64,000 nucleotides of DNA from assembly GCA_000934665.2 (NCBI GenBank), contig JYFJ02000329.1, positions 62,001 to 126,000 on the forward strand. The letters are read 5' to 3'. This DNA comes from Catajapyx aquilonaris (taxonomy: Eukaryota). The notes under the pieces are model-generated. The model worked only from the letters and a program-made list of their open reading frames with translations. It had not been told where the DNA came from and ran no database searches. The position numbers and the translations under genes are program-made. Within the stretch, counting starts at the first letter, position 1; every line of letters starts with the position of its first letter. Below, piece by piece: positions 1 to 64,000 of the stretch.

Positions 1-3000
1 ATTTTAAGCTCGGTTTTCCCTCCTGGCTTTTTCCAAATGGGGAGCTTCCAGCACTGAAAATTATACCTCATTACCGGTCCGACGAAGTTGTTTGCGAAAT
101 GTCCCCAAATAACGCTGATGCAATGTCCTATTTTCTCTGCGTAAAAAAGTGTACCGGAGCCGGGGTTGTTATTCGTCGGAGAGTAATACAGGCTACAGGC
201 GACTATAGTCGAATCTTCTCAATTAGTATTGCCTTCGAGGAAAATATAGATCGCTTTTTGAGAGCAGGGGCGAAAGTGTTCGATATTTTTTTGTGAGTTG
301 AATCAACAAGGCCGCTAATTAGAGCCAGATTTTTCGTGCCGAACAGAAATAATAATCATAAATAGGCCTAATTGTTAAAACTACCATGAATTATACATAT
401 ATCGGGTAAACTTAATTTCAGCTCATATTTATTTCATTGCGTCCTTTCTATCAGCAACCCTTTGTTATACTGTAGAGCACAGCTATCCAAATACTTTTGT
501 ACTCTAATAATGAACAAGAGAATCGATTTTTGAAACATTAATAATTCTTTTCTTACTAACAGTAATATTGTCCTCTACTCAAGCACATGCTAATACGTAA
601 TATTAAATGCTAACTCAGGCTTGCTGTGTACAGAACTCCCAGCCTATTATGAAGCAGTTCTAAATATTGCAAAGGCAAACCTAAACAAGAATAAATTCCA
701 ACATCAAAATCAATTACATTGTGTAATTGACCTCAAACCATCACAAATGCACTGCACAGTCAACTATATCGCTTTCAACAACAAAGGCACAGGTATAGAC
801 GTATAATTGGTTCTCTAACTGGTAGGATATATACCAGTGGTTGTTATAACAGTTGGAAACGCTATACCCACAGAGCAAGGCAAATGGGCGCACAGCGTTA
901 TGACGCAAGAGATACGGAGCAGAGATTTATGGCCTTTCTGACTTGCTTTGATGTGAGCTGCTGCTGCGGTAAGGCAGGTCAGCAAAAGAGGAGTCGGCTA
1001 ACTGCATCAAAACTGTAGCATACCTAGCAGAACTATATAAAAAAATAAAAGCACTGCTTGTGTTTGGATTACGCGATTAATAATTCTCATACAGCATGAT
1101 GATATAGTGGAAAACAATTTTTTTGCATGTCTATACCGCAGTTATTATATTTCTCACTTCTCTGCTTCAAAAAGGAGATGTTGAAAATGTTATTCGTAAC
1201 TCTCTCGCATAAATGACTGCAGTGAAACCGATTGTGGTGTAAGTGAGAAAATGTCCTGATGACACATCACTATTATAACAACTTCAGCGATTTATTCAAT
1301 TAAGCTGTTAAAGTTAATTTTAAAATAAAGCTGAACTGCAACCATATTATTGCTATGCTCTCGAACAGTCGCAACCTAATTTATTAGAATATAACCTCTT
1401 TTTTAAGCCAACTGACTCCTACGTCTAAAGGCACATTAGAGGCACGTGTGCTATACGCTATTGTTATGGTGGCGCCCGCATTGGGCATTAAAAGGCCAGG
1501 CGACGAACATGACATACCACTTTTCAGAGACGATGTGTGTAGGGCTATGGGTCAAAGATACGTGACGTCACTCAGAATCACATTAGTCACCGACTGGCAA
1601 CGCTCTACATTCCACAAAAAAGCTACGATACAACGCTTATCAAAAAGGCTGGTAGGATATCCGGAATGTAAATGATCAGTGTACGGAACTCGACTAAAGT
1701 AAAGATTCCTTTTAATACTCTCACTATTTACAAATCTTTCATAGTGAAATCCCACTCAGTCTAAAGAGTCTACTTCAGGTCCTCAAGAATATTGGAATAA
1801 AAGTATTCTCTCATACTTCAGTCTGTACAAGTGAAAACTGAAATGTAGATTGTACAGTATAATCTGGCAAAGTGATTCTATATTACATTTTCCTAGTACT
1901 GTACACTGTACAGTATCTCTTCTATCTTAACTTTCCCAAAGTTCGAGTGCAATATATAGCATGTTATAGGGCTTTGCGTCTCCACAAAAAAGATCAAGTA
2001 CCCTGTTCAAGAGAGAGGAAAGTCAGGTGGTTATTGATTGATTACTCCAACAGTAAGTTTAAGCTGAAGCGACAATCATGGCAAGTGAAATGTAAACCTG
2101 ACTGTTTCTTCCACTGCGTTGCTTCTCCTTCACGGGTTGTTGGGGGTAAACAATCCTCAACGTATCCGGCCTCCCCTAGTTGAACTTCTAGCCTTATGAG
2201 CACGGCTCTAACAAGCTCACTGAACACTTCGATATACTGCTCACCTGTGTCACCATCTTGTATTAGAGTCATCAAGGCTATGAATGTTCAAAACTTGTTG
2301 GCACAAACGCTTACAAGTCTAATAACACGAATATGAGTGCAAGCTAGGGGAATCAATTTCAGAATATTTTACATTCCTGATGTACAGTGTTAACCAGTTC
2401 AGAGGGCGTTATTAACACACCACCTGCAATTTTCATATATTGCACCCATATTTTCCATTGTATTCCCTCCCTTTATAACAAGCATTGTGAAACCCACATG
2501 AATGCACAGTACATTACACACAATACAAAGAATACAATATATAAGCTACCTATGTCATTAGTGATGAGCAGTCGAGAGAAAAGAAAAAAAATAGATAGAG
2601 AATACCCTAACTGCAGTCGCGCGGACGGAGGCTCATCGGTCGACTTCATTATACGCCGAGTGATATCGTGACAAACGGCCGGAACAAATCCGACCCAAAT
2701 GGCTGCTGGAGCGCACGTCTCCAAACTTGGTAAGAAGAGAAAGAGAAAAAAAGCGCGTATAGTTTCCACAAAAAGGACGTACTAGAGCCCACGCAAAGAA
2801 ATGATTAAAGGAGACCAACCAAGCCAACGTAATGGTTCGTGGAAGACATGCAGCCTCCACGTCTCGTCCTGACGTCCCCAGCACATATTAGTGCAAAGCT
2901 CTTGTATATAGTTGAATCCTCTACCACTTTCAAGTGCCCTGTCACATTGTTGCAAAACACTGAGAGAAATTGCATTTTTTGGACATAAGTTATGTTATGC

Positions 3001-5435
3001 TATATTACGGTATCATGCTCTGCTTAGCAGGACCTGAGTTCGGTCTCTCATGTATACAAATGGTCCCATTTCAGTTAAAAATATGCCACATTAGTTACAT
3101 ACGAAGCTATCAAAATATTGGCTACTATACTGGCACTATACTGATGTAGCTAAAGTAGATCTACACTTGAGAAAGTTGCATCTTTTATTTGCTATTAGCA
3201 CGAGCTAATTCGCTAGATTACAACTTCGTGTTGCAACAAATCTAATCGAAAAACCGCCCATTTGGTGTGGTCAACCGACTATCTGTGCGAATGTCCAACG
3301 TTCTGGAGTAAGTGACACTGCAATGGGGGCGTGACCGCTCATTTTAAAGTTCTGGATTGGAGCGTACAGAACAACCTGTGAAAATATGACATTGACATGA
3401 GCAAATTTTTGGAAGGCAAATAACAACAAAAAAACACCGTAAGTTTGCAATTACTATGCAAGTGATTGAAGAACTTTATGTTCTGCAAATTAATTCCCGT
3501 GGCGCAGGAGGGTGTCTTCCAGTGTAAATTGCTGCTTGGAAAAGAAAAAAAAAGTGGGGAGTTTATAATAACAACACAATCCGTAGGAAAAAAAACCTCA
3601 TTAAACTTCTGTGATGAGTTCGCTTCTGTTGATGCCAGGTAATTACATTTGCTGGAAGTTTGCACCTTGGTTATTAGATTTATGAGTACAATGACTGTAT
3701 TAATAGCCCTGGAATTGGCAGCCATGGTGTCAATCCCTCCACAACACGGATAGGTGCAAGGGGGGAAAAAACGATGGATATAGTTCACTTCCTGGCAATT
3801 AAGGACATGTTCCCACATTATGTCCTGTAGGGACCGCTACCTGTGTGAAAATATTTACAGGGTGATCAATGACATCCAATCAGAAAGCTGGCAGTTGGTT
3901 AAGACTGATTGAATGGCTTAAATTCAGAATCTAGCCCAGTCCCGCCATGACTCCAAAGCTGAACAGATTTATCGCACTAATTACGTCAGCTCAGTGTACT
4001 TCAAAGTGACGGTAGCGGATTCAACAAGGGTCATATTAGAGACCATATAGAGGCAGGGTCCATTATGAACTACATCATGCCGAAGCCACTTCAGCAAGCC
4101 CTCTTGATTATGGCCAACGAGCATGGGCATTAATCACGAAACAAAATTCTAATTGAGTTTGCGCGCTTATGCGAAGCGGTTAGAGGGGGGCGATTTTTTT
4201 ATTTTTTTTATTTTTGGAAAATATTAAATGACCATCATTTACCTCTGGAGAACGTTCGTCAGTCGACCAGCCAACCGTCCTTATCCTAACCGACAGGTAT
4301 TGATTTTAATGCAAAGCACCTGCCTGCAGTACTAATTCCTCATGGCGTATCACACTTTGATCTATTTCCGGTGGGATGATGGACCCACTTCCCCCCCTCT
4401 CCCCACTCAACACCCTCCCCCCTCCAATATTCCCATCCACCCCTTCCACAATCACACGTAATCATGTCAAGGAAGCTGGGACACGTTTGGCGTACGTTTC
4501 AATATATCTCATTTGGATGCCTGTACCAGGGACCATCTTTGCTCATTACGCCTTCAGTACGTGGCACTCAGGATATGATGCACTGTGTGTATCGGTGCCA
4601 TTTTGATCATTAGTTTGAGTTTGTCTGCCGGCAGCTTTTGAATTGGAAAGTAGATGAAGTTACATGTTTACTGCTATCATGTCAGCAACTGAACAACTGG
4701 AAAGTTTACAGTATTTTTCTTCAAGATCGGGATGGTGAGTATTTGACAGTGACCCGCACTGACACTGAAGAACATCAGTACTCAAACCATTGTAGGATTC
4801 ATTTAAAAATATATGTACGCTCTGTAAACGTACTACATCGCCAATTATTCATGCTGTCAATTGTTATTTTGTACATCCTGCTAGTGCCATTTTATGCGGT
4901 ACATCATGTGTATAGCAAGTGAGAAATGTTCTGCATGTAGCGGCACTCGCAGGATAAAAGAAATGAGTGTGTAATAATATGTTCGGCCGACAGTACGCTG
5001 ATTTTTTAAGCGTTTTGAAGTGCACAACAGGCTAATTCAACCGAGATAAGCGACGAGATAAGAAGTCTTACTTGATACAAATCTACACATACGAGCCATT
5101 AGAGCAGCAAAATGATTGGTGACAAAAGCTCCTGTGCAATATTTAGTACACGCTACCTTATTATGGGCATTCTAAGAACCACCTAGTGTGACAACCTGAT
5201 TACGTCAAGATATCACGACCCGACCTGATAATTTTGTTGTAATAAAATCAGCACAGGCAAGGATGACTGACGGAACTACGGATGTGCATGTACGGGAGGG
5301 GCAATGTTCAGAATATTAGTGTCACCGAAACAATATGGGTATATCTACCCTGCACGCAATATGTCGTATTACCTTCTTATTAAGCCGTCAGTGTACTGAT
5401 TTCAATTTCATGCTCGAGTTTCTCTTCTCTATATA

Positions 5436-5585
5436 CAGGGTGTTCCACTTTTTGATAAATCTGATATCGCCGGATAGCAGTTATTTTTTGTAGCTTGTTG
5501 TGCCTGCACAACAAGTTACAAAAATAACTGCTATCCGGCGATATCAGTTATCAAAATGTAACCCACGAACCTATGGAACACCCTA
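5436..5585. mobile_element. Tc1/mariner-type MITE forming a near-perfect hairpin
   Basis: Ends CAGGGTGTTCCA...TGGAACACCCTA (1 mismatch) flanked by TA on both sides. The internal arms (ctgatatcgccggatagcagttattttt...aaaaataactgctatccggcgatatcag) are almost perfectly complementary. Confidence 0.75.
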
Positions 5586-8500
5586 TAGAATCTCATCGAG
5601 CTTCTATCTTCATGCACATAGGCCAGCTCTTTAAAATGAGGCTTTCATCCAGGTTTACACAGTAGGAGGATCACATGCAAAATTACATGGTAATTTACCA
5701 CCTGCACTAGTTGGAAAAAAAATCGTTTTTCTCAACTGTAATTTACGTGAGTTTGTACAATGATGCTGCCGGTATATTAATTCATGGAGATGTAGTTTTT
5801 CATTCGCACAGGTCTCTTCCCAAGTGTAAAACATTGTTAACACCATGTAAAATGTACTTAAACAATATTTATTTTACACAGAGAATCTATATTAATTAGA
5901 ATTACAAGTTTTACAGCAGTGGCACTGTTTTAGACACATTTAAAGCAATTATTGACCCCTTCCCTTGTGACTAGACAATATTGAATGAATAATCTATTGC
6001 TTTAAGACTGCTCTCTGAAAAACTCAAAAACTCCATTACGTAGGCTAATAAGTTGTCAATTCTACCAGGAATTGAGGTACACAGTTTGTACGAAAGCGTC
6101 ACGCTGCCTACAGTCATCCGGCATTGTTTTATTCTGTTTGATATTATACTTTTCAGAAGGACGGAGTTATATGGAAATAGCTACTTTCCAATTAGCAGGA
6201 TGCTCATGAGATTCGCCCACAACAACACCGTTCCCGTCCCTCAAAGTTGGTCTGCATGACCTGCATGACCTGCATGACATAACAAAATATTTTATATGGG
6301 AATAATCGCCAACTCTCACTCTAGACAAAATTGTCAAAATATGCAAAAATTCGATCGGTATGTTGTGTGTTGACAATAAATTCCTCCATGTAATAATCCA
6401 GTAAATAAACCGTGATGTTTTGCACCCCACTTAACACATGGGTTCAAAACTTGGAAACGCACGATCATGCATGCACGCAAATAAGAAAAAAAAAGGTAAA
6501 CCAACGGATGTTTTGCAGAAAATTACGTAACAAAAACACCACAGTCGTCTGCAATCTTATCTCCGTAGGCGTTGACATCCCCACAAAAAAATGGGCATAT
6601 AAGTACTCGTTTCGTCTGGACACCATAAATTGTACTGAAACCAGCACCTAATCCTAAACCTCCGTGAACATAACCGTTGATCACGCAGCATCCTACACAC
6701 ACTGAGGGAGCTCCTCTTTTGCACTGACCAAGGACGTTACCAGATGCTAAGCAGGCAGTTGAGGGTTGAAGACCCCCAACCACACCCTCTCAATCAAACT
6801 TCTCACGCAATCGTTTAGAATATGTAGGATGTATGTTGTTTCATGGACGTCCATCAGTTGGCGCGTGTCGCACATACGCTTGGAATGTGTGCTGGTCCAC
6901 GATACTATACGTATGCTGTTTTTTGAGTGACACGTGAATTGGTGTTAGTGGTATGTGCTTGCAGGGGCCTGATATCTGCAAGGGGGAAATGTCAGTCGTG
7001 TTTTCCAGGGAGATGTCAGTTCACAATGGCGACTGTGGTGTGCATACCTTGGGGAAGATTTTTTTTTTGGGACCGAAATGTCATGTCACTTGAAACGTGC
7101 TGGACGACGTGAAGAGCTGAAAGTTAATTAAACTTCAAATGAGCGGTTTATTTATGTGGGTGTTGACATATACTCAACTTCTTTTAGAGTCAAAAAATCT
7201 CTAGATAGTACAATTTCAAAAGGGAATGCTTCACTTTTTCCTGTAAAACTCTTTGAAAATTTATGCACATGCACTTCAAATACTTCACGTACTTTGGTTC
7301 TGAGCATTCAGGTTAATCCCGGAGAGATTTAACCTGAATTTTACGTCACAAATTTCGTTTTCATTCCGGATGTGTAGGCGGGACACTATACATATATGGG
7401 AGTATAAAAATCAATAAGTTCATAGAAAAAATGTGAAGCAACAGAATCCAACTGCTGTAATTAACGGATATTGGAGAAGTACAGTACATATTATAGGGTT
7501 AATTAGAAAAGGATGGACGTGGTTAAAATTTTATTCATTATACCCTGCATAATCAACTTTCCGCTGATTTCTGTATACTTTATTCCGCATGCCAGAAACA
7601 CAGGTACTGTGCTTTTTAAAGTCCTACTTGAGAAAGCATAAGAAGTATCCCTGAAGAGCCATACATGCCCAATATACTCCAGCATCCCTATACACACAAG
7701 ACAAAAAGTATGATTATAACATGCAGTCCTAATGAGATGCTTTCAAAAATAATCATCTCTATCGACTGAAGCTATACGCATAAGTTAATCACCACCTGTT
7801 CTTAGTGCCAGCAGAACCGTCTTCCGCCAATCGTACCCATCAAGTAAATATGGTGCCTACCAGTCCGGATTCCAGACAAGGATGCGTCTTCCGCTACAAT
7901 CTTGACAATATTATGTAGACACCAGTCCTCTTGTTGACGTTTATAGGGTTTTATCATCAGATGAGATATCGTCTGGGTCAGGGTGGAAAGCAGGACTATA
8001 AATTTTACAACAAGATACTCCAACATGATCTGCCCCGATTGTCTTAGTAGTCAATTTTTCTGCATTATGTTACCCTCCAGGAAGAGTTCGTATTTCTGCG
8101 GAGGGAATAGTGACCTTCACCTAACCATGCCCGGACTCATCTGGCCTTATTCGTAATTGAACTGTCTTTTTTTCTTGTTTCTAAAACAATGTACTATGCT
8201 TCTATCGCTCTATGGGGAAATCCAAATGCGTATTGGATAAGTTCATCCTTTTTCTCTGGAATTAAACAAAACTTTAAGTGCCACGAACACGGTTTCTGGG
8301 GGCCCCTATTATCTACCCCTATCTCCCCCATTAACTGTGTACTTGAGCAGAGCATCACCCTGCGTACTCTACATTTCAACTCTGCGCGTAGGGAGCATAT
8401 CATTAAAATGTCGGGTGTAACTTTTCGTCCGTTTCGTCGATCTATCATATAGAATCGACAGTGGAAATGATATGGCCTGGCACACTTTTTTTTTAACTGG

Positions 8501-11500
8501 ACATATTCCGCTCACCAGTTCGTATGAATCTCATAGCACCTTTGCAAATTGCATGGGTATGTAGAACCTGAGATATTTACAGTAAAGTGGTCAAAAGGTG
8601 AGTGCAGCTCTACAGTCTTAATCTTTTATGACTATACATAGAACTGGCAGCGGGTCATGTAAACAGCATAAGCAATGCCATTTTAAAAAATTCTCATAGT
8701 TTAATTACACTGCACTGTATTCTGCGTAGGGTTCCCTAATTAGAATGCATCCCAGACTTGATCCCACAGGTGTTTACTGTATACAGTAGTTCACAACTCT
8801 AATTAGGCCTCAATTCTAATTGGTGGTGCACTCCCAAGCTAGTTCAAAGGAAGTAGGTAAAAAAGTGACCAGTTGTTTACTCCAACAATCAGTTTAAAAA
8901 TAAGCAATTCGTCGGAAAGAACCAACGGGACTACATTAACTCGTGATGATCATCAATTCTCGTTAACCTGCTGGGTGCTGGAGTTAACAATCAACAACTT
9001 ATCCTGTATCATAAAGATGGATAGGTAGTATCAAGCATTATAGGAAGCAACCCATCCATACTTTGGTATGCAATGTCATTTTGTATCTTGATAGAAAGAG
9101 ATGGCGTGTCTCCAGAACTGAAATATTAAATCAGAAAAATATTCAATATAATCACTTATTAATATTTAAGAAGTAAATTAAAAACTTCAATCAATGAGGA
9201 GGAATAACTCCTCGAGTAAAACTTCCAAAATTAAAATGACTACAGTGTAAAATTAATGTCATGAGAAATACACTTGCAGATGACAATTAATTAATGTTGG
9301 AAAGGACCAGTAGCTTACTCACAGAAGCTATGAAAATCATTTAATAATGAGGCTGAAAAATTCTCCTCCAACATGAACGAAACATTCTCCAGATGAGTAA
9401 TACATTAACTCCCCAAAATTGATAATGTACGAGTATATCACCATATTAATAAACATAACCTCTAAAATGTGTGCATTTCATTTAATTCATGTCCAATTAT
9501 TTGCTGATTGCGTGACTTTTACGGCGCATTGTTTGATGCATTGTGAGCATATTATATCCAGTTGGTGCACTAGATTTTGCCTGCTCAAATGCAAAACTCA
9601 GCAGCCCATATTGTATATTGCGCGAGCTCCCACGCACAAAGCTTTGTTTAGCTCAGTTGCTTAATTTGGTGTTGGATAACACATTTCTTTAGTAATGTGG
9701 CTTTTCCATTTCTCTGTTTGCCACCTTTGCTTTCTGACCCCAGTCGCCTTCTTCGGCATTAATAAAAAGTGAACTGTAGCAAATTAGGAGCGCAAAAAAG
9801 CAATATTCATCCTAAAATGAACTTTCAAATAATACCATTGCATTTTCTGCAACAATAGTTTGATATGCTAATATAATATTGCTTATTAACACTGGCCGGT
9901 AACGCCAATGTGTATATTAAAAATCTGTATAATAAGGCACACGCATGTGCAATATTGTTTGTGCGCTGTTATTGCACCCTGGCTAAAATGGAAACTGATG
10001 CGAAACACTCATTAATTTTCACAGAGCATAGCCTGTATCCAAATTGCACAAATTTTAAATTAACAGCAACACTATAACGAAAGCACGATTATATAGCAAT
10101 ATTAAATTATCAAATCAACATCGTGATGATGGCAAAGACGATCATTGTTTAATACTAATACTAATATTAATATGTATATTGATTAATATTAACAAATAAT
10201 TGATAACAATTCGGAATATTCGGAATCCTATGCACTGCATCAGTGTTCGACAAAATGCACATGGGATAATTAGGTGGGCGAAGGCAGCATAATCACCGCT
10301 AATGTACGAATCAAGCATGATGCGATAAGCATTTCAACCTGTCTATACTGAAGAGTCATTCATAATGTCCAGTAGTAGCGTATCTCAATAACTCACCAAA
10401 ACCTTCGGACATACTAACTTCTTTTCTTCAAAGCATTGGTTGTGGTGGATAAAACAAGACGCGGACATAGAGAAACACATTTTACGACTGATTCAGAGGC
10501 AAAACCTGTACAGTATTACAAACCAGCATACTCGTGATACATGTGGTTTCGTATATAAAACAAAGCACTAAATGTGCTTGTCATTTTTGCTATCATAATT
10601 CCTTTCCCGCTGAATGCAATTAGCAAGAATAACACCCATAACTTTCACAAGCGACAGATCTGCCTATCTGTATTTGATCTGTATAATTATGACTGAATCA
10701 TACATGTCGCCATATCATAAAATACAACAACGTGATCGACTGGGAGGGTCAATGTCTTTACCTTTTCACTTAATTCTTATTGTAAAATCTTTGGTTCGCA
10801 CTCTAATAGGAAATAAATTTTATACGACTTCTCCAAATGGAATACATATCAACTAGAAGCATATTAGCAAGAAAGCAATATTGACAGGAAGGATGTAGTG
10901 GCTGCTGTCATGAATAATAACACAATGATGCCTCCATGCTCAGCATTGTATTGGGAAAAAAGTGAGCTTATTGTGTGTTTCGTTACCTCATAACTTATGA
11001 CCTGCCACACCTTCCCCTGACTTTGCCACAATGGACAGCAACGGGCTAATCACACATCGTTATCTCAGGCACCCCTTTAGAAATCCGCGGCGAGAAGTTA
11101 AATAATTGATCAGCAGTCTCTCACGCTAAATGACAGTAGGGAAATTCGCCAAAAATATTGTTGGAAACTGACGCTCCACGGAACGAGCAAACCAAATCCC
11201 AAATGCAAACCTTCCGTACGAAACCTGCATTTAACATTAAAACCTGTCATATTCAAATAAGGTAAAGTGGTCTTGAAAACATGGCTCCCACATCCAAATT
11301 GCAGATACAAGAGCGTTGTACAGCATGATGTGCTGTTAAATGTTCAAACCCACATTAATCTCCAAATAAAATGGACCCACCTAGTTTTCCACCCAGTATA
11401 TCCACCACCTCCACGTACTTTCCACGTAAGCCATCAACAACTGCGACCCAAAGAATCCTTTGTGTTCAGGAAAGGCCAGAGCCATTTCTAAAGCGCCCTT

Positions 11501-14500
11501 TCGAAGGAGTTATTTCATAGGCTGTTGCGAGCGAGCTTCTCCGTATAATAATAAAAATAAAAAATACTTGCTCCGCCTTTGCCTTCCGAATTCTCTATTC
11601 TATTCATCTCAGCGGAATCTCCATGGAGATAAGGGAACTGCACAGTCATATGGATGCACTCAATGGCGTCCGAGTATTTGCGACAGCTAATGGCACCCTT
11701 GACATATAATGGGACCTGTAGGAGTCCGTCTCCAAAAGCGTCGACTACCTTCCAAGCCTCTTGGAAAACGATTCAATTAGTGCAGGTGTATATATACACG
11801 CAAATGGACCAGTGCTCAATTCAGGCAAACTTTCGATTCCAATATGGCGGCGATGGACAAATAAAGGTTACCAGTTGCAAACAAGACCAGCCGGAGGCAC
11901 GACCTAATCTTCTGATCATTTCAAATGGCAAAACCACCTTTTCACATAACCCTTCGGCATTCATGTATTTCTAAAGGCTAATCGCCATACAAAACTGGCG
12001 GGAATGCGCCAATCGAAATTATCAGATTATCTCGTGTACTCCGTCATACTTCGACGCAAAAAAAAGACCGACAGCCTGGTGTTGCGAATGAAACTCACAA
12101 TTCAACCACAGAGTGAGGATCTCGCAAAAAAATTTCCAGACTGACATCAACTGCTTGATAACAGTTAGAGGTCACATCGTATGTCAACCCCCAGCGCGAT
12201 TGCAGATGTATGAATACGACGCCACGTGACGTTTCGAATGGTGACACACACAAAAACCACATAAGCCTACATAACAATAATAACACCTCGAAAGGAACAC
12301 ACCAAACAGGCAGCTAGAATTGGCCAAGGTCACATTTCTAGAGTGTTTTTTTTTAACAAGTCGCGTCATAAATTCCCCGCACAATAAAAGTTTGTGCACC
12401 ACAAAATGCGTTCCATATAAGAGGATTTGGTTGAAATGTGGATTTCGCAGATTTTTAAAAACATACTGTACCACTTGTACGTGTGACCAGAAAAAGATTA
12501 CGGCCATTTGAATTCGCCTCTCTGCCAATGGGGAAAAAATGAACGAGTCAAAAAAACACAATATGACAAAATACAGAATAATATCCGGAAATTGCGACAA
12601 CAAACACGAGGTTCTCAGCTGACTGGCATATTCTTTCCCTCGACAGGCTCACATCACTACAATGGAGGCCAACGATATCAATGAAACTAAAGTGACTGAT
12701 CCAACGTAATCCAACGTGTACAAATAAATGTCAACATGGTAACAATTTGCTCGTCCAATAATACTTTGTCAGTTTGTTGACTTAACGCATCATTTACCAA
12801 TATAACAGTTCCTGTTGTCATTCGTGGACAGTAGCAATCGTGGCAGCTGGAGTGTTGTGTACGAACGTAGCTGTTCAGATAAGAGCCACCAAAATAGCAG
12901 TTAGCTAACAAAAATAGCCCGAATTCGTAATGGGACCGAAAATAATTATGAAACATATTGCATAAAGAGGCAACCACTCTGATACTAACTCTATATAGCA
13001 GGTGCTGCACTGCAAGAGCAATGGCTGCCATAATTAAAGCAGCTACAGCAAATGCTAGAAATAACATCCAGGAAAAAATTGAGACATGCTCGCATCAGGT
13101 AGAGAAATCCTCTTTCGCAATACGCCGCCAGAAATGTAGAGCAACACATACATTTCACCAGTATAATAACACCTATTTATAAACTGGTCGAACTTTTCCC
13201 CAGTCGATACCTGTCAATATATATTTTTTTCCCTCCCCGTCTCTTTTTCTGAAAAGACTTCAGTATACCCTCGAAGCTATACCGACACTAAGCTCGTTAG
13301 AAAGCAAGAAAAAAACCACATTTTCCATCCTCTATCACATCACACATCCAATATTTCCTTTTGAAAAAAAAAAAAAAACCCTCCCCAACATCCGATATTT
13401 CATCCTACCCTGTTTCAATATACGAAGGCCATTCAAATATCGTGAGCCTTCTCTTTTCTCGCCACGGGGGTTACTAGAGCATCAATGTCGACATCTCGGA
13501 GGTCATCTGCGACGTAAATACGGCAGTCAGTCTGCTCCTTTTTGCTCAGCGGATGGGATGGGTATAAGGTCAGATCCGGTCAGATCCCAAAAGATGATGA
13601 TCATGGGGCTATTCAACAGTCATAATCATTTCGGTGGATACCTGCTCGACTGGTTATACATTTGAGGGGAGCACTTCCAGGTTAATCATTCTTTACATCT
13701 TGTCTTCCTTAGAAAGAGAGTGAGCGAGCTTCACTAAGGCGAAGACCATTGAAAGGAAGAGAAACGAAAAAATGCCCGCAGGATAGATATACCCTTGGAT
13801 GCTGGATAGCAGTGTACGGTATGACTGGGGACGTGTAAAAGCTCCGTACGTGTATGAATAATAACGCGCACATTCGGCACACTTAATTCTCACGATTAGC
13901 ATATGCCTACATGCGAGAAATGGAGTGTTCTGGCGATACACTATATGTTTTCGAATACTGAGCTCTCTAAGGTCAATACTGATTTAATCGGGTATATTTG
14001 CATAACAAATGCCAGGGTAAATATCCTATACGTACGGTATGTTCGAAGAAATAACGTCTTCGTGATTCACCGCCTCTATTGTTGTACTTAGAATGTTGCA
14101 CCTGTAGTACCGTATGGTTTCAGTACGCGTTCAATTGAAAAGCCATATTTTCACACTCTGGTCGTGAGGCCTAATCCTGTCAATAAATATAATCGATATA
14201 TTTATCCTTCACCGACATATGTGATCACATGGACAAGGGTGGAGTAATTGACCAGCATTAATTCCACGACAGCCACACTGTCCATTCATTACCATTTGCA
14301 TCGCCTGCGTTTGAAGTGTATGGAATAAAACGCAGTCGATGCTGGGTCACCTGTTGCTGTATCGTACATGTGACTCTTTCGCAAAATGCTGTCCCTTTTT
14401 TTTCAGAGAAGGACGTATTTGAGGCACAAACCCGACCGGTTTCGCCGACGCTTTGCATGCAGCAGTTTGAGTTTCATGAAGGTGAAGTAGACATGGATGA

Positions 14501-17378
14501 CTGAAAAAAAAAGCGGTTGACCAAGGAGAAATTCCAGAGCAAAAATCCACACAGGCACGATATATAGGCGCACGCGGTTTTCACTCGGTATACTATCAAA
14601 CCAACCCTTGAAATCGCTCCTAAACCACTGGTTCATCCTCCGATTGGTCAGATTTGAGAAGGTCGCAGTCCATTTTTCCCAGAAACATCATTAAAGTACG
14701 TTCAATAGAAAAAACCCGGCCCCCTCGGTCTTGACCGCCCATAGGAAAGGGCATTTCCGTGATTTAAGACCCACACACACACACAACAAAAATTATCCAA
14801 GTAGGAAATCCTCTTATTTGGCCGCCAAGTGATAACAGCCTCTGTTTAGTATCCAACCTGTGGAGGTCACACCAACAAAACTTTCTATCACACCTTGCTA
14901 ATATATTTTGGCACAATTTCTGGTTCTAGTTGCATATCTATAATTTTTTTTCATGAAACACCGATAAACTCAAATGCCCTAGTTCACATGCTGTTATCGT
15001 AGACGCCCTTGATTGTCCTGAAACCACTTGATCGCTCGAATGCCGATAACTTCTGTTTATACACCCTCCCTTCGGTACATGACAGGTGAATAGGCCAAGG
15101 TGGACGCATCCCCCTATACACACTCGTACACACGGACTACTCACCAACAATGGGTAGTGTTGCGTAATCCAGGCCCGTGTCCTCTTCCTGTCCGGCGGCC
15201 GCGCCGCACCATCTTTGTCCCACACTATGTGGTCACTAACTACGAACTTCACACCGGTCATCCATTTCCCGCGATGCTGTGCGATCCGAACCGCGAACAA
15301 CACTGGGTCCCCCCCAGCTTTCGAAACGAACCAACCAGGCCTCTTCCTTTGACGCAGTCGATATGGATTCGGCGAACGCGGATCAGCGAAACAAGAGCGC
15401 GCTGTGGAGCTCCCGCGCCCTCACGCGACTATAACAACCAGGTCCTACTAAACCATGGTTCTTTTTTTTATTATTATTGCAAAAAAAGTGGTGTGCACAT
15501 TTTTGTTGATGTTGAGGGGGCGTTACGTAACCCACGTGGTCTGGTGTCACGTGGGTCTTGGAGGGGAAATCTGTTTTCTCGGAGCGATTTGGCATATGAG
15601 CATCGCCGGGTAATTAACCATGCCATATGGTGGGACACTGATCAGGTGCTTTTTAACCTGAGCGGTGTTTTGAGCCTCGGTAATGAACTTACTAATGATG
15701 TGCGATTCTGCCAATATTATAAATACGGTAAATGAAAGTGATGAACTGTGATATTTAAAAAAGTACCAAAATTCGTAACTATAATTATGAAGGGATTACG
15801 GCTCATTATGTACACAAGCATCTACCTTATTACTTCGTCAGTGTGTATATGCATTATGAAATTATCTCTGCAACCCTTTATCAGAAGGTTAATGTACTTA
15901 TCAGTATAGTCAACCGTCGATTAACGTAAACATCAGTATCATGTACGCTGCAGATTACTCTGCAATTTGCAAACAAGTCGGCCAGATTTGTGATGAATCG
16001 CATATGCCTCAATATCAAATTTTGTGCCCCATATACATGGTAGTTTTCTTGTTAATTTCCTCACGCTTTGAAAAAGTGGGGCAGAAGCTCAGCAGTCCCG
16101 AAGAAATAAAGCTAATGAAGAAGTAAATGACACTGCCCTTTGCAAATAATTAATGAGACTGGAAGCATCGTAGATCCTTCTGCTGATTGCTGTGAAATGC
16201 TTTACCTCCGTCATCAGTCTCAGGGTCGTTACTGACTTGCCTGTCGCGAAAATTAATTATTCCGACCCGTTGTTTGCAAGGGATTATCCTCGGGGGCCAG
16301 AGCGCTTCGAAATTATTTGGAGAGACATTTCCTACTTCTTTCCCTAACTTTACCGTGTAAAAAGGACCAAGAACATTGCGATAATAACAATTGCCTGGAT
16401 GGTGCACCAAGTTTGCATTATTAACTGCGGAATTGCAAGGTTCATATCTTGCTTTTCCAAGGGCGACACCTTATCCGCGCAATCGTCATGGTCGCAACTA
16501 ATCGCTTCCTACAACAGATCATTACATGTGATTGATGGACCGTACCCGTGCGCAATGACAGTTTGGGAGTGTCGTTGACCGATGGACTTCTCTCGAGTAC
16601 AGGCAAGACTCGATACTGAAATTGAGATATACTCGCAGGTGACACATGACAGGCTGATGCAACTGAAAAGGTCTGGGGTCTTATCACGTTTGCCCGTGCT
16701 GTTATGTCGCATCGGGATATCTGGGAAAGTATTTTATCAATGCCGAATGGAACTATGTGAATGGCACCTGTACAATGCACATTACGAAATTGGGCCAGCC
16801 TACACAGTATGTAACTTAACTGTACAATAACAATATTGCAGGCACAAGAAGCTGCATTATTTTCTCAATGCAGAATGGTATAGAAGTGTACCACAAAATA
16901 TTTCACGTGGTATAGGAATTGAACTGAGATGAACCGAGTGTTCGACCACATTTTTCTACAACTTGATTGCTGACACCGTGACATCCCGTGCCAAGAACCC
17001 ATTCTAACTACACGAAAACATTGAACATACTATGGAAATGAACTATATACGTGCAACTCCCAGAAATCGACAAGGGAACCGCGTCCATTTGAGGATGCGC
17101 CAGCGCAAGCGCAGGTATTCCACTCTCCAGGAAACAGCAAAGAAGCCATGGAAGACAGGGGTTAGAGGACACACCTTCTGCCGACTGGAAAATTTCCATT
17201 GTCACCTATGTCTGGTAAGATATCAGTAACTCTACAGTGTTAATTCATCCATGTGGGTCTGACCGCAATATTTGGTGCAGGTACATATGGTCGATAACTG
17301 TCTCGCCTCCCTACTGGTACCAATTACTGCACCCAAATTGGCGATGAGGAGCGTGGGTGCTGTCTGAATCTATATAAG

Positions 17379-20300
17379 ATGCAAGGGAATGCTGGAGATC
17401 CTCCGTACATAAATCTGCACAACTACGAGGGCCCCGAAGCCCAAGACAGCCCTTATGTCCTTACCAGCCCAAGGTCTCTGGAGGCCTGCAGAAAACTAGG
17501 GATCAAGGTCAGTTTCTAAATGGGATCCATCATTTCTTTTCAACCTCCGACGGCTGGAGCAAGGTGAAGAACCTACACCCATTTTTTTCTGTGTACTGCG
17601 CTTTATTTATGACAGATTTTTTCTTTGTTTTCATGCCAGCCCGTTCAACTTTTGTACCGGAGTGTGGAGGAATATGAGGAAGAGTTGATCGGTACGCCCC
17701 TGAAGGAAATCTACGAGATTTACGAACGGCATGAGAAGGAGAGGAAAGGTCAGTCCTATTTCCAAGCCTGCTGTGTAATCGATCTGTAATTTATTGTTGC
17801 GAAGAATGCAAAAAATTCAGATCCAGTTTTCTTTACAACGGGTAGGCTATATAGTCGACCATCGTGGTTTATTACAAGTACGTAAACAAAATGTTGCAAG
17901 TGTTGAAACAAAATAACATCATTTTAAAATTAGGCTAATATTTTTCTTAAATCCTTATCATCTCGATAAAATTCAATCTCAATTTGACCTCAAATTCAGT
18001 TGCAAAGCCCGCATAGGTCATTCACATTCAATATCAAAGGTGCTGCACGATGGTAATTATTTGTGCCGCATATTGAGCAGGTAAGCAGTTGTGTGGGTTA
18101 AATTATCTCAGCGTCCGGATGAATCTGGATCCAGTATTGCCACCAGTTACTACAAAGAACAGTCACGCAAGATGCTCATGTCAAGCAAAACACATTCACT
18201 TTTATGAGAGTCAACCATTTTGTCAGTCATTAGTTATTGTGTAGCAAGTGAGTAGAAATATTCATTGCTGTTTTTTGTGTAATATGCAACTAATGAAATA
18301 TGATTTCGACACTTTTGTTGTAATCTAGATGTTATGTTGTGCAGAGTAATTTCTGATTTTGTACCCGCAGTTAACGTGGAAAACTGCAAGCTGGCCAGAA
18401 AGAAACTAATCACCGAGCACGGGAAGTCGGCAGCTAACATCGAATATGAAAGACTAAGTAGAAAAGAGCGACTAAATGCTGAGAATGAGGCCCTGGCATC
18501 AGCCAAAAAAACAAGTGAGCAGTTTTACTTAGCAAAATATAAAACTGACCTATACACACAAAACTTACTCCACTGTATATGCACCCTACAATATTTCAGT
18601 TTGTCTTCATGATAATCCGGATACAACAACTGACACTGAAAGTTCCATGCAACAGGCAGGAACATCCGACAAGTGCAACCGGTACGTTCATGTTCGCATT
18701 TACCTAATATAACCTGGTACCAGATGTTTCCAGATATATTTTTACCGGGTATGTATGTAAGTGGGGCAATCTGCATAGCATCCATTCTCAATCCCACTCA
18801 GAGTTTTCTGTAGCTATAGATTTATGATTGCTATGAATCATGGTGTCCGTTGCCTTCGAACATGTAGGCCTACCTATAGGTATGTCCCGCTTTGTTTTGC
18901 AGGAAGGACGACCTGTCCTTATTTCCTCTCATGCCTACCTCCGTCATGACTTCCAGCCCCGTAGCCCCAAAACCCAGTCCCGAGTCCACCCCTGGTCCTT
19001 CAGGCCACCAGACACACCGTAGGGTCAACTCAGCCCCACCGGGGGAACTCGGCACATTGGAGTTCGCCATAGGCCGATTCACCCCAAGACCTACCCGCCG
19101 TAAGACCCCGAGGCGAAAGTCATCCGGCCGACCAGCCCACAACAGTCCAACCCGCCCAACAACAATGAGTTTGTATGGGATGCCGCCAGTCCAGAACCAG
19201 ATCGGAAGCTGCCCACAATTGGAAAGGACAAATTCGCCATACAGAGTGCACGACCGCAACAACAACAGAAACAAAAAGAATGGCTTCCAACCCAGGTACC
19301 TGCTACATTTAGACTACCCCATTTTTAATAAGTTTGGTTTACCTGCTGCGCTTATTGTCTATTTCGGTTAGCTTTAAACCCCCCAAAAAACCTGCAAGTT
19401 TCGTTCGCAACACCCTATTTGTTTCCCTTCTTTTCTTTCTTTTTTCTTCTTCTGTTCGGTAGAACGAGGTCTGTGACTGAGGTGTACCATTTGTCCCCTC
19501 GAAGGCCCCATGCAATTCAACTGAAGCCCCCTTCGTACACGAGACTATCGGACCTCGATATCCTGCGGAAAAGCTTTGATGGGTAATTTTAACTGCCCAC
19601 ATCGTGGTTCCCACAGTGAGAAATGTTGTTCATGATTTGTTTCGCCTACCAGGAGCTGGCAGAGTCTGGAATCTCTTCCTATACCGGAACATGACCGCAA
19701 GATTTTGGCTTCTCTGGCCTACAAGAAGCAGGAGGAAGAGAAGGCTCGAATTCTGGCTCACCACAGCCACGTTGCCTGGGACTTGGAGCGAGAGCAACAA
19801 ATACAAGTACAAAGTCTATTATTACTGTAGTATGTGCACTGTAGTACACCACATAGTAGGCATCTTCATTAATGTTTCTGGATACTTGAGAAATTTCTAG
19901 ATCGAAAGGACGTGAGGAAATTCATTACATAATAGTGAGGAAAGTCATTGTGTAATATTACAGGAAGAAGGGTTCTGGTAATGTGCGGTACTTCGTAAGG
20001 GCACAAGTGTATTCTACTAAAATGTATCCAGTACACTTGTCATGAGTCATGACTGATTGCACTCTCCCTTTAGACAATGCTACAAGAGGCTGAAAAGAGG
20101 AATCAACAGCTTATGCAAAAGCAGCAGTTAGAAAATGAAGAAAATCAGCGAAGGTACGACGAAGCCAAGAGAAGGCTGGCGGAAACTCAAGAACTTTTGG
20201 AGAAGACTATGCAAGAAAAGGAGATGAGAGTTCAGGAAAACCTTCATGGCCTCCATGACAAGCGGGTAAGTGTCTTCTAAAAACTGGGCATAGAAAACGC

Positions 20301-21705
20301 TTGAATTCTACGTGGTTTTCATTTAGAGACGAGAATTGGAGGAATATCGCGGGTTGCATGAGAAAAGACGCCAGGAAGTAGCGCAGGCACTGAAAAGAAT
20401 ACTGGAGGAGGAACAAAAGTACAGAGAGTCTTTGAGAGAACAGCAAGAACGGAGAATGGCTCAAGCTGAACAGAAACAGCAGGAATTAGAAATGGCTTGT
20501 CGGAAGGTACCTGAAATTCTTATCCTAATTGCATTCAGGTTCTAACTAAAACGTTACAGCGATTATCAGAAAACAACCGGATGGAAGAGGAACGCCGACA
20601 AGAGCGTCTGAAACAACTGGAAGAGCAAGCTGAGGTTAGTCTGCAAGCTATCAGGGCTGCAATTCTTGAGAAGGAAGAAAGGGCGAGAGAAAACACTTCT
20701 GGGTTATCCCATGCCAGGGACAAGCATCTCAAACAATTAGTGTAAGCAATTGCTATGATGGGTCCTTCAGCTAATGAAGACGCACTTCATTAATAGTGTT
20801 TGTTTTTTTAAATTGCAGAGCTGAAAGAAGCCAGAGGCATGCTAGGGTGGTCCAGCTGAAGGCTGAGTTAGACAAGGGCTTGGAGCAATGGAGGCAGCAA
20901 GTCCTACGTGTTCAGGAGCTGGAAGTTGAGAGAGCCCAGAAGGAAGTGGAGCATAAAGTAGAACATAGAAGGCAAAAGATCAGAGAAGAGAGGCAGCTGA
21001 AGGAGCACAACCATCAAATGCTCATGCAGAGGTAATTTTAACCTTTTAACATGTTCCAATTAACCCAAGGTAATACAGTATTTAGGCAAATATTCGGACT
21101 ATCAAAAGTTCCACATAGTGCCTGAAGTTAGCCTCATTTTACATTACCAGATGTGCTTCTGATCTCTGCAGTTACTCCAGTCAGTCAAATCCTTTACACA
21201 CATATTATGCAGTACATTCGATAACATGAGCGTGAGTGTTGTATCATGTTTGGGGCAATACCAAGGTCGCATGCCTGTTACAGGAAGTGACAGGTAATAT
21301 ACTTCACACAAAAAAGCTGAAATATTGTTACTCACAATCACAGGATCCAGGCTGAAGAAGAAGCCCGTGAGAAACACTGGCGCCTTTTACTGAGACTGAA
21401 GGCTGCAAGAATGATGTGGCTGGAACAGGAAAGACAGAGAGCTGTACAAGACTCCCGCGTCCTGGCCCACACCACAGCCCAGCTAAGGGAGCATCTGAAG
21501 TAAGAGGATGCAAGTTAATTAACAATTCTCCCAGTTAAGAGAGATCAGAGGAAAAAAAAAAAAATTATAACTACTTTTCAGGCGCACACTGACGCCAGAA
21601 ACATTTGACCGAAAAGTGGCAAGGGCTCAACTCGAAATGCGGGTGACTGGAAGGACAGTGGCACCTGTTCCTCCTATGCATTGCTCTCATATTTGTTTGG
21701 GATAG
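17379..21705 (+). CDS. CCDC177: Coiled-coil domain-containing protein 177-like, 12 coding exons, 685 aa
   Basis: Exons 17379-17507, 17640-17748, 18371-18514, 18600-18681, 18903-19295, 19653-19806, 20074-20265, 20327-20506, 20560-20741, 20819-21031, 21344-21499, 21582-21705 are all GT-AG and join in frame (2058 nt). The motifs SPYVLTSPRSLEACRKLGIKPVQLL, IPEHDRKILASL and TFDRKVARAQL resemble CCDC177 as I recall it (YVLTSPRSLEAC, PERDRKIAAL, SFDRMVREAQL). The C-terminal half is a long E/R/K/Q-rich coiled coil. Confidence 0.85.
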
Positions 21706-22961
21706 ATAGGTATACTATAAGCATGGAGGGCAAAATTCCAATAGACAGGTAGTCTTCGATCCAATCTTAATTACTATACAATGTTCTGTTATATTTAAAT
21801 TGGTGCTACACATCCTCTCGGTAAATCTTCACCAGTCTGATATGTTTCGCTTCAAGAATCTGCAAGCTTTGTACTCAGAAATTTCCATTAACTTTATATA
21901 ACTGCTACCAGTACATGTATTGTTAGCATTTAACTTACTCAGTTGTACTTCAGCATTTAATGTTTCAGGATTTTCACGTGAATGCAGTGGCATGTTACAG
22001 GTAAATACGTTACTAACTGTTACCAATAGGGCATTGACACGATAGTGCTAGATATCATATACTTCGAGCACTGTTTTGTTATTAAAATGTGAGACGTGGC
22101 ACTGCCTACTGTTATGTTAATGGATAATGGCACATACTTCAGCCAAAATAAAGAGCCAGTCAAATCCAACCTTGCAAAATATTAATTTCTGAAGACCTTC
22201 TGCAACATACCCTTGACCCTCTGGAAGCATTCTTCTGGAGATTCTTCTGGACCTATTTTTACACCAATTGGTAGCCCTACACCGCTGAATAGTTTTGACA
22301 AACATGACACTATTTAAACAAGTTCATATGTCACACTGCACTAGCAGGCAATTAACTGTAGTAGGTTCATGTCAATATTGCAAGCAATTCATTAATCACC
22401 ACATTTCAAGTTACACATGGTCTGTTACACAGAGTCTGGTAAAAACCCTTCTTTACAGATCGAGTACATTGCAAACAGGTTGCACTTACTACCTGTCTGT
22501 CCTTGTATCCTACCAGTTTTCATCACGTTCACACATCAGAATCTCCACCCCACAAGTACCATTGCCTACGAACTTGGAACACCATCTCCCATTATTATTA
22601 AGATTGTATTTCTTGCAGAGTGCACTTGGTTTTGGTAAAGCAATGTGGAAATTGGGCTCCAACCCAATTTGAAGCCACAACTGAGCAGTCTCAGCACCAT
22701 CTATCTACTGACTCTACTCCATTCACAATGCACCAGGTTTGAAATTACTTCAGTGAAGGTATGTAACATAAGTTATTACGTGTAACTTAGTGTACTCTTT
22801 GTAAAAATCCCCAATCGGATTTTTTTCTTCTTCTTCTGTTCATTAAAGCTGGAAGGAAAGTGCACACTGCATGAAAAAATAGAAAATGTTCATTTAGCTC
22901 AATTATTACTTACACATAACTTTGTATTTGTCCCTAAGCAGTCCTTAAATTGTGGTCATGT

Positions 22962-23386
22962 CAGTGGCGTCGCTAGGCAGGTGCGGGGGGTGTGGACCGC
23001 ACCGGGTGACACCCTCGAAGGGGGTGACACCCAAGTGATTGTTAAAAAATTATTTCCTAATTTTATATCACCTAATACGCTAATAGCACCGCCACACCGG
23101 GTGACACGAGTGACACAGAGACACCCTCAACGGGGTGATACCCAATAGATTGTAAAAATTTCTTGCGCATTTTATCCGGGAGTAAGTAGTAAGAGTAAGA
23201 CAACTATTCACATGGCATTCAATGATATACATGAAAGCTTCATTAGTTCTAAAAAATAACCAAGTATTCTGTACGGTCGGGCACGGGAGAGGGTCCTGGC
23301 CCTTGGGCCAGGGGGGTGGTGGAGGGGGGGGGGGGTGACACCACGAGTTGCCGCACCGGGTGACAACAACACTAGCGATGCCACTG
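22962..23386. mobile_element. hAT-superfamily MITE
   Basis: 15-bp TIRs CAGTGGCGTCGCTAG / CTAGCGATGCCACTG (1 mismatch), a perfect 8-bp TSD GGTCATGT (22954-22961, 23387-23394), and repeated internal GGGTGACAC motifs. Confidence 0.9.
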
Positions 23387-24103
23387 GGTCATGTATCTGG
23401 CATGATTCTGGAAGGAACACATTTACACAAGGCACATGGAAGAACATTATATATTTGAAAATAACCAGGAGCATTCAACAAAATTATGCATATACACAAC
23501 ATTTCTCTAGTTCTTCATATCAGACGGTTATTACATCCGCACTGCAACATCAAAATAACGCAATTCTTGTAGCATTCCTATCATTACAAGAGACGTAAAA
23601 ATTATTTGTCCCAATATGTCCTGACACGCCAGAATATTGTTCAGTACAATGCAGAAAAACCATTACCAGCACAGCATATCACTGCACTTGATGACTTTTA
23701 TGCACAGTAAACAACAGCAATGTATGGCAGTTAAGTCTTTCTTAAAACAAATTACGCAGACAATTCTATATCACATGATTCGTTGTAAAATTATGTGAAT
23801 TTTTAATTGTGTGCATAAAGTCTTCTATCATAAATAAAAGCCCATTGAATGTAGAGATTGTTACAAAAAGAATCAACTGCACTGCATGATATCTAAAAGT
23901 AACCATTCCTCACCTGACGCCGCTAATACTGCCTTTGTGGCATGTTACATGTAATAATTGTACACTAACTTCTAAGTTACTTCATGGCCTCATTCACAAA
24001 CAGTAATAACACATATCACCGGGTACAATACAAGCTCAAGATATCAACAGATGACACCAATTTAACAGAAATCTTGCCAAGTTCAAAAGCACACTGCAGT
24101 CTG

Positions 24104-24355
24104 TGAAGACCTCGGGGAAATAACAATCAAGGTCCACCTCAGGTGAAACTGAGATATTGCCATTTCAAATTTCAAAGGCCCATATAAGGGTTCATAGTAA
24201 ATCCCATTTTTGGGGCTGTCCATCGTGACCTATGATCATTACTCCACAACCACGACCAAACCATTATATTCTACGCTAGTGAAACTATATTTTGAGATAT
24301 GTAACCCAATTTTGACAAAACATTGACCTTGATCATTCTTCCCCCGAGGTCTTCA
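24104..24355. mobile_element. Putative MITE with ~30-bp imperfect terminal inverted repeats
   Basis: TGAAGACCTCGGGGAAATAACAATCAAGGTC ... GACCTTGATCATTCTTCCCCCGAGGTCTTCA. No clear TSD. Confidence 0.55.
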
Positions 24356-24820
24356 TATGGTAAAATTAATATGAGAAGATTAAAATTCCACTATTGCAGT
24401 TCAGGTGTGCTTCAATCAGCCAATCTCTTGCATGCAGCTACAAAGATTGTCACATGTGACCAAATAATCATGGAGATTTAAACTTTAAAAAGTCCTCCAC
24501 TTATGTCCTGACCTCTCATATATCACAACTTTACTACACCCTGATACTACATAGTTTTACATGACTTGCAAGGTAGGCCAATGCCCTGTTGACATTTTGC
24601 ACTGAAGGCAGGTGTGAATGACTTACAAGGAGACTGGATCAATTAATTTGTGACTTCTATTCTGCCTCCAATGAAATAAATTGTGAACTTGGCACAATGC
24701 CCTCCTTAGTAACAGTGTAGCAAATAGTATGTGCAAGGGATACCTATCTATTTCTTCCTATGTAAATCAAGAGAGCTTCATCAATTTTTTTAAAGCCAGC
24801 CAGTAAGCCAGCCGTAGAAA

Positions 24821-24988
24821 CAGCGCCGGATTTACCAATAGGCGGAAAAGGCAATTACCTAGGGGTGGCCATAAAGCTGGAATATATATATTTTAAATAA
24901 AATAAAATAAAACAACAAAATAAAGGAGAGAACACAATAGAAATATTGAATTAAGTGGCATACAGGGGGGGGGGTAAATCCGGTGCTG
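24821..24988. mobile_element. Short hAT-like MITE
   Basis: 16-bp TIRs CAGCGCCGGATTTACC / GGTAAATCCGGTGCTG (1 mismatch). The 8-bp flanks are degenerate: CGTAGAAA / CATAAAAA. Confidence 0.7.
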
Positions 24989-26274
24989 CATAAAAAAGCA
25001 TGAAGTTTGTTCCTATGGATTCATGAGTGATGGCAGAAATAGCACATCCATTTCTTTCTGATTGTATCACCTGGTCAGTAACACTTATTCATAACTCGCT
25101 CCTGCCACTATGCAGTGCAAGTAGAAGAATGTGTTCCATGACTAGAGATCTGTCTATTTCAGTCTTGAGGGGATGTAATAGTCAGGTTGGGCTTCATGGG
25201 GATAGTCTGAATCAGCATCCATCATGACTGGTCCTCACTTGCCTCACATAGGCAGATATCCACATGCAATCTTTCCAGTTACACAGCATAGTGGACACAA
25301 CATACACTTCCCATTTCCAGGACAGCCCAGGGGAAATTTCTAAATGGCTTGCGGCAATGTAGTGTTTTGTAACATTATATTGGCATTCCCATTTTAAAGA
25401 TACATGGCAATCAACTTACTATCCAAGCAACACAATAAAAGTCATTAACTGCTTCTACGTACATGGAAGTACAAGATTCAATATCAACTATGTATTATAC
25501 TACGCAATTTAAGTGGATTCTCTTATGCTGGCCAGTTAGCCACCATTTGGTCAGCCCTACCTTGGGCCAGCTGCAGGAATTATGAAGGTTTCCGACAAAA
25601 GTCACGGACTACAAAACATGCATGATTGGTTTATTACCATTGTTCCTTAATGTGAGATCCCTGAGATTTTTAACAAAAGAGAAAGCATTTGGCATCATCA
25701 TACCTTTTTTCAAATATTTCAGTACTCTTGCCTCTGCGCAGCAAAAGAATAATGGATGACACTGGCCTTATTACATCACTCCTCCCTCCTCAGAAAATAT
25801 CAATTTACAGGGCACTTGCATTACTATTATACTCCCATTCTGTCATTGAATAGCTATTCCCTAAGCTTGATTATTTTGTGGAATGTATGCAGTGTAATGA
25901 GCAGACAAAAATGCAAAGTTTAGTAAGTGCAGCTTTTTCCTCTTCATGAACTCCCAAGCTCTAAATAAGTTATTGCACATCTATTGTAGCACTAGTAGTT
26001 TTCCATATTATTTAGGAAAATTATGTACTTTCAGAAGATACTTATATAGAACTATTGCAGCTCATTTAGAGGACAAGTTCTTTTGCACACGTCAAATTGG
26101 AAGCTCTCTATGTCGTACCACTGCATTAAGATTTGTGTTTTAAGAATAGTGATTCCATCAGTACTTGAGTCCTAATCAGCCAAGCACACTCCATAACCCA
26201 TGTGCCTGCAAGACTCTTAATCACATAATTACCAGGTAGGTAATTATTATTCCCTGCCAGTGACACATCATATA

Positions 26275-28155
26275 CAGTGGTGGCCTAAATATTATATTAA
26301 CGGTTTGTTTTTTGGGCATAGCTTTTCCCAGAGTGATCCTGATTGAGCTGAAATTTGAACATGTTATGTACCATGGCGTTTAGAGAGAATATGCAACTTT
26401 TGAAGAATTTCCGAGTTATAGAAGAGAAATAAACAATGTTTTTGTTTATTTTTCACCTATGTCAAAATTCAACAAAATCTTCAAACAACCATAACATTCT
26501 GAAAACTCAACCAATTGCTACAAAACTTGACAAGCTAATTCCGGGCTGTAGGGCCAAATTGGCTAGCCAGCCCGGAATTCCTATAATATGTTACTTGGTC
26601 TGGAGGGCAACACGGTGGCTGAGCGGTTAGCGCCGCAGCCTTCCACCTCTAAGGTCCTGAGTTCGATCCCCGGGTCGGACGGAGGATACTTATGTGGATA
26701 GAGTTTCGATGGGTTCTCTCCGTGTTCGCGTGGGTTTTCTCGGGGTTCTCCCGTTTCCTCCCACTATCAAAATGCATCACATTACAGGCAAATGATTAAA
26801 ATCGGTTATTCAAAAGATGATCCCCTAAGAGGCCCAAGGGGCCTATCACAGGGTATCCATTATTACTTGGTCTGGTAACCCTAGGCATCGATGACAGCTT
26901 GACATCTGCAAGGCAATGAGGTGACCAACCTGTCCAACACCAATTGTGGGATCTTCTTCCACTCTACCTCCAGTTGCTTGTACTTATTGGTGGTATTGGA
27001 TGCTCTCTTGTTCGTCAGATGACACCCCAGATCCTCCCATAAGTGCTCGATTGGATTGGAGTCCGGAGATCAGCTTGGTCAATTTATTATGGCCACCCTC
27101 TTCTGGTGTGGTCCCAAGTGTGGACGAGCATGGATGAATGTTTTGTGTTGTTGTCATGCTGGTACAGGAGAGATTGGCCAAACACGTTCCTTGGATATGG
27201 CCATATGACGTCTTGGAGGATATCCCTGTACGCCTCATGGGTCATTATACTGACAATTCAGTGCAAGCAATCGACTCCAAGGGAGCTGAAGCAGCCCCAG
27301 ACCATCATGGATCGTCTGCTTTGCTTGTTGGTCAGTATCTAGTACTTGAGATTGAATTGGTCACCTTTGGGATGACAAACACAGGCTATTCCATGAGTTC
27401 CAAACATCAGACACTTCGATTTGTCTAACCAAAGGACACCACACCACTGTCTCTGTGTGCAGTTGAGCTTGGGCTGCTTCAGCTCCCTTGGAGTCACTCC
27501 CCTGCACCAAATTGTCAGTACCATGACCCCTGAGGAGTCCAAGACGTCATGCAAGGAGTGTGTTTGGCCAATCTCTAATGCATCAGCATGACAACAACCT
27601 AAAACACTCCTCCGTGCTCGTCCACACTTGGCCACAACAGAAGAAGGTAGCCATAATGGAGTGGCCAGGCCTATCTCCGGACCCCAATACGATTGAGCAC
27701 TTATGGGAGGATCTGGGATGTCATCTGAAGAACAAAGAGAGCATCCAGTACCACTAATAAGTACAAGTAACTGGAGGTAGAGTGGAAGAAGATCCCACAA
27801 TCGGTGTTGGACAAGTTGGTCACCTCAATGCCTCACAGATGTCAAGCTGTCATCGACGCCAATGGTTACCAGACCAAGTACTAGATGCGAGTGATTAGTT
27901 TGTCAAGTTTTGTAGTGATTGGTTGAGTTTTCAGAATGTTATGTTGCTTGAAGATTTGGTTGCATTTTGACATAGGCAAAAAAATAAACAAAAACATTGT
28001 TTATTTTTCTTCTACATCTCAGAAATTCTTCGCAAGTGGCATATTCGCTCTACATGGCATTGTGCATAACATGTTCAAATTTCAGCTCAATCTGATCATG
28101 CTGGGAAAAGTTATGCCCAAAAAACAAAAAGTTAATATATTTTTGGCCACCACTG
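26275..28155. mobile_element. Non-autonomous Tc1-derived foldback element made of two inverted copies of a Tc1 right end
   Basis: Termini TA|CAGTGGTGGCC ... GGCCACCACTG|CA. The left arm 26275-~27298 (excluding insertions) is the diverged reverse complement of the right arm ~27470-28155. The arms carry a decayed transposase C-terminus (HDNNLKHSS...EWPGLSPDPNTIEHLWEDL at 27560-27757), compared with the Tc1 consensus DNDPKH...WPSQSPDLNPIEHLW. Confidence 0.88.
26604..26862 (+). mobile_element. tRNA-derived SINE with V-SINE-like core, inserted in the Tc1 foldback
   Basis: Box A TGGCTGAGCGG and box B GAGTTCGATCC. The core TTCTCTCCGTGTTCGCGTGGGTTTTCTCGGGGTTCTCCCGTTTCCTCCCAC resembles the V-domain. 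A 13-bp TSD TTACTTGGTCTGG lies at 26591-26603 and 26863-26875. The SINE is absent from the opposite arm. Confidence 0.88.
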
Positions 28156-28394
28156 CATCTGTAAAACCCTATGCAAAATTTTATATTATTGAGCAGGATC
28201 ATAGAACATCACATCTTAGCTCAAATTAAGGATGCATCATCATTAAGTAATAATTATGTTACCTACTGTACAAGGAAAGTAATAAGATTATCCATACAAG
28301 TAATCAGCCGATGCATGTGAATTACTGGCAAAATCAAGGTCAATGTTTTCAAAAAGAATGTGTCCAAAAATATAAAATGCATTTCCTTAATCTA

Positions 28395-31300
28395 TTAAGA
28401 CTTGGATGCCTTTGTTGAACTAGATGACTCCTCTTCCTCCTCAGTTGAGACGTTATCACTCGAGCAACTGCGGGTGTCACCTTTCGGCTACATATTGAAT
28501 GTAAAGAGTTTTGTAAAAATTTGGTATAAAACATGCCTATTGATTTTTGCACATACAATTATACCTTCCCCAAATCCCTGGGTTTACCCGCACCCCCCCC
28601 CNNNNNNCCCCCCCCCCCCCCAGTTCACAAGTCATTGAGGCGTAACTCATACAAAACGTCTAAAACCATTGGCACATGCACTTTCTGTGTTAAATGTTAA
28701 CGCACATCTTTAGGCGGAGGTTATTAATGACCCATACATTTTGTATGAGTTATACCGCAATGACTCACGAGCCGTAGGTATGCATAAGCCCAGTAATTTG
28801 AGGACGTTATTATTTATTAATTATACTCATATAATTGTATGTCAGCAGACACTCACCTTTCCACCTTGGTTGATTGCATCCATCACCACTTTTAGAATAA
28901 AGTATGTCCAAATTATGTGCAGGACTTGCAGAATTAAGAGGAGGCTGGTCAGCAAGAAGTAGGCAGCTGATGTCCCTATTATGGACTGATGGTGATATAT
29001 GACACTGAAAATAATAATAAATTGCATATAAATTATCATGATTCCTGAAGCACAGTTATATCACATACCTATGTAACACCCAAAAGGGATATATGTAAAG
29101 GCGGGAGAATATCCACACAGCAATGAACATCACCAGAATAACCATGCTGGTCTTTTCAAACTTGGAGTAGTGCGCCATTTTTGCACCCTAATAAAACAAA
29201 AGTGTGAACAAAATTGCAGGGTATATTCCTTCCATAACTGACCTCAAGAAAGATATCAGCTGAATCATGAAGGCAAGCAACAATCGCTCCAATGCGGAAG
29301 TAACTGAAGGCCCATGAAACTGATAAAAGGATAATGGTTGCTATGTGGTGTACAAACATCTGCCAGAAATCTTTTCGCTTGATGTCGAAAAACTGGGATG
29401 CAAACAGGGACCAGTAGAAGCCTAATTCTATCAGGTAGTACATCCGGATGGATGTGTCCTCCGCCTGAAAGTGTAACAAATGAATTCATTAGTTTACTCT
29501 CCACTTTTCCAAATGGACTGTCACTGTGGTACTGCAAATCATGATACCAGTAACTATTGTAGAGGCAAGCATCACGTTATGGCTTCCTGGTTAAATAATA
29601 ATATAATTGGTGTACATGGATTCTCCATGCAAAGTACAGATCGGATACAGACTTCTCAAGCTCAGTGTGTCCGTCAAGTACAGTGTTTCCTAAGTGCAGC
29701 CCACAAGTGCATTGTATACAAATCTACATTTTAAGCATTTTACCGGCATTTTACTAAAGAATGAAAATTCCGAATGGGGGTAAACGTAACATTGGTTTGC
29801 CGGATCATTTGCCCTAGTGAAGTTGGCTGCAGAAATTGTTTTCAGAAGATGGAAATGCACTTGTAAACTTACATGGTTGGGATATCCCTTCCAGCAGTCC
29901 TCCAAGTTCCAGAACCAGTGTCTGTTGTATAGGATAGAGAGACTTGACAAGAAGGCAAGTGTGTAGAAGGTGCATCTCCACCCTGACTCTGCATACTTGT
30001 CCAGCACTGAGGGCCGCCCTTGTCTGTGCCTCAACCTTAACCACCTCTCCACTTTCCTCACTTCCCAGTCCACTTGCTTCGACAGGCCAGCAATCTAAAT
30101 GGAGATGTTACGCCCGTATTACAATGCCTGCTGCACCTTTTCAAGCTTTCACCCATTATCCATGCAGAATAATGTAGTCATAAGAGAAATCAACATTGTT
30201 ATTTAAGTAGAAAAACCAACCGCTACAGGGAAAGTTGTGCATTTTTTTAAACTTTCACTACACTACTTTATGTAAGAAGATGTTCTCATTACAGTATTCT
30301 CAGTTTATGCAGAGGCACTACCATATTTATTAACTTCTCTATAACGACAGTGAAACCTGTCTGTACTGAACCATAGATAACAGTGGAAACTTGCCAAATA
30401 AGAAACTCCGTTTGGCCCTGGCACAAGGTTGCTAATGTAACACAAACTGTCAAGTTTGAGAGAATTTGAAAGAATGGAGCAATCCCATTATACACAGGTT
30501 TCACTGTACTGACAAATTATTTGTTATGGTATTACTAAAAAATGACATGCACATTGCAGTGGTCACACAGATGTACCATGAATTTATAACTGATTCTTTA
30601 CTTCGGCAGATTCAAAACTCATTCGTAGCAGGCATCATAGTTGGTCAGTATTCCATAGGATAATTATTTTCTGGTGCATCTATGCAACCTCGTCATTGGC
30701 ATTTGAAAGAGAAAAAGTAATGGTGGACTACATTCCTTGTGATGGTCTCTGAGCCTCCTACTGTGCATAGTTTTAACAAGCAGTGTTGAGTCAGCACAGC
30801 CCTCTACTTGTACCAACAACATGCGAAAATAATTACTAGCATTGCTTTTTTTCAAGCATGCTATCATCCTGCAGATACCAGCATGCTGATAAAATCAAGG
30901 TGGACATGATTACTTAATCACATCATTGTGTTTTTGTATATGGAAGGGCTCCCTCAGAAAAATATGTACATACAATCCCTCCCGAACTCTTAGCATAGCT
31001 GGGTAATCCTCTGCCACACCCAGGGATCACCCTTGGACACCTGACCAAGAGGCAAAAGGATTAATCATTACCGGCTGGGTGACTGTGCTGACCTTTGAGG
31101 ATAAATAACTGGAATAGTGCAAACATGACACAAGTACTAACAATGCCTTTCATAATTGCCATTATCAGCCATGTTAAATCTATATCTGGAAAGATTTTTG
31201 CGGCATTCATGTCCCAATGAATAGCGAGCAACCAACCTGAAAGCATAATTGGATCTGGCCAAAGACAAATTTTCAGATGCTATTCACATTGGTAACCAAG

Positions 31301-32165
31301 AAGCTCTAATTTTCCAAACTACAAAGCTCAAATGCCTAGAGAAAATCTGATGACAGGAGTTATTGCTTGCAATTAGTGCTACATCCTATACATTTTATGG
31401 GAACATGAATTAATGCCATCAAGGATTATCCAGGGTGCAAAAGTAGTGGAGGCAAAGTGATGCAGGCTACAAATTAGCAGGTGCCCATTCTCATACACAC
31501 GAAAGATTTTACCTTCACCTGCAGGCATCCATCTATGCATTGAGAGAATGAGGGGGGGAGGGAATAAAGAGAGAGAGAGATAGAGAGAAAGACGGGGGGG
31601 AGATAAGAAGAGTTTTGTCAGTGTCAATAATCTTACCCGTCACACTGCTCAAACACTACCGACCTCTTTGTGGTCCAACTTGGGGTTGGCCCGATACGCC
31701 GCCTCCAACACCGTGTTGACAACCGGCAGCCTTGGCCTCCGATGATGCAGACCATACAAATGACCCAACGGATGGTACAACAACCTGCAAAAAAACACCA
31801 CATTTTCTCAGCATCGTTCCCGTTGCCCCAATGACCTAGGATATCTATTGATGTCGCAATAAGTGCCTGATAAAATTCAGGCCCTAAGTGTCATTCGCTT
31901 CCAACGGTTAGGAACACCATTGGGCTGTGTACCGTTCAAGTAGCTTCCTGAGCGTGGCCAGCCCAATAGCGATGGCCAGTGGGTAGTACACCAGGTCCAC
32001 CTCCAGCCTCCTGGTCATGCCTGCCTCTGCGACGGTGGTGCTGCTGTCCTCCCCTGCTGCTCCTCCCTGGTTATTGTGGTACGACCTGACCAGCCATGCC
32101 TCCGACTCCCAGAGGCTTCCAAGCAGGGACTCGGACCCGCCGACATCCTCCGCCACTGCCCCCAT
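28395..32165 (-). CDS. Ceramide synthase paralog A (Hox-like plus TLC/Lag1 domain), 7 exons, 385 aa
   Basis: Exons 32165-31933, 31784-31664, 30094-29873, 29464-29243, 29187-29069, 29004-28857, 28487-28395 join in frame (1158 nt). Homeodomain segment LSKQVDWEVRKVERWLRLR. The Lag1p motif RKDFWQMFVHHIAT...LHDSADIFLE is intact. Acidic Ser-rich tail. Confidence 0.92.
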
Positions 32166-34075
32166 TACTCCCCGGCGACTTACACTGCCTTTTGCTCCTC
32201 TTTCTCAACTCAAGTGCACAAGTGTAAGTAAACAGATGGAAAGTGCGCGGGACTTCCGGCGGGAGGCGGCACCAGTCACGTGGGGGGAGTCACCTGACTC
32301 GCCCCCCCCCCCCAGGAGAGCCAACATGCACTCGATTAGTTACGTACGCCCAGGCTGCGCAGGCTCTTTTTTAATTACTTAAATTAATTGCCAGTGGAAT
32401 ATTCGTTCTTGGCACGGACCGGCACGGGCGAACAATAACACTGTGCAGTTTCAGGTTGGCCATTGTGCCGCGGTGCCGTGACCAAATCTTGACAAATAAG
32501 GCAGCCACAAATAAACGAGCAGCAAACGGACAAACAAACAATAATGGAGATACGCATCTGATATGATTGGTTAGCTCCTAGGGTTAGCTGTAGTTCATGT
32601 GATGCGGTTTCGAAGTCCGATGGGTGTTCGTTTATAAACAACAGTGAGGGGGTCAAGTTGTTGTTTACGATTTGGTGACATATTACCCACATATGGCAGC
32701 CTACGAAATGCTGCGGATACTGTAAAGTGAGATCGGTGGTGACATTTATGATGCCTTAAAGTGTCGTAAGGCTGCTTTTGTTTCACAGGAGGATGGACAC
32801 AAAATATATTGTACGTGACCGCAGTACATGCTGCTTTTACAATAGGCAAATTAGTTGTTTGCTTCACATGCTCTAATTTTAGACATGCGGTTTATTTCCT
32901 TTAAGATTTTGCGGCTGTGTAGCTTCCGTCCTCTGAATGAAGTATGATAATAAAGTACAGTAGACCTAGCTACTTTTGTTTGCACCCTGGATCATGGCTA
33001 CATGAATTACCCGTAAGTTTTCTCTAGCTGATTGTTGGATTGAAGCCAGAAGGGTATCAAGAAGCGTGGATTCTTTTCCGGCAGAAATAACTCAAGGAGA
33101 ATGATGAATGGAATCCGCATAAAAACGCGCGTGGGTGGGATGACTCGTCTTCCAGCAGTTCTCCAGATTTCATATAATCAGCAGCAGTTATTATTCTTTC
33201 TTAGGGTGAGTATTTCTTCTAAGACGTCCTTTGATAGTTTTATGTAGGAGGGTCATTTGGTTTCTAAGCCTCGTTACTGAGTGAGATTATTGCCTGTATT
33301 AGGCCCCACTGCATGGTTGATGCTTCACATGATAATAAAGTGATGAGAGTAATCCTCTTGTGCCATTTCTTGGGCTTCTGCTTACGAAAAAAGGTAACCT
33401 AATCATGACCACCTTTCCAGCATAATGCCAGCTAACATTCAGTGCTTCATGACTCATTTTTCCGTAATCACCATTACTAGTTAGGATCCAGCAGAGCATT
33501 TGTCATATGGCATACAGGCATATAGTTACGGCTTGTGCATGCAATACATATAGAATTTTAATCATGTCAGCAACTGATACGTTTATTAATAGCGTAAATA
33601 GCCTATATCTAACACATCGCACCACATGTCTAAAATCCCTGGTTTACGGGTGCTATTCGCTGGTTTACGTGTCGATATGCCCAGTATAATCTTTCTCTGC
33701 CGCAGTAGTGGTAAAATAATCAAAACGCCAAAACTATGTGTCGTAGTCGTAATAACGTGGTGCAGATATAGTTCAGTATGATTGAAATAAAATATTGTAT
33801 ATTGGACAAGAGATCAGGAAAACTAGCACCCTGTGCACATATAGAAACGAGATATGTTCAGTCGACATTTTATGCTGTATCAATTATTACAGATTAAATC
33901 TATAGCATCTAGGTGGTTCATATTACAAGTACAGTATACAAAACCTTTTCCTTATGGTTCCTTTATGTTCCCTTTTCCGTCCCTGTGTAACGGCCAGTAC
34001 CAGATTTGATAATAACCACACTCCGTCCGTACATGTGAATATGATTGCTAGTAAGGACATCTCCTATTCGAATTG

Positions 34076-34979
34076 TTATTCCTCCAGATCCTCGTCGCTT
34101 GAACAACTTCGGGCGTCTCCTTTTGCCTATAATATGAAGAAAGTGCAGCAATTTCGGCATATTCATAATTTTTTGCTGTAAATGAGACACTTACCTTTCC
34201 GCCATGTTTAAAACATCTGGCACCACTTTAAAAATGAAATATGTCCAAAATATGTGAAGGACTTGGAGGACTACAAGGAGGCATACCCATGGGAGACTGA
34301 TGGCATGTCAGCACCTCAGGCACGACACTGCCAAGAAATGCGGTGTGAATTTTTGATAATTCAATTAATGTCGTGGTATCGATACATAATTTATATATCT
34401 CGTACTGTACCTGTGTAGAATCCAAAATGGGTACATGTAAAGACGAGTCAACATCCACACTACAACAAAGACGGCAAAGACGACAGAGCTAGTGTTTTCA
34501 AACTTGGAATAGTGGGCCATTTTTGTAGAAGAGCATGCTGAAACCAAGTGTTCCATGCTAGCATTGAAAATCGTGCATATTTTTGTACCGTGCCATAAGC
34601 CCATAACTCTCCAGCTGGCATGACGCTAAGCAGGGTTTGCATGATCCAATCTTTTATCCTACAGTATTGGGTTTTTAGGGCCGGTATAGTTTTGGGTTGG
34701 ACTATTATCAGAAGAGCTGGGAAAATTCTTCAAAGACCAGCTACCCAAGAGACACATTCATACCGTTCGAGCAGCTTCCTGAGAATGGCCAGTCCGATGG
34801 CCATGGCCAAAGGGTATAGTAGACCAGATCCACCTCCAACCTGCTGTCGGATGGTATGTGCTGCTGCCCTTTATTCCTCCACCGCACTTGTCCCTTACAA
34901 CGTATGACCTAATCCTGATGCCCCAGAGGGTGCCAACATCCAGCTCCGACGCTTCAACATCTTCCGAAATCAGCACCAT
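34076..34979 (-). pseudogene. Ceramide synthase paralog B pseudogene (exons 2-4 deleted, several frameshifts)
   Basis: The exon 1 homolog (34979-34764) has two frameshifts, for example tactataccct versus tactaccct in paralog C. Only ~240 nt separate it from the exon 5 homolog (TKMAHYSKFENTS...), whose AG acceptor is lost. The exon 6 homolog has two frameshifts. Exon 7 (AKGDARSCSSDEDLEE*) is at 34126-34076. Confidence 0.88.
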
Positions 34980-36660
34980 GTTTTTATTCTCCAACATCCA
35001 CCAGACGTATATACCGTTACACACGAACATTTCCAGGGTATACCAGTTTGGGTCTGCACCTGTATCACTTCAATATACCCATTCAATAATATGACCTCGC
35101 ATGCCGTCATCAGAGATTCATTGTTGTTCTAGCTATTCATGCGCATCTACATTTTTGTGCATCAGTATACGAGGAAATTCAGAAGCTTCGTCACGTCGAA
35201 TAGGATCTAACTGACAAAGGCTGGTAGCAAGCGAGAATTATTGTCACACTGATGCTTAAATATCAGGTCTGATTTTATTACAAGTAGATGTAGTAGACAT
35301 AGTTACTGAGATGAATTAAGTGTTGCATGCTGCTGCCTCCAATATAAATCAGGAAGGTTAAAACTGGAAGTCCTATACGATTCTGTGAGGACGATATGAG
35401 TAGGCCTATAATACCGAAGGACGCCGTTGACCAGTCTGATTCATTCCGTATCGACCAAAAGCCAATCTTCGAGGTCGAAAATGATATGGAGTTCAGGCTG
35501 TCTGGTAGACAGAGTATTACGCAATGATTTGCATAAAATTCTAAACCGATAGCATGCCTACGTATACAATGCATTCGCGTCCATCTTCCCATGAGCAGCA
35601 CATACAAGCATGCAAGAAATCAAAGAAACCATCACACATAGAAAGGAGATATTTTCCCCACTGTACATCAAGAAGAATCTCCAGATAGAATCTCCAGTAT
35701 ATTACAGGCGGTTTTATTTCTGAAAACATTTGGAATTTTTCCATCCTAGTATAATATAGGAAACACTAGATTTTCTGACTACAGCACGTTCCTTTATGAA
35801 CAACATATTATTGCGACACAAAGCAGCTCCAGATACTCCAAAGCGGTGATATCTTAGCTTGAACAACTTGCTACATCAAGGGTTCAAACCTGACCCAAAT
35901 AATGGCATGGAATGGCCATAAATATTTATCCGATATGACGATGTTGATCCGTGTTTATCACGTACAATCATAACAGCACATTCCCAAGTTCGCACATAAC
36001 AGCATATTCCCAAGTTCGAACAAAATACATTACTCTAGCTGTCCGGCTTTGAAAACGTTGGCAGTAAATGCGTAGTTTTTTAGGAATAATTTTTCATTCT
36101 AAATATGGTACTTTCCAAAGATATCTCAGGCATTTGCAGGGTATTTAATATCTGCCTGTGAATTAAAATTGAGCGTTTTAAAATGTTCGTGATTATGGCA
36201 CTTATTGACAAAGCTGCAATGGTTTTTGAGTGAGGTTCTCGCACCACGTCTCCCGTAGAGACGATGCCAGATATTTCTGGATTAGCATACAAAAGCATCA
36301 ATGTGAAGAAATATCTGACACATTCATAAAAGTTCGACAAACCATTTGACTTTTTAATAATTAAATGAAATGTCGGACATTCCGATAAAAACATACGATA
36401 TTAATCCAAAATTCACCCGATTATCCGATCCTTTGTAATATATTATCAACATATAGTTAATGCAATGCAACATTTTAGGTCAAATACTGTATTTTTGAGC
36501 TGAGGTCAAAGGACGTCACAGCCTTTGATGTAGGGCTATCATAAGTGATCAAAGTGTAAAGTTGGGGAAAAAAATCACATTTTGGTAATCGTACAAGCTC
36601 AATTATTGGCAACTACCGATTTTTCCACATTATTTTGATTCCGTGCAGGTCCGGCTCTGA

Positions 36661-39330
36661 CTATTCCTCCAGATCCTCCTCAGAAGCGACGTCGTCGCTT
36701 GAACTTCTGGCGTCGCCCTTCGCCTGCGTCAACAATTTTGGTAAATAAACTATTTTTTTCCTTAAATAAAGAGGAACTCACCTTTCCACCGTGTGTAGCA
36801 ACATCTGGCAACACTTTAAGAATGAAGTAAGTCCAAAAAATGTGAAGGACTTGGAGGACTAGGAGGAGACCTACTGCCACAAAACCCGCGAAAGACTGGC
36901 ATATCAGCGCTTGGTGTATGGCACTGCCAAGAAATGTTGTGTAATTTTTTGAGAATAAGGCATGGGTGGTTTATACTGTACCTGTTTATAACCCAAAATG
37001 GGTATATGTAAAGACGAGTAAACATCCACACTAAAACGAAGCCGGCAAAGGCTGCAGCGCTAGTATTTTCAAACTTGGAATAGTGAGCCATTTTTGTACT
37101 CTGAAATTAAAGAAAACGTTGTAAGCACTTGTGAACCAGGAGTAAGATTATTTTGCATGTTCCATTACTTACCTCAAGGAATATGTCGGCTGAGTCGTGT
37201 AGGCAAGCAACAATGGATCCGATACGAAAGTATTTGAAGGCCCAGGAAACTGACAAGAGAGCAATAGTTGCAATGTGGTGCATGAACATCTGCCAGAAAT
37301 CTTTTCTCTTGGTGTCGAAGAACTGGGATGCAAACTGGGACCAGTAGAAGCCCAATTCCATCAGGTAGTATATATGGATGGATATATCCACATCCTACAC
37401 AAGAGAATTATATAATTATACAGTTTACAACATAATCAGTAGACTATACCTAAGGAAGGATTTGTTAGGATTATATTTGTGGCACAGTTGCTTCTGCACA
37501 TCAAAGATAAGTTGCCTTGTCCCTCTAACTCGCTGTTGTATCGCCACTGTTCCATAGAATCACCAGAGTTAATGATTACCTAATTTGTCAGCTGCACGAC
37601 ACACCCATGCAGCTGGGAATAATTATAAAACGCATGCCTGTAATGTCCAGGTGTGTGGTACACTTGTAAACATATAAGTTTAATTGACAAATGGCTTTTA
37701 AATTTTGTCTCTCTACAAGGTAGAAGGTTTGGGTCTGTACAGTTTGTCATTGTTGTCAGCTGCAGATGTTATAATACAATATATTTGATATATATTACTG
37801 AACTACAGCAGCAGGCATGATGTAAATCAACTCATATTAATTTTATTGCCTGTAACATATATCAAATAATTGTATTGTATGTTATAACATCTGCAGCTGA
37901 TAAAATGACAAACTGTACAGCCACAAACCTTGTGCCTTGTACAGTACACTGGCAGGGGGAAAATAATCTCACCTGGTAGGGATAGCCCTTCCAGCACTCA
38001 TCCACATTCCAGAACCAGTGTCTGTTGTGCAGAATATAGAACCCGAACACAAAGGCCAGGGTGTAGAAGGTGAACTTCCATCCTGACTCTGCAAACTTAT
38101 CCAGCACTGAAGGTCTGTCCTGTCTCCGTCTAATTCTCAGCCATCTCTCCACTTTCCGAACATCCCAATCCACTTGCTTCGATAGGCCAGTAATCTACAC
38201 ATTGGCAAGACAGTCACGGAAATGGAATTAATTGCATAACAACTTATGAAACATCCTTATTTTTGAACAAGATATTTATGATGATTACTACGACAACGTG
38301 TACGGTACTAACCTCCTTTTGGCTCAATTTGTGTTTGGAACTATAAGCTGCCTCCAAAACCTGATTGGACAAAGGTTGCCTCCGCTTTTGTTGACGTAAG
38401 CCTAAGAGACGTCCAGCGGGATAAAACAACGTTCTGCAAACAAATGTGCAATGTTGTAATTTGAACTTAGCTTAATTTTGCTTCCACATTTCTTTTAGCT
38501 GACAGGGTGCGTGACACACTACAGAGCTACGGCACGCACATCTTCGCGGCTCCCACATAAACACCATGTTCCCATTCCATACTGGTCGGTACCAGCCAGC
38601 GCACATAAAAAATGCCGTGTTGTATCACTCTTATTGCAGTCGTATACATATTACGTAATAACATTTTTTGAACTCCCGCTCCTTTTCTCGTTATAGCCTA
38701 CTCAAGTATCGCTCAATAATTGCAGCAAAATTAGCGTAAGTCGGAACTTAACAAATCGGAGTATTGTCTACAAATAGGCATGAAGCGTAGGCTACATTAT
38801 GTTAGAGAGTGAGCAGAGCCTCTTATTTATTTCCTGCTCAAGTACAGGTAATGCATAGTCCAGGCAGTTATCCTTCCTTCGAGCTTGTTATAGGGAACGA
38901 ATCATGCACTACGCGGAAAGTTCTAGAGAAATGCAATATTTTTTTCCTGTTTATAAGAAAGCAATGATGACGCACACATTTGCACTGGAGGCTATGATTT
39001 TCAAGAAAAAATGGGCGAAATGCTGTACTGTATGGAATAAGAATATGCTGTATGTAGGCTACTTTTTTCGTACACTGCAGTATAATTTCCTTCTTTTAAA
39101 AAACATCTCTGCAAGAGATCATACCGATCAAGCAGCTTCCTAAGAATGGTCAATCCTACAGCAATGGCCAAAGGGTAGTAAACCAGGTCCACCTCCAGCC
39201 TCCTATTCCAGTTATCGGTAGTTTTGTCCTCTCCTCCTGCTGCACATACAAAGTGTGATCTGACCCTAATGCCCCATAGTGTTCCAAATTCAAACTGCGA
39301 TCCACCCACATCCTCTTCAACAACCTCCAT
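36661..39330 (-). CDS. Ceramide synthase paralog C (Hox-like plus TLC/Lag1 domain), 7 exons, 364 aa
   Basis: Exons 39330-39125, 38433-38313, 38194-37973, 37394-37173, 37100-36982, 36923-36782, 36723-36661 join in frame (1095 nt). Intron positions match paralog A. RKDFWQMFMHHIAT...LHDSADIFLE is intact. Confidence 0.92.
37715..37940. repeat. Imperfect inverted repeat (~75-bp arms) in intron 3 of CerS paralog C
   Basis: ctgtacagtttgtcattgttgtcagctgcagatgttataatacaata pairs with tattgtatgttataacatctgcagctgataaaatgacaaactgtacag, and the match extends outward through acaagg...ggtttg. Confidence 0.75.
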
Positions 39331-42047
39331 AGTTCCTTGCACAACCCTACACACTCACACTGATTAAAGCATCCAGTAAAAGAACATTTTTCACTCCACC
39401 AGCTCCATTCCAGCACTCCCTCACTTCACAATTCACTCGCAACCACTACACCGGTTTAACCTTGTGAGTTTTTACACGCAGACGTCTCCCATGGTCATTC
39501 TCGGTCCGGATAGGCCTATTTTTCTCGCATATCTCGCAACAACATCCGGTGTCAAACAGGAGATACCATGGACCTTGACTGGAGTACTTTTCTGGGATGG
39601 GGCATTACCGGTGACCCCTCGGCGTGTGTGTGTTGGAACTGTCGCCAGCATAGGCCGTCTGCCACATCCCCGGGGGGTGGGAGGGTCGGGGAGGTCTCTG
39701 ATCCGCTTCTTCCACATGATAGGCTAAATAGAAGTGAGGCCGGCCGCATCACCTTGGGGGCAGAAGATGGCATGCACTTCAAGTAGACGTGGGATGCAAT
39801 GATACGAATGCCTTGGGAATAATCTTAAGCATTTATATAGGCTATTGACGGTGGGCAATCACGTCAGGTAGGCTATCGTATAGGGAAACAAAAATGTGCA
39901 AGGACGAGAGTAGGCATGTGCAGGAAATAAACTGCCATTATGGTTCGATTATCGTTCAATTTATGCGTGGTTACCATTTGTGAGACTTTTAATGGATTAC
40001 ACATCAATTGTTATGAGCTTATGGCCAGGTGCAAATAGGCTAATGACTGATTGTACCAGAGCCTGCAATGAAATGTATAGTAGCTTTATACTGCGTGTTT
40101 CATAATTACGTTTACATTTTTTATCGGCAGAAATGTCACGTCCGTATACATTGCAGCAGGGGCGTTTGTCCACAATGCGACAAATAATTACAAATTGCTA
40201 TGCTATAAATAAACTGTTTCAGTCGTGGATTGTTTATCCCAGCAACCAGTTTAAATCAATAGAAATCGAAGGAGACGTGGATGACTGTATGTTATTGCTT
40301 CCAAAAAGTTTATTCCTTCAAATGCAGTGAACCAAGGGGTTAACCACTCGACTGTCAAGTGTACACTGGAGTACCAAATTCAAAGAGTACCAAGGAGTAC
40401 AAAGAGTAGGCTACCTTGCAGTACCACTGCAGGTGTACTGTACACCGGAGTACCGAAATAGTTAACCCCTTGGAGTGAACAATCCACAACCTTCCGACTC
40501 ACTTATTGATCTACGAACTTGAATTGTGCACTAACCTGAATTCAATATAGTGACGTGTTTTTATGCTTATTCATACATGATTGATATTTCCCGATAATAC
40601 AATATTTTTACTTATCATTATTCTGTATATTTTATAGCCCATAACTTCTGACCTGCTTGGTAACACCAGAAGAGACTTAATTGTGCGTTTGTGCATTACA
40701 GGACAAAACTAATGAGAACATACTGTATAACACGGAAAACCCTAATGATGTATTTATCCAAGTGCATTAGTCTATGAGAAAATAGTCTACTATGTAGGGT
40801 CCTACCTTTTATCGCAGGTACTTTCATTGACAATGTAGGCCTCTGCTGGGCCGGTGAAGAATGCCAAGTTCCCTCCGACTGGGGCTATAATCGCCTCCCA
40901 CGGCCTTGTCCCACAAACAAGTAAGTATAGTCAGAACGCACACCGTGTATCCAGTCACATTCACCTGTCAGGGCCAGACGAGCGATTACAATATATTTTT
41001 TATACTCTTACTTATGTTAGAAAGGATAATAAAAGAGAGACACAGCAGCGATAGTAGAGCAAACTATGCCCTGCATATATTGGCGTTTACCTGGCAAGTT
41101 GCACTTAATTAGGCCATTGTTTTATGCAGCTGGTTTAATCATTAGCTGGAAGGATCGAACCTGGAGATATTAAGATTATACTGCAGAGAACATAAATTAT
41201 TATTGTGGAGCAATACTGCGCATTGCGTATGTTCCGCCTATCACATGTCATATGTTATAGTCATAAGGTTGAATTTCCGATTAGTTAAATTATCAATAGC
41301 TATGAAAGAAAAAAAGGAAAAGGGTTTAAATATCTCTAGAAATATTTCATATACAGTATACACAGCCATCGACCCATGGTGTTGAGGAAAATAGCTCATG
41401 TCCTAAAAGGGATTGCATAATTTTATTTAATTTTATGAGGACTATCCAAGCCAAGAAGTAGTAAAGTGCAGTAGGCCCACTGGATGACAGGTGCGTGATC
41501 AACCCTCTGCATGACCTGCATCGTGATCCTGCAATATGCAATTTTAAAAATGTATATGTGATCGGATAGCATATCACGACTAGGAACACCCCCGTCCTCA
41601 TTAGACCCAAAGCCAAAGCCCTTATGTTGATTATACTCCACCCACCGTTCAATAGTACCATGCACGCATATAATCTAACCAGTTGGCACTCTCCACCCTA
41701 CAAAAAAACGGATATCCTATTGTGCGTGTAGGCGAATCAAAGAGCAAAAGTCTGCACCTTTCATTCCCACATCCCATATGCAGAATTTGAATCCCACGTG
41801 TGGCCAGGGATTGGTCCACTTGGATCACGACTTGGATATTCGCGAAGGTTACTCTCAAGAGGGCAGTCCTCGAGCATGAAGCTAGAGAGAGGTGGGGGGA
41901 AAAAAAGAGTTAAGCGATTCCCATTTTGTGTGCGAAGTTCCGTGCAATGGCTGCCATACTTATCGTGACGACCGGCGGATAAGCTAATCACCAGCATGTG
42001 CTAGTTTGTCGCTGTTTTGTGCCGGTCGTTTTAATTAGTGTCGGATC

Positions 42048-42226
42048 ATGGATGTGGTAGCAGGGGTGTACCAGTGGGTGTATGACAAATTTTGGGACAA
42101 GAGGGTGTGGATATCGCCCCATTCGACATGGGAGGAGGTGGAGAAGTACAGGACTCTTGGAGATGTGTTTGTGATACCGATCAGCGCGGCTTTGATTATG
42201 CTACTTACTAGGTTCCTATTAGAAAG
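42048..42226 (+). CDS. Alternative first coding exon (1a) of ceramide synthase D
   Basis: MDVVAGVYQWVYDKFWDKRVWISPHSTWEEV...LIMLLTRFLLER is homologous to the CerS N-terminus (FW..VW.P...W, TM1, ER). It ends in phase 2 at a GTGGGT donor, compatible with exon 2 at 46487. No other CerS exons lie between it and exon 1b. Confidence 0.8.
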
Positions 42227-44819
42227 GTGGGTATTTCCAAGTGATGTTCCTGGAATGTGTTGTAACCTTGGGGGGAAGCAGCCAACCATTTAGTAACTAC
42301 ATATCCCGTGTGCGGTGTGTAGTGCCACGTTATAAATCTGTAGAATAATTTATGAGCCAACAAGTGAATTGTAGTCTATTGAGTAATGCTTGGATAATAT
42401 GCAGTTCATGGACAACTTCTTGGCTTCACATGTTCGTACTGGAATGCACAGCGCAAGAGTAGTGGATTGTTTATCCTAGAAACCGGTTTATAGAAAATAA
42501 TCCTGCTGTCATCAGGATTTATCTAGATTGTTGGTAAGTTACGCAATCGGGACTTTTCCAGGTATATTTTAATATGGGATAATATATGCTACGACATAAT
42601 TACTGCAGATTAGAAGTAACAAGAATAATCAGTGGTTGCAACATTAGCAACACATTTTTTGCACAATTTCTTGGCTGTCTTACTTTCTCTATTCCCAAGC
42701 CCAGTATAATTGGCTTAGATTAGGCCAACACTATGAGGTTCTCATTATAACAATTTTTTTCTATAACCTTAATTGAGAAGCTACTCAGCTGCGGGGCCAC
42801 ACTCGAGGTCAACTTTGGCCTCTCAGCATGGCTCAAAGATTCCAGACGGGAAACCAGTTCAGTAATTGCATCTGAAGGTCGCTAGGAAGGAAACAAATGA
42901 CGAAAATATGCATGCGAAAAAGGACTTCCTTGTGTGAATCCGCCCCTAACAAAACACCCGTTCATGACGTCATACGACCTATTGTGCGTTGCTTAAGCGT
43001 TCACATGAACTGTTTTCATGTTGCTTTACCGATTAGAGAACGGATATGAAATGCAATTGGCGAGACTTTTTGTCACCTCACATGAAAGTATAATCGGTGA
43101 GTAATCGTTCGGGTGACATCATTCGCGGTCGCAATAAAAGATACGACCTGTTCCTATTGGTCCTTTTTTTTTGAAAAAAAAAAGAATGGGTACATTGCGT
43201 CTGCCCTTCATGAAGTGAGTGCCATGCATTTTACCAATGCATTACATTATGCATCCTGTCACACAGCAAAGTAATACAGCACAATGGCCGCATTGATTTT
43301 TTTCGTGAGAAAAATAGCTGCCATATGCAATGCAGCTGAACATTTGGCCCACTTGTTTGAGCACATCTAACCTGAATATGAAGTACAAAAACCGCTGCAT
43401 ATGTATAGACAGCCTTGCAAACTTTCACATCACTTAAGCTTAGCAATATTGTGGCATGTTGCTATTTCATGACAATATGACGTATTATGCAAGTACATTC
43501 AAGGACTGATAACTGCTGTTCTGCATATATGTGCATATTTGGAGTGTACACTCAGCTGTTGTAGCCAGCAGCCCAGTACTCCAGCAGTTTAATTTCATAC
43601 AGCTGATTCTAACTATTGGTAGTCTGTACTTCAGCTGATTAATTAGATCTTCTATTGATTATGCAAGAAGTGCATTACATGAAAGCCGCATCAAGCTATT
43701 ACTATTAGTAGTGCGCTTTGAAAATCCTGCGGAAAATCAATATTAATTTTGAGTCGTTTTCAGTCTTTCTGGATAAAAAAAGCACCCAATGCTTTCTGGT
43801 AAAAGGGTCAATATGACAGAATGGTAGAATAATAATTGTATAATGGTTCCAAGCACGGCCAGGTTCCAAGACGTCCCAGTACTCGTATGACTGAGCGACG
43901 GATAATAATTAATATGCTAGAATGGATCAGAAGCGTGGGAAAATGTTATTCCGGTAATTTTATTGCACAAAAAATTGTGTTTTTCTGAAACGGTCGCAGA
44001 TTTTTTTTTTTACACACACGCATATAAAAAAGATAAGTCCTAAGTTTTGCCCCGTATGCGTGAATAGTATTGAAATTATACACGCAAGTTATTCTGTTGT
44101 CTCCTACTAACACTTTCAGTTACGTTAGCTGTCTAAAAGATTTAATCTGACGTAAACATGTTCATTGGCATTCCTTGCGTTCACCGCTCGCGATAAAATT
44201 GCTGTGGGAAGTGGAATATCGCATTTCACATTTCAATACATTATGTGAGCATTGACCTTGCTCCCAGCAAATTACCTGAAGCGCTACAATAACTCAGCCG
44301 CATGCAAATTAAATAATTTGCATGTTTTCACACCGTGAAATAATTTTTTTAAAAAAAGGTCCGCGTTAACACCATTGTGGAGGACTACTCTGCGTGACAA
44401 TAAAACGACGCGTAACATTAGTTCAAAACACTACAGAAATGTTTGTCCTGTGACATTCCACATTATGGACACTGTTAACTCCTTGAGATACAACCAAATT
44501 ATTGTGGACACACTTTCCCGCCCTCTACCGTATCCACCCCCTGGGATGATTACGATATGCATGTTGGCTCCCCTGCCCTTTTTAAAATACGCTCGCTCCG
44601 TGTCCTGACCGGAGATGACGTCAAGGAGTAGGGTGTATCTCCTCGAGGTGAGGCGCCGCCGCCGCTTTGCCGGAGACTGTGGAAGAGACCGCAAAAGGGC
44701 CCAGGGAGTGGTGCGGTCTCCTGAAGATTGGGGAAGAAGGGCGTTGTTGAGAGAGAGTCTCCTCGGGGAAAATAAGTATTACAGTTTAATTAGATAAGAG
44801 GCCGGATTTAAAAAAAAAA

Positions 44820-47800
44820 ATGGCTGAGAGCGGCGTGTTGTCGGAGCGTTTCTCCGACTGGTTCTGGTCCCCGGCGGTGTGGCTCCCACCGAACGTCACC
44901 TGGGCGGACCTCACCTCCAACGAGCGGATACAATACGCAGACTTCTACCACCTCATGTACCCGCTGCCACTCGCACTAGTCGTCTTCCTCATCAGGATCC
45001 TCGTCGAGCGGTAATGACAAAAACATGAACGCAAGGGGACGGCCCAAAGACCGGTCCACCGTTGCATTGAATGGGTGTCCGGTAGTCGTGGGCAGTACGG
45101 AAAGAGTTTGGTCTGTCGATGCGGTTGCACCTTGCTAAGCATACCTGATCAGTCAGAAGGAGCGTTGTGATTTGTGCTATAATGTTTGATATGGCTTACT
45201 CTGCATGTTTTACTAGGGATTTGTGCAGTTCAAAGCACAGAACATGTTGGAAAAGGCAATATCGTAATGAAAAATGGCAGGGGTCGAAATATTCGGATGC
45301 ACTCCCAAGATTGTCAACTGCACTCCAAACTGAGCCTCGGAGTGCAAAGTTTTCACTCCAATTGGCTCCGCTTTTAAACATGGCTATACCCAGTAATTAA
45401 AAATTAAGCACTCCAAGTAAGCGATCTGGACACAAATTTTAAAATGCTACCCCTGAAATGATGGTAGAATTTTATGATTTTAAGGCATTTCTCATGAGTC
45501 AGCTGCAGTGTGAATCATCCTGGGTTGATGTGATAGTTATGGAGTAATCGAGATAGTGGTACTTTTATATTCGTATAACAGAAATGACGGCAAGAGTTGT
45601 ACTACTGACCTACAGAAACAAACCTGCAACTGTAGTGGGTGATATGGTTGAGTGTTCTTCCAGCTCCAAGTTGGTAGGGGGTGGGAATGTTTTACTCCTG
45701 CACGCTCCTGCATGACAGTGTGGCTTGGGTAAGGGGTCAAAACGCTGAAAATCAATGTGACATTATGGGCAAACCACTGCCAGCATGTAATAAACAGTAA
45801 TATATTGGTAGTGTTGATTCAGCTTGGATTCGTAGAAGGCTGCCATGCAATGGAATTGCAGTACGTTTTCACCCAATCTTGATAGGCACCTGTTATTGAT
45901 TTAAATGGCCTCCACCCTGGTTAGCTTAGCCTCTTGGGTAATTGGTTGTTTACTTCTGTCGTTTTATACAGTTGCTATGAATTAAAACCTAGTGGGCATG
46001 TTACCTGGGGTGATCAGACTAGAAGGGCCTGTGGACAAGGTTGTGTGTGGCAGGAAGCCATTTAGATAATTGGATTGCCTAAGCAGTGTTGCAAAATGAA
46101 TAGGACTTCCATCTTGATAGATGTGGACACTCGTAATTGTATGGGATTGTGGGGATTACAACGTCCAGATTGATCCGTCAATTTTGCATCAGAGTCCCAG
46201 GCAGGAAGGGAGTGTTACTAAAATATTAGGCTTGCGTGACTTTTAATTGGCGTGGGTGGCAAGCTTATTCTGAACAGGGTGAGTGTGTAATGTGTATCAG
46301 AGATTTGCAATGGGAGGCTGACGTTCATCTTCTACCAACTTGTAAAGATGGTAGCGGAACTACATTAAAACTAGTTTCCCAAATAAAATGCTTGAACATA
46401 ATTATGTTGATGCGTGTGTTGATGGGAATAACTCAGAAATTTGGTAATTTAAACAAGCATGAATAACTAACAGTTGAATGTTACAGGTATGTGTACACTC
46501 CATTTGGACTGAGCCTGGGCCTGCGTGCAACCCGTCCGAAGCGTGCTGCCCCCATTGATGTTCTGGAGAAGGCATACAAGGAGAGTGGAACATACAGGCT
46601 GCCCCACAAAAGGGTGCTGGGGCTGGCCAAGCAGGTGGATTGGGAGGTGAGGCAAGTGGAGCGGTGGCTACGACAGAGGCGGAGGCAGGACAAACCAACC
46701 AACCTCGTTAAGTTCTGCGAGAGCGGGTGAGGATTGGTTTAATGCCATTGTTAAGCGGTTCTCTTGGTAGTGCTAGGGTCTCTAAGAAAAGTTCAATTGC
46801 AGGTAAACTCTTACTGCCAAATCTTCCAATTTCGGAGATAAATTTTTGTCATATCACCTGCCAAGATTCTGCTTTTATTGAGATACATTGATGCATGAAA
46901 TGGTTTTGGTACATTTGCATTGTTATTAAATTTAAGTGTTACTTTTTGATAGGAAGTACTAGAAACAGTGTTAATGGTGTTTTTTAACAGGTGGCGATTC
47001 ACGTACTATGTGGCTGCATTCACTTTTGGATTCTATGTCCTGTGGGACAAGTCGTGGTTCTGGGACATCAAGAACTGCTGGTATGAATACCCACATCATG
47101 TAAGTACTTATTTACTGACTGAAATTTCCACCCTGTTGGTATCATTGGGCTGATTGCCAATGTTATTTGCTCCACATGTTTTGAGAACAATGTACAAAAT
47201 AATATCCATGATTTAGTCCTTTCATTGAGGTTAATGTCTGCATAATAATGAATGTTTTATTATCAGACACTGTTGCTCCAGGCTATTGTTCACTTGCAGT
47301 CCTCTTGATCCCTCATGTGTGACAGCCGATGACATTTGCAAGGGACTGATGAAGGATCAATGTTCTGCTTTATGATTATCAATAATCATAAAGCAGAACA
47401 TTGAGAAATTTGTTGATTTTTTTGGTGTGCATGAATGATGAAATTGGTCAATGTTGAGTTTATTAATGATTACCACACAATACTAATAATTCCAATCTCC
47501 AAATCAATTTATCACACATCTCTGGATTACATCATTGTATAGGGAAAGTTTCCAAGGGTTTTTGCTCAACTCATTTTTTTCCAGTGCAATTGGATTTAGG
47601 TAGCCTGACTTTTAAAAAGAACATATTTGACCTCAGTCCATTCATTTTGTAGGGTGTTAGAGTGTAGCTGTCAGTCTCCCCTGTGCAGGGATCAGTTGGG
47701 GAAGGTCATATTTATATTGCGTAGTAGACAATGTTGTTCACGTAACCCTGCACGAAAAATCCATTGTAGTCAAACCTGGCAACCAAGGAGACCATTCAGT

Positions 47801-50800
47801 TGCCCCATCTGGACTTGTTATTGACAGAGCCTCATACCTGGACATACTGGAGAATTACACTCTTTGTCATCAATATTTCCAACTGGAAAATAATGCCTTC
47901 CAACAACACAGCATCACTGTGGGGCATCAGCTGAATCAAGAGTTGCCTGGGAAATCGATAGGCAGGGTTGGGGCAATTGTATGGACTTCTCACAGTGTCC
48001 TAGGGTTCCCGACCTAATAATAATTGAATTATTTTCCTCTGGAGCAGGGGTGGGCAACCTATGGCCTGTGTGCCGGATCAGGCCCGCAGATGCTATTTGC
48101 GTGGCCTGCACAAAAATTTCGGAATTCCTGAAAATGTTTGAAAAATTAAAATTGCAAAATTTTATGCCTGTGCTAAGAAACACATTGTGTTTTAAATTTA
48201 TACAGGCCATTTTCATTGGTATATTTAGCTAATTTTATCGATTTTCAGAGAATTTAATGATAATTTATGCAATTAATGGAAGTTAATTTGAAACGATGGA
48301 TATACCTATTGTAAACTGTTGAATAAGTTGAAATTTTTTTGTTAGATGCGGCCCGTCAAATGTTTAAAAATCTCTATGCTACCCACAGAGAGAAAAGGTT
48401 GCCACTCCTGTTCTAGCGGCATGTGACAAAATATTGCCTGTATCGTCAAGGTCAGAAAGGACCTTTAGCAGTTTACAGACCTCAAAGGTGTACTGTGGCT
48501 ACACCTACATGCCAAACACATGGACTGAGATCAAATATTGCCTGTTTGTTTTGTCAGTGTACTTTGGGTGTCTACATTAAAATTTATTGAAGAAATATGT
48601 TGAAAAACAACTTTGTACTATTTGCTTTGCAAGGATGTAACTCAGGTATGGATGTGATGAGTGAATTTTATGATATTAATGTTTTCTAATGTAATAATAT
48701 CAAGATGCCCACCAATTTTGTGGCTTAAAAGTAATGCAGGGGGTGCTGCAGAAGCAATAAAAAATTTCAGAAATGTTTGTCATATTTACTGAAATAGCTT
48801 TAAGTAAGGAATTAAAGTTTGGGGGAATACTGTAATGAGTATGATTGATGAATATTGCATTGGTCTAGATTTTTACTTTTATTTCAAAATGTGCTGCTGC
48901 AAATTAATCATAATCCAAAATGGGTGGTTCAAAGCCCTTATGGGAAGATAGGTTATTGCTCTAGCCGTATGACTATAAAAGAAGCTTAGGAATGATGACA
49001 CTCATATGACAGTGCACAGTATTGAAGCTTATCATTGGCAACTGCTGATGCCCATTGTAATACTTGGTCAATGCTGCAAGTATTAATCTCTCGGTTATGC
49101 AATAGGATAAGGTTTAAATTCTGTACTTTGCAATCATGACGCTGCCTTGGATAAACTATACTACTATCGGAATATCCTTTTGATGTGTTTGTCAGCCAGG
49201 ATTTTAATTGTCTTGGACAGGCAGGCTGATTACATGAATGGGAGGAAGCATAATTATTAATACACCTACATTCCTAGCAATCTTGTTTGAAGTTTCAAAG
49301 AAATCAATCACTTTAAATTTTTATAATATTATTTGATTTTGCAGCATAACTAGTCTTGATGTAACTCGGTTAAATGAAGAAAAAAAAGAAATTTGAATCC
49401 CATTTAGAGTCATTCCCTAATGCAAGTGGCTAGAGGGCAGAGTTCATGTGGCAGCTAGCCCAAAATTTTATATCCTGTTCTAGAAATTAGGTCACACATA
49501 ATCCATGGCATGACAGAGAAATTATACAGACTGTCATCATTCTGTACATTTGAGATGACTGGCCGGGAATGTTTTCAAAAGCTGCCATGTTTAGGTAAAT
49601 ACAGCATATTCAAAAGTGGTACAGACAAATCCAAAGGTTACTTGTAGAAAGTCAAGAATTGCAAGGACTGCAAATGTTGTGAGATGTTCTGAAGTGACTG
49701 TTTCCAAACAAGCCTAAGGATGTCTGGGTCAATGTGACTACTCATCTGATAATCTCTCAAGGTCATTTTGATCCATCCAATTGTCAAATAAACTTATATG
49801 TCATGTATTTGTAATTTAGTGCCTAATATACATTAATCTTAATCAGACCTTGAACCTTCATGCTTTTTTTGCAGTGTATTATTACGATTGGAGGGAGCTC
49901 AGTAAAAAATTGTGTGAGGATATTACTGTTGTTGTAAAGATCTGTTTGTACCTTGTACCTTGTAAAAGAGAGAGAACTCGCTACAATGAAGGCCTTATGC
50001 ATTACGCCTTATCAGTAATTTTTAATGTAGATGAAGAGAGAATAATTAGGAGCATTTTCATCCTTAGTAGGCCTTTATATTTTCATATGTCTGTCTTCTT
50101 CTAACTGCAGTACCGGTATATCATTACAGGGAATCACTAATGATGATACGTTTCTTCTATCATTGCAGCACATTTCACGTGACGTGTGGTGGTACTACAT
50201 GCTGTCGATGGCATTCTACTGGTCCCTGACATTCTCCCACTTCTTCGATGTGAAGCGCAAGGACTTCTGGCAAATGTTCCTCCACCATCTGACGACCATC
50301 TCTCTGCTAGCCTTCTCGTGGACCAGCAACTTGGTCCGCATTGGGACTCTGGTACTTCTCCTTCATGATGTGGCTGACATCTTCTTGGAGGCTGCTAAAA
50401 TGGCAAACTACTCCCAGCGGGCCTGGGTCTGCGATGTCATCTTCATCATCTTTAGTGTCACCTGGATAATCACCCGACTTGGGATCTACCCAGGATGGAT
50501 CATGTACAGGTGAGCATCAAGTGCTGCACTGGTTGTGTGATACACTGGGCTATTATTAAACAAATATACGTGTTACAGCACACTGGTGGAGGCTCCTGCC
50601 ATCCAAGCTGTGTTTCCAGCCTATTACATCTTCAATACTCTTTTGAGTATGCTGCTCGTCCTGCACGTCTTCTGGACATACTTCATTCTTAAGGTGGCCT
50701 ACCGTGCCTTCCAGTCTGGACAGGTAAAGTACCTCATTTTAAAAACTTTTGCTTGCAGGTCAGTTTTACACTTTATTTAACATAGGGCACAAGAGTAAGC

Positions 50801-51285
50801 TAGAAAATATTTGCAGAAAATTAATGACTGAATGCACTTGTCTGAGAATTTCTGCCATTTTCACGAGTTCAGTTTTTATGCGGAGAATAATGGCTATTGC
50901 AAGGATTGTAAAGCAAGTGCCTCATGGAAAGTGAAGGCCTATTTTCTGTATGAGGTTGATGCCCTATGTACACTTTTGGATAAGTGTTTGTAAACATATG
51001 AAAGGGTCAGTTGAGGTGACTGCATTTGGATAAAGATACTAGTTAGACTTGCATCAAAATTAACTCAGGCCAAAAATACACCAGAAAAACGCTGTCTTGT
51101 GTTTACATGACGATTAATGACCTCTGGTATGATTTTGTTTACTGTTTTGACTGTTTCTGATTAATCTCTCTCCTCTTAACCTCCAATAGTCTGCACATGA
51201 CACTCGCAGCTCCTCCAGTGAGAGCAATGATGGGACGGACAACGGGATAGCCAACCATGTGATGGACAAGCAGAACAGCCATTGA
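44820..51285 (+). CDS. schlank: Ceramide synthase D, Schlank/CerS5-6-like, 6 exons, 373 aa
   Basis: Exons 44820-45010, 46487-46726, 46991-47099, 50169-50509, 50579-50723, 51190-51285 join in frame (1122 nt). Canonical WFWSPAVWLPPNVTW N-terminus, homeodomain, RKDFWQMFLHH...LHDVADIFLEAAKMANY, and tail DTRSSSSES. Orthology to schlank is inferred from its higher conservation. Confidence 0.93.
47357..47404. repeat. Perfect 23-bp inverted repeat with a 2-nt spacer
   Basis: TCAATGTTCTGCTTTATGATTAT-CA-ATAATCATAAAGCAGAACATTGA, in the long intron (47100-50168) of CerS D. Confidence 0.9.
48045..48410. mobile_element. hAT/Charlie-like non-autonomous element
   Basis: Ends CAGGGGTGGGCAACCT ... AGGTTGCCACTCCTG with subterminal GGCCCG motifs. 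The flanks CTCTGGAG / TTCTAGCG resemble the nTCTAGAn target site. Confidence 0.75.
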
Positions 51286-54200
51286 TCAGGCCTATTGCCT
51301 TAGCAACAGTTGGGGAGGGGGTCAGGGAAGGGAGGGGGGGGAGAACAGACAAACGATGCAAGCAGGGCTTGCTTTCATTATTAATTAGCATATATGTAGA
51401 GTGCACGTGTGTTGAATGCATGGGACATGAGATGGGGTTCACACTTAAAGGACACCTTGCATATTACTTTGCCAGACCAGTTGTGGTTTAAGCTGAATGT
51501 GTCCCACGAGTGAGACAGTTACATGCAACAGTTTGTTACAGGGGGCACACCCATTGCCCCGAGATAATGTTGACTGTTGTTATGGTGCACAACATTGATA
51601 TTTGAAATGGCAGCATACAAGAAAAATTGTGAAAATGACTGGAACTGTATTTTTTTAGTGTTTTGGACGTTACTGCATATTTGCTAAGGCACATTTAGCT
51701 TAATGTGACTCATGGTCTTAGTTAGCTCCTCTGATATACCAAACCATTTAGGTTAATGTACTGACCAATAGTAATGGGATAAGTTGATGCAAGGTGTCCT
51801 TGCAGTTTCTGGAGTTTTGCCTCAGGGAACTGTTTTTAATTTGTTTGGCTTTTGGATGCTTTTTTTTTTTTTTGTGAGTGAGGGGGGAATATCACAGGTC
51901 CTAGTCACAAATGTGAATTCATAATATTTTGTTCCCTCCTGTCATAGTGTGCTGAGAAATGGACCAATGTTTGCCTTGTTCTTATGCATTTGCACTTTTT
52001 TTTTCTTAGTCTAGATCTGATATGCCGATTTTTCTTCTTTCACGTCCTGACCCAGGGGAGCAATTTAGAGATTTATATCCTCGTATTTATTTTTGTTCCA
52101 CACACTTTCTTCTTCCGCTGATATTGTTGAAGCTGCATGAATGCATGTGTGGATGACATGGAAGTTATTATACAAATAAAAGAAATTGATGTAATTTTTT
52201 TACGTGGGCAAGCTTAGGTCTTTGTATTCCACACGTTGGGTTCCACTTTTATTTTTATGAGTTTTTGTTGCCAGGGTTGTGCCTCCTTCAAGAATGGAAT
52301 AGCTTTAAATATTGTTTCTAAAATGAGGATCTGCCATTTTTCATTGTGAAACCTGGCCATAACAGTTGCATTTTATTGGGTCTAAATCACGTTGATGATG
52401 CTTTGGCATTATTTTCGCAAGTACTTGTACAAGTGTGATAGCCATGTTAGTTTAATCTTTTTAATGGTATTTATTTCGCCTGTATTTTTTGATAGGTCTA
52501 TAGGCCCACCAGGTCATTCTGGTCATTTTTTTGTCAAATAATGTAGTTGACCACCAGAATTTATACTCATATTTTCAGTTTTAAAAATAGTAGGCTATTA
52601 ATTCCATAGATCCTGCACTAAAGTCCTGATTAAATAATGCCCCATTCCAAAAGTATGTAATGTTTGGTCGTCATTCTTTTTAAAAAGACGTTTCGCAAAA
52701 TTCAATGAGCCACATGATGGTGCATATCTTGAGCTACCACCAAAGACAAACCCATGCTGATGGAATCATTTAAACTATTGCACCATAATTTTTAAGTCTA
52801 TGTCAAGTTTGTATTGCACTTACTGCCAAGCCAAATCCCTCCCAACTGTTGGACACCCCCTACATTCTTGGTTGCCAAACATTTTTTGTAGATGATTAAG
52901 TGAGTTAAGGTTACTTCGTTCATGATTTGGATTGATTGATTGGGAAGGAGCCAAAGCAACTAAGGCTCTTGGGCTATTATGGTTTGGACTGCATGGATTA
53001 TGCTCGAGAGATGTTCCACTACAACAGTATCTGATTTCAAATGGCACTTCATTTGCAAGAGTTATTCAAAGTCTTGAACAGTTCAAGAGGGGCATCTTTT
53101 AGCACTCAGACGATGGTCAGACTTTGAACTTGTTTCATGGACCTCAGGAAATTTTAGGCCGATGAGGCTTTATAGAGTGACCAAAGATGTGAAGGAATAG
53201 ATTTTGAGGCAAATGTGCTCAACATAAGCTCATAAGAGTATGGGCCCACCATTAAAAAAAAGTTTAGACTGACAGAGCTTGTGTGTGGTGGTGAGAGCTC
53301 AAGACATGCGCATGCACTATCATGCAGTGTGTCTTTTGGGGCAAATTACTTGAGAAATTTTTATGGCCAAAGGGTACTTACATTTGGAATGAGGTACAAA
53401 AGGAAGTGGATGTGTATTTTCTTTTGTTCGAGAGGTATGTTGGCAAGGAAGTGTCGGTTTATTTTTTCGCATTCACATTCTTTATACGGAGGAACGTTTG
53501 TAGATATGTGTATAGTTTTGATTTTTTCTGACTTCCATGCTATATTGTGGCTAAAGCAAACTGGCATTGGAATTGAGGAAAAGTGAGACTTGAGCTTTGA
53601 AAGCTAGAGATAAAAATGTACATGCATTTCTTGGGCTTGAATGTGTGTGTATGTGGAAATCTGGGAAGTGCGAGTTCCTTGTATTCATTCACATCTCGAC
53701 TTTTAATCTCTCACGCAAGTGACTATACATATTCAAGAGAGCACAATTTTGTAGGCATGTACCATCAGTCTTGTTTGTAAGCAGTTGAAAATTATTATTT
53801 TAAATGAGTATAGGGGAGCATCATTATACACAAGGACAGAGAAATCTTCATAACAAAGGTTGTGTGCATTGATATACCTGCTACTTACTCCTTGCTAGTG
53901 CATTCAAATTCAGCGTGAAGCTTACACACGAAGCTGATGATCTGCGAGATCTCCAATCTTAACTGGCTTTTTTTTTTTGGTCACCTACACCTTGTAATGG
54001 AGGGGGGGAAGTGATTGTAATGTATATATAATTTCTTACATGAATAATAAATCACCACACTATTTACACTTCTCAGGTACTCTGAAGTGTAGTGAATAGA
54101 TGTGTTATTTCTCTATACTCTGCATGCCTTCCCAATGAGGTTGAGATAATGTTAACTATTTTGATGTGAATTAACTGTTTTGCTTAAGCAGTGTTCACTT

Positions 54201-54876
54201 GCATTACACATTTTGGCTATGTAACTAATTTTTATCATCGTACATTACACAGATTATGTGGCTGTGTTGTGCGATAGCAAATCCAGAACAAATGATTAAT
54301 CCTCCGTGGACAGCATGGATCAATTTGTTCTGAATTGACCATCAATGACACAACCGGCCCTAAGATTCTAAATACAATCAATATAAGGGTGCCAATCCTC
54401 AACTAGTCAATAAATGCATTTATTACGTTACACGTCTGTCACATGTTTGTGAAATTCATGTTAATTTTATCCCCCAAAGTCTCGAGCAAAAGGTAGGCAT
54501 GTCATAATGGCAACACAAGTATTAAAATAATGAAAATCTAATATTACAATAGTTTCTTGTTTGCACCTATACTATGCACCAGATGATTTCTGGAAACATT
54601 TGCTGATCTTTTGCTCGTGATATGTCTGCCCCACTTTTAGTTGGCGGTTGGGAGTTGATTGCCATGCTGATGGAAAATGTTGCAGATGTCAAGCGTCAAA
54701 TACAATAAAGGACATGCCATAATACGAGTAATTACCTGATGATATTAAAATAATCTTGAAGGCACCGCGGGTGTCTTCAGCTCAAGGATTGTGCAATCAT
54801 CCTGCACCTGCCGCAAGAGGGCTGAATGGTCGGCCATGTTGGTAAGGGCATGATCTAGTCAAGAGAGACCGACTGG

Positions 54877-54890
54877 AAAAGATGGCGGCG
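54877..54890 (+). promoter_or_regulatory. YY1/TISU-like motif overlapping the MRPL47 start codon
   Basis: AAAAGATGGCGGCG resembles AAGATGGCGGC, which is common at the starts of housekeeping genes. Motif match only. Confidence 0.4.
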
Positions 54891-56369
54891 TCCAGGTTGT
54901 CTGCCAGGCTCCCGCGTTGCTTTGCCCTCTCCTTTGGACAGGCGAGGCGGACTTCCAGCGCCTCCAGAGCTGCTGGAAGGAGGACCGACATCGCGCACAA
55001 GGCGTGGACCCCCTCAGGCCGGGTGCAGCAGCAGTGGTGAGGACCAGTGTGGGCACGCTAACCATTCCCTAGGGAAAACATGCCCCAATGTTGCCTACAA
55101 TACAAACAGGGCAAACATTCATAGAGCAGTGGGCGATTCATGCATTCATTTGTGGGGCGTCTGTTTCAGGCGCTGCTTCCACTTGAGTGTGACGTGTCGG
55201 GACCTGATGGAGTTCTTTGATGATGAGAAGAACTGGGGGGCCAACGAGGTGCGGGTGGGGCGGGCCTGGAGGAGAGAGGAGCTCAGGATCAAGAGTAGTG
55301 AGGATCTGCACAAGTTATGGTTAGATCAGGGGGGGCTGATAAACTAAATTTATTTTTAAAAATGCAATAAGCAGTCAAGGGAATCAACTTGTGACTGGTT
55401 GTGAATAGAGGGGAAAATACTTGATGAGTGTCAACCAAAGGAAAGAACATGCCAAGACCACAAAATTTTATTCCTCTATTTATAAGCAACCACGTCTGTG
55501 TACTGTTGGAACTGGTTTACTTTCATTTTACTAAACTTAGCTCTATAATTATAATGTTTGTAGTTGAAGTATCACTGTGCTTGGGACATCTGGATTAATT
55601 AATTATTTAATTATTAATAGGACACCTGTTAATCATTGGACAAAATGTGCATAAGTGAAAATTAACCTTTATGAGAATTGGAATGTGTATTGCTTGGATT
55701 TGAATTCCTGACAATATATGCTGTATTTGTGGCCCTGCAGGTACGTCCTCCTGAAGGAACGCAACATGCTGATGACAATGGAGCACTATTACAAAAGTGA
55801 GTGCCGCTTGTTTGCCAACCCGGAGCGTATTGACAAGGTGGAAGAGAGTATGCAAAACTTGGAAGAAGTGATCAGGGAGCGAGATAGAGCTTACTTTGAG
55901 CTCGAGACTGGGGAGACTGGAGAGCGCAGGAAGGTTACCCGCGAGAACATACTTGGTAAAAAATATTTTGTACGCTTGTGGAAAAGGGAGCTGTCTCAAC
56001 ACGAACCGCATTCCAGGTTTGGAAGAGACGAAACATACCACTGAACATGTCGAGCCAAAGGACGGGAACGTTGGGGACTTTGAATTGGAACCAGGCGAGT
56101 GGAAGGATGTCAGGACTTTCAAACTGATGTACCGGGAAAAAGAATACCTCAAGGAAAAGAAAGCTCGCAAGTAAGTCATGTTTTTCGTATTGATGAAATT
56201 GTTGGATTAACATGTTGCTCTTTGCAGTCGTGACTTCCGACTTGTGGCTCAACTGCTCAAAAGGTTTCCAGATATGGATATGGAAGCACTTCAACAAGCA
56301 TATCCAGAAGTGGACATTGAAAGAGCCAAGAAATCCAAGAAAGCTCTGGGACATCGTGACAATTCCTGA
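54882..56369 (+). CDS. MRPL47: Mitochondrial large ribosomal subunit protein uL29m (39S L47), 5 exons, 271 aa
   Basis: Exons 54882-55036, 55170-55319, 55741-55955, 56017-56170, 56228-56369 join in frame (816 nt). Arg/Ser/Ala-rich presequence. Signature [12 protein letters not shown]...[31 protein letters not shown]...[17 protein letters not shown] at 56395-56400. Confidence 0.95.
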
Positions 56370-56966
56370 GCACATTTTCTCTCCCTTGTAGTTTAATAAA
56401 TCACAGCATTTAGTTCCTACTAATTTATTCTTGGTGGTTGCATTGGTATACATGTAATTTGGATTATAAACACATTCTTTGGGGGGTAAGTGAAAGTAAG
56501 TGCAAGTATTTGACAGGCACATTCATAAGTGTACGGGTGATATGCAAGCATATTTATATATCTTTTCTGAGGGTAAAGGTATCAAGGAAAGTAATGAGAT
56601 CACAGCACCACGTAAAGTCACATTTGCAAAAGTGTGCGATTTTATATCCCTCGCACTCAGCCTCACGACAACATTTATTCAGACTAGATTTTTAAAGGTG
56701 CGAGTTTGAGCCAAATCAACTGTAAGAACGTCATCTTTGGTGTTTAAAATGGAAGCCTTATAATCTCTGGTCGGGTGAATGTTATTTACAGTACAATACA
56801 CCTAACATTGGCAATGTTATTTTTTTCTCCCTCATTACTTCCACATAAAAGCTTGTGACTATTGACCTATCACATAAAAGCAACTTATAATACTTATGTG
56901 TACGCATTGGAAAACAACATAAAATATGTTGCGAACTTCAACTAAAAAAAGAAGACCTCTTCCACC

Positions 56967-59900
56967 TTATGAAAATGAGATGGGTTCTTCCAGCATCTCT
57001 TCCCATAAGTGAGACAACAACCAAAATTTCTCTTCGCAGCGATCTGCCAGTCGACTCTTCTCCAGCTCACCAACAGGGAGAGTCAATCCCTGGAGAAGAA
57101 TAACTCCGGTTAATGGCACGTAACATTACATGTTTTCTTTCACTTCTCTCTGTGTACTGACATAAAAACACACAAACAGGTGCAGATCCTAACCTGAAAT
57201 ACATCCTCCCATGCTCCTTTGAGTGCCCCCATGAATCTTCTGAGCTCCCCTGGCATTGCAAAGTAGAGGATCCAGTCCCCACTTCGTTGGTGCGCCTCTG
57301 CACACTCCACCTCCAGAAGGCAGCACTGGCGCTTGTGCATGGCCACTCGGGTCACGCTCCCGACGCCTGCCATGGCAATCAGCGTCGGAGGGCAGTCACC
57401 TGTCTGGTAGGCCACGATCCTGTCTGGCACCAGAGCCAGGCAGCAGGCTGTAGGTGGAGGACCACGTGACATGTCCCCTGCCCCTAATCCTGCCCCTGCT
57501 TCCATGGCTTGCACAAAGGCCTGAAGCCATTCTGAGGCATCATACTCATCAGCAGCGGCAAACTGGTGCCCACCACCTTTCCATACAAGTTCAAAAGCAT
57601 GTGGACGGCCAGCGGCAGAGTCAGACAACCGACGACAACCATGGCAGTCATGTGAGAAGAGAGGAGTGAGCACCTTTGGCATTGGGTTGCTCTGGCTTTC
57701 GAACTGGTACAAGACACCAGCCCTGGAACGGGATAAATCATGCACACTTTGTAACTCGTACGTGGAGGGCAAACTCACTTCAAAATGACGTAGACTGGAT
57801 CCCAGATCCCACCCTGCTGGCGAACCATCAGATGACCATCCTTGATGGGCCCCAGTGGAGTCATAGGTGGGGACGTCTGCACATCCTCCATGTACACCAA
57901 CCCATGGTACAAGAGGAGCGACTCTTCTCCTTTGTCACTCTCCAGATCTGCTATCCGATGGAGGTCATCCATGATTTTGGCAGCAGAGGTCTGCACCACC
58001 GAAGGAAGGGACAAAGGGTGAGTCGGCCATGGAAGAACCCTCCTGGTTGCCAACTCCAAGTGGCCAGCAATGGCCATGGTGGTGAGCTGGTCTCTTGTGT
58101 CCAGCTGGAAGCGATCATGGTGGTCCCGACCCACTAGGCAGACCCACTCCAGGGATGGACCAAGCTGGGGAAGAAAACAAAATCATAATACAAGCCAACA
58201 ACATACCATTACCACAGTACTTTATCACAACTCACCACCACAAAGTCGAGGGCAAGGTAAGGCAGGGAGAAGCAGACCCTGAATCCTCCGCCTCTCCTCA
58301 TTCCCTTCTTCTCTTCAACTCCTACAAAGTACACCCTGTGCATCCCAAGAATAGCTAAAACCAGCTTCGGCTTTCCCGATGAGTGACCGCAGCTGCCAAC
58401 ATACGTCTTGTATATTTCTTCTTTAAGGTCATGTCTGAGCCATGCTGTGACTCTCCTAGATGGCTTGACCTCCCTTCCCACATGGGTATCAAGGGCTCCA
58501 ACCCTGATCTCTTCATCTACATCTGGATCCATCCATGACTGGACTGAAACTCCTGGTATGTACACTGAAGTGTCCAACTTCATGCCCCCACGTACAAGCT
58601 TCTTCATGGGTTTCTTTGGAGGTGGTGGGTCTTCCTGGCCTTCGGGTATTCCTCGCTCACCCAGTTTGGCCACCAGGTTGGCCAAAGGTGTTGGTGGAGG
58701 TAGGCTGGCTGGCGGGTGAGTTGGAACAGCATCTCCAACACACCAACTGTGGCGGTTACCAAATGAGACACGCCGTCGACGGAGTCTTGGTTTTGCATCC
58801 AGGGTACGTAGCACCAGCAAACTGTTTATTCGATTGTCTTGAACTTCGTGTCGGGAGTCAACCTCATCAGTTTTACTAATCACCTCCTGATCGCTGTCTA
58901 AGAAGGCGACTCCTGAGTCACCAGGAGAGGACACCTCACTAATCTGCAGAAAAATCAGTGTTTACATACAACTATAATAATTGCTAATTACTGCACACCA
59001 TTTTAAACACCTTAACATTGACAATCATTACCTCACTCATTTGTGACATGCTTTCACTGCGCAGCTGCCTTGTGAACAGGCCCACGTCCAAGAAGTTAGA
59101 GTCAGCCTCCAAGTCAAAATCCAGACGGTCCAGCCGCTCTGCCAGGCCCACTAAGGTCTCCCACAACTGCTTGTCCCGGAGTACGGCTGTAGGCAGGTAA
59201 TATTTCTTGATTATATCCGAGTTGTTTTTGAAAGACTGGAGGTAGCTGCCAAAGAGCTTGTCGTTGAGGCTGAGGTAGAGCCAGGCGCGGCCTTTCCCAA
59301 TCTGCGTCACCACTGAGGGAAGGTTCTCCACTGTCTCGACCAGCGACTTGTGAGAGAATTCCCGGGCAAATGACCAGTAACCAAGATGGAGCTTACGGAG
59401 GCCATGCAACAGGGCAAAGTCCAGGTTCTGACAGAGTGAGTGTGTGCCTGTTGGCCCAGCTGCATCACCTCCATCTGCTCCCTTCTTGTCCTCACTCTCA
59501 AACTGCTCAACCTGTCACAAAGAAAACCATCCATCAGATAGAAGTTATAGCTTAAATAATCGTTAGGTTATTCATTTTTCATGCTTACTGCAAAATCATG
59601 TGACCACGCAAAGATTAGGCTCCACATTAGAAGTTATTATGTACCAGGGGACACATCATGCATGAGACTGTGTTCATTAACATGACTGATTACTTCATGA
59701 AGAGGAGAACCTAGGACAGCATTTGCATATCAAGTGCAATAATTGTGACCTCCAAGGCAACTCTGTCACATAATGTAACATCAAGTCACATAATGTAATT
59801 TAGCTTTGCACGCAGTATTTTAAAAATATACAGCCACGATTGGGGCAATAATTTCATGTTTTGTTACTTGAAAAGGCTGTTTGATGTGTATGAGCATAGC

Positions 59901-61286
59901 AAGGTCACCTCAATTTAACTATTAAAGTATCGTTTACCAAGGTTAATCCTGTCATGTTTCACTTGAAAAATAAGGCTCAAGCTTGAAGTAACTGCTTACA
60001 TTTGCAGTAACAAGTCAAAAGGTGCTCATGGGCTGAGGTAATCCTGATGTAACACCAGTGTAAACATTTCATTTATTTTTTCAGTGTAAGCTCTGTCTGT
60101 AATCATCCTTTTATGCTTCTCTAGTCTGCCTCAGGTAATTTTATCTTGGACTTTAGAGACCGAAACTTCAGCTATTTCAACAATATTAATACCCCTCAAC
60201 ATATATATTTGAACATTTACGTGCACCTCTAACATGCAACACATTAATTATCATGCTGTGTAATGCTTGTTATAATATTCAGATTAACAGTTGAGTTGAT
60301 GAGAACCATTCCAGGGACAGGAGTTGCAGCTGGTTGGTGGATCTTGTAAATTTACTCCTTTCATTGTGTTGTGGATCATTAAAACTTGGCTTCATTCCAG
60401 CTTGTATTTATTGAACACCAGATACATGTAGTAGAATTATTGATCAGTTCACATCGGCTCTGTTCCTAAAAGATGGTCATCAGAGCGAAAACTCCATACA
60501 ACAGAGCACATGGATAGGCCACCAGGAGCTGCTGTCGTTCCATGGTAAGGGCTGTTACGAAAAGCTTTGACGCTGACAGGGCGCACCACAAGACGGCCAT
60601 GGCAGTCAGAGCCACTCCAACCACGCCCTTCAGGGAGACCAGGATCCCAACTCCAGAGAGGGCAACCATGGGCAGCAGGCAATAGCCCAGCACGCTAACC
60701 GCATTGGCAATGGACACACCAGCCAAACTCATCAGGTTGAGCAGCACGTACATTCCCAGGCAGCCCATCACGCTGATGCCATACACATATCCAAAGTGCG
60801 CTTTCCCCGACAACAACAGGAAAGCGCCAAAAGCCAAGCAGAACACCAGCGGTCCAGCCATGTCCGCATCCTGCAGCAAGCCGTAATCAGTCGCTCGGAA
60901 AGGGTTCAGCACGGCCAGCGTCTTTTGCACGATGCGACTAGGGTTGATCCCAAGCTCCTCCAGCAGCGGCGGCTCATCCTCAAAACTTGTCGCCTCATAC
61001 GTGCCGGGATGCTCATATGTGCTGGGTTGCTCATATGTGCTGGGACGCTCATACATGTTGGGATGCTGAGGCGGTGAAGAATTTAATCTGAATATTATAA
61101 CATCGCTCCAGCATGGTCCATTGCTTCCCAACACATTACAAAAATGCTAAACTAAAGAAGGTGCGTGTCATGCAAAAAAACATGTGCCAGAAGCCATCAT
61201 ATGAGAACAATGAGTCGACAGCAAACCTGTGACAATGCGATTTCCACTTCCCCTAGGATTCTCTCCTTCACGTTTCGGCTCGCCAT
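56967..61286 (-). CDS. PLEKHM2: Pleckstrin homology domain-containing family M member 2 (SKIP)-like, RUN plus PH domains, 6 exons, 761 aa
   Basis: Exons 61286-61227, 59511-59032, 58943-58236, 58164-57779, 57722-57194, 57089-56967 join in frame (2286 nt). The N-terminus VKERILGEV and RUN domain [13 protein letters not shown]...GYW...[13 protein letters not shown]...KKYY match SKIP as I recall it (VKDRILENI, LCEHLDHALLYGL, GRSRAWLYLALNE). C-terminal PH domain CHGCRR...RPHAF...[12 protein letters not shown]. Confidence 0.9.
60407..60412 (-). terminator. Candidate polyadenylation signal of the nested YIPF5-like exon
   Basis: AATAAA on the - strand, ~54 nt downstream of the YIPF stop codon. Confidence 0.65.
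60466..61065 (-). CDS. YIPF5: Intronless Yip1-domain protein (YIPF5/7-like) nested in PLEKHM2 intron 1
   Basis: Uninterrupted [17 protein letters not shown]...[11 protein letters not shown]...[10 protein letters not shown]...GYCLLPM...[22 protein letters not shown]. The first in-frame ATG is at 61056 (196 aa). An in-frame acceptor at 61066-61067 would join it to PLEKHM2 exon 1 (219 aa). The 5' end is uncertain. Confidence 0.88.
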
Positions 61287-62661
61287 CGATGTCTTAGGAC
61301 CCCAGTCTTCCGAGTCAAAAAGGGACGGTGGATGCTGCTCTGGCCCGTCTTCTTGCCACAGAAGCCAGGCCCTCGGAGCCAGAGCAACACACAACAGTCG
61401 ACAAAAAAATCAATCGCAATTCACAGGATAGCAGTCGACATCTTGAATCAGACTGACGGGAAAAAGGGCGCTAACTAATATATTAGTTACGAAGATCACA
61501 CGTGGTTATAATGACGAGTTAAATATGTAAAATCAATTGACACACATGACACTGCATTACAAAATTAACTCGATACATCAAAAAATATGTGTGACTAAAT
61601 ATGCAGAATAATCAGCCCTTAATACGCTACCTAATGAACATATTAAGCCAGAATCGCAATAACTAATATATTACATCGCCCTTGTTATGACGGCAGCGAT
61701 GTTGCCAGATTGCAGGATTCAGTCGCATAATGTGAAATCGGGCATAATTGAATGGCTGGGTATGACCGGTTGGTCAATTGCATTTTGAGGTCCGGTGCGG
61801 TGTTGGAGTGTTGACAAAATGCGGCGGAATAAGCCTGCCACATTTTGCCATTTTGGGTGAGATTGTGTAGCCTATTGATTTGGTTGCCGTTTACGCGCAT
61901 CTTTTGCGCATATCGGCACATGCTCACTGGCCTGCTTTCTTATTGTCTACTAGAAGATGTAATAACAAAGGGGGCGAATTAGTTGGCCGTAATTTGCTGG
62001 GATCGTTTGGGAAGCTATTATTATAGAATGAACAGAGACTGACAAAATGAACTGTTCCAACCGGTTCCTAGGCTAAACAATTCGTAAATGCTATGAGGAC
62101 TCCAGCAGGACTCCATCGCATATACTGGACTCCATGTATATATTCGTTTAGATTTGTAGGCTACACATGTACAGTAGCGTACAATAACACATGGAAACTT
62201 CCCAGGAATAATTCGCAACGCAATAATATCCTGGAATATTATCTTTACGATCAAATTACATAGCACTCTCCTACGTGCATGACTTATTACAGTCAAGAAG
62301 ATGCTGTATACTTATTCAATCCTGAATTGCCCAATTTGGATGTAAAAATTGAGGTCCCACGCATCCCACGAGACTATTATAGGCTATGTTGAAGCTGTTT
62401 ATTGTAGCGCAATCCATGTCGTCATTTTCCTCGTACTGTACAGTACCTTCAGTTATCCTACAATTCTGCAATGAGTAATTTGCGTAGCCTTACAAAGGAC
62501 GATCCTCCTCTGCAGACATTCATTGGCCTGATAGATAGACTACTGCGCTGAGTAGCCTATACCTATTGTGTACAAAATTAATGTGTAAACAATAAGGTAA
62601 AGGGGATGAAGATAAGCTGGTTGGAAATACGTAGCCTATATTATTATTATCTCCACCTTTG

Positions 62662-62856
62662 ACCGAAGCAGTTTGGAGTAGGGGTCTAGGGGATATGGTG
62701 TCCGACTGCTAATCGGGAGGTCCTGGGATCAAATCCCGGGGCCGGCAACTCTGACCGTGGTTTTCTGTGGTTTCCCACGGTCCTTCCCGGAAAATTCCGG
62801 AGTTGTTTCCGTAATTAATAGGCCACAGCCGCTTCCTTCTATCCCTATCCTATCCC
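62662..62856 (+). mobile_element. tRNA-derived SINE (second family)
   Basis: tRNA-like head with a box-B-like GGATCAAATCCC. The body GTGGTTTTCTGTGGTTTCCC...GGCCACAGCCGCTTCCTTC resembles arthropod SINE bodies, and it ends in short CTATCC repeats. Confidence 0.7.
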
Positions 62857-64000
62857 AAAGAGCGCAGTAAAATGAAAGCAAAGAGTTCCAGGCAAATCAA
62901 ACTTCCCCCCCCCCCCCCCCAAAGAGCCGCCGNATTATAATCTCCACCTTTAATATTCAGAAGAACAGTGGTCAGTGCACTACTGACTAACATATTCTGG
63001 AGTCGGGGGGGGGGGGACAAAGACGCGGTCACGCAACCTGGTGTCCTTGGTAGTTATTAGTATGCTAATATGAGCGAATCTGGCCTGCTCCAAGGTTTTT
63101 GTACAAACAGACAATTTTGTAAGGAGCAGCAGGTGTACTTCAGTACTACGGCGGCCAAGGGATGGAATAGGTGGCATCTAACAGCAATATGTGCAGATCT
63201 CTGGTGAGGTTTCTTTTAACTTTATAGCTTATTAACAGCTGGTATGCTGAATGCCCGAAACATATCTACACCAAAGCCGTATTTCGCAAATATAATACGT
63301 CGCGTCGTTGCGGAGGTAAGTTCTACAGCGAAGCGTAGTTCGTATAGTAGCCTATCGTAGTTGTACAAGTGAAACACACGCAGGCCAAAACCCCAGTTTC
63401 AAGATAATCGAAGGCAAAGATTTGACCTTGCACTTGTCTACGTAGGCCTACGACATGCTAATTGGTACAGAAAATCTGGACTTCTTGGCTCATTTTGAAT
63501 CTTGAGGATCACAGCATGGACTTCACTAGACGACATCGACAGCAGGAAAAATTCTACTCTGCGGTAGCCTACCGGTATATTATTCAAAACAGCCAAAGTA
63601 GGACTTAAGTTAGTGGATTATTTAACTTTGCCGATGATAATAATTATATATTCCAAATATTGCTACTGAAACGTTCTATTTGTTTTACAGTTCACCCCGA
63701 TGGCAAAATTGGCAAAAAATGAATGCTACACACCATCATTTAGGTTATCATTATATAATGTTATTTATATTACATCTTTTTTATTTCAGTGCTACTTCGT
63801 GCTGGAGCCATCATTGGCTCCCTTGGGGGGGGGGGGGGTGGATTACCACCATTTTTCTTACGAATTTTCTTTTCAATTTTTCTCTCCGGTGCAGGGATCA
63901 GGATAGGGATTTGTGAGGAGGGTGGAGGGGACACTGGTGCAAGTGCGCTGTCTTAATGTTGGGGGTCGTGTGCAGTCCCCCAGGGGGTCAGGTTGCAAGA

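Follow-up and report, generated by a model that had tools for sequence, protein, structure and literature searches.

A candidate shared first exon for two trafficking proteins: a YIPF5-like gene nested within a PLEKHM2-like gene of Catajapyx aquilonaris

Background

In the ChAT/VAChT locus (unc-17/cha-1 type) the ORF of VAChT lies within one exon in the first intron of its host, on the same strand, and both genes share exon 1 by alternative splicing, according to the portion of the source cited here (PMC7524744). The same portion reports that the shared 82-bp exon of Ixodes was confirmed by RT-PCR and describes other metazoans as similar. Nested copies using host exons are also named, in the section consulted, by a review (PMC5408686) under a retrocopy "hitchhike" scenario, which includes the mouse Taf9 retrogene on the first two Ak6 exons, jingwei and TRIM5-CypA.

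The locus described here is located in a window, i.e., the whole stretch of DNA analysed, of 64,000 nt (Catajapyx aquilonaris, contig JYFJ02000329.1, positions 62,001 to 126,000), and both of its genes are on the minus strand. Like VAChT, the YIPF5-like ORF is a nested single-exon ORF on the same strand in the first intron of its host, provided that exon 1 is the host's first exon. Like the hitchhiking retrocopies, it is a single-exon copy near the 5' end of a host whose promoter and upstream exon would be used via splicing. We regard it as probable, with a likelihood of roughly 0.68, that two mRNAs encoding unrelated trafficking proteins derive from a single promoter and a single first exon (about 61353 to 61227).

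Results and discussion

The transcribed part of the YIPF5-like gene comprises the following features:

61227..61353, minus strand: exon 1 (sequence, junction contig and per-position depths in run X1)
61066..61226, minus strand: intron of 161 nt excised from the YIPF5-like mRNA, GTTTGC...CCTCAG (joint 61065/61227 in run X1)
60396..61065, minus strand: terminal exon of the YIPF5-like mRNA, coding from 61065 to 60466, 3' UTR to about 60396 (ORF, homologues and X1 contigs)
60407..60412, minus strand: poly(A) signal AATAAA of the YIPF5-like mRNA (sequence; X1 contig end at 60396)
60994..61067, minus strand: tandem repeat of an 18-nt unit, 4.1 copies, encoding four hexapeptides (TRF score 99, 83% matches, no indels)

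The coding part of exon 1 consists of 60 nt in the sequence, from the ATG at 61286-61284 through 20 codons to the last base at 61227, behind a 5' UTR of at least 67 nt, with the RNA contig of run X1 extending to about 61353. The exon ends at a phase 0 donor (CAG/GTTTGC, GT at 61226-61225). The acceptor of the YIPF exon, ttcttcaccgcctcAG, has its AG at 61067-61066 and 13 pyrimidines among the 18 positions of the upstream tract; the first exon base, 61065, is likewise in phase 0 and the reading frame is continuous with that of exon 1. On its own, such an in-frame relation has a one-in-three chance. The positions that the original prediction had assigned to exon 1, the acceptor, the ORF, the AATAAA and the RUN exon were all found to be correct on the minus strand when checked against the sequence.

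Run X1 is the sole public run covering the window (share 0.29). Its kind is not on record, and we take it to be RNA because its contigs skip introns; eight further joints in this run are canonical small introns. Joint 61065/61227 skips 161 nt, with CT..AC on the plus strand corresponding to GT..AG on the minus strand, in one contig of depth 28.6 and a shorter side of 104 nt (flagged "between: not known"). The junction predicted from 61227 to 61065 therefore occurs, exact to the base, in a transcript contig, and because this contig joins precisely bases 61227 and 61065, the arrangement is more than chance. The RNA support consists of a single contig from a single run, and contigs display neither transcript starts, ends nor abundance. 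X1 contigs over the YIPF exon span 60396-60884 and 60962-61065, and the X1 depths are explained exactly by the junction contig (60962-61065 plus 61227-61353) together with contig 4, from which it follows that no contig lies inside the bridged 161-nt intron. A 3' end behind the AATAAA had also been proposed. An X1 contig reaches 11 nt beyond the signal and ends there, at 60396, with a GTTTT element next to follow in the sequence; this agrees with the proposed position as far as contigs, which cannot prove a 3' end, allow. Exon 1 is thus spliced to the acceptor at 61065, in a transcript with one large YIPF5-type exon that ends near 60396 past the AATAAA. The label "intronless" is strictly wrong, as the expressed YIPF5-like gene has two exons.

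The ORF of the terminal exon opens with HPN, contains an internal Met at 61056 and a Yip1-type membrane domain, and closes with a stop at 60468-60466; its product measures 219 aa from the exon 1 Met and 196 aa from the internal Met. The exon 1 AUG is the first AUG in the spliced YIPF5-like mRNA (context ACATCG/ATGG) and would, with its 20 in-frame codons, yield the 219-aa protein, while leaky scanning past it to the next in-frame AUG (A at -3) may yield the 196-aa form.

A different reading treats the YIPF5-like gene as nested but independent, transcribed from a start site within the 161-nt gap or around the acceptor, so that its junction with exon 1 would reflect only low-level read-in or a side product of transcribing the host. 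The internal AUG with its A at -3 would fit this, and nested genes with their own promoters are established as common in the consulted section of the review (PMC5408686). However, just one contig extends into the 5' portion of the YIPF exon, and it spans the junction; the depths allow no further contig within the bridged intron; and, as read from the sequence, the upstream 161 nt hold a working polypyrimidine tract plus acceptor, with no obvious promoter. We consider such independence highly improbable.

The identity of the nested ORF is evident from its homologues. The search returned 3269 of them at E<=0.001, the top matches being 63-74% identical, and the named ones among the best 120 are mostly YIPF5 or YIPF5-like. 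Among the matches listed, named YIPF5 proteins share 60-74% identity and are collinear with it up to the C-terminus, and the alignment with a YIPF5-like protein of Daphnia pulex has 127 of 175 residues identical (73%), gap-free to the last residue. The homologue search and the Daphnia pulex alignment bear out the proposed assignment as a genuine YIPF5-type protein. The window contains just one YIPF copy, and Rfam gave no match in 59000-64000. A literature search recovered no paper naming both "YIPF5" and "PLEKHM2".

Pfam assigns no family to the YIPF5-like protein at E<=10, including PF04893 (Yip1). This model is marginal for the subfamily: three homologues with 63-74% identity reach only 31.3-32.0 bits on PF04893, for which the cut-off is 28.6. 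The missing Pfam match and the truncated N-terminus (see below) would be in line with a decaying retropseudogene whose spliced RNA is non-functional noise, but the Yip1 model is weak even for these bona fide homologues, the ORF is intact at 196 or 219 aa, and it retains the gap-free 73% identity over 175 aa to the crustacean protein. Moreover, hydrophobic segments cover residues 66-195 in a layout that matches homologues P0009 and P0058 (a crude Kyte-Doolittle scan, no dedicated topology predictor), and the copy is expressed and spliced in run X1. Decay of this copy is hence scarcely credible.

The N-terminus is the unusual part of the protein. Its EPPL motif is preceded by 27 aa (50 aa with exon 1) versus a median of 94 aa in the homologues, 115 of the 120 listed of which carry the motif, and only 9 of these 115 motif-bearing sequences among the best 120 have an N-terminus shorter than 60 aa. 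The long Q/Y/P/G-rich cytosolic N-terminus typical of YIPF5/Yip1A is absent, and the short N-terminus that had been claimed is real. The 18-nt repeat array begins at the acceptor AG and provides the internal ATG. With residues 1-45 as query, 12 candidates were obtained, none of which scored, and no relative of the short N-terminus emerged; a PLEKHM2-like motif within the first 80 aa is present in 0 of 120 YIPF5 homologues (the best 120 of 3269). Both results together give no sign of a conserved exon arrangement. A canonical upstream N-terminal YIPF exon was sought with 106 homologue N-termini against the window, which returned only low-complexity matches and none credible on the minus strand in 61354-64000.

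The host gene adds the following features:

59032..59511, minus strand: PLEKHM2-like exon 2, RUN domain, 160 aa (Pfam RUN and PDB match; 3' boundary by RNA joint 58943/59032)
56967..58943, minus strand: PLEKHM2-like exons 3-6 at 58943-58236, 58164-57779, 57722-57194 and 57089-56967 including the stop (RNA joints)
59512..61226, minus strand: putative PLEKHM2-like intron 1, 1715 nt, which would enclose the whole YIPF terminal exon (deduced from sequence, candidate-exon test and RUN alignment)

Four introns of the PLEKHM2-like gene (88, 71, 56 and 104 nt) are spanned by RNA joints in run X1, and spliced translation of exons 1-6 gives one open product of 761 aa. Exon 2 matches Pfam RUN with 68.6 bits (E=7.7e-19). 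Its best solved structure is that of PLEKHM2 (PDB 8jca_B, E=1.7e-22, versus 2.6e-15 for PLEKHM1), although its identity to PLEKHM2/SKIP within the RUN domain is only about 40%. An exhaustive search with the RUN exon yields 428 relatives; a word search against longer proteins gave 769 candidates, none of them scored. At the C-terminal end PH reaches 22.8 bits (cut-off 25.1) and PH_PLEKHM2 13.3 bits (cut-off 22), values obtained with single exons, which split domains. A C-terminal motif around "SEWLQ" appears, by eye, to be shared with orthologs. The RUN domain, its relatives and the structure match are in agreement with the earlier naming of the host as PLEKHM2-like.

The acceptor of exon 2 (tttgtgacAG, first exon base 59511) has an in-frame TGA immediately before its codon, and the exon is devoid of an ATG before its far end and consequently has no start codon of its own. 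In the alignment with human PLEKHM2 RUN, query residue 25 pairs with residue 44 of the chain, and this offset of 19 residues indicates that about 19-20 residues are missing ahead of exon 2, while exon 1 supplies 20. Residues 6-11 of exon 1 read VKERIL and fit the N-terminal helix motif of the orthologs, of which the form [LV]K[DE][RK]I[LIV] occurs within the first 60 aa in 21 of the 150 RUN matches listed. We infer that exon 1 is also the first exon of the PLEKHM2-like gene, as its sequence suggests.

All 147 candidate first exons of the form ATG..GT in phase 0 on the minus strand of 59512-64000 were scored with a 200-aa ortholog profile. Apart from a longer variant of the same exon, 61286-61227 is alone in lifting the score, from 144.7 to 151.6 bits, a modest gain of 6.9 bits that ranks first of 147; the other 145 candidates score at or below the value of 144.7 obtained without any exon. 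A shorter profile of 24 columns from 19 ortholog N-termini did not single out exon 1, which ranked 250 of 3261 window peptides and matched it in VKERIL only. The peptide that ranked highest with it (40989-41063, ILSNISKSIKNI) is unrelated and a chance match, and this profile was dropped as too short.

The failure of the short profile is compatible with an exon 1 that belongs only to an ordinary two-exon YIPF5-like gene, with the PLEKHM2-like gene starting at its own unseen exon and promoter (in 60395-59512 or upstream of the window) and the VKERIL likeness a coincidence. The sole RNA junction seen from exon 1 leads to the YIPF exon, and another eukaryote (L002/L003) has YIPF5-like genes of two exons, one of which encodes the entire Yip1 domain. 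Several points speak against this explanation: no other candidate first exon in 59512-64000 improves the ortholog-profile score; the residues added by exon 1 agree exactly, in number (roughly 20) and in the placing of the motif, with what the orthologs and the solved human RUN predict; and none of the 120 listed YIPF5 homologues begins with such a peptide. We judge it to be unlikely. X1 has no cover over 59180-60395, where the acceptor side of a junction from 61227 to 59511 would lie, as would any exon located downstream of the YIPF poly(A) site and ahead of exon 2, and it thus weighs on neither side of this question. Four metagenome YIPF loci, 42-57% identical, have no RUN domain nearby. For the proposal of one first exon for two proteins, the half that joins exon 1 to 61065 is found in RNA, while the half that would join it to 59511 is deduced from homology and reading frame.

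With exon 1 read as a shared first exon, skipping of the YIPF acceptor and poly(A) site would join it to 59511, and a compact PLEKHM2/SKIP-like protein (six exons, 761 aa) would then receive from it both its start codon and its conserved N-terminal helix (VKERIL...). Which mRNA forms would depend on competition between two 3' splice sites, the proximal one coupled with intronic polyadenylation and the distal one, as for a skipped alternative last exon. A more far-reaching version assumes a fixed, co-regulated trafficking locus with the only YIPF5 of the organism, which lost its ancestral long cytosolic N-terminus, is expressed obligatorily under the PLEKHM2 promoter and carries the first 20 RUN-helix residues as a fusion. 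The splice and poly(A) choice would then set how much of an ER-Golgi factor is made relative to a lysosome-kinesin adaptor, and the locus would be the counterpart of ChAT/VAChT with a coding shared exon. We regard this version as decidedly doubtful.

Positive evidence for the suggested retroposition could not be found. No A-run, as a poly(A) remnant, follows 60396, and the sole direct repeat that flanks the copy is 10 nt long, identical at 60237 and 61129; about 0.6 such pairs are expected by chance in 1151 nt. In the genomic contigs of the other eukaryote (L002/L003) the whole Yip1 domain is located in one exon behind an ordinary intron. The YIPF copy could be a 5'-truncated retrocopy that captured a host exon, or could derive from DNA-level relocation of a Yip1-domain exon with its own acceptor. 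Under either origin, the 18-nt unit at the exon start would have expanded in tandem later.

Comparison with known systems

If both halves are true, two unrelated membrane-traffic proteins have a common promoter, start codon and first 20 residues, and their relative output would be set by the proximal acceptor and poly(A) site versus the distal acceptor. The locus would then be a clean natural case for host-exon capture by nested genes and for splicing versus intronic polyadenylation. Automatic annotation pipelines may merge or mis-start the two genes. ChAT/VAChT and retrocopies hitchhiking on host 5' exons have already established the principle, and no long-standing question is opened by it.

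Both proteins can be compared with their canonical counterparts. The nested product resembles YIPF5 (Yip1A) in its Yip1-type membrane domain, with the 12-letter motif and the C-terminus conserved, and differs in its N-terminus, which is built of four tandem hexapeptides, measures 27 aa, or 50 aa when exon 1 is counted, and would owe its first 20 residues to another gene. The host product resembles PLEKHM2/SKIP in its N-terminal RUN domain and the VK[DE]RIL helix, and it may also have a C-terminal PH-like region, for which the PH scores of single exons are below the Pfam cut-offs. Most of the listed PLEKHM2/SKIP orthologs have roughly 900-1150 aa, compared to 761 aa in six exons here, with downstream introns of 56-104 nt.

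In contrast to the hitchhiking retrocopies, the YIPF5-like copy has no poly(A) remnant, and its flanking repeat is at chance level only; unlike in TRIM5-CypA, the host would contribute just 20 residues and no functional domain. The shared exon of ChAT/VAChT is described as lying apart from the ORF of VAChT ("second exon ... spans its entire ORF", in the portion cited of PMC7524744), whereas the exon here contributes an AUG and 20 codons that read in frame into either downstream ORF. The products of ChAT/VAChT act in one pathway and their locus is ancient and conserved, whereas no pathway is known to unite YIPF5 and PLEKHM2, and no sign of a conserved arrangement was found.

Organization of the locus

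The original prediction placed a YIPF5-like gene on the same strand within intron 1 of a PLEKHM2-like gene, spliceable in frame to the first exon of its host. The in-frame arrangement is confirmed, and all predicted coordinates proved correct when checked against the sequence. The elements are as follows.

61286-61227, minus: exon 1, 20 codons from the ATG at 61286, with the donor CAG/GTTTGC read from the sequence
61067-61066, minus: YIPF acceptor ttcttcaccgcctcAG, 161 nt after exon 1, upstream tract with 13/18 pyrimidines
61065 (start), minus: YIPF exon, phase 0, an uninterrupted ORF beginning HPN, then Met at 61056; stop at 60468-60466
60412-60407, minus: AATAAA, read from the sequence
59511 (start), minus: RUN-domain exon (PLEKHM2-like exon 2), acceptor tttgtgacAG, Pfam RUN E=7.7e-19

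Transcript evidence

A single public sequencing run, X1, covers the stretch, and its kind is unrecorded. Its contigs display nine intron-skipping joints across 55000-62900, all canonical GT..AG on either strand and including four small PLEKHM2 introns and four introns of a gene that converges on it from the plus strand. This pattern shows X1 behaving as an assembly of RNA. In one contig 61227 is joined directly to 61065, with exactly the intervening 161 nt missing (CT..AC on the plus strand); this is the key junction expected by the original prediction. This joint comes from one contig in one run and is flagged "between: not known"; the contigs are uninformative on transcript starts, ends and levels. 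The X1 depths in three bins match exactly with a junction contig of 60962-61065 plus 61227-61353 and a further contig of 60396-60884, and the same depth arithmetic places no other X1 contig inside the bridged intron. The further contig ends at 60396, 11 nt past the AATAAA.

The spliced YIPF5-like mRNA is at least 797 nt long. The exon-1 AUG comes first (context ACATCG/ATGG) and opens an ORF of 219 aa, and the second AUG shares this frame and has A at -3. It is possible that this mRNA could yield products of 219 and 196 aa.

The YIPF5-like protein

Judged by similarity, the ORF is a YIPF5-type protein. The protein search returned 3269 relatives (best 63-74% identical), the names among the 120 matches listed are mostly YIPF5 or YIPF5-like, and the Daphnia pulex YIPF5-like protein aligns gap-free through the last residue (127/175 identical). 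The Pfam Yip1 model did not report the ORF; as the cut-off is 28.6 bits and true homologues score no more than 31-32, we interpret this as a weakness of the model.

The cytosolic N-terminus is short, with 27 aa ahead of the EPPL motif versus a median of 94 aa in the 115 motif-bearing proteins among the 120 matches listed. It is built from 4.1 tandem copies of an 18-nt unit (60994-61067, minus) coding for xPxxYE hexapeptides. The array starts at the acceptor AG itself and contains the internal ATG, which suggests that the short Y/P-rich N-terminus may have been rebuilt by local tandem expansion. A search found no relatives of the first 45 residues.

The PLEKHM2-like gene and its first exon

Homology likewise assigns the host gene as PLEKHM2-like: searching exhaustively with exon 2 gave 428 relatives, the best ~900-1150 aa in length, and among solved structures the RUN domain of human PLEKHM2 matches best (8jca_B, E=1.7e-22), with PLEKHM1 behind. 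Six exons put together with the X1 joints give an open 761-aa product. The gene (56967-61286, minus) is unusually compact and divergent, with 761 aa and six exons versus ~900-1150 aa in most listed orthologs, to which its RUN domain is ~40% identical. Four of its five introns measure 56-104 nt, and the lineage is intron-poor. The searches for conservation of the arrangement are shallow and found none. The collections searched seem to lack close relatives of the organism, the best identities being 74% for YIPF and ~40-44% for the RUN domain of the PLEKHM2-like protein.

Exon 2 has an in-frame TGA immediately ahead of its acceptor and no ATG. Query residue 25 corresponds to chain residue 44 in the alignment with the human RUN structure, an offset implying that 19-20 residues are missing ahead of exon 2; exon 1 provides 20. 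Ortholog N-termini follow M..[LV]K[DE][RK]I[LIV], and exon 1 carries VKERIL at residues 6-11, while this start motif is present in 0/120 of the YIPF5 matches listed. We joined each of 147 ATG-initiated, phase-0 first exons ending before GT (minus strand, 59512-64000) to exon 2 and scored them with a profile built from the N-terminal 200 aa of 19 orthologs. Without a first exon the score is 144.7 bits. The exon at 61286-61227 brings it to 151.6 bits and a longer form of that exon to 148.4 bits, and all other candidates in that interval score at or below the value without an exon.

These data make it probable, at roughly two chances in three, that exon 1 would also serve the PLEKHM2-like gene through a splice to 59511. 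We regard it as unlikely that exon 1 belongs to the YIPF5-like gene alone. That reading draws on a 24-column profile confined to the N-termini, in which exon 1 ranks only 250 among 3261 window peptides and which counts against a shared exon, but it has to accommodate that just 61286-61227 and its longer variant improve the PLEKHM2 score among the 147 candidates. The original interpretation of two alternative splices from a shared exon 1 is thus supported in part: the YIPF splice is present in the X1 contig, whereas the PLEKHM2 splice is inferred.

The peptide ILSNISKSIKNI (40989-41063, minus) matches the PLEKHM2 N-terminal profile with E=0.0015, above exon 1; it lies 16 kb past the 3' end of the gene and was judged a chance match.

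Origin of the nested copy

Retroposition of the YIPF5-like copy, as originally suggested, is possible and at present unsupported. The sequence has no A-run after the 3' end, the flanking direct repeats amount to a 10-mer at chance expectation, and the window holds neither a second YIPF copy nor a canonical N-terminal exon upstream. Genomic metagenome contigs of another, AT-rich eukaryote carry two-exon YIPF5-like genes:

L002, 4440-5507: two-exon YIPF5-like gene
L003, 1007-2065: two-exon YIPF5-like gene

A single exon encodes their entire domain and is preceded by a phase-1 intron situated 8 aa ahead of EDEPP; a single-exon Yip1 domain is therefore not diagnostic of retroposition. Their proteins share 55% identity with the YIPF5-like protein of the window, versus 45-51% with three typical long YIPF5 proteins. 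No RUN domain was found near four metagenome YIPF5-like loci. An equally good explanation is that the Yip1 exon and its own acceptor moved together at the DNA level.

Neighbouring features

54859-56228, plus, convergent: MRPL47-like gene, Pfam MRP-L47 E=9e-13 and 5e-15 in two exons
42039-50777, plus: ceramide-synthase-like gene, TLC domain E=4e-32

The MRPL47-like gene has tiny introns (57-421 nt) confirmed by X1 joints, and its 3' end approaches the PLEKHM2-like 3' UTR. The ceramide-synthase-like gene includes a weak homeodomain-like exon (46467-46727; 17.1 bits, under the cut-off). At 62656-62900 the X1 depth is enormous (mean word depth ~16,900), with numerous variant contigs and loose ends, one of which reads GGTTCGAATCCCGGA and is tRNA-like. 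Rfam gave no match there at gathering score; the region probably corresponds to a tRNA-derived SINE that is expressed and present in many copies.

Comparison with known systems

Our literature search found no paper naming both YIPF5 and PLEKHM2. In architecture the arrangement most resembles the cholinergic locus, in which the VAChT ORF exon lies inside the first ChAT intron and exon 1 is common to both mRNAs (PMC7524744). In likely origin the closest parallels are retrocopy "hitchhike" cases such as jingwei, TRIM5-CypA and Taf9, which uses the first exons of Ak6 (PMC5408686). The present locus would differ in that the shared exon itself carries codons in frame with each of the two downstream ORFs, and further in that the two products are functionally unrelated.

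What the first reader, a model, noticed from the sequence alone, without database searches (positions are those of the whole stretch)
60268..61102. Perfect 20-nt complementary pair that could loop out the nested YIPF exon (candidate RNA-structure splice/poly(A) switch)
Seen in sequence: two exactly complementary 20-mers lie ~800 nt apart. In the minus-strand pre-mRNA, the upstream arm (61102-61083) sits ~17-37 nt before the YIPF acceptor, over the expected branch-point region, and includes a second AG. The downstream arm (60287-60268) lies ~120 nt past the YIPF AATAAA. There is no TSD, and the arms do not extend. Established: long-range RNA pairing controls exon choice in arthropods (Dscam1 docking/selector sites; Drosophila Nmnat couples pairing to splicing and polyadenylation). 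Inference: pairing would mask the YIPF 3' splice site and favour full-length PLEKHM2, while cleavage before the second arm is transcribed would give YIPF mRNA.
Basis: partly seen in the sequence, partly recalled or inferred. Interest (0 to 1): 0.85.

Follow-up and report, generated by a model that had tools for sequence, protein, structure and literature searches.

The report
Inverted repeat brackets nested YIPF exon
A perfect 20-base inverted repeat flanks a YIPF5-like exon that lies inside a PLEKHM2-like gene and is spliced to that gene's first exon; it may fold the RNA to help decide which of the two proteins is made, but this is untested.

Summary
Arms 60268-60287 and 61083-61102 are exactly complementary, with 795 nt between them. 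They are the only two copies in the window at up to 3 mismatches. Chance does not explain them: about 3e-4 perfect pairs of 20 nt or more are expected, and the longest in 60 shuffles was 17 nt.

A spliced contig of run X5, from a different sample, joins 61227 to 61065 with GT..AG ends. So the single-exon YIPF5-like ORF is an alternative 3'-terminal exon spliced in frame to the first coding exon of a RUN+PH, PLEKHM2-like gene.

The upstream arm covers the likely branch-point zone, 18-37 nt before that acceptor. The downstream arm starts 120 nt after the AATAAA. The helix (-22.4 kcal/mol) is in the minimum-energy fold in all four contexts tried, with pair probability about 0.95, and it has no rival partner.

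That it acts as a switch remains inference. No orthologous intron, no whole genome for a copy count and no exon 1-exon 2 junction were available. There is no adjacent target-site duplication, and no repeat family is seen over the arms.

Verdict: a real structure and a plausible Nmnat-like loop-out switch (about 0.4). A DNA-level relic with no role is nearly as likely.

The parts
61083..61102 (-). Upstream arm of the 20-nt inverted repeat. It lies in the 161-nt intron between exon 1 and the YIPF exon, 18-37 nt before the exon start. It carries UAAU-type branch-point candidates and a CAG at 61090-61088.
   Evidence: the branch-point reading is inference from the sequence
60268..60287 (-). Downstream arm of the inverted repeat. 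It starts 120 nt after the AATAAA and about 109 nt after the place where the RNA contig stops.
61227..61353 (-). Shared exon 1, at least this far 5'. The CDS 61286-61227 encodes [20 protein letters not shown] and ends in phase 0. The donor GT is at 61226-61225.
   Evidence: RNA contig record 28 covers 61227-61353; translation; the peptide aligns to the N-terminal LKDRIL motif of PLEKHM2-like proteins, 0 of 200 shuffles reaching the observed mean
61066..61226 (-). The 161-nt intron removed when exon 1 is joined to the YIPF exon (GT..AG).
   Evidence: joint 61065/61227, ends CT..AC on the + strand, 1 contig of X5, depth 28.6, 104 letters on the shorter side
60396..61065 (-). Nested alternative 3'-terminal exon encoding a YIPF5-like protein. 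It is in frame with exon 1, has its own ATG at 61056-61054 and its stop at 60468-60466. The 3' end is approximate.
   Evidence: the X5 contig 60396-60884 stops 11 nt after the AATAAA, and contigs cannot prove an RNA end
60407..60412 (-). AATAAA poly(A) signal of the nested exon.
60994..61065 (-). Four tandem 18-nt units ([24 protein letters not shown]) starting at the first base of the nested exon; the three other copies are each 83% identical to the reference copy.
   Evidence: (family D1)
59512..61226 (-). Intron 1 of the PLEKHM2 route (1715 nt). It contains both arms and the nested exon. The acceptor AG is at 59513-59512.
   Evidence: sequence and homology of exons 1 and 2; this junction was not seen in RNA
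59032..59511 (-). PLEKHM2-like exon 2, holding the RUN domain.
   Evidence: Pfam RUN, E 6.7e-19; its 3' end is set by joint 58943/59032; the best relatives are named PLEKHM2(-like)
61109..61115 (-). Outer 7-nt complement (CAUGCUG) that could extend the helix across a 6 x 9 nt internal loop; its partner is 60252-60258.
   Evidence: not in the MFE; about 1-2% by chance on my own estimate, and noticed post hoc
60252..60258 (-). Partner (CAGCAUG) of the outer 7-nt complement.

Best explanation
Shown: one transcription unit on the minus strand makes two unrelated products from one first coding exon. Exon 1 (20 codons, the conserved N-terminus of a RUN+PH, PLEKHM2-like protein) is spliced across a 161-nt intron to a nested, single-exon, YIPF5-like terminal exon with its own AATAAA. 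By homology it must also be spliced across 1715 nt to the RUN-domain exon. A perfect 20-nt inverted repeat brackets the nested exon.

Inferred mechanism: in the pre-mRNA the two arms form a 20-bp helix. The helix buries the branch-point zone of the proximal acceptor and loops out the acceptor, the YIPF ORF and the poly(A) site. It also roughly halves the effective distance from the exon 1 donor to the distal acceptor. Transcripts that recruit U2 and define the terminal exon before the helix closes give YIPF mRNA. Transcripts in which the helix closes first skip the nested exon and give PLEKHM2.

Inferred origin: the arms are a DNA-level product tied to the arrival of the YIPF segment, for example an insertion into the centre of a palindrome or a small inverted copy. 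They did not arise by point mutation. Any function was acquired afterwards.
For: - The repeat is real and not chance.
- The acceptor that the upstream arm sits in front of is used with exon 1 as donor, in a contig from a different sample.
- Exon 1 belongs to PLEKHM2. Its peptide aligns to the N-terminal LKDRIL..I..A.K motif of 31 full-length RUN-domain relatives (mean score 23.5 against 17.5 for shuffles; 0 of 200 shuffles reach it). Those relatives carry about 21-25 residues before the point that matches the start of exon 2. Three of the four I looked up are named PLEKHM2 or PLEKHM2-like.
- So the distal route must skip a complete proximal terminal exon, which calls for some suppressor of that exon.
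- The duplex energy is -22.4 kcal/mol. All 20 pairs are in the MFE in 4 of 4 contexts (871 to 2361 nt), with mean pair probability 0.95-0.97.
- Each arm's next-best partner in the pre-mRNA is weaker by more than 12 kcal/mol (-23.3 against -10.9).
- PLEKHM2 exons downstream and the exon 1-YIPF junction are both present in the same run.
- Precedent: in Drosophila Nmnat, boxes around the proximal acceptor of an internal terminal exon are required for distal-acceptor use, shown with disruptive and compensatory mutants. Introns with conserved boxes are enriched for the combination of alternative acceptor and internal poly(A) signal, P = 0.0001 (PMC2724269, passages). Exons looped out by complementary regions have lower inclusion in human cells, and one alternative 3'-end exon (FGFR1OP2) is listed as looped out (PMC8052449, passages).
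Against: - No conservation or covariation evidence exists. The best YIPF relative is 74% identical and the best RUN-exon relative is 40-44% identical, so no close species is in the libraries searched. The 4 metagenome loci are only 42-57% identical.
- A perfect helix with sharp ends and no G-U pairs looks more like a young DNA event than a long-maintained RNA structure.
- The exon 1 to exon 2 junction was not observed, and isoform ratios are unknown.
- Predicted folding of a long RNA in isolation is weak evidence for folding in vivo.
- The 20-mer could not be counted genome-wide.
- The branch point is assigned by eye.
Confidence: 0.4

Rival explanations
1. Neutral relic. The inverted repeat is a by-product of how the YIPF segment or the surrounding DNA arose: insertion into the centre of an older palindrome, a templated inverted patch made during break repair, or a template switch. 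It has no measurable effect on which acceptor is used. The choice between the two products would then be set by splice-site and poly(A)-site strength, protein factors or kinetics.
For: - The arms are perfect, sharp-edged and free of G-U pairs, as expected of a recent copying event.
- They sit at what may be the borders of the YIPF-derived DNA. Protein similarity to YIPF5 homologues reaches 61077, 5 nt from the inner edge of the upstream arm, in 1 of the 9 homologues tried, and 61074 and 61068 in two others. This is a low-complexity region, so the point is weak.
- The nested copy looks like a derived, truncated duplicate. It is a single exon with 28 residues before the PPLLEELG motif, against a median of 95 in 118 of 120 homologues. 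None of the 120 has an exon-1-like N-terminus.
- Short-gap perfect palindromes occur elsewhere in the window (5461-5547, 47357-47404), so a palindrome was a possible target.
Against: - A 20-bp helix of -22.4 kcal/mol over the branch-point zone is hard to reconcile with no effect at all (inference).
- The nested exon is not a very recent duplicate. No second contig at 90% likeness or more lies on it or on the arms in three DNA runs, where depth stays flat at 33.8, 30.9 and 22.1.
- Its own 18-nt repeat units have already diverged: the three other copies are each 83% identical to the reference copy. If the arms are as old as those units, 40 neutral bases without one change would be unlikely, roughly 3-13% on my estimate.
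Confidence: 0.35
2. Transposon ends. The arms are terminal or subterminal inverted repeats of a DNA transposon or foldback element that carried, or was split by, the YIPF segment, and the 20-mer is multi-copy in the genome. This concerns origin and could coexist with either reading above.
For: - The unit is an inverted repeat around an 835-bp segment.
- The window holds foldback or MITE-like structures at 26.3-28.1 kb and 37713-37945.
- The upstream arm region shares a 12-mer with the 37.7-kb element, empirical p about 0.02, found post hoc.
- A palindromic TTATAA lies inside the outer ends of the arms and could be read as a target duplication if the repeat is trimmed by 8 nt.
Against: - No direct repeat abuts the arms.
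- The only flanking direct repeat, 10 nt at 61138 and 60246, is matched or beaten in 6% of random placements.
- The downstream arm region's similarity to the 37.7-kb element is at chance level, p = 0.16.
- Nothing else in the window resembles 59500-61400.
- The window holds only the 2 copies of the 20-mer at up to 3 mismatches.
- No extra contigs pile up over the arms in the DNA runs, whereas the SINE-like repeat at 62.7 kb reaches depths of 1e5. A shared 20-mer alone would be too short to be laid, so this argues only against a longer repeat.
- The interior is a host-type ORF, not a transposase.
Confidence: 0.15
3. The two 20-mers act as DNA rather than RNA: paired binding sites for a protein, such as a boundary or regulatory element framing the nested gene, or sites for a recombinase that could invert the segment.
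For: There are two identical sites in inverted orientation framing a gene-sized unit. Nothing else supports this.
Against: No joint between contigs indicates an inverted form in the three DNA runs or in X5 (table 5). No such system is known to me for animal nuclear genes of this kind (recalled). An inverted exon could not be spliced to exon 1, yet the forward junction is seen.
Confidence: 0.04

Closest known systems
Drosophila Nmnat intron 4 stem (Raker et al. 2009, PMC2724269; passages read)
   Same: [quoted passage not shown] The proximal acceptor opens an internal terminal exon with its own poly(A) site, and the distal one continues the gene. The stem favours the distal route. The arms lie hundreds of nt apart.
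   Different: [quoted passage not shown] Here the downstream arm lies beyond the poly(A) site, so the whole exon and its 3'-end signals are in the loop.
- Nmnat yields two C-terminal variants of one enzyme. Here the two products share only 20 residues and are otherwise unrelated proteins.
- The Nmnat boxes are conserved in 12 species and were tested by mutation. Nothing of that kind is available here.
Cholinergic gene locus, ChAT with nested VAChT (tick example, PMC7524744; passages read)
   Same: An ORF contained in a single exon lies in the first intron of a host gene, in the same orientation, and is spliced to the host's exon 1, which both mRNAs share.
   Different: - Here the shared exon is coding and in frame with both products (frame). 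Whether the cholinergic shared exon is coding was not in the passages I read.
- The two cholinergic genes act in one pathway. No such link between PLEKHM2 and YIPF5 is in print in the library searched: 0 papers hold both names.
- No flanking inverted repeat is described for that locus in the passages read.
Retrocopies that hitch-hike on a host gene's 5' exons (review PMC5408686; passages read)
   Same: An intronless copy lies in a host intron and is expressed as a chimeric transcript with the upstream host exon(s), or as a new alternative 3' exon, and may lower host output.
   Different: No poly(A) remnant and no convincing target-site duplication were found here. The parent gene was not identified. 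The flanking inverted repeat is not a feature of retroposition.
Exon loop-out by conserved complementary regions in human genes (Kalmykova et al. 2021, PMC8052449; passages read)
   Same: Complementary regions flank an exon, and looped-out exons have lower inclusion. One listed case (FGFR1OP2) is an alternative 3'-end exon. The authors hypothesise that RNA structure suppresses intronic polyadenylation.
   Different: Those regions are defined by conservation across species and mostly contain mismatches and G-U pairs. Here there is one perfect pair in one genome.
Dscam1 docking and selector sites
   Different: That system needs one docking site and many competing selectors. Here each arm has a single partner, and the next best is weaker by more than 12 kcal/mol. 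It is not a competitive multi-partner system.

Membership tests
Long-range RNA helix controlling an alternative terminal exon (Nmnat type) | Complementary boxes in one pre-mRNA that flank the proximal acceptor | tested here: met
   The arms are at 61102-61083 and 60287-60268, and the acceptor used in RNA is at 61067-61066.
Long-range RNA helix controlling an alternative terminal exon (Nmnat type) | The proximal acceptor opens a terminal exon with a poly(A) site, and a distal acceptor continues the gene | tested here: inconclusive
   The proximal junction and the AATAAA were seen, and an RNA contig stops 11 nt after the signal. The distal junction 61227/59511 is inferred from homology only.
Long-range RNA helix controlling an alternative terminal exon (Nmnat type) | The helix is thermodynamically favoured over alternatives | tested here: met
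   The energy is -22.4 kcal/mol. All 20 of 20 pairs are in the MFE in 4 of 4 contexts, with probability 0.95-0.97. The next-best partner scores -10.9. This is prediction only.
Long-range RNA helix controlling an alternative terminal exon (Nmnat type) | Boxes conserved, or with compensatory changes, in related species | not testable with these tools
   No eukaryotic genome collection is on hand. No close relative appears in the protein libraries (best 74% and 40-44% identity). The metagenome loci are 42-57% identical.
Long-range RNA helix controlling an alternative terminal exon (Nmnat type) | Disruptive and compensatory mutations shift and then restore the isoform ratio | not testable with these tools
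   This needs a bench experiment.
DNA transposon or MITE with terminal inverted repeats | Target-site duplication directly outside the repeats | tested here: not met
   No direct repeat of 2-11 nt lies at the arm edges. Candidates appear only after trimming the arms by 5-8 nt, and these sit within their own palindromic TTATAA.
DNA transposon or MITE with terminal inverted repeats | Many copies in the genome | not testable with these tools
   No genome is held. The window has 2 copies only. No longer repeat lies over the arms in the DNA runs.
Processed retrocopy | Intronless copy of a gene whose relatives have a longer, multi-part coding region | tested here: inconclusive
   It is a single exon with 28 residues before PPLLEELG, against a median of 95 in 118 of 120 homologues. 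The parent gene in this organism and its exon structure are unknown. The host gene is itself intron-poor.
Processed retrocopy | Poly(A) remnant and flanking direct repeats | tested here: not met
   The 113 nt between the presumed cleavage site and the arm are 35% A with no A-run. The best flanking direct repeat, 10 nt, is at chance level at 6%.
Nested gene sharing the host's first exon (ChAT/VAChT type) | The whole nested ORF sits in one exon inside the host's first intron, in the same orientation, spliced to host exon 1 | tested here: met
YIPF5 / Yip1 family protein | Sequence similarity across the Yip1 membrane domain | tested here: met
   3269 proteins with E <= 1e-3; the best are 1.9e-80 (74% identity) and named YIPF5 in Daphnia, Tribolium, Octopus and others; most carry PF04893. 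My own Pfam scan of the protein gave 0 families at E <= 0.01, which is unexplained.
PLEKHM2 (SKIP) | N-terminal RUN domain, a PH domain further on, and the conserved N-terminal LKDRIL motif | tested here: met
   RUN E 6.7e-19. PH E 1.4e-4, at 22.8 bits just under the 25.1 cutoff. The best relatives are about 1000 aa, and three of the four looked up are named PLEKHM2(-like). N-terminal motif.

The most novel reading that the evidence does not exclude
One promoter and one 20-codon first exon feed two unrelated trafficking proteins: a PLEKHM2-like RUN/PH protein and a YIPF5-like membrane protein. The split between them is set by a single 20-bp long-range RNA helix that loops out the entire nested gene, including its acceptor, ORF and poly(A) site. 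That would be an RNA-structure gene-choice switch, rather than an isoform switch, built from the footprints of the DNA event that brought the nested gene in.
Probability: 0.3. Interest if true: 0.65.

Novelty: new member of a known kind. Interest (0 to 1): 0.5.

Why it matters
If the helix works as proposed, this locus is a compact natural case in which RNA folding chooses between two different genes that share a promoter and a start codon, not between variants of one protein. The downstream arm lies outside every splicing and 3'-end signal, so a single antisense oligo or a small edit would test it cleanly.

It would also show how a newly arrived nested gene can be kept from silencing its host. 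A complete terminal exon 161 nt after exon 1 should otherwise capture most transcripts.

If the helix is inert, the locus is still a documented example of a nested YIPF5-like copy expressed by hitch-hiking on the first coding exon of a PLEKHM2-like gene. No paper in the library searched holds both gene names.

Tried and rejected
- **Genome-wide count of the 20-mer:** no whole genome is held for this window.
- **Expression data:** no RNA holder was listed by the look-up of sequencing runs. Run X5, whose kind is not on record, behaved like a transcriptome: five GT..AG joints and no cover of the intron interiors.
- **Gaps in X5:** it has no cover at 59248-60267 or 61492-62511, and no contig joins exon 1 to exon 2. 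I draw nothing from these gaps.
- **Earlier findings of this scan:** three look-ups (near, relatives, by protein) returned nothing.
- **Orthologous intron:** the metagenome scan with the YIPF protein gave 4 loci at 42-57% identity, none of them an orthologue.
- **Exon 2 'longer' search:** 753 candidates, none scored. I replaced it with the full HMMER search.
- **Target-site duplication:** none at the arm edges. A 10-nt direct repeat, 27 nt outside the upstream arm and 22 nt outside the downstream arm, is matched in 6% of random placements, so I rejected it as evidence.
- **Kinship with the foldback element at 37713-37945:** empirical p is 0.019 for the upstream arm region and 0.16 for the downstream one. 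It was found post hoc and I did not rely on it.
- **Extended imperfect repeat around the arms:** only the 7-nt outer complement turned up, and it is not in the MFE.
- **Docking/selector-type competition:** no second partner within 12 kcal/mol.
- **Further YIPF5 exons:** tblastn with 9 homologues found only the nested exon in the window.
- **Known RNA families:** Rfam on 59000-64000 at E <= 1 gave 3 sub-threshold matches, none on the arms.
- **Pfam on the YIPF protein:** 0 families at E <= 0.01. The family assignment rests.
- **Assembly artefact:** rejected, because an independent contig in each of three DNA runs spans the region with 0 differences. These runs are of the sample that may be the source.
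Full report
**1. The observation**

On the + strand, 60268-60287 and 61083-61102 are exactly complementary 20-mers with 795 nt between them. The 20-mer has 2 matches in the 64-kb window at up to 3 mismatches, and these are the two arms. The expectation was 0.03, and 0 of 100 shuffles gave two matches.

In 60 shuffles that keep local composition, the longest perfect inverted repeat within 3 kb was 12-17 nt. The analytic expectation for 20 nt or more is 3.0e-4 per window.

The real window does hold longer perfect inverted repeats, nine of them. Seven are collinear pieces of one 1.8-kb foldback at 26.3-28.1 kb, and two are short-gap hairpins at 5461-5547 and 47357-47404. The pair studied here is the only isolated one.

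A contig of 9777 nt in each of three DNA runs (X1, X2, X4) spans both arms with 0 differences. So the repeat is not a product of the genome assembler. These runs are of the sample that may be the source of the window, so they are not an independent individual.

**2. What lies between and around the arms (minus strand)**

- **The nested ORF.** The only long ORF between the arms encodes a 196-residue protein (ATG 61056-61054, stop 60468-60466). It has 3269 relatives with E <= 1e-3. The best are at 1.9e-80 and 74% identity, and the named ones are YIPF5 of Daphnia, Tribolium, Octopus, Limulus and others. An AATAAA lies at 60412-60407.
- **Exon 1.** Upstream, 61286-61227 encodes [20 protein letters not shown], followed by GT.
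- **The PLEKHM2-like exons.** Downstream, 59511-59032 encodes a RUN domain (Pfam E 6.7e-19). A later exon holds a weak PH domain (E 1.4e-4, 22.8 bits against a cutoff of 25.1).
- **Identity of the host gene.** A full HMMER search of the RUN exon against 1.84 billion representatives gave 428 hits with E <= 1e-3. The best ten are about 920-1160 residues and 38-42% identical, and their match starts about 21-25 residues further into the protein than in exon 2. Of the four I looked up, three are named PLEKHM2 or PLEKHM2-like (Haliotis, Branchiostoma, grass carp) and one is a hypothetical protein of Batillaria.
- **Exon 1 belongs to that gene.** The exon 1 peptide aligns to the conserved N-terminal LKDRIL..I..A.K motif in most of the 31 full-length hits among the top 40. 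The mean local score is 23.5 against 17.5 for shuffled peptides, and 0 of 200 shuffles reach it.

**3. RNA evidence**

Run X5 is from another sample, and its kind is not on record. It gave only spliced pieces, with five GT..AG joints.

- Four joints are small PLEKHM2 introns: 57088/57193, 57721/57778, 58164/58236 and 58943/59032.
- The fifth joins 61227 to 61065 (1 contig, depth 28.6, 104 letters on the shorter side).

Exon 1 ends in phase 0 and 61065 starts a codon of the YIPF frame. The junction therefore predicts a protein of 20 + 3 + 196 residues, unless translation starts at the internal ATG.

Another X5 contig covers 60396-60884 and stops 11 nt after the AATAAA. This fits a poly(A) site there, but contigs cannot prove an RNA end.

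No contig covered 59248-60267 or joined exon 1 to exon 2. That junction rests on homology and on a good acceptor at 59513-59512.

**4. Nature of the nested copy**

- None of the 120 listed YIPF5 homologues has an exon-1-like N-terminus. The best local scores are internal chance matches.
- 118 of the 120 carry the [12 protein letters not shown] motif, with a median of 95 residues before it. Here there are 28.
- tblastn with 9 homologues found no other YIPF5 exon in the window.
- The exon begins with four diverged 18-nt tandem units.
- No second contig at 90% likeness or more lies on the exon in three DNA runs.

The nested gene is thus a truncated, single-exon, lineage-specific form that hitch-hikes on the host's promoter and first exon. 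That fate is described for retrocopies (PMC5408686, passages), and the layout matches the ChAT/VAChT locus (PMC7524744, passages). I found no poly(A) remnant or convincing target duplication, so retroposition is not shown.

**5. The arms in this frame**

- **Upstream arm.** It lies 18-37 nt before the exon, inside the 161-nt intron. It carries the only UAAU-type branch-point candidates that I can see in the last 60 nt, and an AG too close to them to be used. This is my reading and is inference.
- **Downstream arm.** It starts 120 nt after the AATAAA.
- **Predicted pairing.** The duplex energy is -22.4 kcal/mol. All 20 pairs are in the minimum-energy structure in 4 of 4 contexts from 871 to 2361 nt, with mean pair probability 0.95-0.97.
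- **No competitor.** Each arm's next-best partner anywhere from exon 1 to exon 2 is weaker by more than 12 kcal/mol. There is no docking/selector-type competition.
- **Outer complement.** A further 7-nt complement lies beyond a 6 x 9 nt internal loop, but it is not in the predicted fold.

**6. How it most likely works (inference)**

A complete terminal exon only 161 nt after exon 1 should win over an acceptor 1715 nt away. Yet exon 1 encodes the conserved PLEKHM2 N-terminus, so the distal route must be used.

The helix would bury the branch-point zone. It would loop out the acceptor, the ORF and the poly(A) site, and bring the exon 1 donor closer to the distal acceptor.

This is the logic shown experimentally for Drosophila Nmnat (PMC2724269). 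It also agrees with the lower inclusion of looped-out exons in human cells (PMC8052449).

The downstream arm is only about 109 nt past the likely cleavage site and will usually be transcribed before cleavage. The competition is more likely between branch-point or terminal-exon recognition and helix closure.

**7. Origin and rivals**

Twenty perfect pairs with sharp ends point to a copying event at the DNA level. Possible forms are an insertion into a palindrome centre, a templated inverted patch or transposon ends.

- **Against a transposon.** There is no abutting target duplication, no other copy in the window, and no repeat family laid over the arms in the DNA runs.
- **Weak hints for one.** A 12-mer is shared with a foldback element (p about 0.02, post hoc), and a 10-nt flanking direct repeat exists (6% of random placements). 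Both are at or near chance.

A DNA-level origin is compatible with a later role in RNA. Whether the helix is maintained by selection cannot be decided. No close species exists in the libraries I could search, and no genome is held for the window.

**8. Verdict**

- The gene model is confirmed by a spliced contig.
- The switch is plausible and has precedent but is untested: confidence 0.4.
- The rivals are a relic with no role (0.35), transposon ends (0.15) and a DNA-level site function (0.04).

If true, it is a new member of a known kind, a long-range RNA helix steering an alternative terminal exon. The unusual twist is that the two outcomes are different genes.

Noticed in passing
window 62683-62851: A very high-copy short repeat. 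Summed contig depth reaches 88,884-481,123 in run X1, against 33.8 for the single-copy flank, and many loose ends fall at 62687-62694 and 62850-62851. Its head has sub-threshold tRNA similarity (Rfam tRNA 25.7 bits against a gathering score of 29, at 62683-62739), while ARAGORN finds no tRNA. It looks like a tRNA-derived SINE about 1.3 kb upstream of exon 1. One DNA contig in each of X1, X2 and X4 joins 62682 to 62850, skipping 167 nt, with only 21 letters on the shorter side. This may be an allele or a paralogous site without the insertion.
   Followed up: partly
window 26304-28128: A large imperfect foldback of about 1.8 kb. Many collinear perfect inverted segments of 15-33 nt lie around a centre near 27.2-27.5 kb. 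A 161-residue ORF inside it (27342-27824, minus strand) has no Pfam match.
   Followed up: partly
window 37713-37945; 5461-5547; 47357-47404: Smaller foldback or MITE-like hairpins. One is a roughly 230-nt imperfect palindrome at 37.7 kb. Another has 28-nt perfect arms with a 31-nt gap, and a third has 23-nt perfect arms with a 2-nt gap. Perfect palindromes are therefore not rare in this genome.
   Followed up: partly
window 29159-29485 (-), 37110-37394 (-), 50046-50510 (+): Three separate ORF pieces carry a TLC domain (PF03798; E 1.2e-20, 2.6e-20 and 4.3e-32). This suggests a local cluster of paralogous TLC-domain genes next to the PLEKHM2-like gene. That these resemble ceramide synthases is my recollection, not a tested result.
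   Followed up: partly
window 60994-61065 (-): The nested YIPF exon opens with four tandem 18-nt units encoding [18 protein letters not shown] and HPGTYE. The array starts exactly at the first base after the acceptor, and the protein's own ATG lies inside the first unit. It may be a short home-grown substitute for the long Y/Q/P-rich N-terminus of canonical YIPF5.
   Followed up: no
window 56800-59511 (-): The PLEKHM2-like gene is intron-poor, with very short introns of 56, 71, 88 and 104 nt seen as joints in X5 and exons of 387-708 nt. A single-exon gene in this genome is therefore not in itself proof of retroposition.
   Followed up: no
P0001 (window 60469-61056, -): My Pfam scan gave no family at E <= 0.01 for the YIPF5-like protein, although most of its homologues carry a precomputed PF04893 hit. 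This is unexplained.
   Followed up: no
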